NCBI GenBank assembly: GCA_904063045.1
Contig: CAJFCJ010000014.1
Coordinates: 1 to 64,000, forward strand
Length of the DNA stretch: 64,000 nt
Source of the DNA: Dimorphilus gyrociliatus
Taxonomy: Eukaryota; Animalia; Annelida
Reading direction: 5' to 3'
The translations under genes and the position numbers were made by a program. The notes under the pieces are model-generated. The model saw nothing but the letters and a program-made list of their open reading frames with translations, was not told the DNA's origin and searched no databases. This document shows, piece after piece, positions 1 through 64,000 of this stretch (positions are counted from its first letter, which is position 1; every line of letters starts with the position of its first letter).

Positions 1-925
1 TGGCTTGTTGAATTTATTAAGATGCTTTTTGGATTAACCAATGCCCTCCTCATTTTAGTTATGTAATGAATTCTTTTGCTAAAGGATGTAAAGCATTTGT
101 GCCTAAACTACTTGATGACATAATAATATTACCAAGTCGCTGGACCAACATTGGGAAGCATTGGAGACCATTCTTCAACAGATTCAAAAGTACAATTTTA
201 AGATTAAACTAAGTAAATGTGTGTTTTTGAAAGAACAAGTTCAATTCTTGGGACACATTGTATCAGAAAAGGGGATTGAAACAGATAAGTCCAAGACAGA
301 TAAATTATATAATTTACAGCCACCAGTGTTTGCAAATTCACTACTAAGCTTTGTTGCATTTTGTGGCTATTACAGAAAATTTATACAAGATTTTGCAAGA
401 GTAGCTAAACCTCTGTATATGTTAATGAAACTACATGGGAAAAAGGATAAATTGCAATGGACTGAGGAAGCCAAGCAATCATTTTTCAAGTTGAGAGATG
501 CAGTAGTTAACCCTCCTGTATTACAACTACCTGATTTTGCTAAAGATTTTCACTTAACAACAGATGCATCGAATGTAGCTGTAGGAGGAGTTCTTGAACA
601 AGTTTATGTAGATGAGAATGGGAAGAAAACAATGAAACCCATTGCCTACGCTTCAAAACAATTCAACAATAATCAAATGAAATATGCAGCCTATCAAAAG
701 GAAGCATTTGGTGTTTACTGGGTTGTAAAGAAATTTTTACATTACCTTCAAGACAGAGCCATTCTTTTTATATACTGATCATCAGAGTCTAGTACAAATG
801 TTCAAGCAAAACAAATTGAATGTCAGCACAGCAAAATGGGTCATGGCTTTAATGGATTTAAAATTTACAATTATCTATGTGACAGGAGAAAAAATAGAGC
901 AGATGCATTAACAAGATTAGAAGAA
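1..925 (+). pseudogene. pol: pol: reverse transcriptase C-terminal part and RNase H, frameshifted
   Basis: FGLTNAP and an xxDD-III motif (~100-130, across a frameshift), KLSKCVFLKEQVQFLGHIVS, SFVAFCGYYRKFI. RNase H motifs TTDASNVAVGGVLEQ, PIAYASK, KEAFGVYW, YTDHQSL and RADALTRL. Several single-base frameshifts. Confidence 0.93.
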
Positions 926-965
926 TATACACCCCCAAGGAAAGTAACATTTGAAGAGCTAATTC

Positions 966-2488
966 ATGGAAGATCAAAAGGAGAATTCTCCCTCTATTTC
1001 AGTTAAAATGGAACAGTATGAACATACACCAGAGTTAACTTTTGTAGCTACCAGTGATAACAGTGAAGAGAAAATTGATTTGTCTTCTGTTGACTTACAG
1101 TCAGAGCAAGAAAAAGATGTGAATTTAAAATCAATTAAAGAATATTTAACATTGGATGGTCAGCTACCTATTCCTTATTTTGGAACTTTTACACCTTTCA
1201 TAATGGAGATGTTTGTTCACAAGGAAATGATCTGGATTATCCTTGAAGAAAGAAACATTCTGGTTTTACCTGACCATTTGATGCTAACTCTGCTCCCTAA
1301 ATTCCATAAAAATAAAATTCACAATCACCATGGACCCAGAATGAATTACAAATAATTACAAAGACCTTTTGGCACCCAAAATTAAAGATTATGATTGAGA
1401 ATTCAATAAAGGATTGCACTTTGTGTGAACAAATGAATGGTAGGAGTAGAGTATACCCTTTGGTAGAAACCTTTCACCCTGCATCACCAATGGAGTTGGT
1501 AGCCATGGATATAATGGACCCTTACCCATGGTTAAGTCATACAGATTCATACTTGTGATAGTGGATCATTTCAGTAGATACACAGTTTTATATGCACTCA
1601 ACAGCAAACCAGTAAAGAAATTGCAACCTTCTTTTCAACAGATTTTTTCCCATTTTTGGAATTCCAAAACAAATGTTGACAGATCAAGGAAGAAACTTTG
1701 TTGGTAAAGCTTTTAAAGAGTTTATGAAGGTATTAGGTATTGAGAAAATCCAAACAACAGCTTATAGAAGCCAGAGCAATGGACTAGTTGAACGAAGAAA
1801 TAGAGAAGTGAGGAAGGAAATCAATAAATTAGTGGTGGAAGAAAATCAGCATAACTGGGTTGCAAACCTACCTTGATTCAAGCATTTTTGAATCAATCAC
1901 CTGTAGGAAGTACAAGACTACCACCCAGGAACTTCTTTTTGGCACCAGCACAAGAACACTGATTGATGTAACAATGCATACTACCTCTCCTGAAACAAAT
2001 GTACTATTTGTATTCAATCACCAGCAGCAATTAGTACAGTTAAGAGCTACAGCCTTCTGTAAATCCATCATGGCAAAAGAACAATATAGGGAAAGAAAGA
2101 ATAGAAATCTCAATCTTCCAAAATATTTTGAGGTTGATGATGAAGTATTCTTAAGAAATGATGCTGCAAGAATTGCAATAACAAAAATCCTTCTTTAAAA
2201 TGGTTAGGCCCATACCGAATAACAAAAGTCAATCATCAAAAGTGGATATATGAAATACAAATGGATGATAATACATGCAAGTTGGTACATGGTAGCAGAT
2301 TAAGACTAGCCAATGAATCTAATAAGTTGGAAACAGGGAAAGAAGCAACAACAATCTTTCACCTTGTGGAGAAGGAAATAACACACCTCCAATATCTTTC
2401 TCAGGTAGAAGGAAGAAATGACTTCCAATTCCGTTTGAAGAATCAAAAGGCCAAGAAGTCATTGCCTTGTGTGACACAGGAGCATTGA
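966..2488 (+). pseudogene. pol: pol: integrase (HHCC zinc finger, DDE core, GPY/F module), frameshifted
   Basis: HNHHG...CTLC zinc finger (~1310-1425), VAMDI, VDHFSRY, FGIPKQMLTDQGRNF...TTAYRSQSNGLVERRN core, and WLGPYRITKV (GPY/F, ~2200-2230). Broken into several short ORFs. Confidence 0.92.
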
Positions 2489-5400
2489 GATCCTTTATTA
2501 CTGAAAAAGAAATCAAGTTAATGGATGTTACAATTATGGATAAAGAAACAATTGGCTTACCAATTATAACTTCAGCTGATGGGAAAGCTTTAAAGCAAAA
2601 AGGAAGCGTAAAGCTGAATATCCAATTTGCTGGAGAAAGTATGGAACAAGAATTTATAGTTATGGAAAATCTAGACATAGCAATAATACTTGGTTGTGAT
2701 TTCCTACAAACTGTGGGAGCAAACCTCAATTTTGAAGCTAAACAGTGTTCTCTCAAATTTGATAGAAGGAAAGGGAACCTGGCTGAAAGAATAAGGCAAC
2801 CTCAACTAAACAAAGTCACTATAGCCATGATGGGACAGCATGACTCTTCATCAGAAAGTTCAGATAGTGATGACTCAGAGATGGAAGTTACTAATTCTGA
2901 TACTGGTTATGACACAAGCAATACTTTCAAAACAGACAGTAATTACAGTCTCAATGAACCTTCAAGCTCATCTGAAAGTGATGACACAGAAACAAATAAT
3001 GAACTGGATCAAAATACAGATTCAGAGGCAAACATTATCTCTGATAGAGAAGATGAAATATCTAGTTCAGACGATGAGTCAATAATTATTGAAAGCGAAA
3101 TTATTGATATAACCCATTCGGATAATGAGTCAATAATTATTGAAGGTGAAATTATTGACATAACCCATTCAGATAATGAGTCCCTCATAGTGGTAGATTC
3201 ATCCCAAGATGAGAAAGAAAATACAAGTGACACAGACAATGAGTCAGTCATATTTTTAGATGAGACTAAAATCATCTCTGAACAATTAGATTCCCAACAA
3301 GAAGTGGAACCACAATATATAGAGTTAGAAGATGGAATAACTATCAGAGTGGAACAACAACACAAAATTTTCAACCATTCAACTATAGCCAACACAGGAA
3401 GAGCTAACATGAAACAGATGTTGTGGCTTCCACTAGTGATGACTGTAATGGTGATCTGTGGCTGCATCCACTCAATAACAGTCCCAAAACCATCCTACCA
3501 AGGTGCCCATGTTACAAGTGCAAACATTACCTTAACATTTAAACCACCATTATACTTTTGTTCTAACCAACTACCAAGCCAGGCATTTGATCTAGCAGAT
3601 GAGCCAACTTGTAATATAGAATCACAAGAAACCAAGACAATTACAGCTGATATCTATGAATTGAACTTGGAAGAAATTGAAACAAGAGCAGTAAAATGTC
3701 AAGTGTATCTAAGAACTAATTTTTACACTTACTATTTCTTTGGAGCAAAGAAGAGGAGGATTGTTAACTCAGTTATCAAAGTAACTCATGATCAATGCAG
3801 ACAGATGATAAAAGACAAACGATCTTTTCAAGGAAAACCTTTAATGGTGAAAAGAAACACTTGGATCCACCAAGATCAGTTTCCTGCTGCCTACACATGG
3901 CCAACAACGACCAAGGTGCTGGAATACACCACAATTATCCAGTTTGGCAAAGCATATTGGCAACCTCCTAATATGAAAATTACAACTAATCTGGACTACC
4001 TGGAAGATTGTTTACCAGGGCAGTCCTATTGTGAAACAGAAGAGGCAATTATTGTCTTTAGGAACCTCAAGAATAATTACACACTTGGGCAACAATCACC
4101 ATGGATAAAAATTAGCAACAGAATTAGTTGTATCAAATTTGCTGGTCACTATTCTTGTCCAGGGTATTCTATTCTGGACATCCCTTATCAAGATAAGTTT
4201 ATTGATGGAATTGGTGGTCCTGGAACAAAAGTACTAGTACCACTGGAGGAACAGAGTTTAATACAGGAAACAAGCAAGGAACACCTATACAATTTGCTAC
4301 AATATCAGAAGATTGGCAAAAATGAAGAAAAACGACTATTAAACTATCCCAATAAAGTTAAAGAACAAATTATACTATACAAGCGAAACAACCCCTTACC
4401 AAGTCTTAACCAATGGTACAGAGAAACAAACACAAAGTATAAACTAATGAGAAATAAAGGCACACTCAAGGAAGTTGTGATATATCATCTACAACAACCC
4501 ATTAGTCCATCTTACTGGGAGCTGGATAACTATTATATCCAAGAAATGCTGCAAGCAGTCAATTGGACAAGGGCAACAAGACAATCTGTCACGATTTCAA
4601 AATATGTATACAGTGAGAAAAGAATCAAAAAGAAGGTATTACCAACATTGGGCATATGGTATAAAGGACCACCAGCCAGAGAATTCAAGATTACCTATGA
4701 AGGAATTTATTTTACTCTACACATGAGAATGGCTAAAAAGCAGATGAAGAAGGAAGCAAAACTGAAACATAAGATAAGTAAAAACCCATACCACAAATTC
4801 CCATTGGAAATGAGAGAAGCTGCCCAAACATCTACCTTACTACATGGTATTGATTCAAATTTTAAGAATTTAAAAAAGTTTACCCAACAGCTGTCAAGTC
4901 TTCTCTGCAATCAATTTGTTCAAAGAAGCAGAATGATGGCATTACTAGCAAATTTGGATCCTCAATTGACCACAGTGTTAACAAATGAGTTGGGAATGCA
5001 CAGTAGTCAGATGGGAGAATTAGCTATAATTAAACAATGTTCACCAATAGCCTCAACAGAAGTAGTTTGTGACTTAAGCATGATAAAAAAGAATAACAAA
5101 TGTTCTCAATTTTTACTTGTCACCATGAACAACCTGCTTTTCCAAGTAGAACCAGTTACTCATGTTTTACAGCAAGTCAATCCTGAAGAGATTACCTATA
5201 ATGAGTGTAAGTCTAACAAGTTATTCTACAAAACAACTCACAACCCATTAAATCCTATAAGAAACCAACCAATGAAAGACAAAACGTATGTGTATTATTC
5301 AGAAAGAGGATGCAGATTTCACACTGTGTCTGCAAAATCCATGCAGTTACATATCCACAATCACCTTTCTGAACCAAAAATTGAAATTGCCAGATTAGCT

Positions 5401-5829
5401 GATCTACTCCACCATGGGGTAAAGAAGGATATTGCATACCAGCACTCAAAAATTAAGCAAGTTATCAGTTCACTGGAACAGAAGCAGGCAAGGTATGATA
5501 ACATGGTCACTGTTGCAGAGAAAAATGGCATTGTACCCAATTTATCTGGAATTAAAAAGTTTTTCCATAGTTGGTACTATAAACCTGGGAAAACACTTTA
5601 TGTTATCATACGAAATATTTGTTTGAGTATTGTAGTGTCAATGGTATGTATCATCATTTTCAACTATATTATTGGAAGAAGAAAACAAAGAGAAGAAATT
5701 GCTACCCCAAGTGAGAGCACAGATAACTCTCCTGAAAACCCAAAACTAATGAAACAAAGTTGTAGCTTTAGTCAACATCAAACTAATGAAGAAGAACAAC
5801 CACCTGTAATTCTCATTAAATCAAGATGA
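2467..5829 (+). CDS. env: 1120-aa ORF: retropepsin-type aspartic protease, acidic linker, then envelope glycoprotein (signal-like segment, Cys-rich ectodomain, TM, short tail)
   Basis: IAL-CDTGA catalytic motif and IILGCDFL. Ser/Asp/Glu-rich linker. Hydrophobic MKQMLWLPLVMTVMVICGCIHS at 3409-3474. Ectodomain with several N-x-S/T sequons. TM segment VIIRNICLSIVVSMVCIIIFNYII at ~5602-5672 followed by GRRKQR. Lies directly before the PPT and LTR. The annotated start is a TTG; the frame is open from 2422. Confidence 0.9.
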   Translation: MCDTGALRSFITEKEIKLMDVTIMDKETIGLPIITSADGKALKQKGSVKLNIQFAGESMEQEFIVMENLDIAIILGCDFLQTVGANLNFEAKQCSLKFDRRKGNLAERIRQPQLNKVTIAMMGQHDSSSESSDSDDSEMEVTNSDTGYDTSNTFKTDSNYSLNEPSSSSESDDTETNNELDQNTDSEANIISDREDEISSSDDESIIIESEIIDITHSDNESIIIEGEIIDITHSDNESLIVVDSSQDEKENTSDTDNESVIFLDETKIISEQLDSQQEVEPQYIELEDGITIRVEQQHKIFNHSTIANTGRANMKQMLWLPLVMTVMVICGCIHSITVPKPSYQGAHVTSANITLTFKPPLYFCSNQLPSQAFDLADEPTCNIESQETKTITADIYELNLEEIETRAVKCQVYLRTNFYTYYFFGAKKRRIVNSVIKVTHDQCRQMIKDKRSFQGKPLMVKRNTWIHQDQFPAAYTWPTTTKVLEYTTIIQFGKAYWQPPNMKITTNLDYLEDCLPGQSYCETEEAIIVFRNLKNNYTLGQQSPWIKISNRISCIKFAGHYSCPGYSILDIPYQDKFIDGIGGPGTKVLVPLEEQSLIQETSKEHLYNLLQYQKIGKNEEKRLLNYPNKVKEQIILYKRNNPLPSLNQWYRETNTKYKLMRNKGTLKEVVIYHLQQPISPSYWELDNYYIQEMLQAVNWTRATRQSVTISKYVYSEKRIKKKVLPTLGIWYKGPPAREFKITYEGIYFTLHMRMAKKQMKKEAKLKHKISKNPYHKFPLEMREAAQTSTLLHGIDSNFKNLKKFTQQLSSLLCNQFVQRSRMMALLANLDPQLTTVLTNELGMHSSQMGELAIIKQCSPIASTEVVCDLSMIKKNNKCSQFLLVTMNNLLFQVEPVTHVLQQVNPEEITYNECKSNKLFYKTTHNPLNPIRNQPMKDKTYVYYSERGCRFHTVSAKSMQLHIHNHLSEPKIEIARLADLLHHGVKKDIAYQHSKIKQVISSLEQKQARYDNMVTVAEKNGIVPNLSGIKKFFHSWYYKPGKTLYVIIRNICLSIVVSMVCIIIFNYIIGRRKQREEIATPSESTDNSPENPKLMKQSCSFSQHQTNEEEQPPVILIKSR
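3067..3183 (+). repeat. 51-bp coding tandem repeat (SD[D/N]ESIIIE[S/G]EIIDITH, ~2.3 copies) in the acidic linker
   Basis: Read directly from the DNA and the translation. Confidence 0.9.
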
Positions 5830-5844
5830 AGGGACTCATCTTCA

Positions 5845-5859
5845 CAAAGAAGGGGGAAG
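5845..5859 (+). other. Polypurine tract (plus-strand primer)
   Basis: CAAAGAAGGGGGAAG immediately before the LTR start TGTACAAC. Confidence 0.9.
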
Positions 5860-5860
5860 T

Positions 5861-6495
5861 TGTACAACTTTGGTTATATTTTACATGCTTGAACTCTATT
5901 ATTTTATGCAACATATACATGTACATCTTAAAACCTACGCAAGAAAATGCTATAACATTGGCCAAACATAAGTCTGATTAGTCAGCTTGAAGGTTCATCT
6001 TTAATTACCAATAAAGGTTTGGCCAAGTTATAATTTAATTAACTTGCCTAGGGTGTGGCCAAGTTATAATTCAATTAACCTTCCTAAATGTTGAACCTTG
6101 TAACATCCTGTTACTAAAGATAAATATGAACTACACATTTCGGCAACTGTAAAGTGATGATTGGATGTCAGAGACAAACCTCAAAGTATATAAATCCTCA
6201 TTATTCTCATTTGGCATGCAGCTTCCATCTGGACCCAAGGACCTGGGAAAATCATCTGGAAACAACCTCCACTGGAACCATCCATCTACTCCTCAACATT
6301 GGAAGACAGTTTGGTAATTTGGCAACCTGCTATTACAAACTATCTACTCTGCTATCGAACTCTCATATTGTTACTTGCTTAAGTATTATTATTGCGAATA
6401 AACCATTTTAATTTAAACATTTGTTTAAAGGTTCGAGTAGAACCAGTATTGTTATAACTTGCAAACGCATAGATTTTGCCAGCAAGAGCAGTACA
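5861..6495 (+). repeat. 3' LTR (635 bp)
   Basis: Inverted termini TGTAC...GTACA and follows the PPT. The boundaries match the copy at 58640-60027. Contains TATAAAT (~6189), AATAAA (~6398) and a ~39-bp internal tandem duplication (~6021-6086). Confidence 0.92.
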
Positions 6496-9400
6496 ATATA
6501 GGATTCTTTAAAAGGATAAATGATACTTTGATGTCTTTCCAAAGTCAGTAACAGCACAGAAAGTGATGTTTGTATTTGTGAACATGCCATTGCTATTCCA
6601 AGAAACTTACAGAATTTACTATTTTGCCATTTATTGCCATTTTCTATATAATAATTTTTAAAATATAGATCTACAATGGCAATTGAAATCACATATAACG
6701 ACGTTTGAATAATTGCTTAGAATTAACAGTAATCTATATGATTTTGACAAGGTTTTCATTAGAACTAATACAAAGGATAGCAAATTCCCTAAAACTCCAA
6801 ATATTCCAAAACACCAAAATACAATTCTAATCCAATTTAAACCAAGTAAATCTGTGCATTTGTTAAAAAATGATTTTGACGGTTTACATAGAACGTGTCG
6901 ACCAATCAGCTTCCAGATTAAACAACATAAGTAAAATGATTTATTAAAGATTTTTTGTATTGAATTTAAATTTTTAGCAATTTTAGTATGAATTTCAGTT
7001 GGAAAGTTTGCTTCATTCAAATGAAGTTCAGTTATTTTGGTTATTGGTTTAAAAAAATCATTAATAATATAAAAAATTTTGCAGTAGGAAATTTTTAAAA
7101 TATTTAAATATTTAAATGAATTTAAAATGTAATTTAATTTTTTCAAAGGATTTCTTGAAATATCTAAATATCTTAAATTTGGGGAACAGAAACTTTTGAA
7201 CTGGCTTAAATCTTGTAAATTATTTTTAGAAATATGCAAATGTTGGAGTAGTAATAGTGTTGTATTTCTGCCTCTAAATGATAAAAATTCCAATTTACTG
7301 CCTAAAATTCTTAAATGAATTAGATTTGGATAAAAAATTGAATTCAAATTGGAAAAATTAATGTTTTCGGTGACACTCAAAGATTTTAGGTTTGTTAGAA
7401 CAGTTTCATTTCTTAATTGAATATCACCAAAAATAGCCAACTTTTTCACATTGATTGATATATTTAATGCAATACTATCAATACTTTTACATGAAAATTC
7501 ATACAGTGTTATTCTACGACATTTTGGATATGAAAAAACATTTGAAATGCAAAATAATTCATCACTTCCATATTTACAATCGACAATATTATTGCATATT
7601 TGATTAATTGGAAAAAAACTTGATTCATTTCTACATTTGAAATGTCCTTGTGCAATGAAATTTTCTTAAAAATAAAAAGAAAATTTACACTGAAAAGTAA
7701 AAATAATTTTTGTCTTCCTCTCATTTTATTACCACAATTCAATTCATCTTCATTGTTTAGGCAATGATTAACACCATCGCATACCAGATTTATTGATATA
7801 CAATATTTATTCTCCTGGGACAGATACTCGCCAATTTCACATTTCTTTCCATTGCAATGAGATAAATCACTGCTTTCTTTATAGAAACCTGGTAGCATAC
7901 TTCCTAAAGAGTCATACTTCAGGGAGCATTTCTTAGCTGGGGGTTTCTTATATACTGGAGCACATATTTTTTGGTTAAACTCATCCGAAAAATCATCACA
8001 ATCAACTTTTGAATCGCAAACTTGGTCTTTTCTAACGCAGTTTTGGTGACAATTGCTCTGGTTCTTTCCGCATTCTATTTTTGAGTGGTTTACTCAAAAG
8101 ATATTTTTGACAATTGAAATGGGAAAATGGATAAATCACTACTAAGTACATAAAGTGTTTAGCTCTAGTGTTTAAGTCATTGCTCAATGGTTGATTGTCT
8201 TAAATGTGCATTTAGACCAAACATTGAAAATTTGACCTAAATGCAAAGCAATAACCAGTTCTACAACTTTCAAAAATATCAATTTACTATTCAATTTTTA
8301 TACAATGACTTCAAATATGGCTGTTAATGATTTTCCAAAGAGCTCTAACAGTTTCTGTTCATCTTGGTAGAATTATCAATTGTTGCATAAACATCTATTT
8401 ATTGGTTTTACCAGATTGAAATTTAGAAACAATAGCATTTTCATTGTTACCTAATTCATCAGATGTATCAAAACAATTTCTTTTATTATTACAAATGTCC
8501 TCAATTTTCACACATTGACGATTTTTACATTCTCTGAAACATTTTCAAATTTTCAATCCTATCAAAAAAAAATATGGGACTGGCAAAATCAATAAGGTTT
8601 TCTAACTAATGAAAGAGTTGTTAGGGTTAAGAAGCTAATATCAGAGATAAGTCTTGATTGATTGTTACATTATCTCTTTCTTACTTTTCTCTCTTTTTTA
8701 TTTTTTACTGAGAAATTTTCTAATATAACAAATTTTTTTTAACAAAGTTACATACTTTTCATTTTTAAGATAACAATGATCTTCATTTCTTGCTTTTTTT
8801 TGGCAAGTTTATTATATTTTAGCAAGAGAAAAGAAATGTTTGAATAAAATTTTTGTCCTACTGCAGAAAATTTCATCAAATCCGTTTGGGCAATCTTCAA
8901 TAAAATCGCAAACTAATGTGCAGCTGATAGTTAAATTTTCATCTGGAAAACAGTAGAAATAATTTAGCGATGACCATAAATTTGATTCGCATAGTTTTTC
9001 ATCCTCTCCAAATGGGCAATCATTTATTCCGTCGCAGAGATAAACACCATTGATATAAACTCTACTCTCATTAAAATAAAACACGTTAATTGGAATGGAT
9101 CCATCAATTCCCAAATACATATTTAACTTGGAATTTAAATTTATATTTTTATCTAAAAAGAAAGATTTTTTTTTCAAAAAAAGTTATTCATTTATTTTCT
9201 TTATAAAATTTAAATACAAATAATTTTTTGGCAGATGTAATAATTTGCTTGAATTTGGTCACATGGTATCTTATATATTTTCCATGCTAAGGAAAAAAAC
9301 ACAGTTCAGTTCCATGAATCAATAGGAAAAATTTAATTTCCTACTATATTTAATGAATGTTGTAATAAATAGGTCAAATGACTATAGCAGAGAGAGAAAG

Positions 9401-10005
9401 TGATAATTAGTCTCTTAAAATGGCTCATTAATTTGATTGAACTCTACACTCACTGATATGTATTGTATACAGTCACCATTGAAATTTTTCAGCTGTCTTG
9501 CCTTTTGTAACTCAGCAAGAAAGTCATAAAAATTTAACTTTTCTATAGATAAAGTTGGAATTGATGAAAAATGTTGACATTCTGAAGAAACATACAATCA
9601 TTTATCATTCACTCTTTTACCTGGCTTTATCGTTGTAGGATAATATGATAATGTTATATTTGATGCTGTGAAATGGCATAGGTATCTTTTCATAAAAATA
9701 TTTCTTCACTTTTTTCCTAAAGATATTCATTTTACCTTTGGTATTGTTCCAGATAGATGGAAATATTATGTGAAAATTTGTATTATCGCCCGCCATTTTA
9801 GATTTGTAATAACATTCTTCTATTTTCGATTTAACTACATCGCAAAAGTATCCGCTTTCTTTGTATGTAATAAAATCAAAAATCCTTCTATATGAAATTT
9901 TCTATTATTAAATTCATCAAATTTCAGTTTGTTTTCTTGAGTATTAAGTCCTCTAATCAAAATTAGTAATCTTAAAATTTGCACTAAATCCACTAAGGAA
10001 GCCAT
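6496..10005 (-). pseudogene. GRL101-like LDLa-LRR-7TM receptor gene 1, cut just after TM3 by the LTR element
   Basis: Signal-like MASLVDLVQILRLLILIRGL at 10005. LDLa repeats (LCDGINDCPFGEDE, VCDFIEDCPNGFDE, VCDSKVDCDDFSDE, VCDGVNHCLNNEDELNC), LRRs, CTDLLG hinge, TM1 FGIFGVLGNLLSF, and TM3 LLLTLERHQSIIYPF running straight into LTR sequence. Several frameshifts, some possibly sequencing errors. Confidence 0.85.
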
Positions 10006-10642
10006 TTTACATTCGAGATTATTGAAAAAAATATAGTTCAATTATTTCCCTGAGCTTTATAAAAAAGTCTCTGTACTGTAATTTAATAATACATGGATTG
10101 TTATAATAGATAATAGAAATTGTCTCATATCCCTAAATCCTTTGATTTTCATAGAAAGTTGTCCAGTGTATTCAATTGTGTTTTTAATTGGTTTTATTGT
10201 CATTTCTGAAGAGAGAAATTTAAAATTCTAAGTTTAACTGATTCTGTGTTCTGTTGAGTTTGAATTTCCTCCTTATAGGGTTACCGTTTTTCAATTTGAT
10301 AAAATAGTTTGTCAACTAAGTTATCACCTTTCATAAGACTCAAGTAAAAACTTTGAAAGCAGTTAGACAATAGTTTAGTTTTCTTCTTCAAAAAAACATT
10401 TTCAAAAGTTCTTTTTTTCAACTAATTCTTCCATGACAATCAAAAGATACAATCACTCATCTGTATCATTGTATCTTTATTGTACTTGACCTCACATACC
10501 AACAAATACGAAAGTAAAATTGAAATGGCTAAACACAATACTTAAATTTTATCGAATTGCTCAATTTCGCTCCGTATTGCGAAATCTTCGAATGAAGGAA
10601 TAAATGAATAACTAAACAGGCAATTTCAGTTTAACAATCAGT

Positions 10643-11219
10643 AATGATGACTGAAGAAAAACCTAAGAGTTGTTTAACTGATGACAATAGCATTTGCGCA
10701 ATTTGTCTGAATCTGGGAAGATAAGATGCCAAAAATACTCAACTGTAATCATATCTTTTGCTCAGAATGTGTAGCGGAACTATTAGAAAACGAATCAAAT
10801 ATGCTTCGTTGTCCTTATTGTAGAAAAGTGACAAGTTTAAACAAAAGAAATATCGATTTGGTGACTGATTATCTCGTTCCCAGTTCAATTGAGGAAGATT
10901 TACTGAATAATAAATATTGTAAACTTCACAAAATGGCAGCACTAGCGTCATGTAAAACTCATCATTTAAAATATATCTGCCTGGATTGCTTTTTGAATAA
11001 TCATTTGTCATGTGAATTTTCAACAGACAATATTGATTTAAGTGAATATTTTGATACAACAGATACAATTTTTGAACTTAGCACAATGTGCACATCACAT
11101 TCCATTGTTCGGAATGTAGTAAAAGTATTAGAAAAAGTTGACAATGTAGAAATATTTGATGTATCACACAACTCAAGCATAGAATTTGAGAGAAATCGAT
11201 TGTGTAGATTCATAGTTTT
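10643..11219 (+). pseudogene. RING finger + B-box-like (TRIM-like) gene, frameshifted near 10710 and truncated by the fold-back
   Basis: CAIC...(frameshift)...LNCNHIFCSEC...RCPYCRK (C3HC4 RING) and YCKLHKMAALASCKTHHLKYICLDCFLNNH (B-box-like). Codons after ~11220 are mirror-image sequence. Confidence 0.75.
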
Positions 11220-14200
11220 CCATTTTTTCTTTCCTGAATTGCAAACTATGAATTCTGACACAATCGATTTCTCTCAAAGTTCTATGCTTGAGTTGTGTGA
11301 TACATCAAATATTTCTACATTGTCAACTTTTTCTAATACTTTTACTACATTCCGAAATGGAATGTGATGTGCACATTGTGCTAAGTTCAAAATTGTATCT
11401 GTTGTATCAAAATATTCACTTAAATCATATTGTCTGTTGAAAATTCACATGACAAATGATTATTCAAAAAGCAATCCAGGCAGATATATTTTAAATGATG
11501 AGTTTTACATGACGCTAGTGCTGCATTTTGTGAAGTTTACAATATTTATTATTCAGTAAATCTTCCTCAATTGAACTGGGAACGAGATAATCAGTCACAA
11601 ATCGATATTTCTTTTGTTTAAACTTGTCACTTTTCTACAATAAGGACAACGAGCATATTTGATTCGTTTTCTAATAGTTCCGCTACACATTCTGAGCAAA
11701 AGATATGATTACAGTTGAGTATTTTTGGCATCTTATCTTCCCAGATTCAGACAAATTGCGCAAATGCTATTGTCATCAGTTAAACAACTCTTAGGTTTTT
11801 CTTCAGTCATCATTACTGATTGTTAAACTGAAATTGCCTGTTTAGTTATTCATTTATTCCTTCATTCGAAGATTTCGCAATACGGAGCGAAATTGAGCAA
11901 TTCGATAAAATTTAAGTATTGTGTTTAGCCTATTTCAATTTTTACTTTCGTATTTGTTGGTATGTGAGGTCAAGTACAATAAAGATACAATGATACAGAT
12001 GAGTGATTGTATCTTTTGATTGTCATGGAAGAATTAGTTGAAAAAAAGAACTTTTGAAAATGTTTTTTTGAAGAAGAAAACTAAACTATTGTCTAACTGC
12101 TTTCAAAGTTTTTACTTGAGTCTTATGAAAGGTGATAACTTAGTTGACAAACTATTTTATCAAATTGAAAAACGGTAACCCTATAAGGAGGAAATTCAAA
12201 CTCAACAGAACAACAGAATCAGTTAAACTTAGAATTTTAAATTTCTCTCTTCAGAAATGACAATAAAACCAATTAAAAACACAATTGAATACACTGGACA
12301 ACTTTCTATGAAAATCAAAAGGATTTAGGGATATGAGACAATTTCTATTATCTATTATAACAATCCATGTATTATTAAATTACAGTACAGAGACTTTTTT
12401 ATAAAGCTCAGGGAAATAATTGAACTATATTTTTTTTCAATAATCTCGAATGTAAAATGGCTTCCTTAGTGGATTTAGTGCAAATTTTAAGATTACTAAT
12501 TTTGATTAGAGGACTTAATACTCAAGAAAACAAACTGAAATTTGATGAATTTAATAATAGAAAATTTCATATAGAAGGATTTTTGATTTTATTACATACA
12601 AAGAAAGCGGATACTTTTGCGATGTAGTTAAATCGAAATAGAAGAATGTTATTACAAATCTAAAATGGCGGGCGATAATACAAATTTTCACATAATATTT
12701 CCATCTATCTGGAAATACCAAAGGTAAAATGAATATCTTTAGGAAAAAAGTGAAGAATATTTTTATGAAAAGATACCTATGCCATTTCACAGCATCAAAT
12801 ATAACATTATCATATTATCCTACAACGATAAAGCAGGTAAAAGAGTGAATGATAAATGATTGTATGTTTCTTCAGAATGTCAACATTTTTCATCAATTCA
12901 ACTTTATCTATAGAAAAGTTAAATTTTTATGACTTTCTTGCTGAGTTACAAAGGCAAGACAGCTGAAAAATTTCAATGGTGACTGTATACAATACATATC
13001 AGTGAGTGTAGAGTTCAATCAAATTAATGAGCCATTTTAAGAGACTAATTATCACTTTCTCTCTCTGCTATAGTCATTTGACCTATTTATTACAACATTC
13101 ATTAAATATAGTAGGAATTAAATTTTTCCTATTGATTCATGGAACTGAACTGTGTTTTTTTCCTTAGCATGGAAAATATATAAGATACCATGTGACCAAA
13201 TTCAAGCAAATTATTAATCTGCCAAAAAATTATTTGTATTTAAATTTTATAAAAGAAAATAAATGAATAACTTTTTTTTGAAAAAAAATCTTTCTTTTTA
13301 GATAAAAATATAAATTTAAATTCCAAGTTAAATATGTATTTGGGAATTGATGGATCCATTCCAATTAACGTGTTTTATTTTAATGAGAGTAGAGTTTATA
13401 TCAATGGTGTTTATCTCTGCGACGGAATAAATGATTGCCCATTTGGAGAGGATGAAAAACTATGCGAATCAAATTTATGGTCATCGCTAAATTATTTCTA
13501 CTGTTTTCCAGATGAAAATTTAACTATCAGCTGCACATTAGTTTGCGATTTTATTGAAGATTGCCCAAACGGATTTGATGAAATTTTCTGCAGTAGGACA
13601 AAAATTTTATTCAAACATTTCTTTTCTCTTGCTAAAATATAATAAACTTGCCAAAAAAAAGCAAGAAATGAAGATCATTGTTATCTTAAAAATGAAAAGT
13701 ATGTAACTTTGTTAAAAAAAATTTGTTATATTAGAAAATTTCTCAGTAAAAATAAAAAAGAGAGAAAAGTAAGAAAGAGATAATGTAACAATCAATCAAG
13801 ACTTATCTCTGATATTAGCTTCTTAACCCTAACAACTCTTTCATTAGTTAGAAAACCTTATTGATTTTGCCAGTCCCATATTTTTTTTTGATAGGATTGA
13901 AAATTTGAAATGTTTCAGAGAATGTAAAATCGTCAATGTGTGAAATTGAGGACATTTGTAATAATAAAAGAAATTGTTTTGATACATCTGATGAATTAGG
14001 TAACAATGAAAATGCTATTGTTTCTAAATTTCAATCTGGTAAAACCAATAAATAGATGTTTATGCAACAATTGATAATTCTACCAAGATGAACAGAAACT
14101 GTTAGAGCTCTTTGGAAAATCATTAACAGCCATATTTGAAGTCATTGTATAAAAATTGAATAGTAAATTGATATTTTTGAAAGTTGTAGAACTGGTTATT

Positions 14201-16339
14201 GCTTTGCATTTAGGTCAAATTTTCAATGTTTGGTCTAAATGCACATTTAAGACAATCAACCATTGAGCAATGACTTAAACACTAGAGCTAAACACTTTAT
14301 GTACTTAGTAGTGATTTATCATTTTCCATTTCAATTGTCAAAAATATCTTTTGAGTAAACCACTCAAAAATAGAATGCGGAAAGAACCGAGCAATTGTCA
14401 CCAAAACTGCGTTAGAAAAGACCAAGTTTGCGATTCAAAAGTTGATTGTGATGATTTTTCGGATGAGTTTAACCAAAAAATATGTGCTCCAGTATATAAG
14501 AAACCCCAGCTAAGAAATGCTCCTGAAGTATGACTCTTTAGGAAGTATGCTACCAGGTTTCTATAAAGAAAGCAGTGATTTATCTCATTGCAATGGAAAG
14601 AAATGTGAAATTGGCGAGTATCTGTCCCAGGAGAATAAATATTGTATATCAATAAATCTGGTATGCGATGGTGTTAATCATTGCCTAAACAATGAAGATG
14701 AATTGAATTGTGGTAATAAATGAGAGGAAGACAAAAATTATTTTTACTTTTCAGTGTAAATTTTCTTTTTATTTTTAAGAAAATTTCATTGCACAAGGAC
14801 ATTTCAAATGTAGAAATGAATCAAGTTTTTTTCAATTAATCAAATATGCAATAATATTGTCGATTGTAAATATGGAAGTGATGAATTATTTTGCATTTCA
14901 AATGTTTTTTCATATCCAAAATGTCGTAGAATAACACTGTATGAATTTTCATGTAAAAGTATTGATAGTATTGCATTAAATATATCAATCAATGTGAAAA
15001 AGTTGGCTATTTTTGGTGATATTCAATTAAGAAATGAAACTGTTCTAACAAACCTAAAATCTTTGAGTGTCACCGAAAACATTAATTTTTCCAATTTGAA
15101 TTCAATTTTTTATCAAATCTAATTCATTTAAGAATTTTAGGCAGTAAATTGGAATTTTTATCATTTAGAGGCAGAAATACAACACTATTACTACTCAACA
15201 TTTGCATATTTCTAAAAATAATTTACAAGATTTAAGCCAGTTCAAAAGTTTCTGTTCCCAAATTTAAGATATTTAGATATTTCAAGAAATCCTTTGAAAA
15301 AATTAAATTACATTTTAAATTCATTTAAATATTTAAATATTTTAAAATTTCCTACTGCAAAATTTTTTATATTATTAATGATTTTTTAAACCAATAACCA
15401 AAATAACTGAACTTCATTTGAATGAAGCAAACTTTCCAACTGAAATTCATACTAAAATTGCTAAAAATTTAAATTCAATACAAAAATCTTTAATAATCAT
15501 TTTACTTATGTTGTTTAATCTGGAAGCTGATTGGTCGACACGTTCTATGTAAACGTCAAATCATTTTTTAACAATGCACAGATTTACTTGGTTTAAATTG
15601 GATTAGAATTGTATTTTGGTGTTTTGGAATATTTGGAGTTTTAGGGAATTTGCTATCCTTTGTATTAGTTCTAATGAAAACCTTGTCAAAATCATATAGA
15701 TTACTGTTAATTCTAAGCAATTATTCAAACGTCGTTATATGTGATTTCAATTGCCATTGTAGATCTATATTTTAAAAATTATTATTAGAAAATGGCAATA
15801 AATGGCAAAATAGTAAATTCTGTAAGTTTCTTGGAATAGCAATGGCATGTTCACAAATACAAACATCACTTTCTGTGCTGTTACTGACTTTGGAAAGACA
15901 TCAAAGTATCATTTATCTTTTAAAGAATCCTATATTGTACTGCTCTTGCTGGCAAATCTATGCGTTTGCAAGTTATAACAATACTGGTTCTACTCGAACT
16001 TTAACAAATGTTTAAATTAAATGGTTTATTCGCAATAATAATACTTAAGCAAGTAACATATGAGAGTTCGATAGCAGAGTAGATAGTTTGTAATAGCAGG
16101 TTGCCAAATTACCAAACTGTCTTCCAATGTTGAGGAGTAGATGGATGGTTCCAGTGGAGGTTGTTTCCAGATGATTTTCCAGGTCCTTGGGTCCAGATGG
16201 AAGCTGCATGCAAATGAGAATAATGAGGATTTATATACTTTGAGGTTTGTCTCTGACATCCAATCATCACTTTACAGTTGCCGAAATGTGTAGTTCATAT
16301 TTATCTTTAGTAACAGGATGTTACAAGGTTCAACATTTA

Positions 16340-16628
16340 NNNNNNNNNNNNNNNNNNNNNNNNNNNNNNNNNNNNNNNNNNNNNNNNNNNNNNNNNNNNN
16401 NNNNNNNNNNNNNNNNNNNNNNNNNNNNNNNNNNNNNNNNNNNNNNNNNNNNNNNNNNNNNNNNNNNNNNNNNNNNNNNNNNNNNNNNNNNNNNNNNNNN
16501 NNNNNNNNNNNNNNNNNNNNNNNNNNNNNNNNNNNNNNNNNNNNNNNNNNNNNNNNNNNNNNNNNNNNNNNNNNNNNNNNNNNNNNNNNNNNNNNNNNNN
16601 NNNNNNNNNNNNNNNNNNNNNNNNNNNN
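16340..16628. other. Assembly gap (289 N)
   Basis: Run of N. Confidence 1.
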
Positions 16629-17740
16629 ATTGGCTGATGGAGACTGAATGATAATTTTATGCATGTAGTAATCATCTTTAAGTTGGCCAAATACTTTTAT
16701 TCCACTGTGATAGAATCCAGCAATATAAATAAAATCTCCCACTTGGCCAGTTACATCATAACATATTTGTTTTGTAGACATTGATGATTTATCAATAACA
16801 TTTTGAGCAAAGTGTAGATCTCCTGTTGCAGATGCCCATGGTGAAGGAGCACCAAAGGAAAAATAAACTGGAATGTCTTTCCATCAGACAAGCAGCTTGC
16901 AACCATGAGAAGAGATTCCTGAGAACCAGTTTTAGTAACTGTAATTATCATGTCATTTTGTCTTAAATCAGTTGATCCATCATAATTTGTTGTAGCTATT
17001 GCAGAGTGTGGTTGAGTTAAGCTGAGATAAAGAAAAATAATCATATAGATGATGATGAATAATTAAATTTCACTGAACTAATAACCTGCAAGTAGCACCA
17101 GCAAACATACTATCTAATTTAGCTGTAGTTGGTGAGGATTGCATATTTGACACATCAATTTCAACCCCATATATCACAGGTAGAGTACTAGCACCAAAAG
17201 CTAATGAAACATTGGAATTTTGAAATAAATGTTTTGAAAATAGTTTATAGTATAACATACTCTCAACTGCATAAACATATGCCCTTAATTCAAAACTAAT
17301 TGATGACCCTGAAGCACTACAGGTGAAAGAAAAAGTTAAGATAAAATCTTCAGTGAATGATGATAAAGCAGAAGATGAAATTGCTGTAAGTTTGAATTGT
17401 AGTATATACTATTTGGGTATTTTGTGCTACCACAGTTCCATCTGATTTTTTAGCTATAAAGCTATAAAACAAATTAAATTTGTAAAATTCATTATTCAAA
17501 TTTTAATATACAAAAACACCTGCATGTAGGATTTCCAACCTGGTTTTTATAAGATACATAATAGCTTTGATAACCTTCCAACATTACAGCTGAAACTTGA
17601 ACTGATACAGAAAATTGTTGTGAATGAACCACAAAAACTGTTGATTAAAATATAATTAAAAAATTATTTGAGACAAATCTAAATATCATTCAACCTAAAT
17701 TCAAAAGAAGAAAAACAGTATATATTGTAAAATTCTTCAT
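16629..17740 (-). CDS. Multi-exon gene for an unknown secreted protein, truncated at the gap
   Basis: MKNFTIYTVFLLLNL|VFVVHS signal peptide. About five exons joined by ~55-65-bp GT-AG introns (QQFSVSVQVSAVMLEGYQSYY..., TFGASTLPVIYGVEIDVS..., LTQPHSAIATTNYDGSTDL..., CYDVTGQVGDFIYIAGFY). Two apparent frameshifts. Confidence 0.6.
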
Positions 17741-18634
17741 GATTTCTTTTAACACCTCTGCTACCAGTCTGCCTGCTTTATAAGTGTTTTTTCAATAAAA
17801 GGTCATGTAACAATTTTTCAAGAACATTTTCTGAAACAGTTTCATTTCTATTTTGTCTATTTTGAAAGAAGTTAAGAATATTTTCAAATACATTTCTATA
17901 ATGAAATTGAGATCATTGTGAATTGACAGAACAGATTGTAACCAATGCAGAATTTAGAAGATAGATTCTTTACTCTATTAGCGAGCTTTAAAATGTTTTG
18001 TTGTTGTATCATGAATAGGCCTAGAAATTCTGTTTTATTTTATTATAGATTCAAATGTCTCTTACAACATTTTGTATCATTCATTCCTTTTATACTTAAT
18101 TTGATTTCTGTTTGTGTCACTGAACTGGGTAGGTGACTCTATTTATTGCCAAATCTATTATCAATGATTATTGACTACCCAAGTATAGGACGATTTAGAG
18201 TAAAAATATTTGTAGCAAATTGTGGCTTAGAGATTAAAGATTCATTGAGTGTTAAAAGATGTTTATAAATATGTTAATATTTTGATCAGATAGTATAGAC
18301 ATATGTTAAATATGAGTCTATCTTCAATTTATTAGTGACCATGAATATATACAGTGATTTTACACACCCAAGTACATCTGCAACTGAACTTTTAACAATC
18401 CAACTGTAGGTTAACCTACACAGGAAACATAATAACATTTAACAAAATTGTACTTCAATGAGTCATTCTAGAGATTCTAGTGCAATTGGCAAAGGAACAA
18501 AGAACTTTGCAAGGTTGTATGTTTTCTAAGCACTTGCTTACAAATAATACAATATCAAAATGTATTGTTAGAATGGTAAGTTGACAAGTGACAGCAAAGG
18601 GGAATTCTTTGATTTTAAAGAAACAGAAAACAAG

Positions 18635-21600
18635 TTATCTATATAATTTCCAATTTTTGCGTTGAATTATCAAGCAGATAGCAATTACTAATACCAAAAT
18701 TATCATAAAGATGGCGCTGGAAATACCAATTATCAAATATATCTGATCACTACCTCTAATCAGAAAACTTTGAGGATTGAATGTAGACGTATAATCCCTA
18801 GGCTCTTCTTTCTCTCCATCATTAGAGGCAAGTGTGCTAGTTAGTTCATCTTGACTTGTTGTTGGTATCATAGCTACTTCATTGGCTTGTTGAATGTATA
18901 CATTGAATGAAGAAGTACTTGAACAAGGGTCACTAGATCTATCCGATACTATAACATAACTTTCAAATAATCCAACCGGAAGTGGATACCTTGTTGTTAT
19001 GATTTCTAAAGAATTTTCTCTAACTTCAAACAGTTTCATTTGTTTTTTACTATCAACTTGATAAATAAGATCCGCTTTTAAACCAGAGTCGACATCCGTA
19101 GCTTCTATTCTGGAGACAAGAGATCCTATATTTGTATTTGAATTCAAAACAATTGTATCAGTTGAAACAGGATGTTTTATCACTGCACATTCATTTACAT
19201 CATCCACAATAATTGTGACCAATGTTGAAGAAGATAATTTCATTATGGTATTTTCCATTGCTAATACTTCAACATTATAAATTCCTGGTTGAAATTTTCC
19301 ATTCGATCTCAATACTCCATTTTGTTCATCAATTACCACTGAAATGTTTGAGTAGATTAAACTATAGAGTATTCCTTTAGTAGATCCTGTATCCGTATCA
19401 TTTGCTTGAATATGTAAAATGTACTCATTCGGTGATATCAACTCATCAACGTGAACTATATATTGTTCTTTCAAAAACTTTGGAATTTCTACATTTGGCA
19501 GTGCTGCTTGGGAACAATCTTCGCCTGTATAACCTCTGTGACAATAGCAAACATTTGGAGCGATGCATAGGCCATTTCCAGAACAATTTGACTTTTCCGT
19601 ACAATATGCTTGGGAACAAGTGAGTCCAAACCATAAGGGATTGCAGGAACACTTATCAAACGATGTACAATTGCCATTACCTGAACAGAAATTTAAGGTT
19701 TCGCATGAAAATTGAGTACAATCCATTCCCTTAAAGCCTATGTTACATTTACACTGGAGAGGTGAAATACAAGTGCCGTTATTGGAACATGGTGGACTAC
19801 ATTCTGGTTGGCTACAATTTTGTCCAGTATATCCAGTATAACATTGACATTCTGTTGAATTTTTACAAATTCCATTACCGTTGCAATTGTCCAATTGAGG
19901 GCATTTTGTTAAAGATTCGCAGAGGTCACCTTCAAAACCATTGTGACAAACACATTGATTAGGGCCTATGCATTCTCCATTTGATGAACAATCTTCCTTG
20001 CACTTTGCTGTTGAACAGGAATCGCCTTCCCATCCTTCTTCACATAAACAAACATCATATGCAATACATAATCCATGATTTGTGCAATAGTTCATATTCT
20101 CGCAACTATATTGCAGACAACTATTTCCGCTATATCCTTTTTCACATCTGCATTTATCGTGATCAACACAAACACCACGATTGGAGCATCCACTAGGACA
20201 TATTGCCACATCTGAACAATTTTTACCTGTCCAACCTTCTTGACATTTACAAATATCAGTTTTCATGCAGATTCCTCTCGATGAACAATTTCCTTCACAG
20301 TAGGCCTCAATCTCGCACGTTGATCCCTCAAAACCTTGGAAACAGGAGCAAAATCCTCCCGAACAATTACCATTTATACATTGCCCACACACTCCAATCT
20401 CGCAATATTCTCCAGACCATCCATCAATGCAAACGCATTCTTTATCCTGACATATTCCTCTATTTGAACATTGATTTTTGCAGTTTTTCATCGATAAAAC
20501 ACCTTGTTTGGCCAATGAATAGTCATTGGACAAGACAACATCGAAAATACAATTTTTCTTATCATTTTCATTCATCTGGTCACCTGTGCATAGTTTTGTG
20601 GCAATAGCAACTTTTGATTGGTCAACATGATTGAGATCGTACACTGGTTTATGAGATGAGCTGGTATAGCTAGAATCCATAATATCATCTTTATGGAAAT
20701 TGGATAAATTGAATGACCAAGTGTTGTACAAGCTGCCATTGTTTCTGGATGAGTTGACTACTCTCCAAGACTCTACAAAATCAATATGTGAGGAAAAATT
20801 TTGTCCATTTGGACCTAGAAAATCATCACTTTTAACGCCATTCATCAATCCACATATACCGGAAGTTGCGTTAAACATTTCATCATCAGCAGTGATTGAT
20901 AAACTTAAGTATTGGTGTTTCATTTCATGACTGTATGATGTGATAGCTGTTAAAGATGCTCCGCTATTGATTTTTACAGCTGTTATAAGAATTGTAGGAT
21001 CATCTTGCTGTACAAGTAGAGATTTTGGTGAAATATCAATACGTATTGAGTCATTATCAAATTTATAGGAGTGATTACTTTTCAAATTATCAATTAAAGA
21101 TCCATCCAATCTGAGAATAGGAAAATCATCTAAATTCACATTCTGTCTACAAGATACAGTCAAGATGGATGATTTGCCAATTTTAACAGAAATCGCTCCT
21201 ATGAATGATGTTGTTTTAAAGGCAAAAAATCGATATTGATAAGAGAGAGGAGGAGAAATACATCCCCAAAATTGACCAATTCCAAAATAATCAAATGTTC
21301 TGCCATCCAGAGTCTCTAAGTGAGGATCACCCCATTGAATCCTCGAAAAACGGATTTCGCAAGAATTACCAAGCCATGAAGAGAAACAATTACACCTCGA
21401 CCTACAGTTGCTAGTAGGGGAACAAACTCCATTGTTATTGCAGTTAGGTGAAGGACTACAAACTGGTATATCACATGACTTCCCTCTCCTTTCAGGCACA
21501 CATATATTATCTATTCCACATTGATTTCTATTTAAACATTCACCATAAGATGACCTAACTGCAACTGAACCTCTGTAGCTCAAAGAGCATGGTTCGCAAT

Positions 21601-24600
21601 GGCAAAGTCCATTTTCCATCCTCGACTTGGTGCCATCTAGACAGTAGCAAGGACATCCAGTGTTAGGATTATAAATATCTCTGGCAGAGCCATCATCACA
21701 GCAAAAACAATTTCCATAGCTGAATTTAAAGCTAAAATGTTGCAGGCCACCTTCACATCTACAAGGACACATACACTCTTGTTTTTGCTTGTTGAAGAAT
21801 CCATATGAGATTTCATAGTTAGCAATACAAGTACAAATATCAAATTTTCTTTTATTTTGTCTTTTGTATTCTTGGCATTGGCTGAAAAATCATTCATTTA
21901 GCATTACTATCACTAATGTGTAAAAAAAATTCAACCTTGCTAGAGTGACGGCATTCTGACTTTTAGAATTCAGGAAGAAAATTTTTTTTTCATATTCTGA
22001 ATAAGACATTATTCCACTGCTTGCTAACTTTTTAAATGATACTAATGCTGTATTAATCTTTTCATTTCTACAGATACTTTCATCAGAATATCCAACTTTC
22101 AATTCAAGTTCTTTGCTTAATTGAACTTTAATTAATGATTGATCAGTATTCCGATGATTGTCAAAAGCATTTGTAATTGATATTCCTGAAATGAAATATT
22201 TTATGTTTACAGGATTAGGCCTATAGAGAATATTAAATTCAAATTGTTCTCAACTGACTTGCCAACCAGTTATTAACAGAATTTACTATTCCATTACTAT
22301 TCCAATATTTTTTACTTTTCTTTTCTTGTTGAAATATTGAAGAAATGATTTGGTTAGTATCCTCTTTATACAATGGCCATTTAAGAGATAAATCAATAGT
22401 ATATGGTACAGTTAACTTTCCATATCCTGACCAATTTAATTTTGAATTGCAGCTAGCCTTCTCCTTTTCAACTGATGTCTGAAAATTATCTATTCTTTTT
22501 TTGTTGGGGAAAAAGATGAAACCACTTTCAGCTTTACCTGAAAGTGAACACTGTTCAGAGGTAAATGCCAATTTGTCATATGATTCTAAAGATATTGGAC
22601 CAATTGAAAAATTTGACATTGAAAGTAAACCAGGAAATGAAAATCCATTAATTTGATATTGAAAGAAGTATTGGAATTTTTTAGGTGAAATTATTGCTTG
22701 TTTTTCAAACATTTCTGATGATTTTGTAGTAGAAATGTTATATTTTATATCAGTATTAAAATTAGTTTTAAATGTTATCTTCAAATAATTCAAACCAGAA
22801 AAAGGTAGGATTTTTGTCTCTAAATTTGTTTCAATCAAAGAAGTAAACTTTGAATTGATTGAAAGTTTTGAATTTGGATTCTAAGGGAAAATGAAAATAT
22901 AGGAAAAGTGTTATCAATTGTTTTTTTTTTATAAATACTTACATTTCTATTGTAATTTGGAAAATGATCTTGAACGAAAAGTTTATGTTCCAGAAACTTA
23001 TCTTGCGATGATTTACCAGTTTTTAACATTAATTTACTAATATCGATAGTATTGATATTCATATCTTGAGAAAGTGATTTTAAATCAATCATTTCAATGG
23101 CCATCCAACCATCTAATAAGGTCCTTAGGCCTACTACATAGCCTAAAGATGGTTGTAATCTATCACCAACAATCAAATCACCTATCCTTGCTTCATAATC
23201 TCTGTTCAAATAATAAAGATTATGTAAAAAGTTGTAATTTCTACATTGAAGCTGATGATTTGATAAAATTTTGATTCCATCAAAATGATCATTTTCCAAT
23301 TGGTCAGGTGAACAATAGACTAATTTCGATTCTAAAAATACATCTTTATTGTGTGTTTTCTCAAATTTCAGGACTCTTTGAAGAAAACCATAAGTATTTT
23401 CAACATGAATGACATCTTTCACCTTTATTTCGATCATCTCTTTTACAATGATGTAATAGGACCATTTTATATTGTCATAATCTTTCTTGTATAGATATTC
23501 TTCACCCAAACATTTGATATTCATTCTCCCTGTGATTCTTCTTCCAGGATGATTCAACTGATGAAGCATTGCTAAATCATCTTTTGAAGGGGGAGTTGAC
23601 TTAAATAGTTCAAGTGGAATATAACTGCCAAATGCACCAGTTGTCTTGAAATGACTATACTCAATTAAATCTAAAGGGTTCGTCTGGTAGGTAACCAGAA
23701 TTTTGTAATTTGATAACGAACTGGTATAGTGTTCAATCCTGTGATGGAGTCCTATACTTTCATCGCTAATTATCACATCTCCAACTTTTAAAGCTAGTCT
23801 ATTTGCATCATCATCGCCATCATCTCCGTTCCCCTCTCTTAAGATGATTATCTCGTATTTATCCTGAAAATCTCCATTCAGACTTTGTTCACTCTGGCAT
23901 TTGAACAGTGTGGTTGAATGAGGTATTTTTTTAACATTTTCTTTGAATCGAATGCTACTCAACCTCTCTTCAGTTGCCAAGTTGGGTGATGGAACGCCAT
24001 TTATACATTTATTCTCATTCCATATTTTACAGCCAGATGGCGTTTCTACAAAGCAATTCATTATATCAATACACTGCTGGCAGTATTGAGTTTTGCTTAT
24101 ATCTGCACAGAACTGTTTTTTACAGTTTAAAGTTGATATTTGATTGGAACAATAATTGGGTCCCATACTAAAACAATTCCAGTAAAACCAATCCGGGCAA
24201 GATCTGTATGGTTTATCAGGTTTTCCCGGAATGCATCTTTGAGTGGTATCACACCATCCGCAGCCATCATTCTTTACGCATGTTGCGCAGGATGTATACC
24301 TTGGACATTTTGATATTGAACATCTGCTACCTTGCCATCCAGGATTGCATTGGCAAACATTTGGGCCAATGCAAGACCCCCGTTTGTTACAGTTGTTAGC
24401 GCAGGTAAACGTGGAACAATCCTCACCTGTCCATCCTGAATTGCAAAGGCATGTTGTTCCATAGCATTCACCTCTTTTGAAACAATTATTTTTACATAAA
24501 CCTAAAATGGCTTGTTTGCATACAAATGATTTGATGATGTTATTTTTAACCAATTGTCCATTTGTTTGTTGAAAATGTTTATCATCATCACTGGTCCATA

Positions 24601-27600
24601 TATTGAACTCTATTGAATGGCTGCTATCTTTGTTAGAGTTGGTCAGAAATCGTTGTATATTGCTATTCAATAGATCTTTTCTCGATATTAGAAATGCGTA
24701 ATGACTATCACACCATTTTGTAGCATCCTCATAGGGTAATGGTCCAAAATGAAAGTAGTAGCAAGATTTATCAATATCCTTCCATCCAGTAAGACCGCAA
24801 TAATTGCTGATATAGCTAGCTTGGGGGATATTTTCAAGAATGGGTGAGTAGTTTAGCTTTTGATTGGATGGATCGTATCTTCCATCATAAATCCTGCTAT
24901 GTACTTCTGAAGAAGCTGTATTTCTACCCCACCAATTTCTTGAACAGTCATTAGTTTCTTTACCAGCTATATGTGTCAAACAAGCAATTTGAAATCCTTC
25001 AGAAATATCATTTAGAATGTTATTGTTAATATGAATATTTAATGCTGAAGTTGCGATCCATGCTGATGTTCCTCTACCAAAAAATCCATTTTGATGAAAG
25101 ATACAATTTTGTATATTTAAACTTTTAATCATTGTAGTTTGTGAATAATGAAAGAGAACATTTCCACTGAGTCTATTATCATTGATGGTGCAGTTTGTCA
25201 TAGAAACATTGGCACCAGATACTTGAATTAAAAAAATATTGTTTGAACACTGTTCAATATGTGTTTGATGTATGTTAACTAAAATATTGTTATTGCCAAA
25301 TATATTCAATTGACGGGCATTGAAATTATGACGGAATGTACACTGAATGAAAGAAACTGTAAAATTGTCATTCAGAAATAAACCAGTTTTAAAAGTAGAA
25401 CATCTAATTCTAATTGAATCTGATATTGAATTTTGAATGTTTAAACGTTTGAAAAACAAATTAGAATGGTAAGCAGTAATATCAATTGAATGTCTGTTGG
25501 AAATGAAATTTAAATTTTCCATGTGAAAATAAGCTTTGAAATCTGCAGATTCAAAATGAATATTTATTGCAGTCTTGCTATTATTCGTAAATGAACTATT
25601 TAGAATGCTGAATTGTGGAGTTGTTTCCTGTTTACAATAGACATATTCCGGTTTGGCAAAGATTGCATATCCTGAAAATGATATCTGTAGTTTGATTGAA
25701 AGTGTTTGATATCTAAGATGTTTAACTGGTACATAGAATTCTGTTTTGTAAGCATGTTTCTCTAAATCAATTGTAGTTTCCTTGTTGCCATGAATTAAAA
25801 TTACTCTTTGCGTGGCTGAAACTCCTTTTAGAAAATATTTAAAAAAACAAATATCCTCGTTAAATCCAAAATTTTCATGAACCAGACTGCCACTTTGCAA
25901 TATCTGGCTTTCCAATTGCAGAACGTGCTCAAATGAATATATTCCATCATTTAGATTGAAAATAGAATAGCTTTTATTCTTCTCAATGGTTTCCATGGTA
26001 ACATTCCACTCAGATTCATATCTCCATCCGCATGTTGATTCTTTAAATGTACATTGAACAACTGTATAAAAAACAAGCAAAACAAACTGGTAGACCGGAA
26101 GCAGAGATTTATCTATTGAATCTCACTACTCACTTGGCCGTTTTACAGAAGAGACAATAAAACTTTCTCCATGATAAACTCCTCTTGTTACTAACTTGAT
26201 ATCATTTTCATAAATGAAGAATAGGTCAACCTGTAATAGAAATTATTTAATGAACTAGATAAGAGACAAGTGTATTTACTATTGGGCCAATACCCACATG
26301 TCGCACATATTGGAAATTGATATATTTAGAAAATGATAGCAGATATGAACTTTTCCCTTTTGGATAGATCCTCAATTGAGCATGAGGGGACCAAAAGATA
26401 ACTTTAACTTTAAAAATATATCCAGTTGGAACTATTAAATTTGTTTTGCAATAAATTTGACTAAAACTGGACCAAGTGAAATCGAACCATAATGGTCCAT
26501 CTTTTAAGTTGAAGACATTTTCCAGGGAACAGTAATAATTGGATAACCAAAATATTGCATTAAAAAAATTGTCTCTTCTCCTTTGATTTTTGACTTGTTG
26601 TGACTTAATTGGTTCTGAAATTTTACTAAAATGGCTATTTTCTATAACTACTCTGTTGAATAGGCCTATGAAATTCACTCCAATTTTACTTATAGACGTT
26701 TCTTGAATGTTAGATATTGTTACTGTATTATCCTCAACACTTCCAAATATACTTAAACCAATTTCTGATCTTGTAAAAAGGGAATCTTTTACGCTAATAT
26801 GCTTAATAAATGCCAAAGCCAGTGTAACACCTTCGAAATGGGCGTTTTGTATGGAAACAACTTCCCCATTCGAAATAAAAAATAACTCTAGTGTTTTCAA
26901 AGAGTGGCAGGAAAAAAGTGGCATAACGCTCTTATTCGTGTTGTCAACAATTTCACAATCAGTTAGCTTTGAAGTATTGTAACAATCCAATGCCCAGGTT
27001 GGATAATATTTCTCTTTTATATAATATAAATCTGGAATGTAATCCGGAGCTGGTAACCTCTTTAAATGATTACAAACAATTTTATTTATATGAATTAGGT
27101 CTAGTAGCTTATCTTCAAGCTTGTCTCGTATATTGAATTGTATTTGTTTGGTTCTTCCTCTCTGGTCTAAAGTCATTAGTAATGATTTTTTATTTAAGAA
27201 AAAGTCATTAAACTTTTGATGCGGCTGCTGCTGTTTCTCTTTCATCACTTTGATATGTTGTTGATGTATAGTTGTTGTTGTTGTTGACTTTTCAAAATAG
27301 ACATTTCCAAATACAGTTAGACTGGTTCCCTCTCTCAAAATAATTGTTGTATTTTGAGATAAAACTGTTAGATTTCCGTTAATTACCGTTTCATCTTGAA
27401 TGAAAACAGTTCCATTGAGTTGTAGGTTTCCTTTGATATATCCGCTCAGTTGTTTTTTGGGTAGATTTCTTTCTATATCATCAAAATATTTCAGTTTAGT
27501 CATGCCAATGTCGGAATAGCTGGGAGATAAATTAATTCTTGCAAATAGGCCATTCACTCTTCCATCATACAGTTTTCTATATGGATTTCCGGTTGTAATA

Positions 27601-30198
27601 AAATTACGAGTAATACTAAATTGACAAAGACTGCTGTGATTAAATCCGCACAGATACCGACTGTCAATTTCATAACCACTGCCTTCATTGTTGAAAATGT
27701 TCTCCGAAATGAATGGGAAAGTATCCCCTACGAGTTGTATGGATGCCGAAGAGACGTCATTCCCCGTGAAGATGTTGTTAGTAATGTAATAACGTTGATA
27801 ATGATGATGAGGGTAGATAAGGTCAGTTGTAATTACAAACTGAGCAATTATACCATGAACTTTGCAGTTTTTAACAAGATTATTTGAAAAATTAAGATTT
27901 GAATTTGAAATGTTAACTTTAAAGACATTAATCGATGTAAAATTTTCAATAATATTATTTCTGAGTATGATAGTCGAGTTGTTCCTCCTCGTTTCGAGTA
28001 TGTCAATGATAGGCCTACTAGATAAGCAATTGACCAAAGTATTATTCTCTATAACCATATCTAGTTGAGAATTGGAAGTTAAAACAAAGTGTTTAATGCG
28101 TAAGTTGACCAATGTATTATTAGCAATGGTTAAACTTTGTTGGGTAGTATAATTGCATGGATGTAACCAGAAAACAACAAAATAATCTCTTAGGGTTCTG
28201 TAAGATACCGAATCAGAAAAGTATTTGTACTGGATAGAATTTTCAAATCTATTGTTAATAGCAATGAAACGCCATTGTTTCATTGTTCGAAATGATGTTA
28301 TTTGAAGAAAATTTTCATGTAAATTGAATATGGCATTATCCCTCAAAATCAAAAAGTTTGGAGAATAAATAACAACATTTGAACTATTAAACTTATTTCT
28401 TTGAATGATAGAAGTTTGAACAGAATATAAAAAGATATTTGAGACAAAATGATTTTCCATTATTATCACTCTTCTAATCCTTTTTATCGCGACATTCATC
28501 TGCAACTTTGGATCCTTTATTTGGAGTTTAAATTATATAATATTGTCATGATAGATATAATACATAATTTACATAATACTGAGTCACGTGATCTAATTGG
28601 TTTAGTGAATCAGTTGACCATTTACAGAAAAAGTAAATTTTTTAAAATTTAATAATTTTAAATTCAAACTCCAAAAAATTGATTTCTTTTAAATTCTAAT
28701 GTGTTAATTTGAATATCTCGATTATTCCAAATACGAAGTCGACTTGATTTGAAATTACAATCAGTTATTGAAATGTTCCTATTTGAATTATGGTTAACTT
28801 GTTGGCCACTTAATAATCTCAAATGGGCATTATCTAAGTAACTTGATTGAATTGTTAACATTTTTGCAAAATCAAGTATGTCCATACCATAGTAACTTTT
28901 AACCAGTGTTGTATTAACTAATTTAAAATTTTGATTTCCATTTCCAAAATATACAATACAATATCGACTGTTTGCCAAATAGGAGTCTGATAGAATGCTT
29001 GTAGTCTCACCTGAAAAAAAGGAGAGGTAAATTTTATTCAACCTTGACCTTTTTTAATATTCATTTCACTTACCAATCTTGGATTTCTCTTTTGATAATA
29101 TCACAAGACCAAAGTAATTTTTATCCAAAATAATTGATGTAAGTTTGTAATTGTAGTTCCTTTTATCATTTTGTATAAAAATAGCTTCTTGTGATATTGA
29201 ATTTCGAATCTGTACATTTCTTTATGAAAAGTTGATATGGAAGAAAATAGTGTAATTTTACAGAGATTTAGAAAGCAACTCACTCAAATAAAATGACATT
29301 AGAATCTTTAAAGTAGAATGTTGCTTGTTCACTCTTTAAATTTGATATTGATACTTGTTTCGAATTCTTTGCCACAATACCGCTGTTTATTGTATCATGG
29401 TGTTTAGCTTTTATCATATATTTATATGCATATTTTGTTATTGTAACTGCAGCTATATATATTCAAAATAGGTATTCAATTTAGTAGATTTAAATTTAGT
29501 ATATTTTTCCACCATTTTTACTGACCTGATGTACAGTTTGCAGGATAATTTAAAGAACAACCATCAACTTGTACACATTGACGAAATTTAGAATATTCCT
29601 TAGAAATATGATGGGAACTTACTCCTGAATATTTTTCAAGCATCTAATAAAAAATAGATTGATTGTTTAAAATTTGATTGTAAAATTTTACAAAGTTGTT
29701 TTTTTTCTTTTACTTCGAGAAAATTTCCAGAATAATTTGGTAAACAGACAGGCAATAGTTTGTAATAGTTTTTATGCTTCCACATTATTTCTATATCTAT
29801 TATAAGAAGAAAAATTTGATTGTCATCTTTTAATACAAAATGCAAGACAAACTTGATTATTTACCTCTATTGCTATTAAAAAGGAATACTAAGGGATCAT
29901 TAGGATTCAATTCAACGTTCATAAAAATTGGATTATTTTCTAATCCATTCATAATCACTTTGCCATCTTCCACTATTATCTTACTAAATTGAGATACAAA
30001 TGTTAAACTTGCACCAGGATTGACAACCAGAGAGGTTGGTCTAATAATCCCACTGATGTTATGGCTTCCGGCAGGAATTACCAAGATTTTGTTATCAAAA
30101 GTCTCATTGTAATTTAAACTAGATACAAAAAACAAATTTTCTAAAACAATTATCATAAAAAAACAAAAAATATTCCAAAAATTGTCTGCTGGAGCCAT
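18635..30198 (-). CDS. Giant (roughly 3,500+ aa) single-pass membrane protein: signal peptide, parallel beta-helix repeats, MAM-like, beta-helix, C-type lectin, EGF, PSI, VWD, ~10 tenascin-type EGF, 2 cadherin-like domains, TM
   Basis: Collinear minus-strand ORFs 29857-30198, 28664-29041, 26247-28505, 22835-26080, 22239-22838 and 18635-21772 with short gaps. One junction was checked by hand: ...SSVKRP|gtgagt...atacag|IVQCTFKESTCGW. Motifs: RNWWG...SRIYDG (bark beetle/Anakonda-like), CYYFHFGPLPYEDATKWC (CTL), SCATCVKNDGCGWCDTTQRC (PSI), WGDPHLETLDGRTFDY (VWD), IQANDTDTG and IEATDVDSG (cadherin), TM IYLIIGISSAIFMIILVLVIAICLII. The full exon chain was not verified. Confidence 0.8.
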
Positions 30199-30646
30199 TT
30201 TGCTGTAGTCTTTAAGAGAGAAAATATGACACTAGATTTTAAAATTACGCCAGGGGATTCATTTCTAGTTGACATTAGTATTTATTTCAAAAACTATTGT
30301 GAAAGAAAATGTCATTTACAAAGGTAAAAAAAATATCTTTTGAAATTGAAGCAGGAAGAAAATTTCATGATTTTTTGGATTTTTTTCTTCAGTTGTTTGA
30401 TAGTATAATTATTTAAGTCTATATTGGTTTAGTAAAGAATCCCATTCATTGGTTGTATGATATTTACTTTGCACTTGCTTGAGAATTTTATTGATTCTGC
30501 ATTGATAGACAGTAATTGGAAGTTTAGCTTTAATATGAAAAGTTTTGGAGCGTGTCCAATTTTCTTGAAATAATATAATTGGGAAAACCTGGCTCCACGC
30601 TCCACTAAATCACACTGAAACAGACTGTTCTTAATAGCTTGTTGAC

Positions 30647-30853
30647 GGGGTCGACAGAAAACGTCCACAAATGAGAAATTTCAAGACAAAAATTGGGATT
30701 GAGAAATGGTTAGGCAGAAGAAGACAACAACTGATTTGTACTTAGCAGGATCTCCTCTAAGGGTTAGGAGTAATGGAAAAGGTTAGGTACAGCTAAGGGC
30801 TGGGTTAGGGTTAGGGTAAAAGTATTGATTTGTGGACGTTTTCTGTCGTATCC
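30647..30853. mobile_element. 207-bp MITE, copy 1
   Basis: Perfect 21-bp inverted repeat CGACAGAAAACGTCCACAAAT (30652-30672 / 30828-30848) and internal GGGTTAGGGTTAGGG. Closely similar to 56877-57083. No TSD visible here. Confidence 0.9.
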
Positions 30854-30903
30854 ATAGGCTGGAGTGATTCAGCATTTCTCAAGCTGTCCATTTTTGGTTT
30901 CTT

Positions 30904-31110
30904 TTACTGTCTTTTCATCTTGGGTGTTACTATTTTCAGTCTCCCACTTCTAGGCCTATCTTTTAACAATTTTGTTTCTAAAAACTTTTTAATATTCTGA
31001 ACAGTTTTTGGGCTGCACTTATAGAGTTTTGCCACCTTCCTGATAGACATACCAGGCTTTTGAAGAGTATTCAAGATTGATATTCTCGTGTATTCTGAAA
31101 AATTCACCAT
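30904..31110 (-). pseudogene. Tc1-family transposase N-terminal HTH fragment
   Basis: GMSIRKVAKLYKCSPKTVQNI...KDRPRSGR is the typical paired-like HTH plus GRPR-type motif. No catalytic domain follows. Confidence 0.8.
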
Positions 31111-32733
31111 TTTTCTTAACTTTTGTTATATTATACTTAAATTGATGTGCCATATATAAACAACCTTAAATAATATTAAAGTGACACTAAGTAACGTTTA
31201 CAGCAAATTTTAAGAATATAGCAGACACTAATGGCCTACTAAAAATAGGCCTCCTATTTATTATACTAAAGAACTAGGCTTAGATAAATGATATTTATGG
31301 TGGAGAGTAGATATGGGATGTCTGCATTAATAAATCAATGGCTGTCAATTTGTTCAACTTGAAATCATCCCACAAATCAAATTTGGATGTCAATATATTT
31401 TTCCTATAGATGCTTGTAAATCTTTTTCTCAGATGATAATTTTTTGTAAACTGCAATCAATTGGTTTGTTTTTGTAAGGGCTATTCTGAAGGGTAATCAA
31501 TGGTCTTATCTTTAAAAAAATTTGACTACAATATAGAAAATTTTGTCTAGTTTTATGAGTAATTTTCTCCTAGTTAACAAATTATTTACATATTTTCGTG
31601 AGTATGTATAATTAGATACAAAAAATTTTTGACAAGTCCTCATATAATCCCTAACCCTAAGACCTAACCCTAACTAAGCAATATGTCTTTATAATGTTGT
31701 ATCTAAGACAAACCCTATCCCAAAATATTTGAACAATATCAGTATTTCATTTATACTCTTCAGTGAATATACAATGTTTAAAAATATCTGTGGAAATAGA
31801 AGTTTGTTCTACTCATCAACATCATTCTTCATCTTATTTGATAATTTTGAACAATGGTTATATTACAATCAATAATTACAACAAAAAAAGTTATATGTAG
31901 CTTTTTTAAATAATTTAGACTAGTTTAAAAATTTTGGACTTATTCATGATGAATTACAAAGATTAAAAAGAGAGGATCAGGGAGAATAATATGGACAAAG
32001 TCTTTAATGATTGTTAACATAAATACAGGAAAATGATGATAGCTAGATCCCATTGTAATTAGTGTGATAATTATGTATTAATCTTTTATTGGAATTAACT
32101 ACTCAGTTGATAATAAATGAGTTTTATATATCAAAAATATATTTATTGTATTTTTTTAGAATTCAAGAGTCCTTTTTCTCAAGAAAGAACGGACAAGCTT
32201 CCCAAAGGCAAATATATCACATTTTATCATCCCCCCTTCCAAAGGAACTAAAAATTTTGTAGACATAATAACTTTACAAGCCGCTTTTGTCATCTGAAAA
32301 TATTTTCAAATTAATGCAAAAAATAAGTATTTCATCATGTTCCTTTTTTTTTTTACAGTATATGATATCAGATCCATGTTAATGTGACCATCAAAACTGA
32401 AATTATATTCATGACAAAAAGATATAGTAGATAGTGTTTCTTTTGAAATGTAAACAATCATTAAAAGGTCATTAAACTTTCCATAAGAATTTAATGATGT
32501 TAAATCATTTGTTTTTTTAAAATACAAATTATTTTTTTCTTGAACTTCTTGACAAAAAGAGAGACCTTTTTTTTAAAGAAAAAAATATATAATTTTTTTT
32601 TTATACTTTAAAAAAACTGTATGCTTCTCTCTTTTTTTATTACATGAAAGATGCTGTTTTCTAATTATTTCAGTATTCTTTGTTTCACTTTAAAAAGAAA
32701 ATTTTTTAGGAATTTAAAAGAAAAAAAAAACAG

Positions 32734-35700
32734 TTACATTTGTTTAATGATAGCTTGATTTTTATTTTCTATCTTCTTTAAGATTTCAGCATATGAATGA
32801 AAAAAAGGATTTAAAACAGAATTCATGGGTACCAAAACAAGAATGATGATTGAATACAACTCATTGCTCATTTGAACATTTATGAAAATTGAAATTATTC
32901 CTGAAAATTTAGTAAAAAAGAAAAGTTATATTCAAAATAAAATATATAAGATTTTAATGGTTCTTTAACACTTTTCAGGGTTCAGTATGCTATTTTAGTA
33001 GTAATGTTATCCTATAACTCTTTGGTTGCCTAATCCTGAAAGTTGTTGAAACAGTATCTCTCTATCAGTGTGGAATAAAAAATACATTTTGATTCTCTGT
33101 TTGTCACTAAGGGGAGAGAATTTGCATTCTATTTTATTATACTTATGATTAATTCTTAAACTTTTCTAGCTTTTTGAGACAACAAAAGCTGTTTGAAACC
33201 CTATGAAAAATAATTTTTACGACACATTGTGTAGATGATACAGAAAATATTAATTTTCTTATTTGAACAATTATCATTATAATTTTGCATTAAAGTTTCT
33301 ATTTTCTGTCTCATAAAATTTGAAATTTCCTAAATCATTTGCCAACCTAAAATTGATAGTGGTAGAGAACAAAGAAGATTTGAGATAATAATCAAATAGA
33401 CAGATTTTGACAATGATTTATTCCTCCTGTTTTTAACCATAAAATGTTTCCTACTCTTTTTAACAATAGAAACAATTTTAAAGTAAAAAATGCTATTAAC
33501 AACTGATATAACAAAAATCATAATTCCAAAAATGATTAAAGAATACCATGATGAAATGTTTGAATCACTTCTTATATGAAGTTTAAAACAAATTGGGGAA
33601 TTGTCAAAATAATTCTAAGAAATTGAATAAAATATTTTAAATAGTTCAAGTTGAAAAAAAGAACTTTTTACTTCAAAAAAATAGATTGGAAAGAAACCAA
33701 GGAAAAAACTTAAACCCAAATATATAAATGTTATAAAAGTATTGATTTTCCAACTTAAAAATTGATGCATTGGATACTTGACTACAAAATATTTTTGAAA
33801 ACTAATAAGACATAAACTAATAGTTGAACAGATTAATGCAAAATTCATAATTCCTCCAATAAATTTACAAATAAATCCAGATATCCAAATAGCTTCGTGT
33901 TCGAAAAATGTTCCTTTAAAATATTTATTTGTCACGGCAATAGTTATTAAATACGACGCTATTAAGAGGTCAGAAAATGACATTGTTATATAAAATCCAT
34001 TATACTTCTTCTTTACAGACAGAAAATGAAATGTTAATGTCAATATATTTAGTAAAATGCCAAATAGGCCTAAAAACCATAAGAATATATCCAAATATTT
34101 GGACGCAATTAAATCGGAACACGTGTTGACAATTGAAGAGGATGGTGAACAAAACTGAATAGATTCTGCATATTTTTTTGTCAAACAGCATGCTGTAAAA
34201 TATTTACTTTTCAAAATTTTTAATTTATTCAAAGGTTGAATTAAATTTTTTAATTGTCTATATGGAAGTTCTGTTAGAGATAAATCCAAAAAATGTATAT
34301 TATTCTTTAAAAGAACATTTTTTTCAATTGTATCTATTGTACAGCCTCTCAGAGAAAAGTAGGTCAACATTCTAACCTTTGAAAAAGTGACTGCATTTAA
34401 AGTAGTAATTTTTGTATAAGATAAATCTAATTTTCTAAGAAAAGTTGATAAAGTCAATTGAGAAATTGTTTGTAATGGATTAAAAGATATATCTAAAATT
34501 TCTAGAATATTCTCTTTCGTTATATTTTGATATTTAAAGTGTTGAATATTATTTCTTGTTAAATTTAAAACAATTAAATTTGGAGTTGAAAATCTTTCTA
34601 AAAAATCTTTCAAATTGCTATCAACAATTTCTAATTTTGTCAATTTTGTTGATATATATGACTCAGTTAATAATTTAAAATTAATTATGCTTAATCCTTT
34701 AATATGATGAGGAATTGAAGTTAGTTGAAATTTTTCTCTCCCATTCAAAATATTTGATTGACATTGATATTCATAAAAAAGTTGACAGGAACATTTCCTT
34801 GGACAATAGGAAATATTTTTAGAACAAAATATTTCATCATTTCCTCTTTTACAATTAATTATACCATCACAAATTCTGCTTATATTTATATATTTCATTT
34901 CCTGTTCACATTTGAAAAAACCTTGTGGTTTAAAATATTCTGTTGGACAAAATTTATTGAATAGATATTGAAACAATTTTTATGCTTTCTTTCTACTCAA
35001 CAAAACTCACTACAATTAAATTCATCATCACCATACCAACAATGATTAATTCCATCGCAAACTTGTTCAATAGATATACAATATCTAGATGATTGGCAAA
35101 GATATTCCCCTTTCAAACATTTCTCTCTATCACAATATTTAATTAATGAAAATGGCTCCCTAACTCTAACATCTAAATTTCCAACTGAATTATACTTGAG
35201 GCTACATTTCTTTTTATAATTGTTGACATTTTGATATCTGTTGAAAAAGAACAGTTGAAAGTGATCCAATACAATTATATCATACCTTTCGGAGAGTATT
35301 GAATCAAATTTCTTATCACATTCTACAGAATCTTCATCTGTGCCATCATAACAATCATATACAAAATCACATATAATATCTTTTGATTGACACTTATTAT
35401 TACAGAGAAAATGTGTTTTTGGATTGCAGCCTATAACATTATCTTTCAATATTCAACTATCAAAAAGACTTGTTTTCCTCACCAAAAGAATTATTTCCAT
35501 AAGATTTATAACTACTACAGTCTTCATCACTTGAATCATGACAATTTCTCTCATTATCACAAGTTTCACTTCTCTCAATGCATTGTTTATTTTTACAAGA
35601 TCTAATAATAAAAAACAATGAAATAACAATAATTTAAGGCAAATGCTTAACATTTGAATTGATGAACAAGATTTGTGTTCTTTTAGAGAAAAACTGTTTG

Positions 35701-37578
35701 TTAAAAGCATAAACTTATCATAAATATTTTACCGCAAAAAATCTCATCCGATTTATCATTACAATCATATCTATAATCGCAAACATTTTGATACGGAACA
35801 CTTTGATTATTTGATTGACATTGAAATTTGAAATATTCAGAACAATTTCTCTCGTCTTCTCCGTTAGAACAATCATATTTTCCATCACAAACTTGAATTA
35901 ATGAAATACAAATGTTTTCGTAAGAACAATGAAAAGTTGTACCAGTACAAGATACAGAAAGGATTAGATGCCTTTTCCAGACATTCAAACTAAATGAATT
36001 TTTGGCTGATATTTCATAAAAAAAAAAAGTTATAATAATAATAGTGACAAATGCCAAAGTTTTACTTGTTGAAACTTGACAAACTAGAAACATTCTGATC
36101 AGTTGCTGACATGGAACGCTTCTTTTTACATAAACAAATTGACTTGTACGCTCCACCATATCTCTTTTTATAAGATAGCATCTACTTCTTGGATAATTAC
36201 TAGATGTAAGTTGAGCACGTGTTTTAAATATCTGAGGTTGAATATCAAACTCTTTCCCCCTAACTAGAAAATTATCCTAAATATAGAATATTTTAAGTAG
36301 TTATTACTTAAAGTAAAAATGATTGTTTACTTCCATATAGAATCCTGACCAAAAAGTGGGAGGCATATTTGTTGGAGTTCTTAGACTAGTGTCATTTGTT
36401 TCTTTCATTGCTATGGGAATATTTGAAAGATAAATTTATGATAAATTTGTTAATATGACTACTAATTAACCAATTGTAATAACTAGTCCATATTTCATAA
36501 CAAAACTAACAGGGTCATAAATATCAATTAAATAAGTTTTGCTTTTTTCATTTTCATAAAAGTAAATTCTTTTATAAAATAATAATTCTAAAATTCTAGA
36601 TTCATAATTTAACGGTTCGTCCATCATATTTAAACCTTTTTCTTTACATTTTTCCATTGAATTAATTGTAGATAATTTGTCTCTTTGATTAAAAATATAA
36701 TAGCATGTATCATAAATTTTCATATCATCATTTTGGGGACAGGCTTTAAAAAAAAAGAAACATTGCGTAATCACTTCTATGCTCAATTTTCTTTTTTTTT
36801 ACCAGTTTCTCTTTTTCTTGAACATTGAACTTGAAAAGTTGCATGAATATCCTGTTTTATTCTATCCTCTCTAAAATGGTGGATGTATCAATAATTGAAA
36901 TTAGTTTTTTTCGACAATTAGATATATTTTTTATTTTACACAATTCCTAAATCTGTTTTACTTTCTGAGAGAAATCTGCAATTCTGAATATATGAATCAT
37001 TTTTCAAACACTGAACATCATAATTGTTGGGTAGAAAGTGTTCATATATTTTCAATTTCATTGTTGGAAGAATAATAATTGTTCCAGAAAAATATCCAAA
37101 ATATTGACAAACAAGATTAATTTCATGCGAATTAGTTGTTAATAGGCTGACTGGATTCCATGTTTTATCCATATAAATCTCTAATACCCCATCAATTTCC
37201 AATTTGTTTTCATCTGTTTTGTAATAATTACCAAAATTTTCATTAAATATTCTCATTTCTTTTTCTATTGTGGGAAAAAAAAGTTAATATTTTCCAAATA
37301 TTCAAAAAAAAAAAAACAAATTGAAAAAATTGAATAATGGAACCAGTTGAATTTCTTTCTTTATCGCAAAAAACATTTAAATATGTTACATAAACATCTT
37401 GATTTTGAAATATGCAACTATCTTTGGAATTATTTGTATATTTACAAAAATCATATTCATTTTGAGTGTTGTTCTTCAAATTTAAAAAATATATTTCTTT
37501 TTGAATTTTATATGTGCTTAAAGATACTAACCAGTGATATGATTTGAACATCATTATCATCATAAGAACAGTAATCAT
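32734..37578 (-). CDS. GRL101-like receptor gene 2: SRCR-like and C-type-lectin-like N-terminus, LDLa repeats, LRRs, 7TM
   Basis: Exons with DGVLEIYMDKTWNPV...LVCQYFGY (SRCR-like), CPQNDDMKIYDTCYYIF (CTL-like), about five LDLa repeats, LRRs, CSDLI hinge, TM1 GLFGILLNIL, TM3 LISFQKYFVV, TM6 IIISNLLCSLPL, TM7 VLVPMNSVLNPFFHSY, stop at 32734. Confidence 0.85.
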
Positions 37579-38554
37579 AAGAATGATATTGACTTTGCTA
37601 AAAATATTTTTTTTGCTATCTTTCTAATAGTAAAACAAAAACAAAACAATAAATACTTACATCTTTAACATTCGAACTTTCATAACTGCTCTTTGGCTTT
37701 CTTCCTCTAACTTTACCTCTTTGAGCACAAATATACCTTTCAATTTTTTCGCTTATTCTCGCTCTATCTTTACTTCGTTTTAAAGAAATAACCTTTTGAT
37801 AGTCTGAATAGATTTTCCAATTTGTAGAATATAGAGATATGGTTTTATAATGTGAAATTGTAAATGATTCACAAAAAATATTTCCTTCAGGGTATCTTTT
37901 CAAGTTTGCATAATTTGTATAATTTATTGCTGATTCATCAAAACCAATAAGTTCTTTTCTTCTTTTTCCAGAATTATGGTATTTAAGATATATAAAGTTG
38001 GCCTTTGCACAAATTAAATCTGATTGAATTTCAGAAATTACGTAATATCCTCTTCTTTTAATGCGTAAAATAGGTTGAAGACGTTTTGAATGACCATATT
38101 GATCCAGTTGTAAATAAAGATCTGATAAGGAGAATATTTTTTATGAAAATATAGAGTAGCAAAGCATAATATCATTTTTTCATTGAATGCTAGATTATAC
38201 CAATACATCAGTAAAGAGTCTTTTAATAAAATAAAGTATACCATTGTCCTTTGAACAAATACTATATTCATAATAGAGCAGATCATAACCAAGTTTATTG
38301 CACAACATTTTATAAGCTGGTATTTTACAGTTTTCATATTGAATTGATAATTTTAACTTTAATAAGGCATAAAAGTTAGTATTGATTACATCAACATTTC
38401 TTTTTATGTATAGAGAGAGAGAGAGAGAGAGAGAAAAAAAATAAGAATGAAAACCATAGCTGAGTGAAAAAAGAAATTGTCATTAATTTTCAATGTTTTT
38501 TTTCTTGTATTAAAATCACTTTTTCAGGAAAAGGAAAGCATAAAAGAAAAAATA

Positions 38555-40451
38555 TTATGGAACAAAAATGATTGTTAATGATGAAAAAAGTGTATGTTGA
38601 GCTGTACAACCTTTAAACATTAATTTTAATTCATCATTTTGCGATAATTTCATAAGAACACCAGTAAAGGCATAACCAGAATAGAAATCGTAATGTATCG
38701 AAGCTTTTACAACTCGTGTTTTTTGATTGCCATTAACATCTATATAAACTTCTAATTCTTCAGACATACTTTTATTTGGTAAGTTAAATGTTACGAAATA
38801 TGTACCGGAAGTTGGAATTTTATATGATTGTCTATTAGGTATCCAACCATTCATATTATCAACGTAAGGTAATGCATTAAAGCCAAAAGTAAAAAATTGT
38901 CCACTGCATCTTTCTCTTGTTGAAATGATTGAAAATATTGGAAAACTTTCATTCAATTTAAATGCATTTAAATGAATTTGTAAATTTGAATCTGAATATT
39001 GAGTATCCTGATGTCTTTGCAATCCAAACACATCATGTATTTCAACACGTCGAATAAAATTCACTGAATAAGCATATGGAACATCCCGATTACTTGCCAT
39101 TCTTAAATAATGCACAAAACTTGCGATATGTAATTTTATTATAGATGCTACTTTTCTCATTGTAGCTGATCCATAACTTATAAAATACAATCCTTCATTC
39201 ATTGCTATAAAATTATTTCCATTAATTTCAAATCCTTTTCTTGCAGTTACTATCGGTAAATTGATTGAAGAATGACCTGAATGTGTTGTTGGACTATCAC
39301 GTGCAGCGGACAGATAGTTGTCAGTTTTATAATAGAAACCCGACCAGGAAGTTTCAGTTCCATTTAGGCTTCCCACTAGATTTGAGAAAGGTTGATTCTG
39401 AACAATGTTAGGCCTATGCAAGGAAGTTAACGTAAATATTCCACATCTGGTTATAGTTTCAACTGATACGTTATATAGTTTTGATAAACCAATTTTTCTT
39501 CCAGTGCCTTCCAGAGTAATATCAACCTTACTACTTTGGTCCATATGAGCAGTTACTGACATGACATACATTCCAGATTTTTGAATATTCAAACTATTGT
39601 CAATTTCATTAAATAAATTCTTCTGATTGATGACAACTTGCGTCCAATTCATCCTACCTGAACCAACTATTTCATTGTTTAATAAAGAGACCATAAATGC
39701 AGGTGTATCTCCATCATTGCAGTCGTTACTTTCGCATTGGTCCACATCAATCGAGTTACCTTGACATTCTAGTCCACCATTAGATGCTGGTGGATTATTA
39801 CATTCCCTAACTCTTGTCCGGTGTCTTTGCTGTCCACATGCTGGTTTGCAGTCGCTCCATTCTGACCATTCGGACCATCCTCCAGGTATTGCGCAATTAG
39901 CTTCTTCAAATGGAACGCATAATTTTACATTACAATTTTTAATGATTGGTGTAAAATAGTATCCAGTTGGACAACGTTGAGGCCAGGCCACACCATTAAC
40001 ACAATTATAATAACTCCTACAGTCAACTGAATTGGCAACTGTTTCATTCTTATTTGGTGAACATTCATCAGCATCATTTAAAGATTTTAAATCAACGTTT
40101 AAATCATCATCAATCAAGGATGATGATGATTGACAATCTGATATTCTTGAATCTATACAGATTACATAGCGACAATCTTGAAATATAAATTTATAATGAA
40201 AACCAATAGGACAAACTTGAAGATGAGCAATTCCATTTATACATTGATAGTATACTTCACAATAATTCGGATCTCCAAACGTTCCATCAATAGGTTTTGA
40301 TTCAGAATCAATTGGACATTTGAATTCCGAATAAACAATTGCAAAAAAGAGGCAGAAAACTGATAAAAAAACTTTAAAATTATTAATAAAAAAAACAAAA
40401 ATATAAATAATTTTTTTTATATTTACAATAAGAACTCAACCAAATTTTCAT
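38555..40451 (-). CDS. Secreted 609-aa protein: 2x chitin-binding type 2 (CBM14), TSP1, ~3 C1q/TNF-like domains
   Basis: Exon 1 40451-40427, GT-AG intron, exon 2 40359-38555; the frame closes exactly (1830 nt). CBM14 motifs YCEVYYQCINGIAHLQVCPIGFHY and CRSYYNCVNGVAWPQRCPTGYYF. TSP1 WSEWSEWSDCKPACG...R.R.CNNPP. C1q-like AFMV...F...SLNIQKSGMYVMS and YKIPTSGTYFVTFN. Confidence 0.88.
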
Positions 40452-41158
40452 GATTATTTTTCTTCCCTTTTTTTAAAATATACCTTTATGTGTTGACTTA
40501 TATATTTTATAATTTATCAAAGATAAGATATTCATTATCTTGTTATAAACATAAGGAGGATTTCTCACACAACTTTTCTTCCTTTGATAACAATTGAGGA
40601 AGTTAATATTTTTGTATTTCTACAAAAGTTCATCTAATTTGCATATTTTGTATTCTTAAGTTTAAAGTTTTTAAATTATGATCCATATTGTACTCTTCCA
40701 TTAAACGTATGATAAGAGTCAAATTTTTCAATTAGTAGGCCTATAACAATATAATATGAGATTTTAAAGAGAGAAAAAGAAAGCATGTGTCATTTTCAAG
40801 AATTTTAGAGTACTAAGACAATTTTTTGAATATATTTGATATGAAAAATTACTTTAAAGCGGATAATAAAAAAAAAAAGAGAGACTTGAACGGAATATTG
40901 TTCATCTTCTCTGTCACAATCAATTTGATCTCTTAGATAGAAAAAAATTGTATAGGCTCAATTGAAGATATAGGAAAAGGTTTAAAAATATATCATTATG
41001 AAATTTTTAAGAATGTATGACTAGGGCTAAATTTTGTATAATCAAATTAGTGAAAATGTACTTGGGAGTATAATCAATTGTTTTTTTTTTTCTATATTTT
41101 CATAATGATGAAAGGTTACAATAAAGAAGTTTCATTTTGTTTGAAGATACTTCCATTT

Positions 41159-42536
41159 TTAAATAGCAACAACATTGATATCACAAATGGACACTGTGTT
41201 TAGAGGGTTTAATGACTTGTCATAATTGATCAGCCATTTTAAGTATATTATTTTACATATTGAATTACCACAATTGCAAATATAAGAACATTTTCCATTA
41301 TGATCATTTAGTGTACATATGAGAAATTCTCCACTCCAAAGGTCATTTTGATTAAAATATTGAGTATAGGCCTTAACATAGACCATAACGTAAGGTTCTG
41401 TATTTGAAAGTGAGCAGGAAAAATTCATTCCACGTATTTCGACTTGGACTGTTGAATTTGCTGGTTCAAAAATTTGATATAAAAATTTCTGTTCATATCC
41501 ATCAGAATTTAAATTATCACATGTAGAATATCTTTCCGGTTCCGTTAGACCTCCTAATTTACATATACTATCAATCATTTTGTATGAATGTATCCCTAAA
41601 TTTAAGTGTTCTTCTGGAATTACTGGAAAAAAAATAGAATAATTTTTTTTTTATAAAGTAAACAAATTAATCAAAGTATTTGAAACTGACATGGTGACAT
41701 AAATGCTGAACTTGTTTTATCATTAAAATTGTAGGGACTAATTCCAATAATAATTTCTTCATCTCCTTCAATAGAATATTGATATTGGCTTGATCTGCAT
41801 GTTTGTGACTGTACTTTGTCACTAATAATCCAAATATACATTCCTAAAGAAATATTTCAAATAGTTTTATTTTGCTTTTGGTTTTTAATTCTTATTTTTT
41901 TTTTACCAGAAACTTGAGCTCTTGATGCTGTGTCTCCATTTTGACATTTAAAGTATTTCTGGCGGGCATATTCAATTGGATGACCACTTGTCTTTGTATG
42001 AGCTATTAACATAATTTCTCCTTCATGAAAAAAAGAGAACAAAATTAGGCCATTATTAAGAGATGTTAAAAAATAATTCAACATTTAAAATTGCTGCCAT
42101 GGATGCAACAGAAAACATCTCTTAATGCATAGTTTTACCCTAACCTGGCCTTAGTCTAACCTTTTTGATTACTACTAACTCTTAGATAGAACCCCATTAA
42201 CTGTGAATCAAAAGCTAGATTACTTCCCCTAACCATTTTTCAATCCGAAATGTTGCTTTCAAAAATCTCTTTTATGGATGTTTTCTGTCAGCCCTGGCTG
42301 ATATAATGAAATTTGTGCTTTAAACAAATTGTATCAATCTTACCACCAGGGAGGAAACAGGGAATAGATTCATTTCCATTGTAACAACAACCAGTATTTT
42401 GACAATCTGTTAATGATATTCCGGGCCAACCACATTCTATTCTTTCATTTATTGGCTGAGTACAAATTATAGAACATACAGATAATCCAATAGAAATAAA
42501 TATTATGTAAAGATGATAAATTTTCACTTCAGGCAT
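41159..42536 (-). CDS. Four-exon secreted protein with an N-terminal trefoil (P-type) domain and a Cys-containing C-terminal domain
   Basis: Hydrophobic YHLYIIFISIGLSVCS, then CTQPINERIECGWPGISLTDCQNTGCCY...PCF (trefoil). GT-AG introns at ~42343, ~41906 and ~41691. Last exon corresponds to ORF 41159..41578. Confidence 0.75.
42101..42294. mobile_element. Diverged reverse-orientation copy of the 207-bp MITE, in intron 1 of the trefoil gene
   Basis: Ends GGATGCAACAGAAAACATC and GGATGTTTTCTGTCAGCCC; the interior aligns to the other copies. Confidence 0.7.
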
Positions 42537-43789
42537 ATTTCTCAACTCAACTTGGATATCTGAAGGGAATTTAAAAAGCAAATGTCAAACTAGAGGGCGA
42601 CAGAAAATATCCCATATATAAATGAAGAGAAAAGATAGTTAAGGCTAGTTTTAAGTGTTAGGCCCCTTTTGATTTCCGGACACTTTATCATTATGTAATT
42701 TATTTTCAAACTTTCCTGTAGACCTATTCTAAGAAAAGGCTTCACTCTCTTTTTGTCATTAATCACTCTTCTATTCAAATATTCAAAATATTTGTGTTCA
42801 CTCTCTGAAAAATATCAAACACTTCTCAGTTAATAAATGAGTTTTGTTCAATCAATAAATTCATAGAAATTTCAATATAAACTCTTTAAGCTGGGAAAAA
42901 AATCTATAATTAACAAAAAATTTAATAGGCCTATAAAATAGATCTTATTTCTATTTATATGATTGATGAGAAGAAAGAATTAATTATTGTTTTTTTATTT
43001 TTATAAATAATTGAATAACAATACTGTACTGTTTATATTGTATAAAACCCTTTTAACATTCAACTTTCTCATTCTCTTCATCGATCGCTCTTATTAAATC
43101 CCTTTTTAATCTTCTATCTTCCATTCTCTCTCTCTCTTTCGTCCTTGGCAGTTGACTGATTATGCTCTATTTATAGTTAATCTAAACTACTTTTGGGACT
43201 CTATAATTCTTTATTGTTGAGATACTTTACTGCACTAGATGTCACTACTGTCACTTTACTGCACTTATCAACTTGTCTGAACATAAATTGTCAAAACATC
43301 AAACTGGATAAAAAGATGATGGGAAAGGAAATGAATTTCACAATTTTTTCAAGGTTAGATCAAACTATTGATCTAGTTAACAATCATAAATGGAGTTTGT
43401 AAGAGCTTTGATACTAATTGAACAGAACGTTATACATTATGTGCTAGTGTGAGTCAGTGAATGTCTGTCAATATGCTAGCGTTACTTGAAAGGGGAGCTT
43501 GATTTAGCCAAAGTTAGGACAGTAGATAGAGAACAACGTGGCACCACACGAATGAGCACAGTCAAGTACCCAGTTAAGTGACGCTAGCAAGGGTATAAAA
43601 GAGAGTGAATGTATCTAAAAAGTTGTGAGAAAGCTTATAAATAATTTTAGACGGAATTATTGCGCAATTCCGTACTATAAGCGAAAAATAAATCTTATAA
43701 AATAATTTTCATTTTATTGTTTAGTATACATATACATTGTTTTAAGCACAAATTTTAAGTAGTTGATTGATTGATTTTTTTGCTGCTAA

Positions 43790-43906
43790 CCCTTAGATAG
43801 AACCTCCCTAACTACAAATCAAAAGCTACTTTACTCCTGCTAATCATTTTTCAATCCGAAGTCTTGCTTTCAAAAATCTCACTTGGGGATGTTTTCTGTC
43901 GGCCCC
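43790..43906. mobile_element. Partial copy of the same MITE, abutting a mariner relic
   Basis: Ends GGATGTTTTCTGTCGGCCCC; interior similar to ~42175-42294. Confidence 0.65.
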
Positions 43907-44249
43907 GAAAAATGCCCTTACTGCATTTTGCAATCCCTCATAATTCTTATATACTTTGCCCCAAAGATGATCCTTTAATTTCCAGAACAGATAATAGTCT
44001 GATGGCGCCAGGTCTGGGCTGTAGGCTGGATGAGGCAAGACTACCCATCAAGTTGTTCTAAGATATAGAGTAGTTTGTAAGCACCACTGAAGTCTCAATA
44101 ACTTTTCATTCAGGGATCACAATTTGTGAAAGTTTTTTAGTGATAGTGCATTAATGAATTCATTTTCTATTGATAATGATAACATAGGCCAACAATGTAC
44201 TGTTTTAAAATTACAAGGAAACGGGTAAAACTTTCAGGGTGACCCTAAT
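43907..44249 (-). pseudogene. mariner transposase C-terminal relic with a candidate terminal repeat near 44220-44249
   Basis: PHPAYSPDLAPSDYYLFWKLKDHL is the mariner YSPDLAPSD motif carrying the third catalytic Asp. The ...AAAACTTTCAGGGTGACCCTAATA end resembles mariner termini. Confidence 0.8.
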
Positions 44250-44697
44250 ACTTGTATCTCCATTTTCGAAATAGTTTTACATACTTTTCTATAAATCATT
44301 TTTATTTCTTAATGCAAATAAAGATTTTTCGCAAAGATAAGTTTTTAATCTCTTTGAATTTTGAATTCAAAGCAACTGCATTTAAAATTGAATAGAGGGT
44401 AAAGATATTCTTCTTCTTTAATAAACCAAAGTAATACGATAGGCTGGATTCATTGAAGGGTGATTTATTACTTTAGGTCATTCCCTATTGAAAATATTGA
44501 TCAAATAGCTGATTGGATCTTTTTTGATACTGCTTATTTATTAGCATGTCTGCCGACTAATCCAAACCGAGCCTAAAACTATTGAAAAAGTTTCTATTAT
44601 CTTTCAGTTCTTTTTATTTTTTTTTCGATCAATTGACAATGACATTAATTAATAAATTTATTCTCTTAATCACTTTTCGACAAATAATCTGTTGCAT

Positions 44698-44908
44698 TTA
44701 ACAAATTTTTAATAATTCCATATCGAAAATGAGGGTTGCGTTTGGGGGAATCAATCCTTGGACTCCTCCTTTACCGTAACCATAATCTGGACTGCAAGTG
44801 AGCTGTGCTCTTGCTCCAAGGCTCATTTGCACAATACCTTCATCCCAACCTTTGACTACCTGACCGGAACCAATCTTGAATACGAATGGCTTTCCCTTAT
44901 CACGAGAC
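44698..44908 (-). pseudogene. 5'-truncated FKBP12-type peptidyl-prolyl isomerase, copy A
   Basis: [67 protein letters not shown]. No N-terminal VVHYTG/FDSS segment upstream. Confidence 0.88.
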
Positions 44909-44934
44909 ACAATAGGAGAAGTTCGAGGTGTTGT

Positions 44935-45238
44935 ACACACATCTGAGTGACAATGTAAAAGAGAATATCAAAAGATTTAGATACTCCCCTAAGGAAGGAT
45001 ACAAAAGTGCGATGAAGTTCCTTAGGTCAAAGTATGGTAAGTGAAAAAAGAGACAGTGCAGTGATGCGTCAAAGAACTGATCCAGATTTTAACGGAGGTG
45101 CATGGAGACTACAGAGACCGGAATGATTTGGACAACAAGCATTTAGAGGCAATATTAGTGGTCGTGACAAAATTCAAAATGAATGCCGGGTTGAGAGCGG
45201 AATGGGATAATGAGGAAGTGGAAGAAGAAATGAGCCTT
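44935..45238 (+). pseudogene. BEL/Pao retrotransposon gag-like relic
   Basis: [32 protein letters not shown] resembles the Pao gag Y..A...L..RYG motif; later LEAILVVVTKFKMNAGLRAEWD. Stops and frameshifts present. Confidence 0.6.
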
Positions 45239-45242
45239 TCCA

Positions 45243-45512
45243 TAATTTTTTCATGATTTTCTATTCAATGACAATTCATTTTTTACAAACTTAAATGGCT
45301 TTACTGATGGAATTTGCAAATGCTTTATCAGAACAGTATGTAACACTACTGGTGATCCAGATTCTGAATGTGTTATGACTGGGGGAGAAGAAGTTACTAA
45401 AGAAGGAGATTTTAGTGTCCTTTCACATAGATTGCCAATAAGAGAGATACATACAGGTGATGTTAACAATACAAAAGAATGGGTTCGCTATTCAGTACAT
45501 AAATTAAAGTGT
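45243..45512 (+). pseudogene. Isolated exon resembling the fibrinogen-like domain of Caspr/neurexin IV or related modules
   Basis: GICKCFIRTVC...DSEC...EGDFSVLSHRLPIREIHTGDVNNTKEWVRYSVHKLKC resembles the CACG...C...D.G.L...LPV..LRFGD...G.HTLG.LKC pattern. Confidence 0.55.
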
Positions 45513-46198
45513 ATTTTTGAAATTCAACCCGTTTTTTATTTATTTACCAATCACACTACAAGAGTTACTATTTTCGTTTTCTCTTTATTTTTCAATTATT
45601 CAGTTGTCTTAAAGTAAACAAACAACAAAAGTATAACATTTCTCAAGCTTAAGTGTTTTTTTGTAGTAAAAAGTTTCTCTTTTGGAGGATATTTTTAACC
45701 AACAATCCATAATGTTTAATATCATTTTTTGCAGTTTCCACATTTAAACTTGTAAAGTTGGCGACAGTTAAAAAATACTTTTTTGATGTTGTCTTCAATA
45801 AATAAAAAAGCAATTTATTATTTAGATAGTTGAATAGGCAAGCATATATTTTTGTTATAATTTACATCAAAGACAATATTCTTAATACTCAAATTCTGTC
45901 CCAGGCATAATTCATATAAATGTAAAAATGTTAATGACTTTACAACAACTTTCAACAGGATAAAGTATTGATGGTTTTCGTACAGATTACAATCAATTTC
46001 AACTGTTTCAAAGCTATGTAAATATTTAAATTGCATAACCTGATTTTCTTCTGCTTCACTTAGACATCTGAGAACTGAAATGGTGAATTGTCTTTTAATT
46101 TTTCAAAAAAAGTAAGAAGCCAATTTTTGTTACGTTTCGATTGAAATTGTGATAATTTACATTGTATATCCATTTGTCTATAGAAATTGTTGAAATGA

Positions 46199-49100
46199 TT
46201 AAAATATCTTTTTATACAAAGTTAAAAATGAAAAAATGGATACAAACACTTTTGCTTTTCTTCTTTTAGATGATTCTTTCATCTTGAAAATTAATTTGCT
46301 TGTCAAGAAAATACATGGATTTACAACTGAATTTATTGGTAGGAATATGATTATGATAAAAATGTAAATGTTCTCATTGATTTCCAAATCAGTTAGTAGT
46401 GAAATATAACCTTAGAAACACAAGTGAAAAGGTTATCTATAGTTTTTAATTACTGTATTGATTTTTCTTTTTTTTTTTAGCTCTTTAAGATATAGGAGAA
46501 AAATATTGCAGTCATTTATTGAAATTTCTCCTATTTCTTTAAAAGAAAGTATTGTATTCACTTAAAACAGAGAATGGAATCCAACAAATAGCATTTGTTG
46601 TAATAGTTAAAAAAATATTTCTTGTAAGCTTTTGTCCTATTTTTGATGACATACCCAAATTACTCAATTCTAATGAAGATTTCCTTGCAAATAGATAAAT
46701 TTTTATATAATTAAAATCAATAAGTATTATAACAAGAGAGATTATTATTCCAAAAAGTATAAATGAGAAAAACCATCCAATACTCTTAACTTTTTGAAAA
46801 TTAACATTACAACAAATTCTTGTAAAGGAATGGAAATTCTAGAATTTTTTTTATCACTAAAATTTAAATTTAGCAAGGTAAAATCTAAATTTTTTTACTT
46901 TAAAGAAAATGTTTGGCATTGATGAAAAAATTGCAGAAAACAACAGTATTGTAAGAATTATAAATTTTTTTCTCTTAAAAATCTTTGATTGAATACTGTA
47001 ATTTAGTATCATGTCAGCTCTTTCCATTGTTAGTAATAGGACACTTATGGATGATATACACATTGAAAAATATGCAATAATTCCTAAACTCTGACAAGTA
47101 TTACTATTCCTCCATATATAATCAAAATTGATATAGTCATTACCATAATACTGATCCATTATTAAAATTGTTAGAATATAGATTGATAACAAGAGATCTC
47201 CAACAGCAAGAGTAACTTGAAAACAAAAGATATTGATCATTTTAAATAGTATTACAAGAGTTGCTAGATTTCCCACTGAACCAATTATACCATAGAACCC
47301 AAAGCATATTTTTATTAGATGGGAACCTAAGAGATTTGAACAGGATTGAAACCCAGCTGCTTTTGGCTTACATATCACCTCATCATTAATAAATCTCCAA
47401 ACTAAACAGCAGAGATTATAGTCTTTACCAAAAATCTTTTTTAAATTTCCCAGATTTCTTAAGTATTGATAAGCTGATTTTAATGGCAAGTTTGTATTGT
47501 TAAAATGTAATTCTGAAATACTATTTTTTAACAATTCGAAAAAATCATTTGATAAAAATTTAATTTTGCAATTTGTAACTTTAAATATTGATAGATATGG
47601 AATTTTTAACTTTTTCTCTACTTTTAAATTATGTATTTGTGTATTTGAAATATCTAAATATTTTAACCATTTAAATTCATTCAAAAATTGTAAACTTTTA
47701 ATTGGATTATATGCAATATCTAAATATTGAATAATATTTCTACCAGTTTTGCTTCCATAAATTACTTTCAAATTATTTTTTTGTAATTTTAATGATATTA
47801 AATTTGGTGAATTTGTTGTATTAAATATATGGATATTATTATTTTCAATTATCAATGAAAGTATATTTTTCAAAGAAGATGTTTGAATATTTTGTAATGG
47901 AAAAGCTCCATTTAATGATAATTTTTTTATAGATGGAATAGATGATACTTTCTTGAGATCATCATTTGTAGAGATATTAACAAAGACTGAACAATTAAGT
48001 TCATATGAATATTTGTGAATACAAAATTTATTTGTATTATTCAACTGGTGGCAATTGAGTTCATCACTACCAAACAAACAATCAATAATACCATTACAAA
48101 CTTTTTCATTATGTATATATAACTTTTGATTTTGGCATTTAAAAAAACCTTTTGGTTGAAAATTTTCTTCAAATTCAACAAAAAAAAAGTTATTATCTCT
48201 ACTGCTTCCGTTATTACTATTACTATTACCAGTACAGTTCAATTCATCATCTCCATAGATACAATGTTTTACACCATCACAATATTGTTCAATTGAGATG
48301 CAATATCTTTCACCATAGCAAAGATATTCTCCACTTTTGCAATGTGATTCAGCACAATTGTGTAATACATTTATAGGATAATGAACACTTGTAATCAAAT
48401 TTCCCATTGAACTATAAGTAAGCTTACATTTTCTTTCAATTTTATTTTTAGAATTATATCCAAGGAAATAATCCTTTATTAGTTCATAGTTATTATAGCA
48501 ATATTTTCTATTTTCATCAGTTTCCGCTGTACAGTGAAGTTTAAGGTCACACTGATGATAAGAATAAATAATTTGTGTGTCACATGTCAAAATTGTTTTA
48601 TTTGTTTCTGTTTTTGAAAAAAAGAGAAAAAGATAGACATGTTGTTTTTTTAAATTAACAAACTACTTACTTTTAGAATTTATCACTTTCCTGTTATATT
48701 TATAATCTTCATCACTCATATCAAAACAATGCCTTTCTCCATCAGAGAATTCATGCATTGCAATGCATTGTCCATTTGAGCATTCACTTTAAGATTGAAA
48801 AACAAAAAGTTGTTTAATGTTATGAAATATGAAATTCTGATAATTGCTATCAATTTTTTACAATTTGAGAGTCAATAGGGTTGGGAAAATTCGTACCAAC
48901 TTTCAAAAGTTTTGGGCCTGGTTTCGGTTGCCAGTTTACTGTGCAAACATGTTAAATTTATGGCTTGCTTAAGATTTAGGTTAAAAAAAAAGCAAGGAGA
49001 TATTTTTAGTAAATTTTTGTTTAGAGAATAGTGTAAAACTTGTAAAATAGATGCGAATTTTACCATACTATAACATCAACTATCTTATAAATTTATTTAT

Positions 49101-52047
49101 ATAATTACATTGAATTTCCAATATTGCAATCTTTTTTTTCTATAATAAAAACAATTTTGAAAAAGATGTGCTTTTTTTTAATAAAAAATTTTTCAAACCA
49201 CAAAAAAATTCATCAGTTCCGTCTTCACAATCAATTACAAAATTACAAACAAGTAGTATACTGATTTGTTGTGGAGAGTTTAAACATTGAAAAGTATTCA
49301 TATAAATTTCACTATGATCAATATTACAATTCATTTCATCTTCTTTAGATTTACAATCAAAATTGCTATCACAAATGTATATATTTGAAATGCAATATCC
49401 ATCATCTTTGCATAGAAATGTATTTGAAGGACATTGGATTGTATCAAGAACATTTACAAAAAAATTATTTGATTGAATACTGTTCAAAACTTTTCAAAGA
49501 GATGATTAAACAAAAGAATTTTAGTAAAATATTCTGCTTTTTATTACCTGGCAATTTCTTACAAATGAAATGTTGTAGTTGTATTTTTTTGCAAATAACT
49601 GGATAAACTGTAGGTAAATTTGAAGAAGATGAAAATTGTACAAGGTAGCAGATATGTATTGCATTTATTAAGTTTTCATTGAGTAATTCAACAGAATTTT
49701 TAGGAAAATAATTGATATATCTTGAAATTTCAAGTCGGCTCTTCAGGAAAAGGAAAGAACGTTTTACTAATTTACTACAGTTTTAAATGGAATAAGATAT
49801 ATTAAAAATACTCTTTCTGCTCCACTTTGGAAAAGTAAATATTCTTCTGGATAATTGCCAGCCAATAGACGAACTGTTCTCCCAATTTTATTGAATTTTT
49901 CATGTATCTCTGGTTAATAAAAATGCAAAAATTAAATAAAATTTGTGGAAAAGAAAAAGAAAGTAATAAATGAATTGATGATGAAAACACATCCCCGCTC
50001 CTCATCCCATGAATTTTCCGTATCCAACCACTAGAGGGTGTTTTCTAATTTTTCCAATAAATATACAAAAAGATGTTTACTGTTATATATTAAAATTTTC
50101 TTCCCCTTTGATGACCTAATTAGACGATGAACAACTGATATCAATTTAAGAATAAATGTTTTTTCACTGGAAGGCACATCAGCAGAAGTATAATTGAATT
50201 TTTCACATATTTTTGAAATTTCATGAATAGAATATTTGATTGAGGATGTAAAAACATGATAGCAGGTATCATAAAGTATCAAGTCTTTTTCCCAATTGCA
50301 TTCATTCACTGGAAGATATAGCAAGAGGTTAGTATGTTATAGGAATGATGGAAAAGTGTGTGAAAACTAAAAACACCTTTATCATTGGAACACATAATTG
50401 AAAAAATCATATGTCTACTGAAAGTTCTGTACAAAAATTTAAAAAAAAAATATTAAAGAAAAACTAAAAATAATAAGAAAAAAAATTTACAATCTGTTTA
50501 CTTCTATTATTTGACATTGATTTAAATCAGTGCCATTTTTGCAGGTCATTGTTTCTAAATGTATTCTGTATAAATTTTTTGTTTTCTTATGATATTTTTG
50601 ATATTTTGTTATTGTTCCATAGATAAATCCAAAATATTTGCATATAACTTGAATTTCATGGAATAAAATTTTCTTAAAATAAAGCCATACTTGTTTATAG
50701 AAAACTTGAAATACTCCATTGAATTTTATATATTTATGTTGATTATTAAAAATGAAATTTCCATTTTTATCAATTAGGGCAAACTTTGAAATTTCTTTTA
50801 AAAAACATTCAAATTTGAATATTCTAACATATTGAATTGTTCACACCAAACAATTTAAAAAATATTTACCCCGTCTTTCTAAGCAAACAGGTTTTGGAAT
50901 CAATATTAATTCGTTGCGAAAATTATTTGAATTTTTGAAATATTTTATCATACAATTTTTTATTTTATCTCTGAAAATTTGACAATTTTCAAAAGCAACA
51001 GCTTTTCCTTCTGAAAATTCCTCAATTTGATTGTCCAAAAATGAAGGAACGCTATTGTGTGACCCGCAAAGTAATTTATTCATAATTAGCATTTGATCTT
51101 GGGCATCTTTATAGTATTTTGGTTTATTGAATTTAAAAGCACAAACAAAATCTCCCAAAGTCTTTGACACACACTTATACGCCTTCTTATATTGTAAATA
51201 TCTCTTTGTTTTGATGACTTGTAAATCTAATGGGGAAAATGAAAAAAAATGAAGTAAATGATTATTTAAAATATTTTTAACCATTAGTCTCTTCATAGCT
51301 ACAAATAACTGGATAATAAATACTTTCATTTTGAATTCCTCTATTGTTTTTATGTAGAGTTAATCTGGAAATATTTTCATTAAAAGTAGCAAAATTATAT
51401 TGATTAATTTGAAAGAAGCTGAAATTAAATTCAATAAAATTTGATTGTCTACATATTGAATTATCAGTATCGCTTAATTTTTTCACTGAATAGACAATAT
51501 TATTTGTCATGTAGACCAAATGATACAATTTCATTCCAACATTTTCATATGTGAAGAAAACTAGGATATGATACTTTTTTAAGTCTTAATAAATTATATA
51601 TATATATATAGGCTTACAATCTTTATTCCTTAAACAACATATCAGTGATAATATCATTTTAGTTTTACTTTTTAGACTGGAAATAGAAAAATCTATTAGT
51701 TATCATTTCTTAGAGATAATAAAACAGCTTTTTGTCTCTTTATACATTTTTGATTTCAGAATTTTTGCAGACAGAATATGGCGTTTAAATTTATAGCTTT
51801 TAATTCTGCTTCTTATAAATGAATAATTAAATTTTAAGCATAAACTTGTAGCATTCCATTGATATTTTGACAAAGAACTTATATATTGACTGATATTTTT
51901 CTTTACATTAAAAATTTTTAATAAACCATTTACAAAAAGATCATTTGTTTCAAGTATTTCAAAAGAAAGTTTGTTAGAAATATCCATTTTTTTACAGATA
52001 GAAAATGAAAAGAGACAGAGTAAAACAAAAATGTAGTATTGAGCCAT
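46199..52047 (-). CDS. GRL101-like receptor gene 3: SRCR-like and CTL-like N-terminus, LDLa repeats, LRRs, 7TM
   Basis: Signal MAQYYIFVLLCLFSFSIC at 52047, CTL-like ECNWEKDLILYDTCYHVF, at least six LDLa repeats, LRRs, CSNLLG hinge, TM1 GIIGSVGNLA, TM3 LLLTMERA, TM7 IFLPINSVVNPCIF. Confidence 0.87.
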
Positions 52048-53035
52048 TCCTCTTCTAGATGGAGAATATATACCTGACACCTTTCCACATATATATATAT
52101 ATATATATATTTATTTGAATATAGAATTTAAAGTTAGCATTCAAATATCAATTGATAAATTGCATGAGTAATTATCCTTTGAATGTTATTTTCTTTCTTG
52201 ATATATAGAAATTGAATACACTTAAAAAGTTTATAATTAAAAAAAGATCTTTCATTTTCCAATGTACCTTTTTCAGTATCTACCTATAATTATATTCATT
52301 GATATTAACACATCACAAACATAAGAAAATTAATTTAAAAAAAAAATCAAGATCACGAAGAGGTTCCATTATAGATTTGGTCCTTTGCTCCCCTCTCAGA
52401 TCTCTGTGTTTAGTTCAAATATAAAACCCTAATCCTGAACTACAATTATTACCATTTTAGCAGTAATTGTAGTTTTTTGTATTGTAATTGAAAGAATTTG
52501 TCCTTTCCAATCATTTACCAAAGTTCTCACATCACATGCAACCTTTCAAGTTAGTGATAATAAATGAAATTTTGTGAGAAATTGATTACCAAAACATGAG
52601 TACTTTATTCAAAGGATATTTATTGATCAAATGAGTCACTAGTTCCAAACAAGTAAGTTATTTAAATCATAACCTGACAATTACACTGATCTATCAACTG
52701 CTGAATTCTTGATTTGATTGTTGACATATCACAAATATTTGGAAAAACAAAAGTAACATTAAAGACAAAGAAAAAGTTTCAAATATGACTAACATTTGTT
52801 ACTTTTCTATGTTTTGGAGAGTTGTATAATCTAGTAGGAGTTGGACATAGTCCAACATGTAACAGTTAATAGTAGAAAGGATATTGTGCATTTAGGAAAT
52901 CAGTAGGTGTTTCAGTATATGGAAAATATTGTCTAAAAAAAGAAACATAAGTTGTATTGTAACTATCATCTTTTGGTTTTGGTTGAACAAGTTCAGTTTC
53001 AAATTGAGTTTTAGTTTTCCAAACAATTTAATCTT

Positions 53036-54350
53036 ATTATTTTCATATTTTTGTGAGTATGTTTAATTCAGTACAAATTTTTGTTGGAAAAGTCAAGCCT
53101 ATTTTCTGTACACCCCCTATATTTTGTATATTTTTTAATTTTTAATTAAATGCACATTTACAAAATTTTAATATTTTAGCTTCAAGCCATTTTTTGGATG
53201 CAATACAGTCCCCTCTTCAGCAATGAGTTGTTAAGGGCGATTAAGTCCTTTTTCCTTTTCTTTTTAAGTATTTCTACTTTTTCTTGGATACATCTCCATA
53301 AAGTTTCCTTTTTGCTAAAGTGTGGCCCATCATACACCATATTCTTCAGCATATGCCATACATTCTCTATGGCAGGGTGATCTGGGGAGTAAGCTTTCCA
53401 TGGTGAGACTGTGCGCTTTCCAGTCTTAGAATACTTTTGCACAATTTTGGCTTTGTGGCAAGGACCATTGTCTTGTTGGAAAATGAAACCCTTCCTATAT
53501 CATTTTTTTAGGAATGGCAGGGTTTTTTTCAAAAGAGCCAGGTACCATGCCTTTGTGCATTTTTTTCAATTCTAGAAATGTGCACAAAACCATCTAGCCT
53601 CATACATCCCCAGATCATGTCTCCTCCACCACCCATTGAATGTTTACTTCTCAAATTTTCTCTTTCTGGATTAAACTGCCAGGTTTGAAAGTTATCTGGC
53701 CCATCCAAACTGAATCTGCATTCATTAGATATGATCACACAGCCCAGATTTACCTTCTTTTCAAACCACCCACAACAAATTTCCACTCACTGAAGTTCAT
53801 TCTTCTTCTTGAGAGGGGGATGTTGAGGGATTTTTTTAGATTTCCCTCCCATTTCTTTGAGGGCTTTTTGAATTGTTGTTTTTGAAACTGTAAGGTTGCA
53901 TTTAGATGCCAGCTTTGAGCTAGTAACCCTCTGTTTCTCTTTCTTGAGTTTGTTTATTTCTCTTTTCTTGAGTTTGTTTATTTCTCTTTTCATGAGGGTT
54001 CTATCTCTAATTGACAGAGATTTTGGTCTCCCAACACCTCCACTCTTTGTGTAATTGGGTTTAACAATATACTGTATTGAAGATTTCGGAATTTTGAAAA
54101 TCTCTTAAAGCTGCCCATAGGATAAGCCTTCTTGGTGCTTTTGTTTTATCAAAGCCTTGATTTCTTGACCATAAGGCATTTTTAAAATGTTCTTTTCACA
54201 CTAGCCTATTAATATTAAACCTTCCTATCATATTCATAGAGTACTTGTTATAAACTACTCATGGATCATATTTTATATGCAAAATTGGCTTGACTTTTCC
54301 AAAAAAAATTTGTACTGAATTAAACATACTCACAAAAATATGTAAATAAT
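53036..54350 (-). mobile_element. Tc1-like (DD34E) transposon, transposase pseudogene 53182-54179
   Basis: ATG at 54179 (MPYGQEIKAL..., GVGRPK), ISNE/DGPD, FQQDNGPCHKA and AYSPDHPAIENVW with 34 residues counted between D and E. About 70-bp inverted repeats at ~53036-53106 and ~54283-54350. Stops, frameshifts and a 24-bp internal duplication. Confidence 0.9.
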
Positions 54351-54808
54351 TCGTAAAGTAGAAGAGGTAGGAAGCATCTGAAAATTTTTATTAAAACTAG
54401 ACAAAATTTCCTACACAGTAGTCAATTTTTTTCTGAAAAAATCCCATTGATTACCCTTCAAAATAGCCCTTATAAAAAAAAGTTGGTTTTATGAAACATT
54501 TGTTTCAGCACTGTATTAATATTTAAATATTTGTAATTCCTATTATTAATTGTTTCCTGTCAAATTACTCTAAAAACTCCATCTATCAAATATCTTATAT
54601 CTTATATTGAAGTTCTATAGTGGGCGTTTTCTCCAGTGGATGTTTTCTCCTGTACCCTAAACTTATATGCTTTGCAAATAGGCATGTACATTGTTTAATT
54701 GTTTGTTATTATTCTTTACCAGTTTTCCTTTTACTTTTCCAGAGAGGACGGTAATGGAAAATTTTTGTCCCAGTTGAAAATTGACTGTAGTACAGGTATA
54801 TTATTATA

Positions 54809-55462
54809 CCAATAATCACATCAGCAGAGGGAAATGCTTTAAAGACAAAAGGAAAAGCAAAACTGAATATTCAATTCAATGGAAGAATTATGGATCAAGA
54901 ATTTGTTATTATAGAAAAATTAGATATGGCTATATTACTTGGTTGTGATTTCTTAGAAAATGCTGGAGCTCTTATTGATTTTGCAACAAAACAAGTTTCT
55001 CTTCCTTTCTTTATCAGAAAAAGACAACCAGTTAGAAAGTTTCTGCAATATAACGAAAATCACCAGACAAAATTTGGAAAACAAGGTAGTGTAAAAAAAG
55101 TAACTGTTGGAATGATGGAACAACATTTTGAAGATTCTGACACTCCATCTGAAGTTTTTGATACTCCATTTGAAGTTTCAGATAGCGTGGACTCAGAAAT
55201 GGAAGTTACTGATCCAGATACTGGCTATGATACAAGCAATACTCATGATTCAAGCATAGTTTATGAGGGATTACATGATTTTGACTCAAATAGCAATTAT
55301 GGCACAGCAGGAAAATACAATAATTTTAATGAATTTTTTGCACAGTCAAATTTAAATTTTTATACATCTGATAAAAAATTGAGGTTGAATAGTTTCCACC
55401 AAACTTTCAAGCGAACTCATGCTGAGATGGCATGCATGAGTAACAACTTTCTGTACAAGTAG
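54809..55462 (+). pseudogene. Diverged relic of the protease + acidic linker of the env-bearing gypsy family
   Basis: PIITSAEGNALKTKGKAKLNIQF...QEFVIIEKLDMAILLGCDFL...KVTVGMMEQH...DSEMEVTDPDTGYDTSNT aligns collinearly with the ORF at 2467. The catalytic DTG part is absent. Confidence 0.9.
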
Positions 55463-56599
55463 GAGTCTATAGTACTGATCAATCTACTGATTTTGAGTAA
55501 ATGTTTTAACCTAATCAATGTTTTAATTTTTGGGTGGCTACCAAGTATGGTTGACCTACCATGGTTTCATCTTCCCCTTTGCAAAGACTTATTAGGATCA
55601 TTCCAGTGGAGAGCTTCACTTCCCAATATCTTGAAGGGGAGGCTAGTACCAATTCTCTAATTGGCTCCTTACTTTGCATGAATTTTTGTTGCACAATGTT
55701 GGAAGTGTAACTGAACATTTTTAATGAATTCTTGTCTTTGTGTAGGTATAAATGTGTATATGAAGATGTGTTTTTAGTCTGTGTGTGTAAATATATTGGT
55801 GTGAGATTACCAATAAATAGGCTTAGATTAAGGTTAGATGTGTAAAGGGTTTTTTTTAACTAAACCAAAAAGAGAAACAGAATTTTTACATTTCAAGAGT
55901 CCCAATTGCCTATGAGAAGCAGTCAAAGAAAAAACACACCGAAACCGATTTTTAAAACGATTTCCTTTAGAAAGACTTATCATGGATTCTGTCAATACAT
56001 AGGTGAGCAGGGTTCTTGTTCTACTATCCTTTGGATATATTAAAGGAGGACTTTTAGATCTTCTAAAAGCTGAAAGTCTAGAGGTATAATTCTAAAAATG
56101 TTTATAATACATTCAACATTCTGTGTTTAACAGAGAAAGGTTAGTGCACCATTTTATAGTGATCAACTTGACCAGTGCTACAGAAAAGATTTTTGGAGAA
56201 TTTATGTACCTTGCAAGAATTTTCTTGGTTTTCTTCTAAATTATGGCATTGAAGATGCTGCTGGTGTTTACAAAAAATGCATAATTGAACATTCTGCTGA
56301 TGATATTTGCAGTAAATTTCATATTGTTTAATAAATTGCACTCTTTTAGTAAGATTTATCTTAGTCTTGCTATGACCAAAAGCTGTTGTTAAGCCTATAC
56401 TTGAAAAAAACCCTGAAAAGTATAGCCTGCTTATTTGATTTTAAAACATGTTATAGCTGGTTACATTTAAGAAAAAATTGAAAGTGTGAATATTCTATTC
56501 TGACAATACAGAAGACATTGCTAAAGTGTTTCAGACTTAAATCTGGTTAAAAGATTAAACCATTTTGAATAGGAACATTAACCAATGGCAAGAAATTTT

Positions 56600-56810
56600 T
56601 CCCAATGACAAGGGAAAGCCATTCATATTCAAGATTGGTTCCTGTCAAGTAATCAGAGATTGGGATGAAGGTGTTTTGCAAACGAGCCTTGGAGCAAGAG
56701 CAGAGCTCACTTGCAGTCCAGATTTTGCTTACGGTTCAAAAGGAGTTCCAGGATTGATTGCACCCAAAGCAACTGTCGTTTTCAATGCAGAATTATTAAA
56801 AATTTCTTAA
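56600..56810 (+). pseudogene. 5'-truncated FKBP12-type fragment, copy B
   Basis: NDKGKPFIFKIGSCQVIRDWDEGVLQTSLGARAELTCSPDFAYGSKGVPGLIAPKATVVFNAELLKIS; the 3' flank is homologous to that of copy A. Confidence 0.88.
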
Positions 56811-56876
56811 ATGCAACCAAATTTTTTGTCGAAAAGGGATGAAAAGACTAAATTTATTCTTTAATGCTTGTCAATT

Positions 56877-57083
56877 GGGGTCGACAGAAAACGTCCACAA
56901 ATGAGAAATTTCAAGACAAAAATTTGGATTGAGAAATGGTTAGGCAGAAGAAAACAGCAATTGATTTGTACTTAGGAGGATCTCCTCTAAGGGTTAGGGG
57001 TAATGGAAAATGTTTGGTACTGCTAAGGGCTGAGTTAGGGTTAGGGTAAAAGCACTCATTTGTGGACGTTTTCTGTCGTATCC
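56877..57083. mobile_element. 207-bp MITE, copy 2, with a perfect 9-bp TSD (Mutator-like)
   Basis: TTGTCAATT at 56868-56876 and 57084-57092, and a 21-bp perfect inverted repeat. The paralogous site downstream of FKBP copy A (~44630) carries a single TTGTCAATT on the minus strand. Confidence 0.93.
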
Positions 57084-58639
57084 TTGTCAATTGATAGAAC
57101 AAATAAAAAAAACTAAAAGATATCGAGTTGTTTATTTGAATTCTTCATACAAAATAACAGTGAAAATTCTTTTAATTATTAAAAGTTACATTATTAAAAG
57201 GCAGCAATGAGTAATGCTTTGAATACTTGTTTTCTATGCTTGTGAAACTTTATTGTCATTTAATAACAACTTCTTCAATATTCTTTTAACTGAATCATTA
57301 ATATTCAAATTGTCAATACTAAATTCAGGCAATTAGAACTTTCTATAAATTTCATGGCTCAGTTTGGACTAGTTGGCAGACGTGTTATTAAATAAGCAGT
57401 AAGGAAAAAGATGAAATCAGCTATTTGATCAATATTTTCAATAGGGAATGACCTAAAGTAATAAATCATCCTTCAATGAATCCAGCCTATCAGTAATGGA
57501 CAAAATCAAGACTATGAATCATTCATCCTATCGGGGCTATGACATTTAAACAACAGCCAAACGATAAATCTAACACAGCATCAAGTTTTTTTAAGTATTT
57601 TGCCATAATATTGAATGAGCAATGCGGATGACTACAGTTGGGACAACAAAATGATTTGTAGCTGCTTTATAATCCATTGGATAAATTTGCAGCTACAAAG
57701 CTACGTATCTCGCAATATTATTAAATAAAGGTTCAATAGCACTATTTTATTTGAAAAGAAATATAGGCCTTTCCAAAAATGACATCTCTTTTGCTGTTTG
57801 TCCATAAATTGCAATTCTATTAGTTAAGCCATTTTAAAATTATAGCACAGAGCTTGAAATTTTTTGATTGTACCTAATATATGAGAATTATCTATCCTAG
57901 ATTGATTAAAGAAACAATCAAAAGTAGTATTTAATTGTGATTGTTGACATATCCATTCATTCTTGAATTTAACATAGTCTTTAACAATCCTTCTTTTTCT
58001 CCACTTCAAAAAATTTGTGATATGAATACTTTTTCATATTTTTCAATTTTAAATTCTGTTGGTTTATTCATAAAAACATCTATTAGGCCTAGGTCAGTAA
58101 AAAATGAATAATATATTACCTTTAAATTCTAAATAGCTGCATACAACTGTTTCATTTGATGAGGATTTTATCAATTTTCCAATCGTTAAATTTTAGTTAC
58201 AAAATAATATATTGGTAACCACACTTTGAACAAAAAATTCATGACTGACTGTTAATTGATGATTTTTACTAAATCACTCTTTTCAATAGTTGTAGATTGT
58301 ATTCTAAGTATTTAATATGGCTGTTTTTAAGCACAATTCATGATGGATTATAGTGTACATACAGAGTCATAAGAAAAAGGTGTCCTTGGAAAATAAGACA
58401 AGGTGTTATTTTTGAAAATAACAATGTTTATTATATTCAATTATTTAACTGAAACTAAATATGATAAAGCAAAAAACAAATGACATATCGACAGCATAGT
58501 TGTAGATTTTGACTTATAGTTAAAGATTAAACAAGCATTTCCTGTATAGGCTAACTTTTCAAATTCTACAATAAATATATCAGTTTAGTGTATTTTATTT
58601 TTTGAATTCCCTTCAAATTACTTAATTGTAATTTGACAT

Positions 58640-60027
58640 TGTACAACTTTGGTTATATTTTACATGCTTGAACTCTATTATTTGATGCAACATATACATG
58701 TACCTCTTAAAACCTATGCAAGAAAATTCTATAACATTGGCCAAACAATGGTTTGATTAGTCAGCTTGAAGGCTCATCTTTAATGGGAGCAGGTGAAACC
58801 GTACCCATTTTTTATTTAATATATGATATATGTTTATGAAACTTGTGATAATGAAATCTATGTTATACTGATACAATGTATATAGCAGATATACAAACAT
58901 ACATTTATCTAAAAAATTAAAACAATTAAAAATGAAATGAAAAGAAAAACAGAATATTAAATCAAGATGGCTGACTTGAAATGAGTACAAATATTAAAAA
59001 CTGGTATTCTAAGTAACAGAATATCGTGGAATTAATTTAATAATTTACACACACATATATATATATATATATATACAGTTACAAGATTAATATTTTACTT
59101 GTATCACGAAATTAATTAATAATTTCGTTACAATTTATTTATAAACTTCGTTTGACTCTGACCCTGTACTGTCACATATTTTCCCTTTTATACCTCTCAC
59201 AGTTACTCTTGTCATTTTAGCGTGTGCTTGATTCTACTCATCTGTCTGTTGACTTTGCAACATTTGCTATCTGACTTGATATCAAGTCGGACCAAATTTA
59301 GGACTGTGGCTTTAGGTCACCTGCCACGTACAACAGCATTCACTGACACACACACACACTGACACTAAACAATGTTTTGTTCATACAGTAAATATAATAT
59401 TATTCAAAATAATACATTTGTTAATGTATGTTCATTATTTTAAAGTTGGTATGGTTTAACTTCTTAATGGGTACTGTTTAACCCTTTTATGGGTATGGTT
59501 TAACCTGGGTACGGTTTAACCCTCTGGTGGGTATGGTTTAACCCGGGTACGGTTTTACCCCTATTCATCTTTAATTACCAATAAAGGTTTGGCCAAGTTA
59601 AATTCTATTAACCTTCCTAAATGTTGAAACTTGTAACATCCTCTTACTAAAGATAAATATGAACTACACATTGTGGCAACTGTAAAGTGATGATTGGATG
59701 TCAGAGGCAAACCTCAAAGTATATAAATCCTCACTATTCTCATTTTCTACACATCTTTATCTGGACCCAAGGACCTGGGAAGATAACCTGGAAACAACCT
59801 CAACTGGAACCATCCATCTACTCCTCAACATTGGAAGACAGTTTGGTAATTTGGCAACCTGCTATTACGAACTATCCATTCTGCTATAGAACTCTCATAT
59901 TACTACTTGCTTAAGTATTATTATTGCGAATAAACCATTTTAATTTAAACATTTGTTTAAAGGTTTGAGTAGAACCAGTATTGTTATGACTTGCAAATGC
60001 ATAAATTTTGCCAGCAACAGCAGTAGA
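58640..60027 (+). mobile_element. Solo LTR of the env-bearing gypsy family, interrupted by a 780-bp insertion
   Basis: 58640-58784 and 59565-60027 align collinearly with 5861-6495, with scattered substitutions. No internal retroelement sequence flanks it. Possible 4-bp TSD ACAT/ACAC. Confidence 0.92.
58785..59564. mobile_element. Non-autonomous DNA element with an 11-bp TSD and asymmetric subterminal repeats
   Basis: TCATCTTTAAT at 58774-58784 and 59565-59575, single in the intact LTR. The left end has AGGTGAAACCGTACCC; the right end has ~6 copies of GGGTA(C/T)GGTTTAACC ending GGGTACGGTTTTACCCC. Confidence 0.8.
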
Positions 60028-60464
60028 ACACAAAAAACAAACAAGCAATAAAACAAAAAATATAATTGCAAGGAAGGATTTAATTACAGAAGTGGTCCTT
60101 TCCTCCCCTTCAAGATAGTAGTAAGTGAAGCTATCCTCTGAAAATGGCCCTGATGAGTCTTTGCAAAAGTGGAAGATGAAACTATGGGATGTCAAAAATT
60201 CTTTGGCAATCATTTAAAAATTCAAACACTGATCAACATAAAACATATACTCAACAAAATTTCATTGATCATAGTTGTACAAAAAGTTCTTACTCTTGCA
60301 TTCCATCTTGAGATCTCTTGAAATTTTCAATGAAAGTTATTCAACTTTTGTCAGAACTCAGATCTTAGTGTCTAGTTCAACATTATAAAAACCTAACCCT
60401 AACCCTCTCTTCTGATTGTGCTAATCCCTAATGCCAAGTCCTAATCCTAACCCCAAGGCCTAAC

Positions 60465-60513
60465 CCTGATTTGGCCCCCTCTGACTATTATCTCTTTGGG
60501 AGATTGAAGGACC
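60465..60513 (+). pseudogene. Short mariner transposase fragment
   Basis: CCTGATTTGGCCCCCTCTGACTATTATCTCTTTGGGAGATTGAAGGAC = PDLAPSDYYLFGRLKD; ends at a 10-N gap. Confidence 0.7.
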
Positions 60514-60523
60514 NNNNNNNNNN

Positions 60524-60581
60524 AACCCTAACCTAACCCTAACCCTAACCCTAACCCTAACCCTAACCCTAACCCTAACCC
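60524..60581. repeat. Interstitial (TAACCC)n telomere-type array next to a 10-N gap (60514-60523)
   Basis: About 10 units, nearly perfect; degenerate CCTAACCC tracts on both sides. Confidence 0.9.
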
Positions 60582-61111
60582 GACTTTTGTCAGAACTCAG
60601 ATCTTAGTGTCTAGTTCAACATTATGAAAACCTAACCCTAACCCTATTTTTTTTAAAAAGTTATTAAAAAACAATGAGTAACCAAAGAACATTATTAGGT
60701 ATATCTTTTCACCAAAACTTATATAAGCCCAAACTACATCTTCATACCAAAAATCAACTTAAAAAAGCTATTAGAAGTTGGAGTTTTTTTCTCTATAGAA
60801 TGATAGTATTTTTTTTTAAATGTTTTTAAAAAACAACAGCCAAACTAAAAACATTTTTAGGTCATTTTTTACAGATCTATAATCAGCAAACAAAACTGAA
60901 TATTTCCATAACTTATGAACTCAAAATTTTTTTGGGGACCCCTGTGTAACCCTGAAAATATGCCAACATCTTTGAAGCAACTGAAGAAAATTAAAACTAT
61001 AATATTAATAGAAGGTGTTGGAAACAAACTAAAATATTTCGAAATGTTCTAAAACTGGCAATATATTTTTGATTACATTATCAAGTTATCAAGTTACTGT
61101 CGTTTATCAAT

Positions 61112-64000
61112 TTAAAAAAGAATATAGTAGATTATAGATAAACCAAAACAAGCAAATGAAAACAGAATACGTCCAGTACCAGCTTTTCCATCTAAATGCC
61201 AAGTGTTACAATTTTCACCATAACAGCACTTTTCACAATGATTAAAACCATCAATCTTATCACATTTCTCATTTTCAGATATTTCAACACATGTTCTGTT
61301 TGAGCATTTCCTTGAGTACAATATACCATCTTTTGATTCAATTCTAAATGCCCAACAATCCCCATTACCACATTCAACCTCCTTTACTTTATCTGATAAA
61401 GTATTATTTCCATTTATTGCTTTACCACATTCACTTTCATTTCCTTCACATTCATAACATTTGCGCCCACATTCTCTGTTATGGTTAATTGGATAGAATC
61501 CACTTTTACATTTTAAACATTCTCTTCCATGAACACATAGTCCACAACCATTAATAGGACAGGAAATACACTCTGATTCATCATCTTTCAGAGCAAAGCC
61601 TACACCACACGTCAAACATTTTGCATTCTTTGCACTTGATTCAGAAGTGCAGGTTTCACAGTTTCCAAAGGTAACATCAGAGCAAAGCCTACAAATTCCA
61701 TCACTTTGAAGAGAGTATCTGTTTGAATTGCATTCTGTACAGATTGAATTTCGTTGAGAGTTAGCAATACATTTTTTACAATTGGATGGACAAACTATAC
61801 ATTGGCCATCTGAAGTTTTTGCATAGCCATCATAACACTTTGAACATTCATATCTCTTATTATATGAGCATTCACTACAGTATAATGGACACTTTCCACA
61901 ATTGTTGCTGTTCACATAAAACTTGTCAGCACACTTTTCACAAATCATAGAATTGTCATCAAATAGACAACTTTCACATTCAGAAGTATCACAAGATTCA
62001 CACAATCCTCCTTTAAGACCAAAAGATGTTTGACAACTTGTACATTTGAGCTCTACTCCATCTAATAAGCAAGTTTTGCATCCAATTGGACAAGGCACAC
62101 ATAAATTATTATTTGATTTGTAATATCCACTTTTACAAGATGAACAGGATAATTGATTGCTTGTTGAATCAATACTGCATCCATTGCAACCAGTTGGACA
62201 CAACTTACAATTTCCATTTGAAAGGGTACTATTTGCTGTATTACAAGATTGGCATATTGTTTGAGTGCCAGATCGAATAGAGATTTCACATCCAGCCTTA
62301 TTTTTGTAGCATTTCTGATCATCAGAATTATAGAAGAATCCAACCTTGCACTTTCCAACATCACATTTATGTTGTCCAGCTGTTGAACATTCCATGCAAT
62401 TTTCATCACACTCTGAAAAATTAGCAAAATAGTCATTATCTCTCTCAAAATTATCATTTATAAAAAATTATTGATACCTTCACATGTATTTGGTGTTGGA
62501 GATGTGTTTAGGAAAAATCCTTGTTTACAAATCTTTGGTAGAATATTATTAGAAGTAAAGCTTTCATATTCACAAAATGCTATTCCTCTTTCTCCACATG
62601 AAGTACATGTTCCATCTGTTCTGTGCTTGATAAAGCCTTCATTGCAGCCATCTCCCAAACAACTAGTTGCATCTGTACACATATTACAGTTTGATATACA
62701 AGGAACACAGCTTCCACCACTATCTAAAAAGTATCTATCATTGCATAATAGACATTTATCATTATCAGAAGTATCTTTAGTACATAATTTGCAATTGCTT
62801 ATTGAACACTGTTGGCAACTGAAATCTTTATCACTGAAAGAACCTCCATTTGAACAACCAAATTGTAAGCAAATAGAGCTTTCATCATTTACTGGATCAA
62901 TTCTACATTCAGAACAAGGAAGTGGAGATGTTGGACATCTGATACATTTCTTTGATGAATTAAGAACATAACCAGAATTACAGTTTGTACATGTTGTGGT
63001 TGGTGAGCCACTTAAATTGACAGTACATTCTAAACAATTTGCTTCACATGGAGTACAAGTTCCAGTTCCAGTTGAAATCAAACCATAGTTATCTTGACAT
63101 TTTGAGCAAGATTGAATAGAATTGGGTGAGGAATTACTTTCAGTGCATACTTTGCACCCAGAAGTGAATGAATTACAGTCAAGACATTGACTTTGATCAT
63201 TGGATAAAATAAAATTATCTACACATCTGCTGCAGCCACATGATTGATCTGCATTTACATTTAAACTGTCAGATTTACAGTGTTGAAAGTTTGCTGCAGT
63301 GCATAAAGTGGCTGTGGTTCTTGGAGTGTTAGTAATTGTTGGAGTAGGTGTTGTTGAAGTAGGAGTTGTTGGTGTAGGAGTTGTTGGGGTTGGAGTTGTT
63401 GGAGTAGGAGTTGTTGGTGTAGGTGTTGTTGGGGTTGGAGTTGTCGGGGTTGGAGTTGTTGGAGTGGGAGTTGTTGGAGTAGGTGTTGTTGGGGTTGGAG
63501 TTGTTGGGGTTGGAGTTGTTGGAGTAGGAGTTGTTGGTGTAGGTGTTGTTGGGGTTGGAGTTGTCGGGGTTGGAGTTGTTGGAGTGGGAGTTGTTGGAGT
63601 AGGTGTTGTTGGGGTTGGAGTTGTTGGGGTTGGAGTTGTTGGAGTGGGAGTTGTTGGAGTAGGAGTTGTTGGTGTAGGTGTTGTTGGGGTTGGAGTTGTT
63701 GGGGCTGGAGTTGTTGGAGTGGGAGTTGTTGGAGTAGGAGTTGTTGGTGTAGGTGTTGTTGGGGTTGGAGTTGTCGGGGTTGGAGTTGTTGGAGTGGGAG
63801 TTGTTGGAGTGGGAGTTGTTGGTGTAGGTGTTGTTGGGGTTGGAGTTGTCGGGGTTGGAGTTGTTGGAGTGGGAGTTGTTGGAGTAGGAGTTGTCGGGGT
63901 TGGAGTTGTTGGAGTGGGGGTTGTTGGAGTTGGAGTTGTTGGTGTAGGAGTTGTTGGGGTTGGAGTTGTTGGAGTAGGTGTTGTTGGAGTGGGAGTTGTT
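61112..64000 (-). CDS. 3' part of a cell-surface protein: (TPTTP)n mucin stalk, long array of furin-like/CXXC Cys-rich repeats, Ly6/uPAR-like domain, probable GPI signal; start lies beyond the window
   Basis: The frame is open from the window end to 62478, then a 65-bp GT-AG intron (62413-62477) joins in frame to ORF 61112..62395. Repeats such as CVPCPIGCKTC...C.SC. C-terminal KCYEC...CWAFRI...RKC...CCYGENCN followed by a hydrophobic tail ILFSFACFGLSIIYYILF with no cytoplasmic segment. Confidence 0.88.
63337..64000 (-). repeat. 15-bp coding minisatellite encoding Thr-Pro-Thr-Thr-Pro (~44 units in the window)
   Basis: GG(A/T/G)GTTGTTGG(A/T/G)GT(A/G/T) units; variation falls almost entirely at third codon positions of the TPTTP frame. 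Confidence 0.95.

Follow-up and report, generated by a model that had tools for sequence, protein, structure and literature searches.

A Ty3/gypsy element family of the annelid Dimorphilus gyrociliatus carries a retropepsin between its integrase and its envelope protein, and the resulting order RT-RH-IN-PR-Env genuinely characterizes the family. The family and its Env are known; the conserved protease between integrase and Env did not turn up in the texts searched. We focus here on positions 1-6495 of the window, by which we mean the whole 64,000-nucleotide stretch analysed at the start of contig CAJFCJ010000014.1. These positions hold the 3' part of one element, read on the plus strand in the order RT-RH-IN-PR-linker-signal-Env-PPT-LTR. 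Given the in-frame succession of integrase, retropepsin, linker and gB-type Env, we consider it somewhat probable that the protease cuts the integrase and the enzymes upstream of it from a membrane-anchored Env leader.

The C-terminal part of RT and RNase H occupy 1-962 in several frames (longest open piece 119-778; Pfam RT_RNaseH_2, E 1.7e-28; RT_RNaseH, 1.7e-20; RVT_1, 1.1e-6), followed at 963-2421, again in several frames, by the RH-IN linker and the integrase, with its H2C2 zinc finger, core and GPY/SH3-like C-terminus (about 2200-2300). Pfam Integrase_H2C2, rve and Integrase_p58_C match pieces at 1316-2488 and our own integrase profile matches 1481-1876; the H2C2 and rve matches are weak because the integrase is fragmented in the window. 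The GPY motif lies at 2207-2215 within the frame 2162-2488, where Integrase_p58_C scores E 0.015, under its cut-off. A single ORF of 1135 aa, stop to stop, then spans 2422-5829. It comprises the retropepsin (2422-2820), an acidic, Ser/Thr-rich linker containing a 51-nt tandem duplication of family D12 (2821-3408), a predicted internal signal sequence of Env opening with Met at 3409 (3409-3483) and a gB-type Env (3484-5829) with its TM helix at 5617-5673, a cytoplasmic tail and the stop codon at 5827-5829. A polypurine tract (5844-5860) and a 635-nt 3' LTR with TG...CA and inverted termini (5861-6495) complete the element, and Rfam gave no match over 1-7000. The domains RT_RNaseH, H2C2, rve and Integrase_p58_C in that order, LTRs bounded by TG..CA, the polypurine tract and a primer-binding site (PBS), the last found in run contigs behind the LTR, are those of Ty3/gypsy, and RT and/or RNase H of gypsy type was present in 46/46 long relatives. 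Ty3/gypsy pol has a single protease ahead of RT (PR-RT-RH-IN), but here the retropepsin stands 3' of the integrase, an order seen in none of 39 other gypsy elements.

The motifs, Pfam matches and hydropathy bear out the first-pass annotation, which had seen the integrase C-terminus run into a retropepsin and then into an Env ORF. Both marks of a retropepsin, D-T/S-G and the C-terminal hydrophobic-G-x-D, are present, as IALCDTGA at 2461-2484 (D-T-G at 2473-2481) and IILGCDFL at 2683-2706, and are those of a clan AA, family A2-like enzyme. In the HMM comparison which that annotation proposed, the first 133 aa of the ORF match RVP_2 (E 1.3e-7; 32 bits, cut-off 20.3), gag-asp_proteas (6.5e-7) and RVP (5.5e-6), with the integrase and RT domains upstream. 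A profile of 19 pre-RT gypsy proteases also matches the domain (E 3e-11), and a PDB sequence search gave weak matches (E 0.047 and above).

Downstream of the protease, the linker (aa 134-300 of the ORF) contains 29% D/E, 28% S/T and 2% K/R, and hydropathy marks aa 336-354 and aa 1066-1084 as hydrophobic, the layout of a type I membrane glycoprotein. The Env signal region can be aligned to the N-termini of env relatives that were called as separate proteins, P0002 and P0004 among them. For a structural model of Env (mean pLDDT 50.7), the top Foldseek matches were all herpesvirus gB (best E 2.6e-9), local matches whose TM-scores, taken across the entire query, were about 0.15. The Env alignment profile matches rhabdovirus-type G and EBV gB chains (E 0.005-0.013), and Rhabdo_glycop_FD was detected in 4 of the 13 alignment members. 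An Env 3' of pol with a predicted signal peptide, a class III ectodomain and a TM helix is what characterizes HSV/gB-type errantiviruses, and at the modest confidence of the model we assign this Env to the gB-type class III fusogens. A single-sequence fold of the whole ORF reached a pLDDT of 32.4, too low to be informative, and the ORF holds no furin site of the form R-x-K/R-R. Of 7976 scored candidates 624-1987 aa long, none was a homolog of the full ORF, which is no evidence of isolation, and scans of viral contigs with env, the env C-terminus and RT yielded no relative.

The first-pass annotation had proposed an undescribed lineage; the family, with its Env, is in fact already published. 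Dingle (Dinophilidae Gypsy-like elements; Martin-Duran et al., PMC7854359) is likewise a D. gyrociliatus Ty3/gypsy family with a gB-like Env after the integrase, and Dgyr_errantivirus_1 (Annelida_Polychaeta_Dgyr_errantivirus_1; Chary and Hayashi, PMC13524379) is listed as ENV_HSV type with 7 copies. Our element matches this family on host, LTR length (635 nt, against 631/636 nt listed), an LTR-to-LTR span of about 9.3 kb and a 12-nt primer-binding site identical to the PBS in the run contigs, as given in the parts of PMC13524379 covered. A solo copy at 58640-60028 shares 93% identity with its 3' LTR, and named D. gyrociliatus proteins hold pieces of its protease, env and LTR. A chromodomain is reported for Dgyr_errantivirus_1 (PMC13524379) and was not found in our element, by Pfam Chromo or by a 6-sequence profile, tests that are weaker than HHpred. 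The same source, in the portion covered, gives pol as PRO-RT-RH-IN, mentions "protease" once and labels Dgyr_errantivirus_1 GAG-POL, although other elements are labelled POL-ENV (4 rows in supplement 4, 1 row in supplement 5); POL-ENV fusion as such thus has precedent in its element labels.

That the domain order itself is undescribed, as the annotation supposed, agrees with the texts searched, a set lying outside the Dingle domain-map figure, Repbase and GyDB. A literature search for RT-RH-IN-PR-Env returned no title or abstract start describing it. Fused Env has reportedly arisen in another superfamily, in Bel/Pao roo and Cer7, with Env in frame behind the integrase in one polyprotein; we know of no protease between integrase and Env in those elements. 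The covered text and legend of PMC7854359 name no protease after the integrase (Extended Data Fig. 3d, a domain map, lies outside this search); "aspartic" and "proteinase" do not occur there, and "protease" is absent from 5 supplements and occurs once in the preprint, for an unrelated method. The covered part of PMC8905726 held nothing relevant to the order. Gmr1-like Ty3/gypsy elements (PMC2774666, in part) share a non-standard pol domain order, but their integrase has moved to a copia-like position 5' of RT, whereas here RT-RH precede the integrase, which stays in place and is followed by the protease. A metagenome scan yielded 65 loci that served only as controls; identity in their best segments was 23-47%, and no close relative was among them. 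Locus L018 was rejected as a case of RT-IN-PR, because its protease comes after the gag of a tandem copy some 3 kb further on.

Single short-read contigs bridge integrase, protease and Env in all four runs, from two studies (X1, 8-4834; X2, 713-5089; X4, 1546-4769; X5, 172-3349 with one skip), and the order is therefore neither a misassembly nor a nested insertion. The sample from which the window itself derives may be among X1, X2 and X4, and the contigs merge family copies; they represent the family rather than this locus, since contigs hardly cover the flank 3' of the LTR (6497-6700). The indel-rich assembly region and a fold-back palindrome after the LTR could suggest that two elements were joined by nesting or by long-read misassembly. 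We find this barely credible, as the junction is crossed at even depth in every run, no LTR copy lies inside 1-5860, and contigs link the LTR end to the window start in a single element of about 9.3 kb, in agreement with the LTR spacing in print. The -1 offset noted between integrase and protease stands as an overlap of frames in the window but not as biology: 3 of the 4 runs cover the overlap and all three read through in one frame, so that IN-PR-Env is one ORF there and a programmed -1 frameshift is rejected. Many similar frame breaks in the window's pol are likewise missing from the run contigs. The 60-nt skip of X5, which lies inside the protease, was considered as a genomic deletion and is read instead, tentatively, as a minus-strand intron.

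A remnant of a diverged second subfamily at 54802-55313 on the plus strand retains the C-terminal two thirds of the protease and the start of the acidic linker in one open frame, with 75% nucleotide identity to the element over 196 nt and 57% aa identity. The protease and its C-terminal flank are common to three diverged D. gyrociliatus versions (the element, the 54.8-kb copy and P0017; 57-64% identity), the latter two seen without integrase or Env alongside. Between the element and the 54.8-kb copy, the protease has a dN of 0.231 and a dS of 0.726 over 64 codons (Fisher p 0.001), and the synonymous excess is confined to the true frame, with none such in shifted frames. This pattern shows purifying selection on the post-integrase protease, with a dN/dS of about 0.3 from one pair and 64 codons. 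Recombination relics are often carried by retrotransposons, and with the ratio resting on one short pair the protease could be a functionless passenger, a template-switch duplication carried in frame; the significant synonymous excess and the retention of motifs and frame across versions so far diverged make this very unlikely.

Where the protease came from is suggested by relatives. In the sister element P0063 (RT 59% identical; SH-aLRT 99 in the RT tree), represented by one contig, RT is immediately preceded by the C-terminal half of a protease, and this half, which fills 35% of the tree columns, clusters with the three post-integrase proteases (95/100), sharing 35-50% identity over 40 residues, against 8-38% for 15 other pre-RT proteases. 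In P0010, a named D. gyrociliatus relative that is an internally deleted, decayed copy (env piece about 77% identical), the nearest neighbours of the pre-RT region 1-135 by features are retropepsin clusters (best score 0.95; 122 of 256 features shared). In the predicted protein this stretch lacks a D-T/S-G motif and matches none of our protease profiles, and its branch is very long (7.46). The predicted start of P0010 lies near the expected motif site, and the motif may sit upstream of the gene model. The element's own 5' 2181 nt, and with them gag-pol continuity and a pre-RT catalytic motif, lie beyond the run contigs and the window; by length estimate they have space for gag and a protease-like domain. 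Such a diverged domain probably still precedes RT in the family and, because the closest relative is the sister's pre-RT protease, the post-integrase protease is likely a duplicate that would have arisen by copying the lineage's own pol protease. A second protease is thus somewhat favoured over a relocated one. Completed relocation, with the post-integrase protease as the sole active one, processing Gag, RT and IN, and a dead relic before RT, would fit both the closeness of this copy to the P0063 protease and the motif-less, long-branched domain of P0010. It remains doubtful, since P0010 is decayed, its domain still scores as retropepsin-like and its gene model starts about where the motif is expected. 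Equally tentative is a single Gag-RT-RH-IN-PR-Env polyprotein, whose only active protease would lie beside the Env signal anchor and whose particle maturation would be switched on at the membrane.

The suggestion that the protease could release Env is not supported by hydropathy and general membrane-protein biology: with an internal signal sequence belonging to Env itself, the ectodomain would be luminal, beyond a cytosolic retropepsin. We envisage instead that Env would enter the ER by way of the polyprotein's internal signal sequence and that host signal peptidase would free the ectodomain, leaving Gag-Pol-protease-linker tethered on the cytosolic membrane face. The post-integrase protease might dimerise where tethered chains gather and cut on both its sides, yielding integrase with a clean C-terminus. 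Protease and Env could also be made apart from Gag-Pol, from a spliced or subgenomic RNA or an internal start, with the protease entering particles on the Env leader; particle maturation would then be coupled to Env uptake. Env of retroviruses and of Drosophila gypsy is produced from spliced RNAs, and the Env here brings a Met and a signal sequence of its own at 3409. Separate synthesis is nonetheless improbable, as the frame is continuous from the integrase in the run contigs, the joints listed (15 of 24; 3 of 3), from runs not recorded as RNA, include no plus-strand GT..AG joint, and the one weak acceptor-like site in 2900-3410 lies 3' of the protease.

Pol domain order is a defining and very stable trait of LTR retroelement superfamilies, with Gmr1 as the usual exception. 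An integrase and an Env separated by a conserved protease would add one more pol arrangement. If relocation were true, Ty3/gypsy would have a third order of pol domains, seen here in mid-transition while a dead relic persists ahead of RT. Our preferred reading, cleavage of the enzymes from the Env leader, bears on how in-frame Env-Gag-Pol elements part cytosolic enzymes from a membrane protein, a separation problem that a recent survey of envelope-carrying gypsy elements, in the part covered, raised as open. Because the family is multi-copy in a cultured worm with a small genome, this question of processing is testable on natural material.

The window opens within a reverse transcriptase, and the element continues through the reverse transcriptase end and RNase H (119–778) and integrase pieces lying in several frames (H2C2, rve and p58 C-terminal/GPY; 1316–2488), all matched by Pfam, to a retropepsin at the head of a 1135-aa ORF (2422–5829; RVP_2, E 1.3e-7, exceeding the curated cut-off). 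Pfam and ORF reading of the window thus confirm the integrase and protease motif positions of the first-pass annotation. The protease is directly followed by an acidic Ser/Thr-rich region of ~170 residues; a Cys-containing ectodomain lies between two hydrophobic stretches (aa 336–354 and aa 1066–1084), the second followed by a tail, and a polypurine tract separates the Env ORF from a 635-nt LTR (TG..CA; 5861–6495). A further LTR of this family, a solo copy with 93% identity, lies at 58640–60028 and is interrupted by an unrelated insertion of ~780 nt. Elsewhere in the window, ORF lists show by eye a number of genes whose products contain stretches resembling LDL-receptor-A domains, leucine-rich repeats and GPCRs (6658–8093, 33615–36276, 46857–48662 (minus strand)), candidates for GRL101-like receptors; telomere-like repeats flank a short N gap (60390–60650), and a 15-nt tandem array (63195–64000, the window end) encodes a Thr/Pro-rich, mucin-like stretch.

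The order RT-RH-IN-PR-Env is a family trait, since integrase, protease and linker are crossed by single contigs of even depth in all four sequencing runs compared (two coded studies), in three of them by contigs extending well into Env. The stretch or part of it is present in six of the seven runs listed, five with at least half its words. Some runs possibly come from the window's own source, copies are merged in the contigs and coverage just past the LTR is very thin; even so, we consider an artefactual order scarcely credible. Window and run contigs differ mostly in length (for run X1, 17 gaps against 10 other letters across 4.8 kb), 11 of the 12 gap differences listed (12 of 25) are common to all four runs, and the frame switches along the window integrase match positions of gap differences. 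Contigs of all three runs covering the integrase–protease overlap read it in one open frame (the fourth reaches only 51 bases upstream), so the −1 offset flagged earlier is not a programmed frameshift. In run X4 (contig 1546–4769) all six gaps lie at or before the overlap, and the protease–Env frame therefore agrees with the window. A 5.1-kb fold-back palindrome (~6085–16339, centre near 11230) begins in the LTR and stops at an N gap (16340–16628); its arms differ by just 3 mismatches against 50 gap openings, which argues for long-read error rather than decay, and the palindrome itself is probably a long-read artefact that marks this stretch as unpolished.

Run X5 (kind not on record; second coded study) lacks, at high depth, 60 nt within the protease (2501–2560), one of three stretches of 59–66 nt that it skips (the others at ~5183–5241 and 6114–6179). 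Because all three have GT..AG ends on the minus strand, we read the protease skip as antisense splicing. The skips resemble spliced antisense RNA over protease, env and LTR, which may represent silencing transcripts of the host; if the 60-nt gap were genomic, the main copy of that population would have a damaged protease.

The family and its Env are already published. Dingle is the main LTR family of the annelid Dimorphilus gyrociliatus, with a gB-like Env reported (PMC7854359), and the supplement entry for Dgyr_errantivirus_1 (PMC13524379) gives LTRs at 1669–2299 and 10348–10983, ENV_HSV, seven copies and a PBS of 12 nt. Run contigs connect the end of the LTR to window position 8 over 2181 letters, making the element ~9.3 kb, and this PBS is present in the letters behind the LTR. 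From these listed features, the window element and these two are taken to be one family; the chromodomain reported for this family (PMC13524379) was not found here with Pfam or our own profile, which is either a small doubt about this identity or an effect of weaker tools. Two named D. gyrociliatus proteins, P0010 (DgyrCDS14789) and P0017 (DgyrCDS14462), carry pieces of the element's env, LTR translation and protease. They are chimeric host gene models, element pieces first, then TSP1/C1q or TIR domains, and probably annotation artefacts. The earlier suggestion that the layout was undescribed may hold only for the post-integrase protease, absent from the passages and supplements searched in both papers (figures, including the Dingle domain map, fell outside these searches). 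Full-text literature searches, with deposited sequences, bioRxiv supplements, Repbase and GyDB outside their scope, gave no title or abstract start describing one. In-frame POL-ENV labels appear on other elements (PMC13524379; four rows of supplement 4, one row of supplement 5).

Twelve proteins match Env at E ≤ 0.001 in a HMMER search across all representatives; 11 of them, the window Env and one cluster member form a 13-member alignment. Rhabdo_glycop_FD is found in four of the 13, and the alignment profile has matches at E 0.005–0.013 both to EBV gB chains and, by way of the fusion-domain region, to rhabdovirus-type G glycoprotein chains. Herpesvirus gB is the best structural match (E 2.6e-9; 36 of the 36 rows listed) to a model folded from the alignment with mean pLDDT 50.7, TM-scores of ~0.15 making the match local. 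ESM Atlas points in the same direction (gB-type, score 0.76), as a lead only. From profile and predicted model, Env is a class III, gB-type fusogen.

The post-integrase protease is under purifying selection: compared with a diverged copy (54802–55313; 57% aa identity), it shows dN 0.231 and dS 0.726 (64 codons, Fisher p 0.001), with no synonymous excess in the two shifted frames. P0017 provides a third version (64% identity, same C-terminal flank); neither of these two has integrase or Env alongside. A profile of 19 pre-RT gypsy proteases recovers the window protease at E 3e-11 and finds none within 1.5 kb past the integrase core in 39 other elements (25 loci and 14 proteins with at least 900 nt past the core, of 67 RT-then-IN elements). 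Among the metagenome control loci, L028, L049, L053, L058, L059 and L061 have an integrase match upstream of RT, which may reflect Gmr1-like order, tandem copies or other element types. Viral-contig and metagenome scans yielded no RT-RH-IN-PR-Env order in an element of another animal. As to origin, the database relative P0063, closest to the window RT-RH piece (59%, among 46 long relatives) and its sister (SH-aLRT 99; 91 columns, 47 rows), carries a protease C-terminal half immediately before RT. Since this half clusters with three post-integrase proteases (95/100, P0063 occupying only 35% of columns) and most resembles them (35–50% identity over 40 residues, against 8–38% for 15 other pre-RT proteases), the post-integrase protease likely arose from the pol protease of its own lineage. 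In P0010, an internally deleted relative, the pre-RT stretch has retropepsins as its nearest Atlas clusters (0.95, resting on 122 of 256 features), lies on a very long branch of the protease tree, and shows no catalytic motif and no match to our protease profiles, features that fit duplication, then divergence of the original copy.

Domain order, reading frame, motifs, selection and hydrophobic segments are directly supported. The first-pass annotation suggested that the protease could release Env; from what is generally known of membrane proteins and retropepsins, an internal signal sequence would instead direct Env into the ER, where signal peptidase would free it, and the protease, on the cytosolic side, would thus be neither required nor positioned for ectodomain release. 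Protease, linker and signal anchor would otherwise tether integrase and all upstream parts to the membrane. As retropepsins are active as dimers and cleave their own boundaries, the post-integrase copy would free integrase where tethered chains cluster. We therefore lean, by a little, towards a protease predicted to cut integrase and upstream enzymes free from a membrane-anchored Env leader.

A completed relocation of the protease is less probable, though the foremost rival. Separate expression of protease and Env is improbable, and a mere passenger protease more so. The protein P0029 is a canonical PR-RT-RH-IN pol, and P0004 is a related env that has a start of its own; the two come from a Logan contig of 8781 nt, and if they share one contig, a more distant relative would have the ordinary order.
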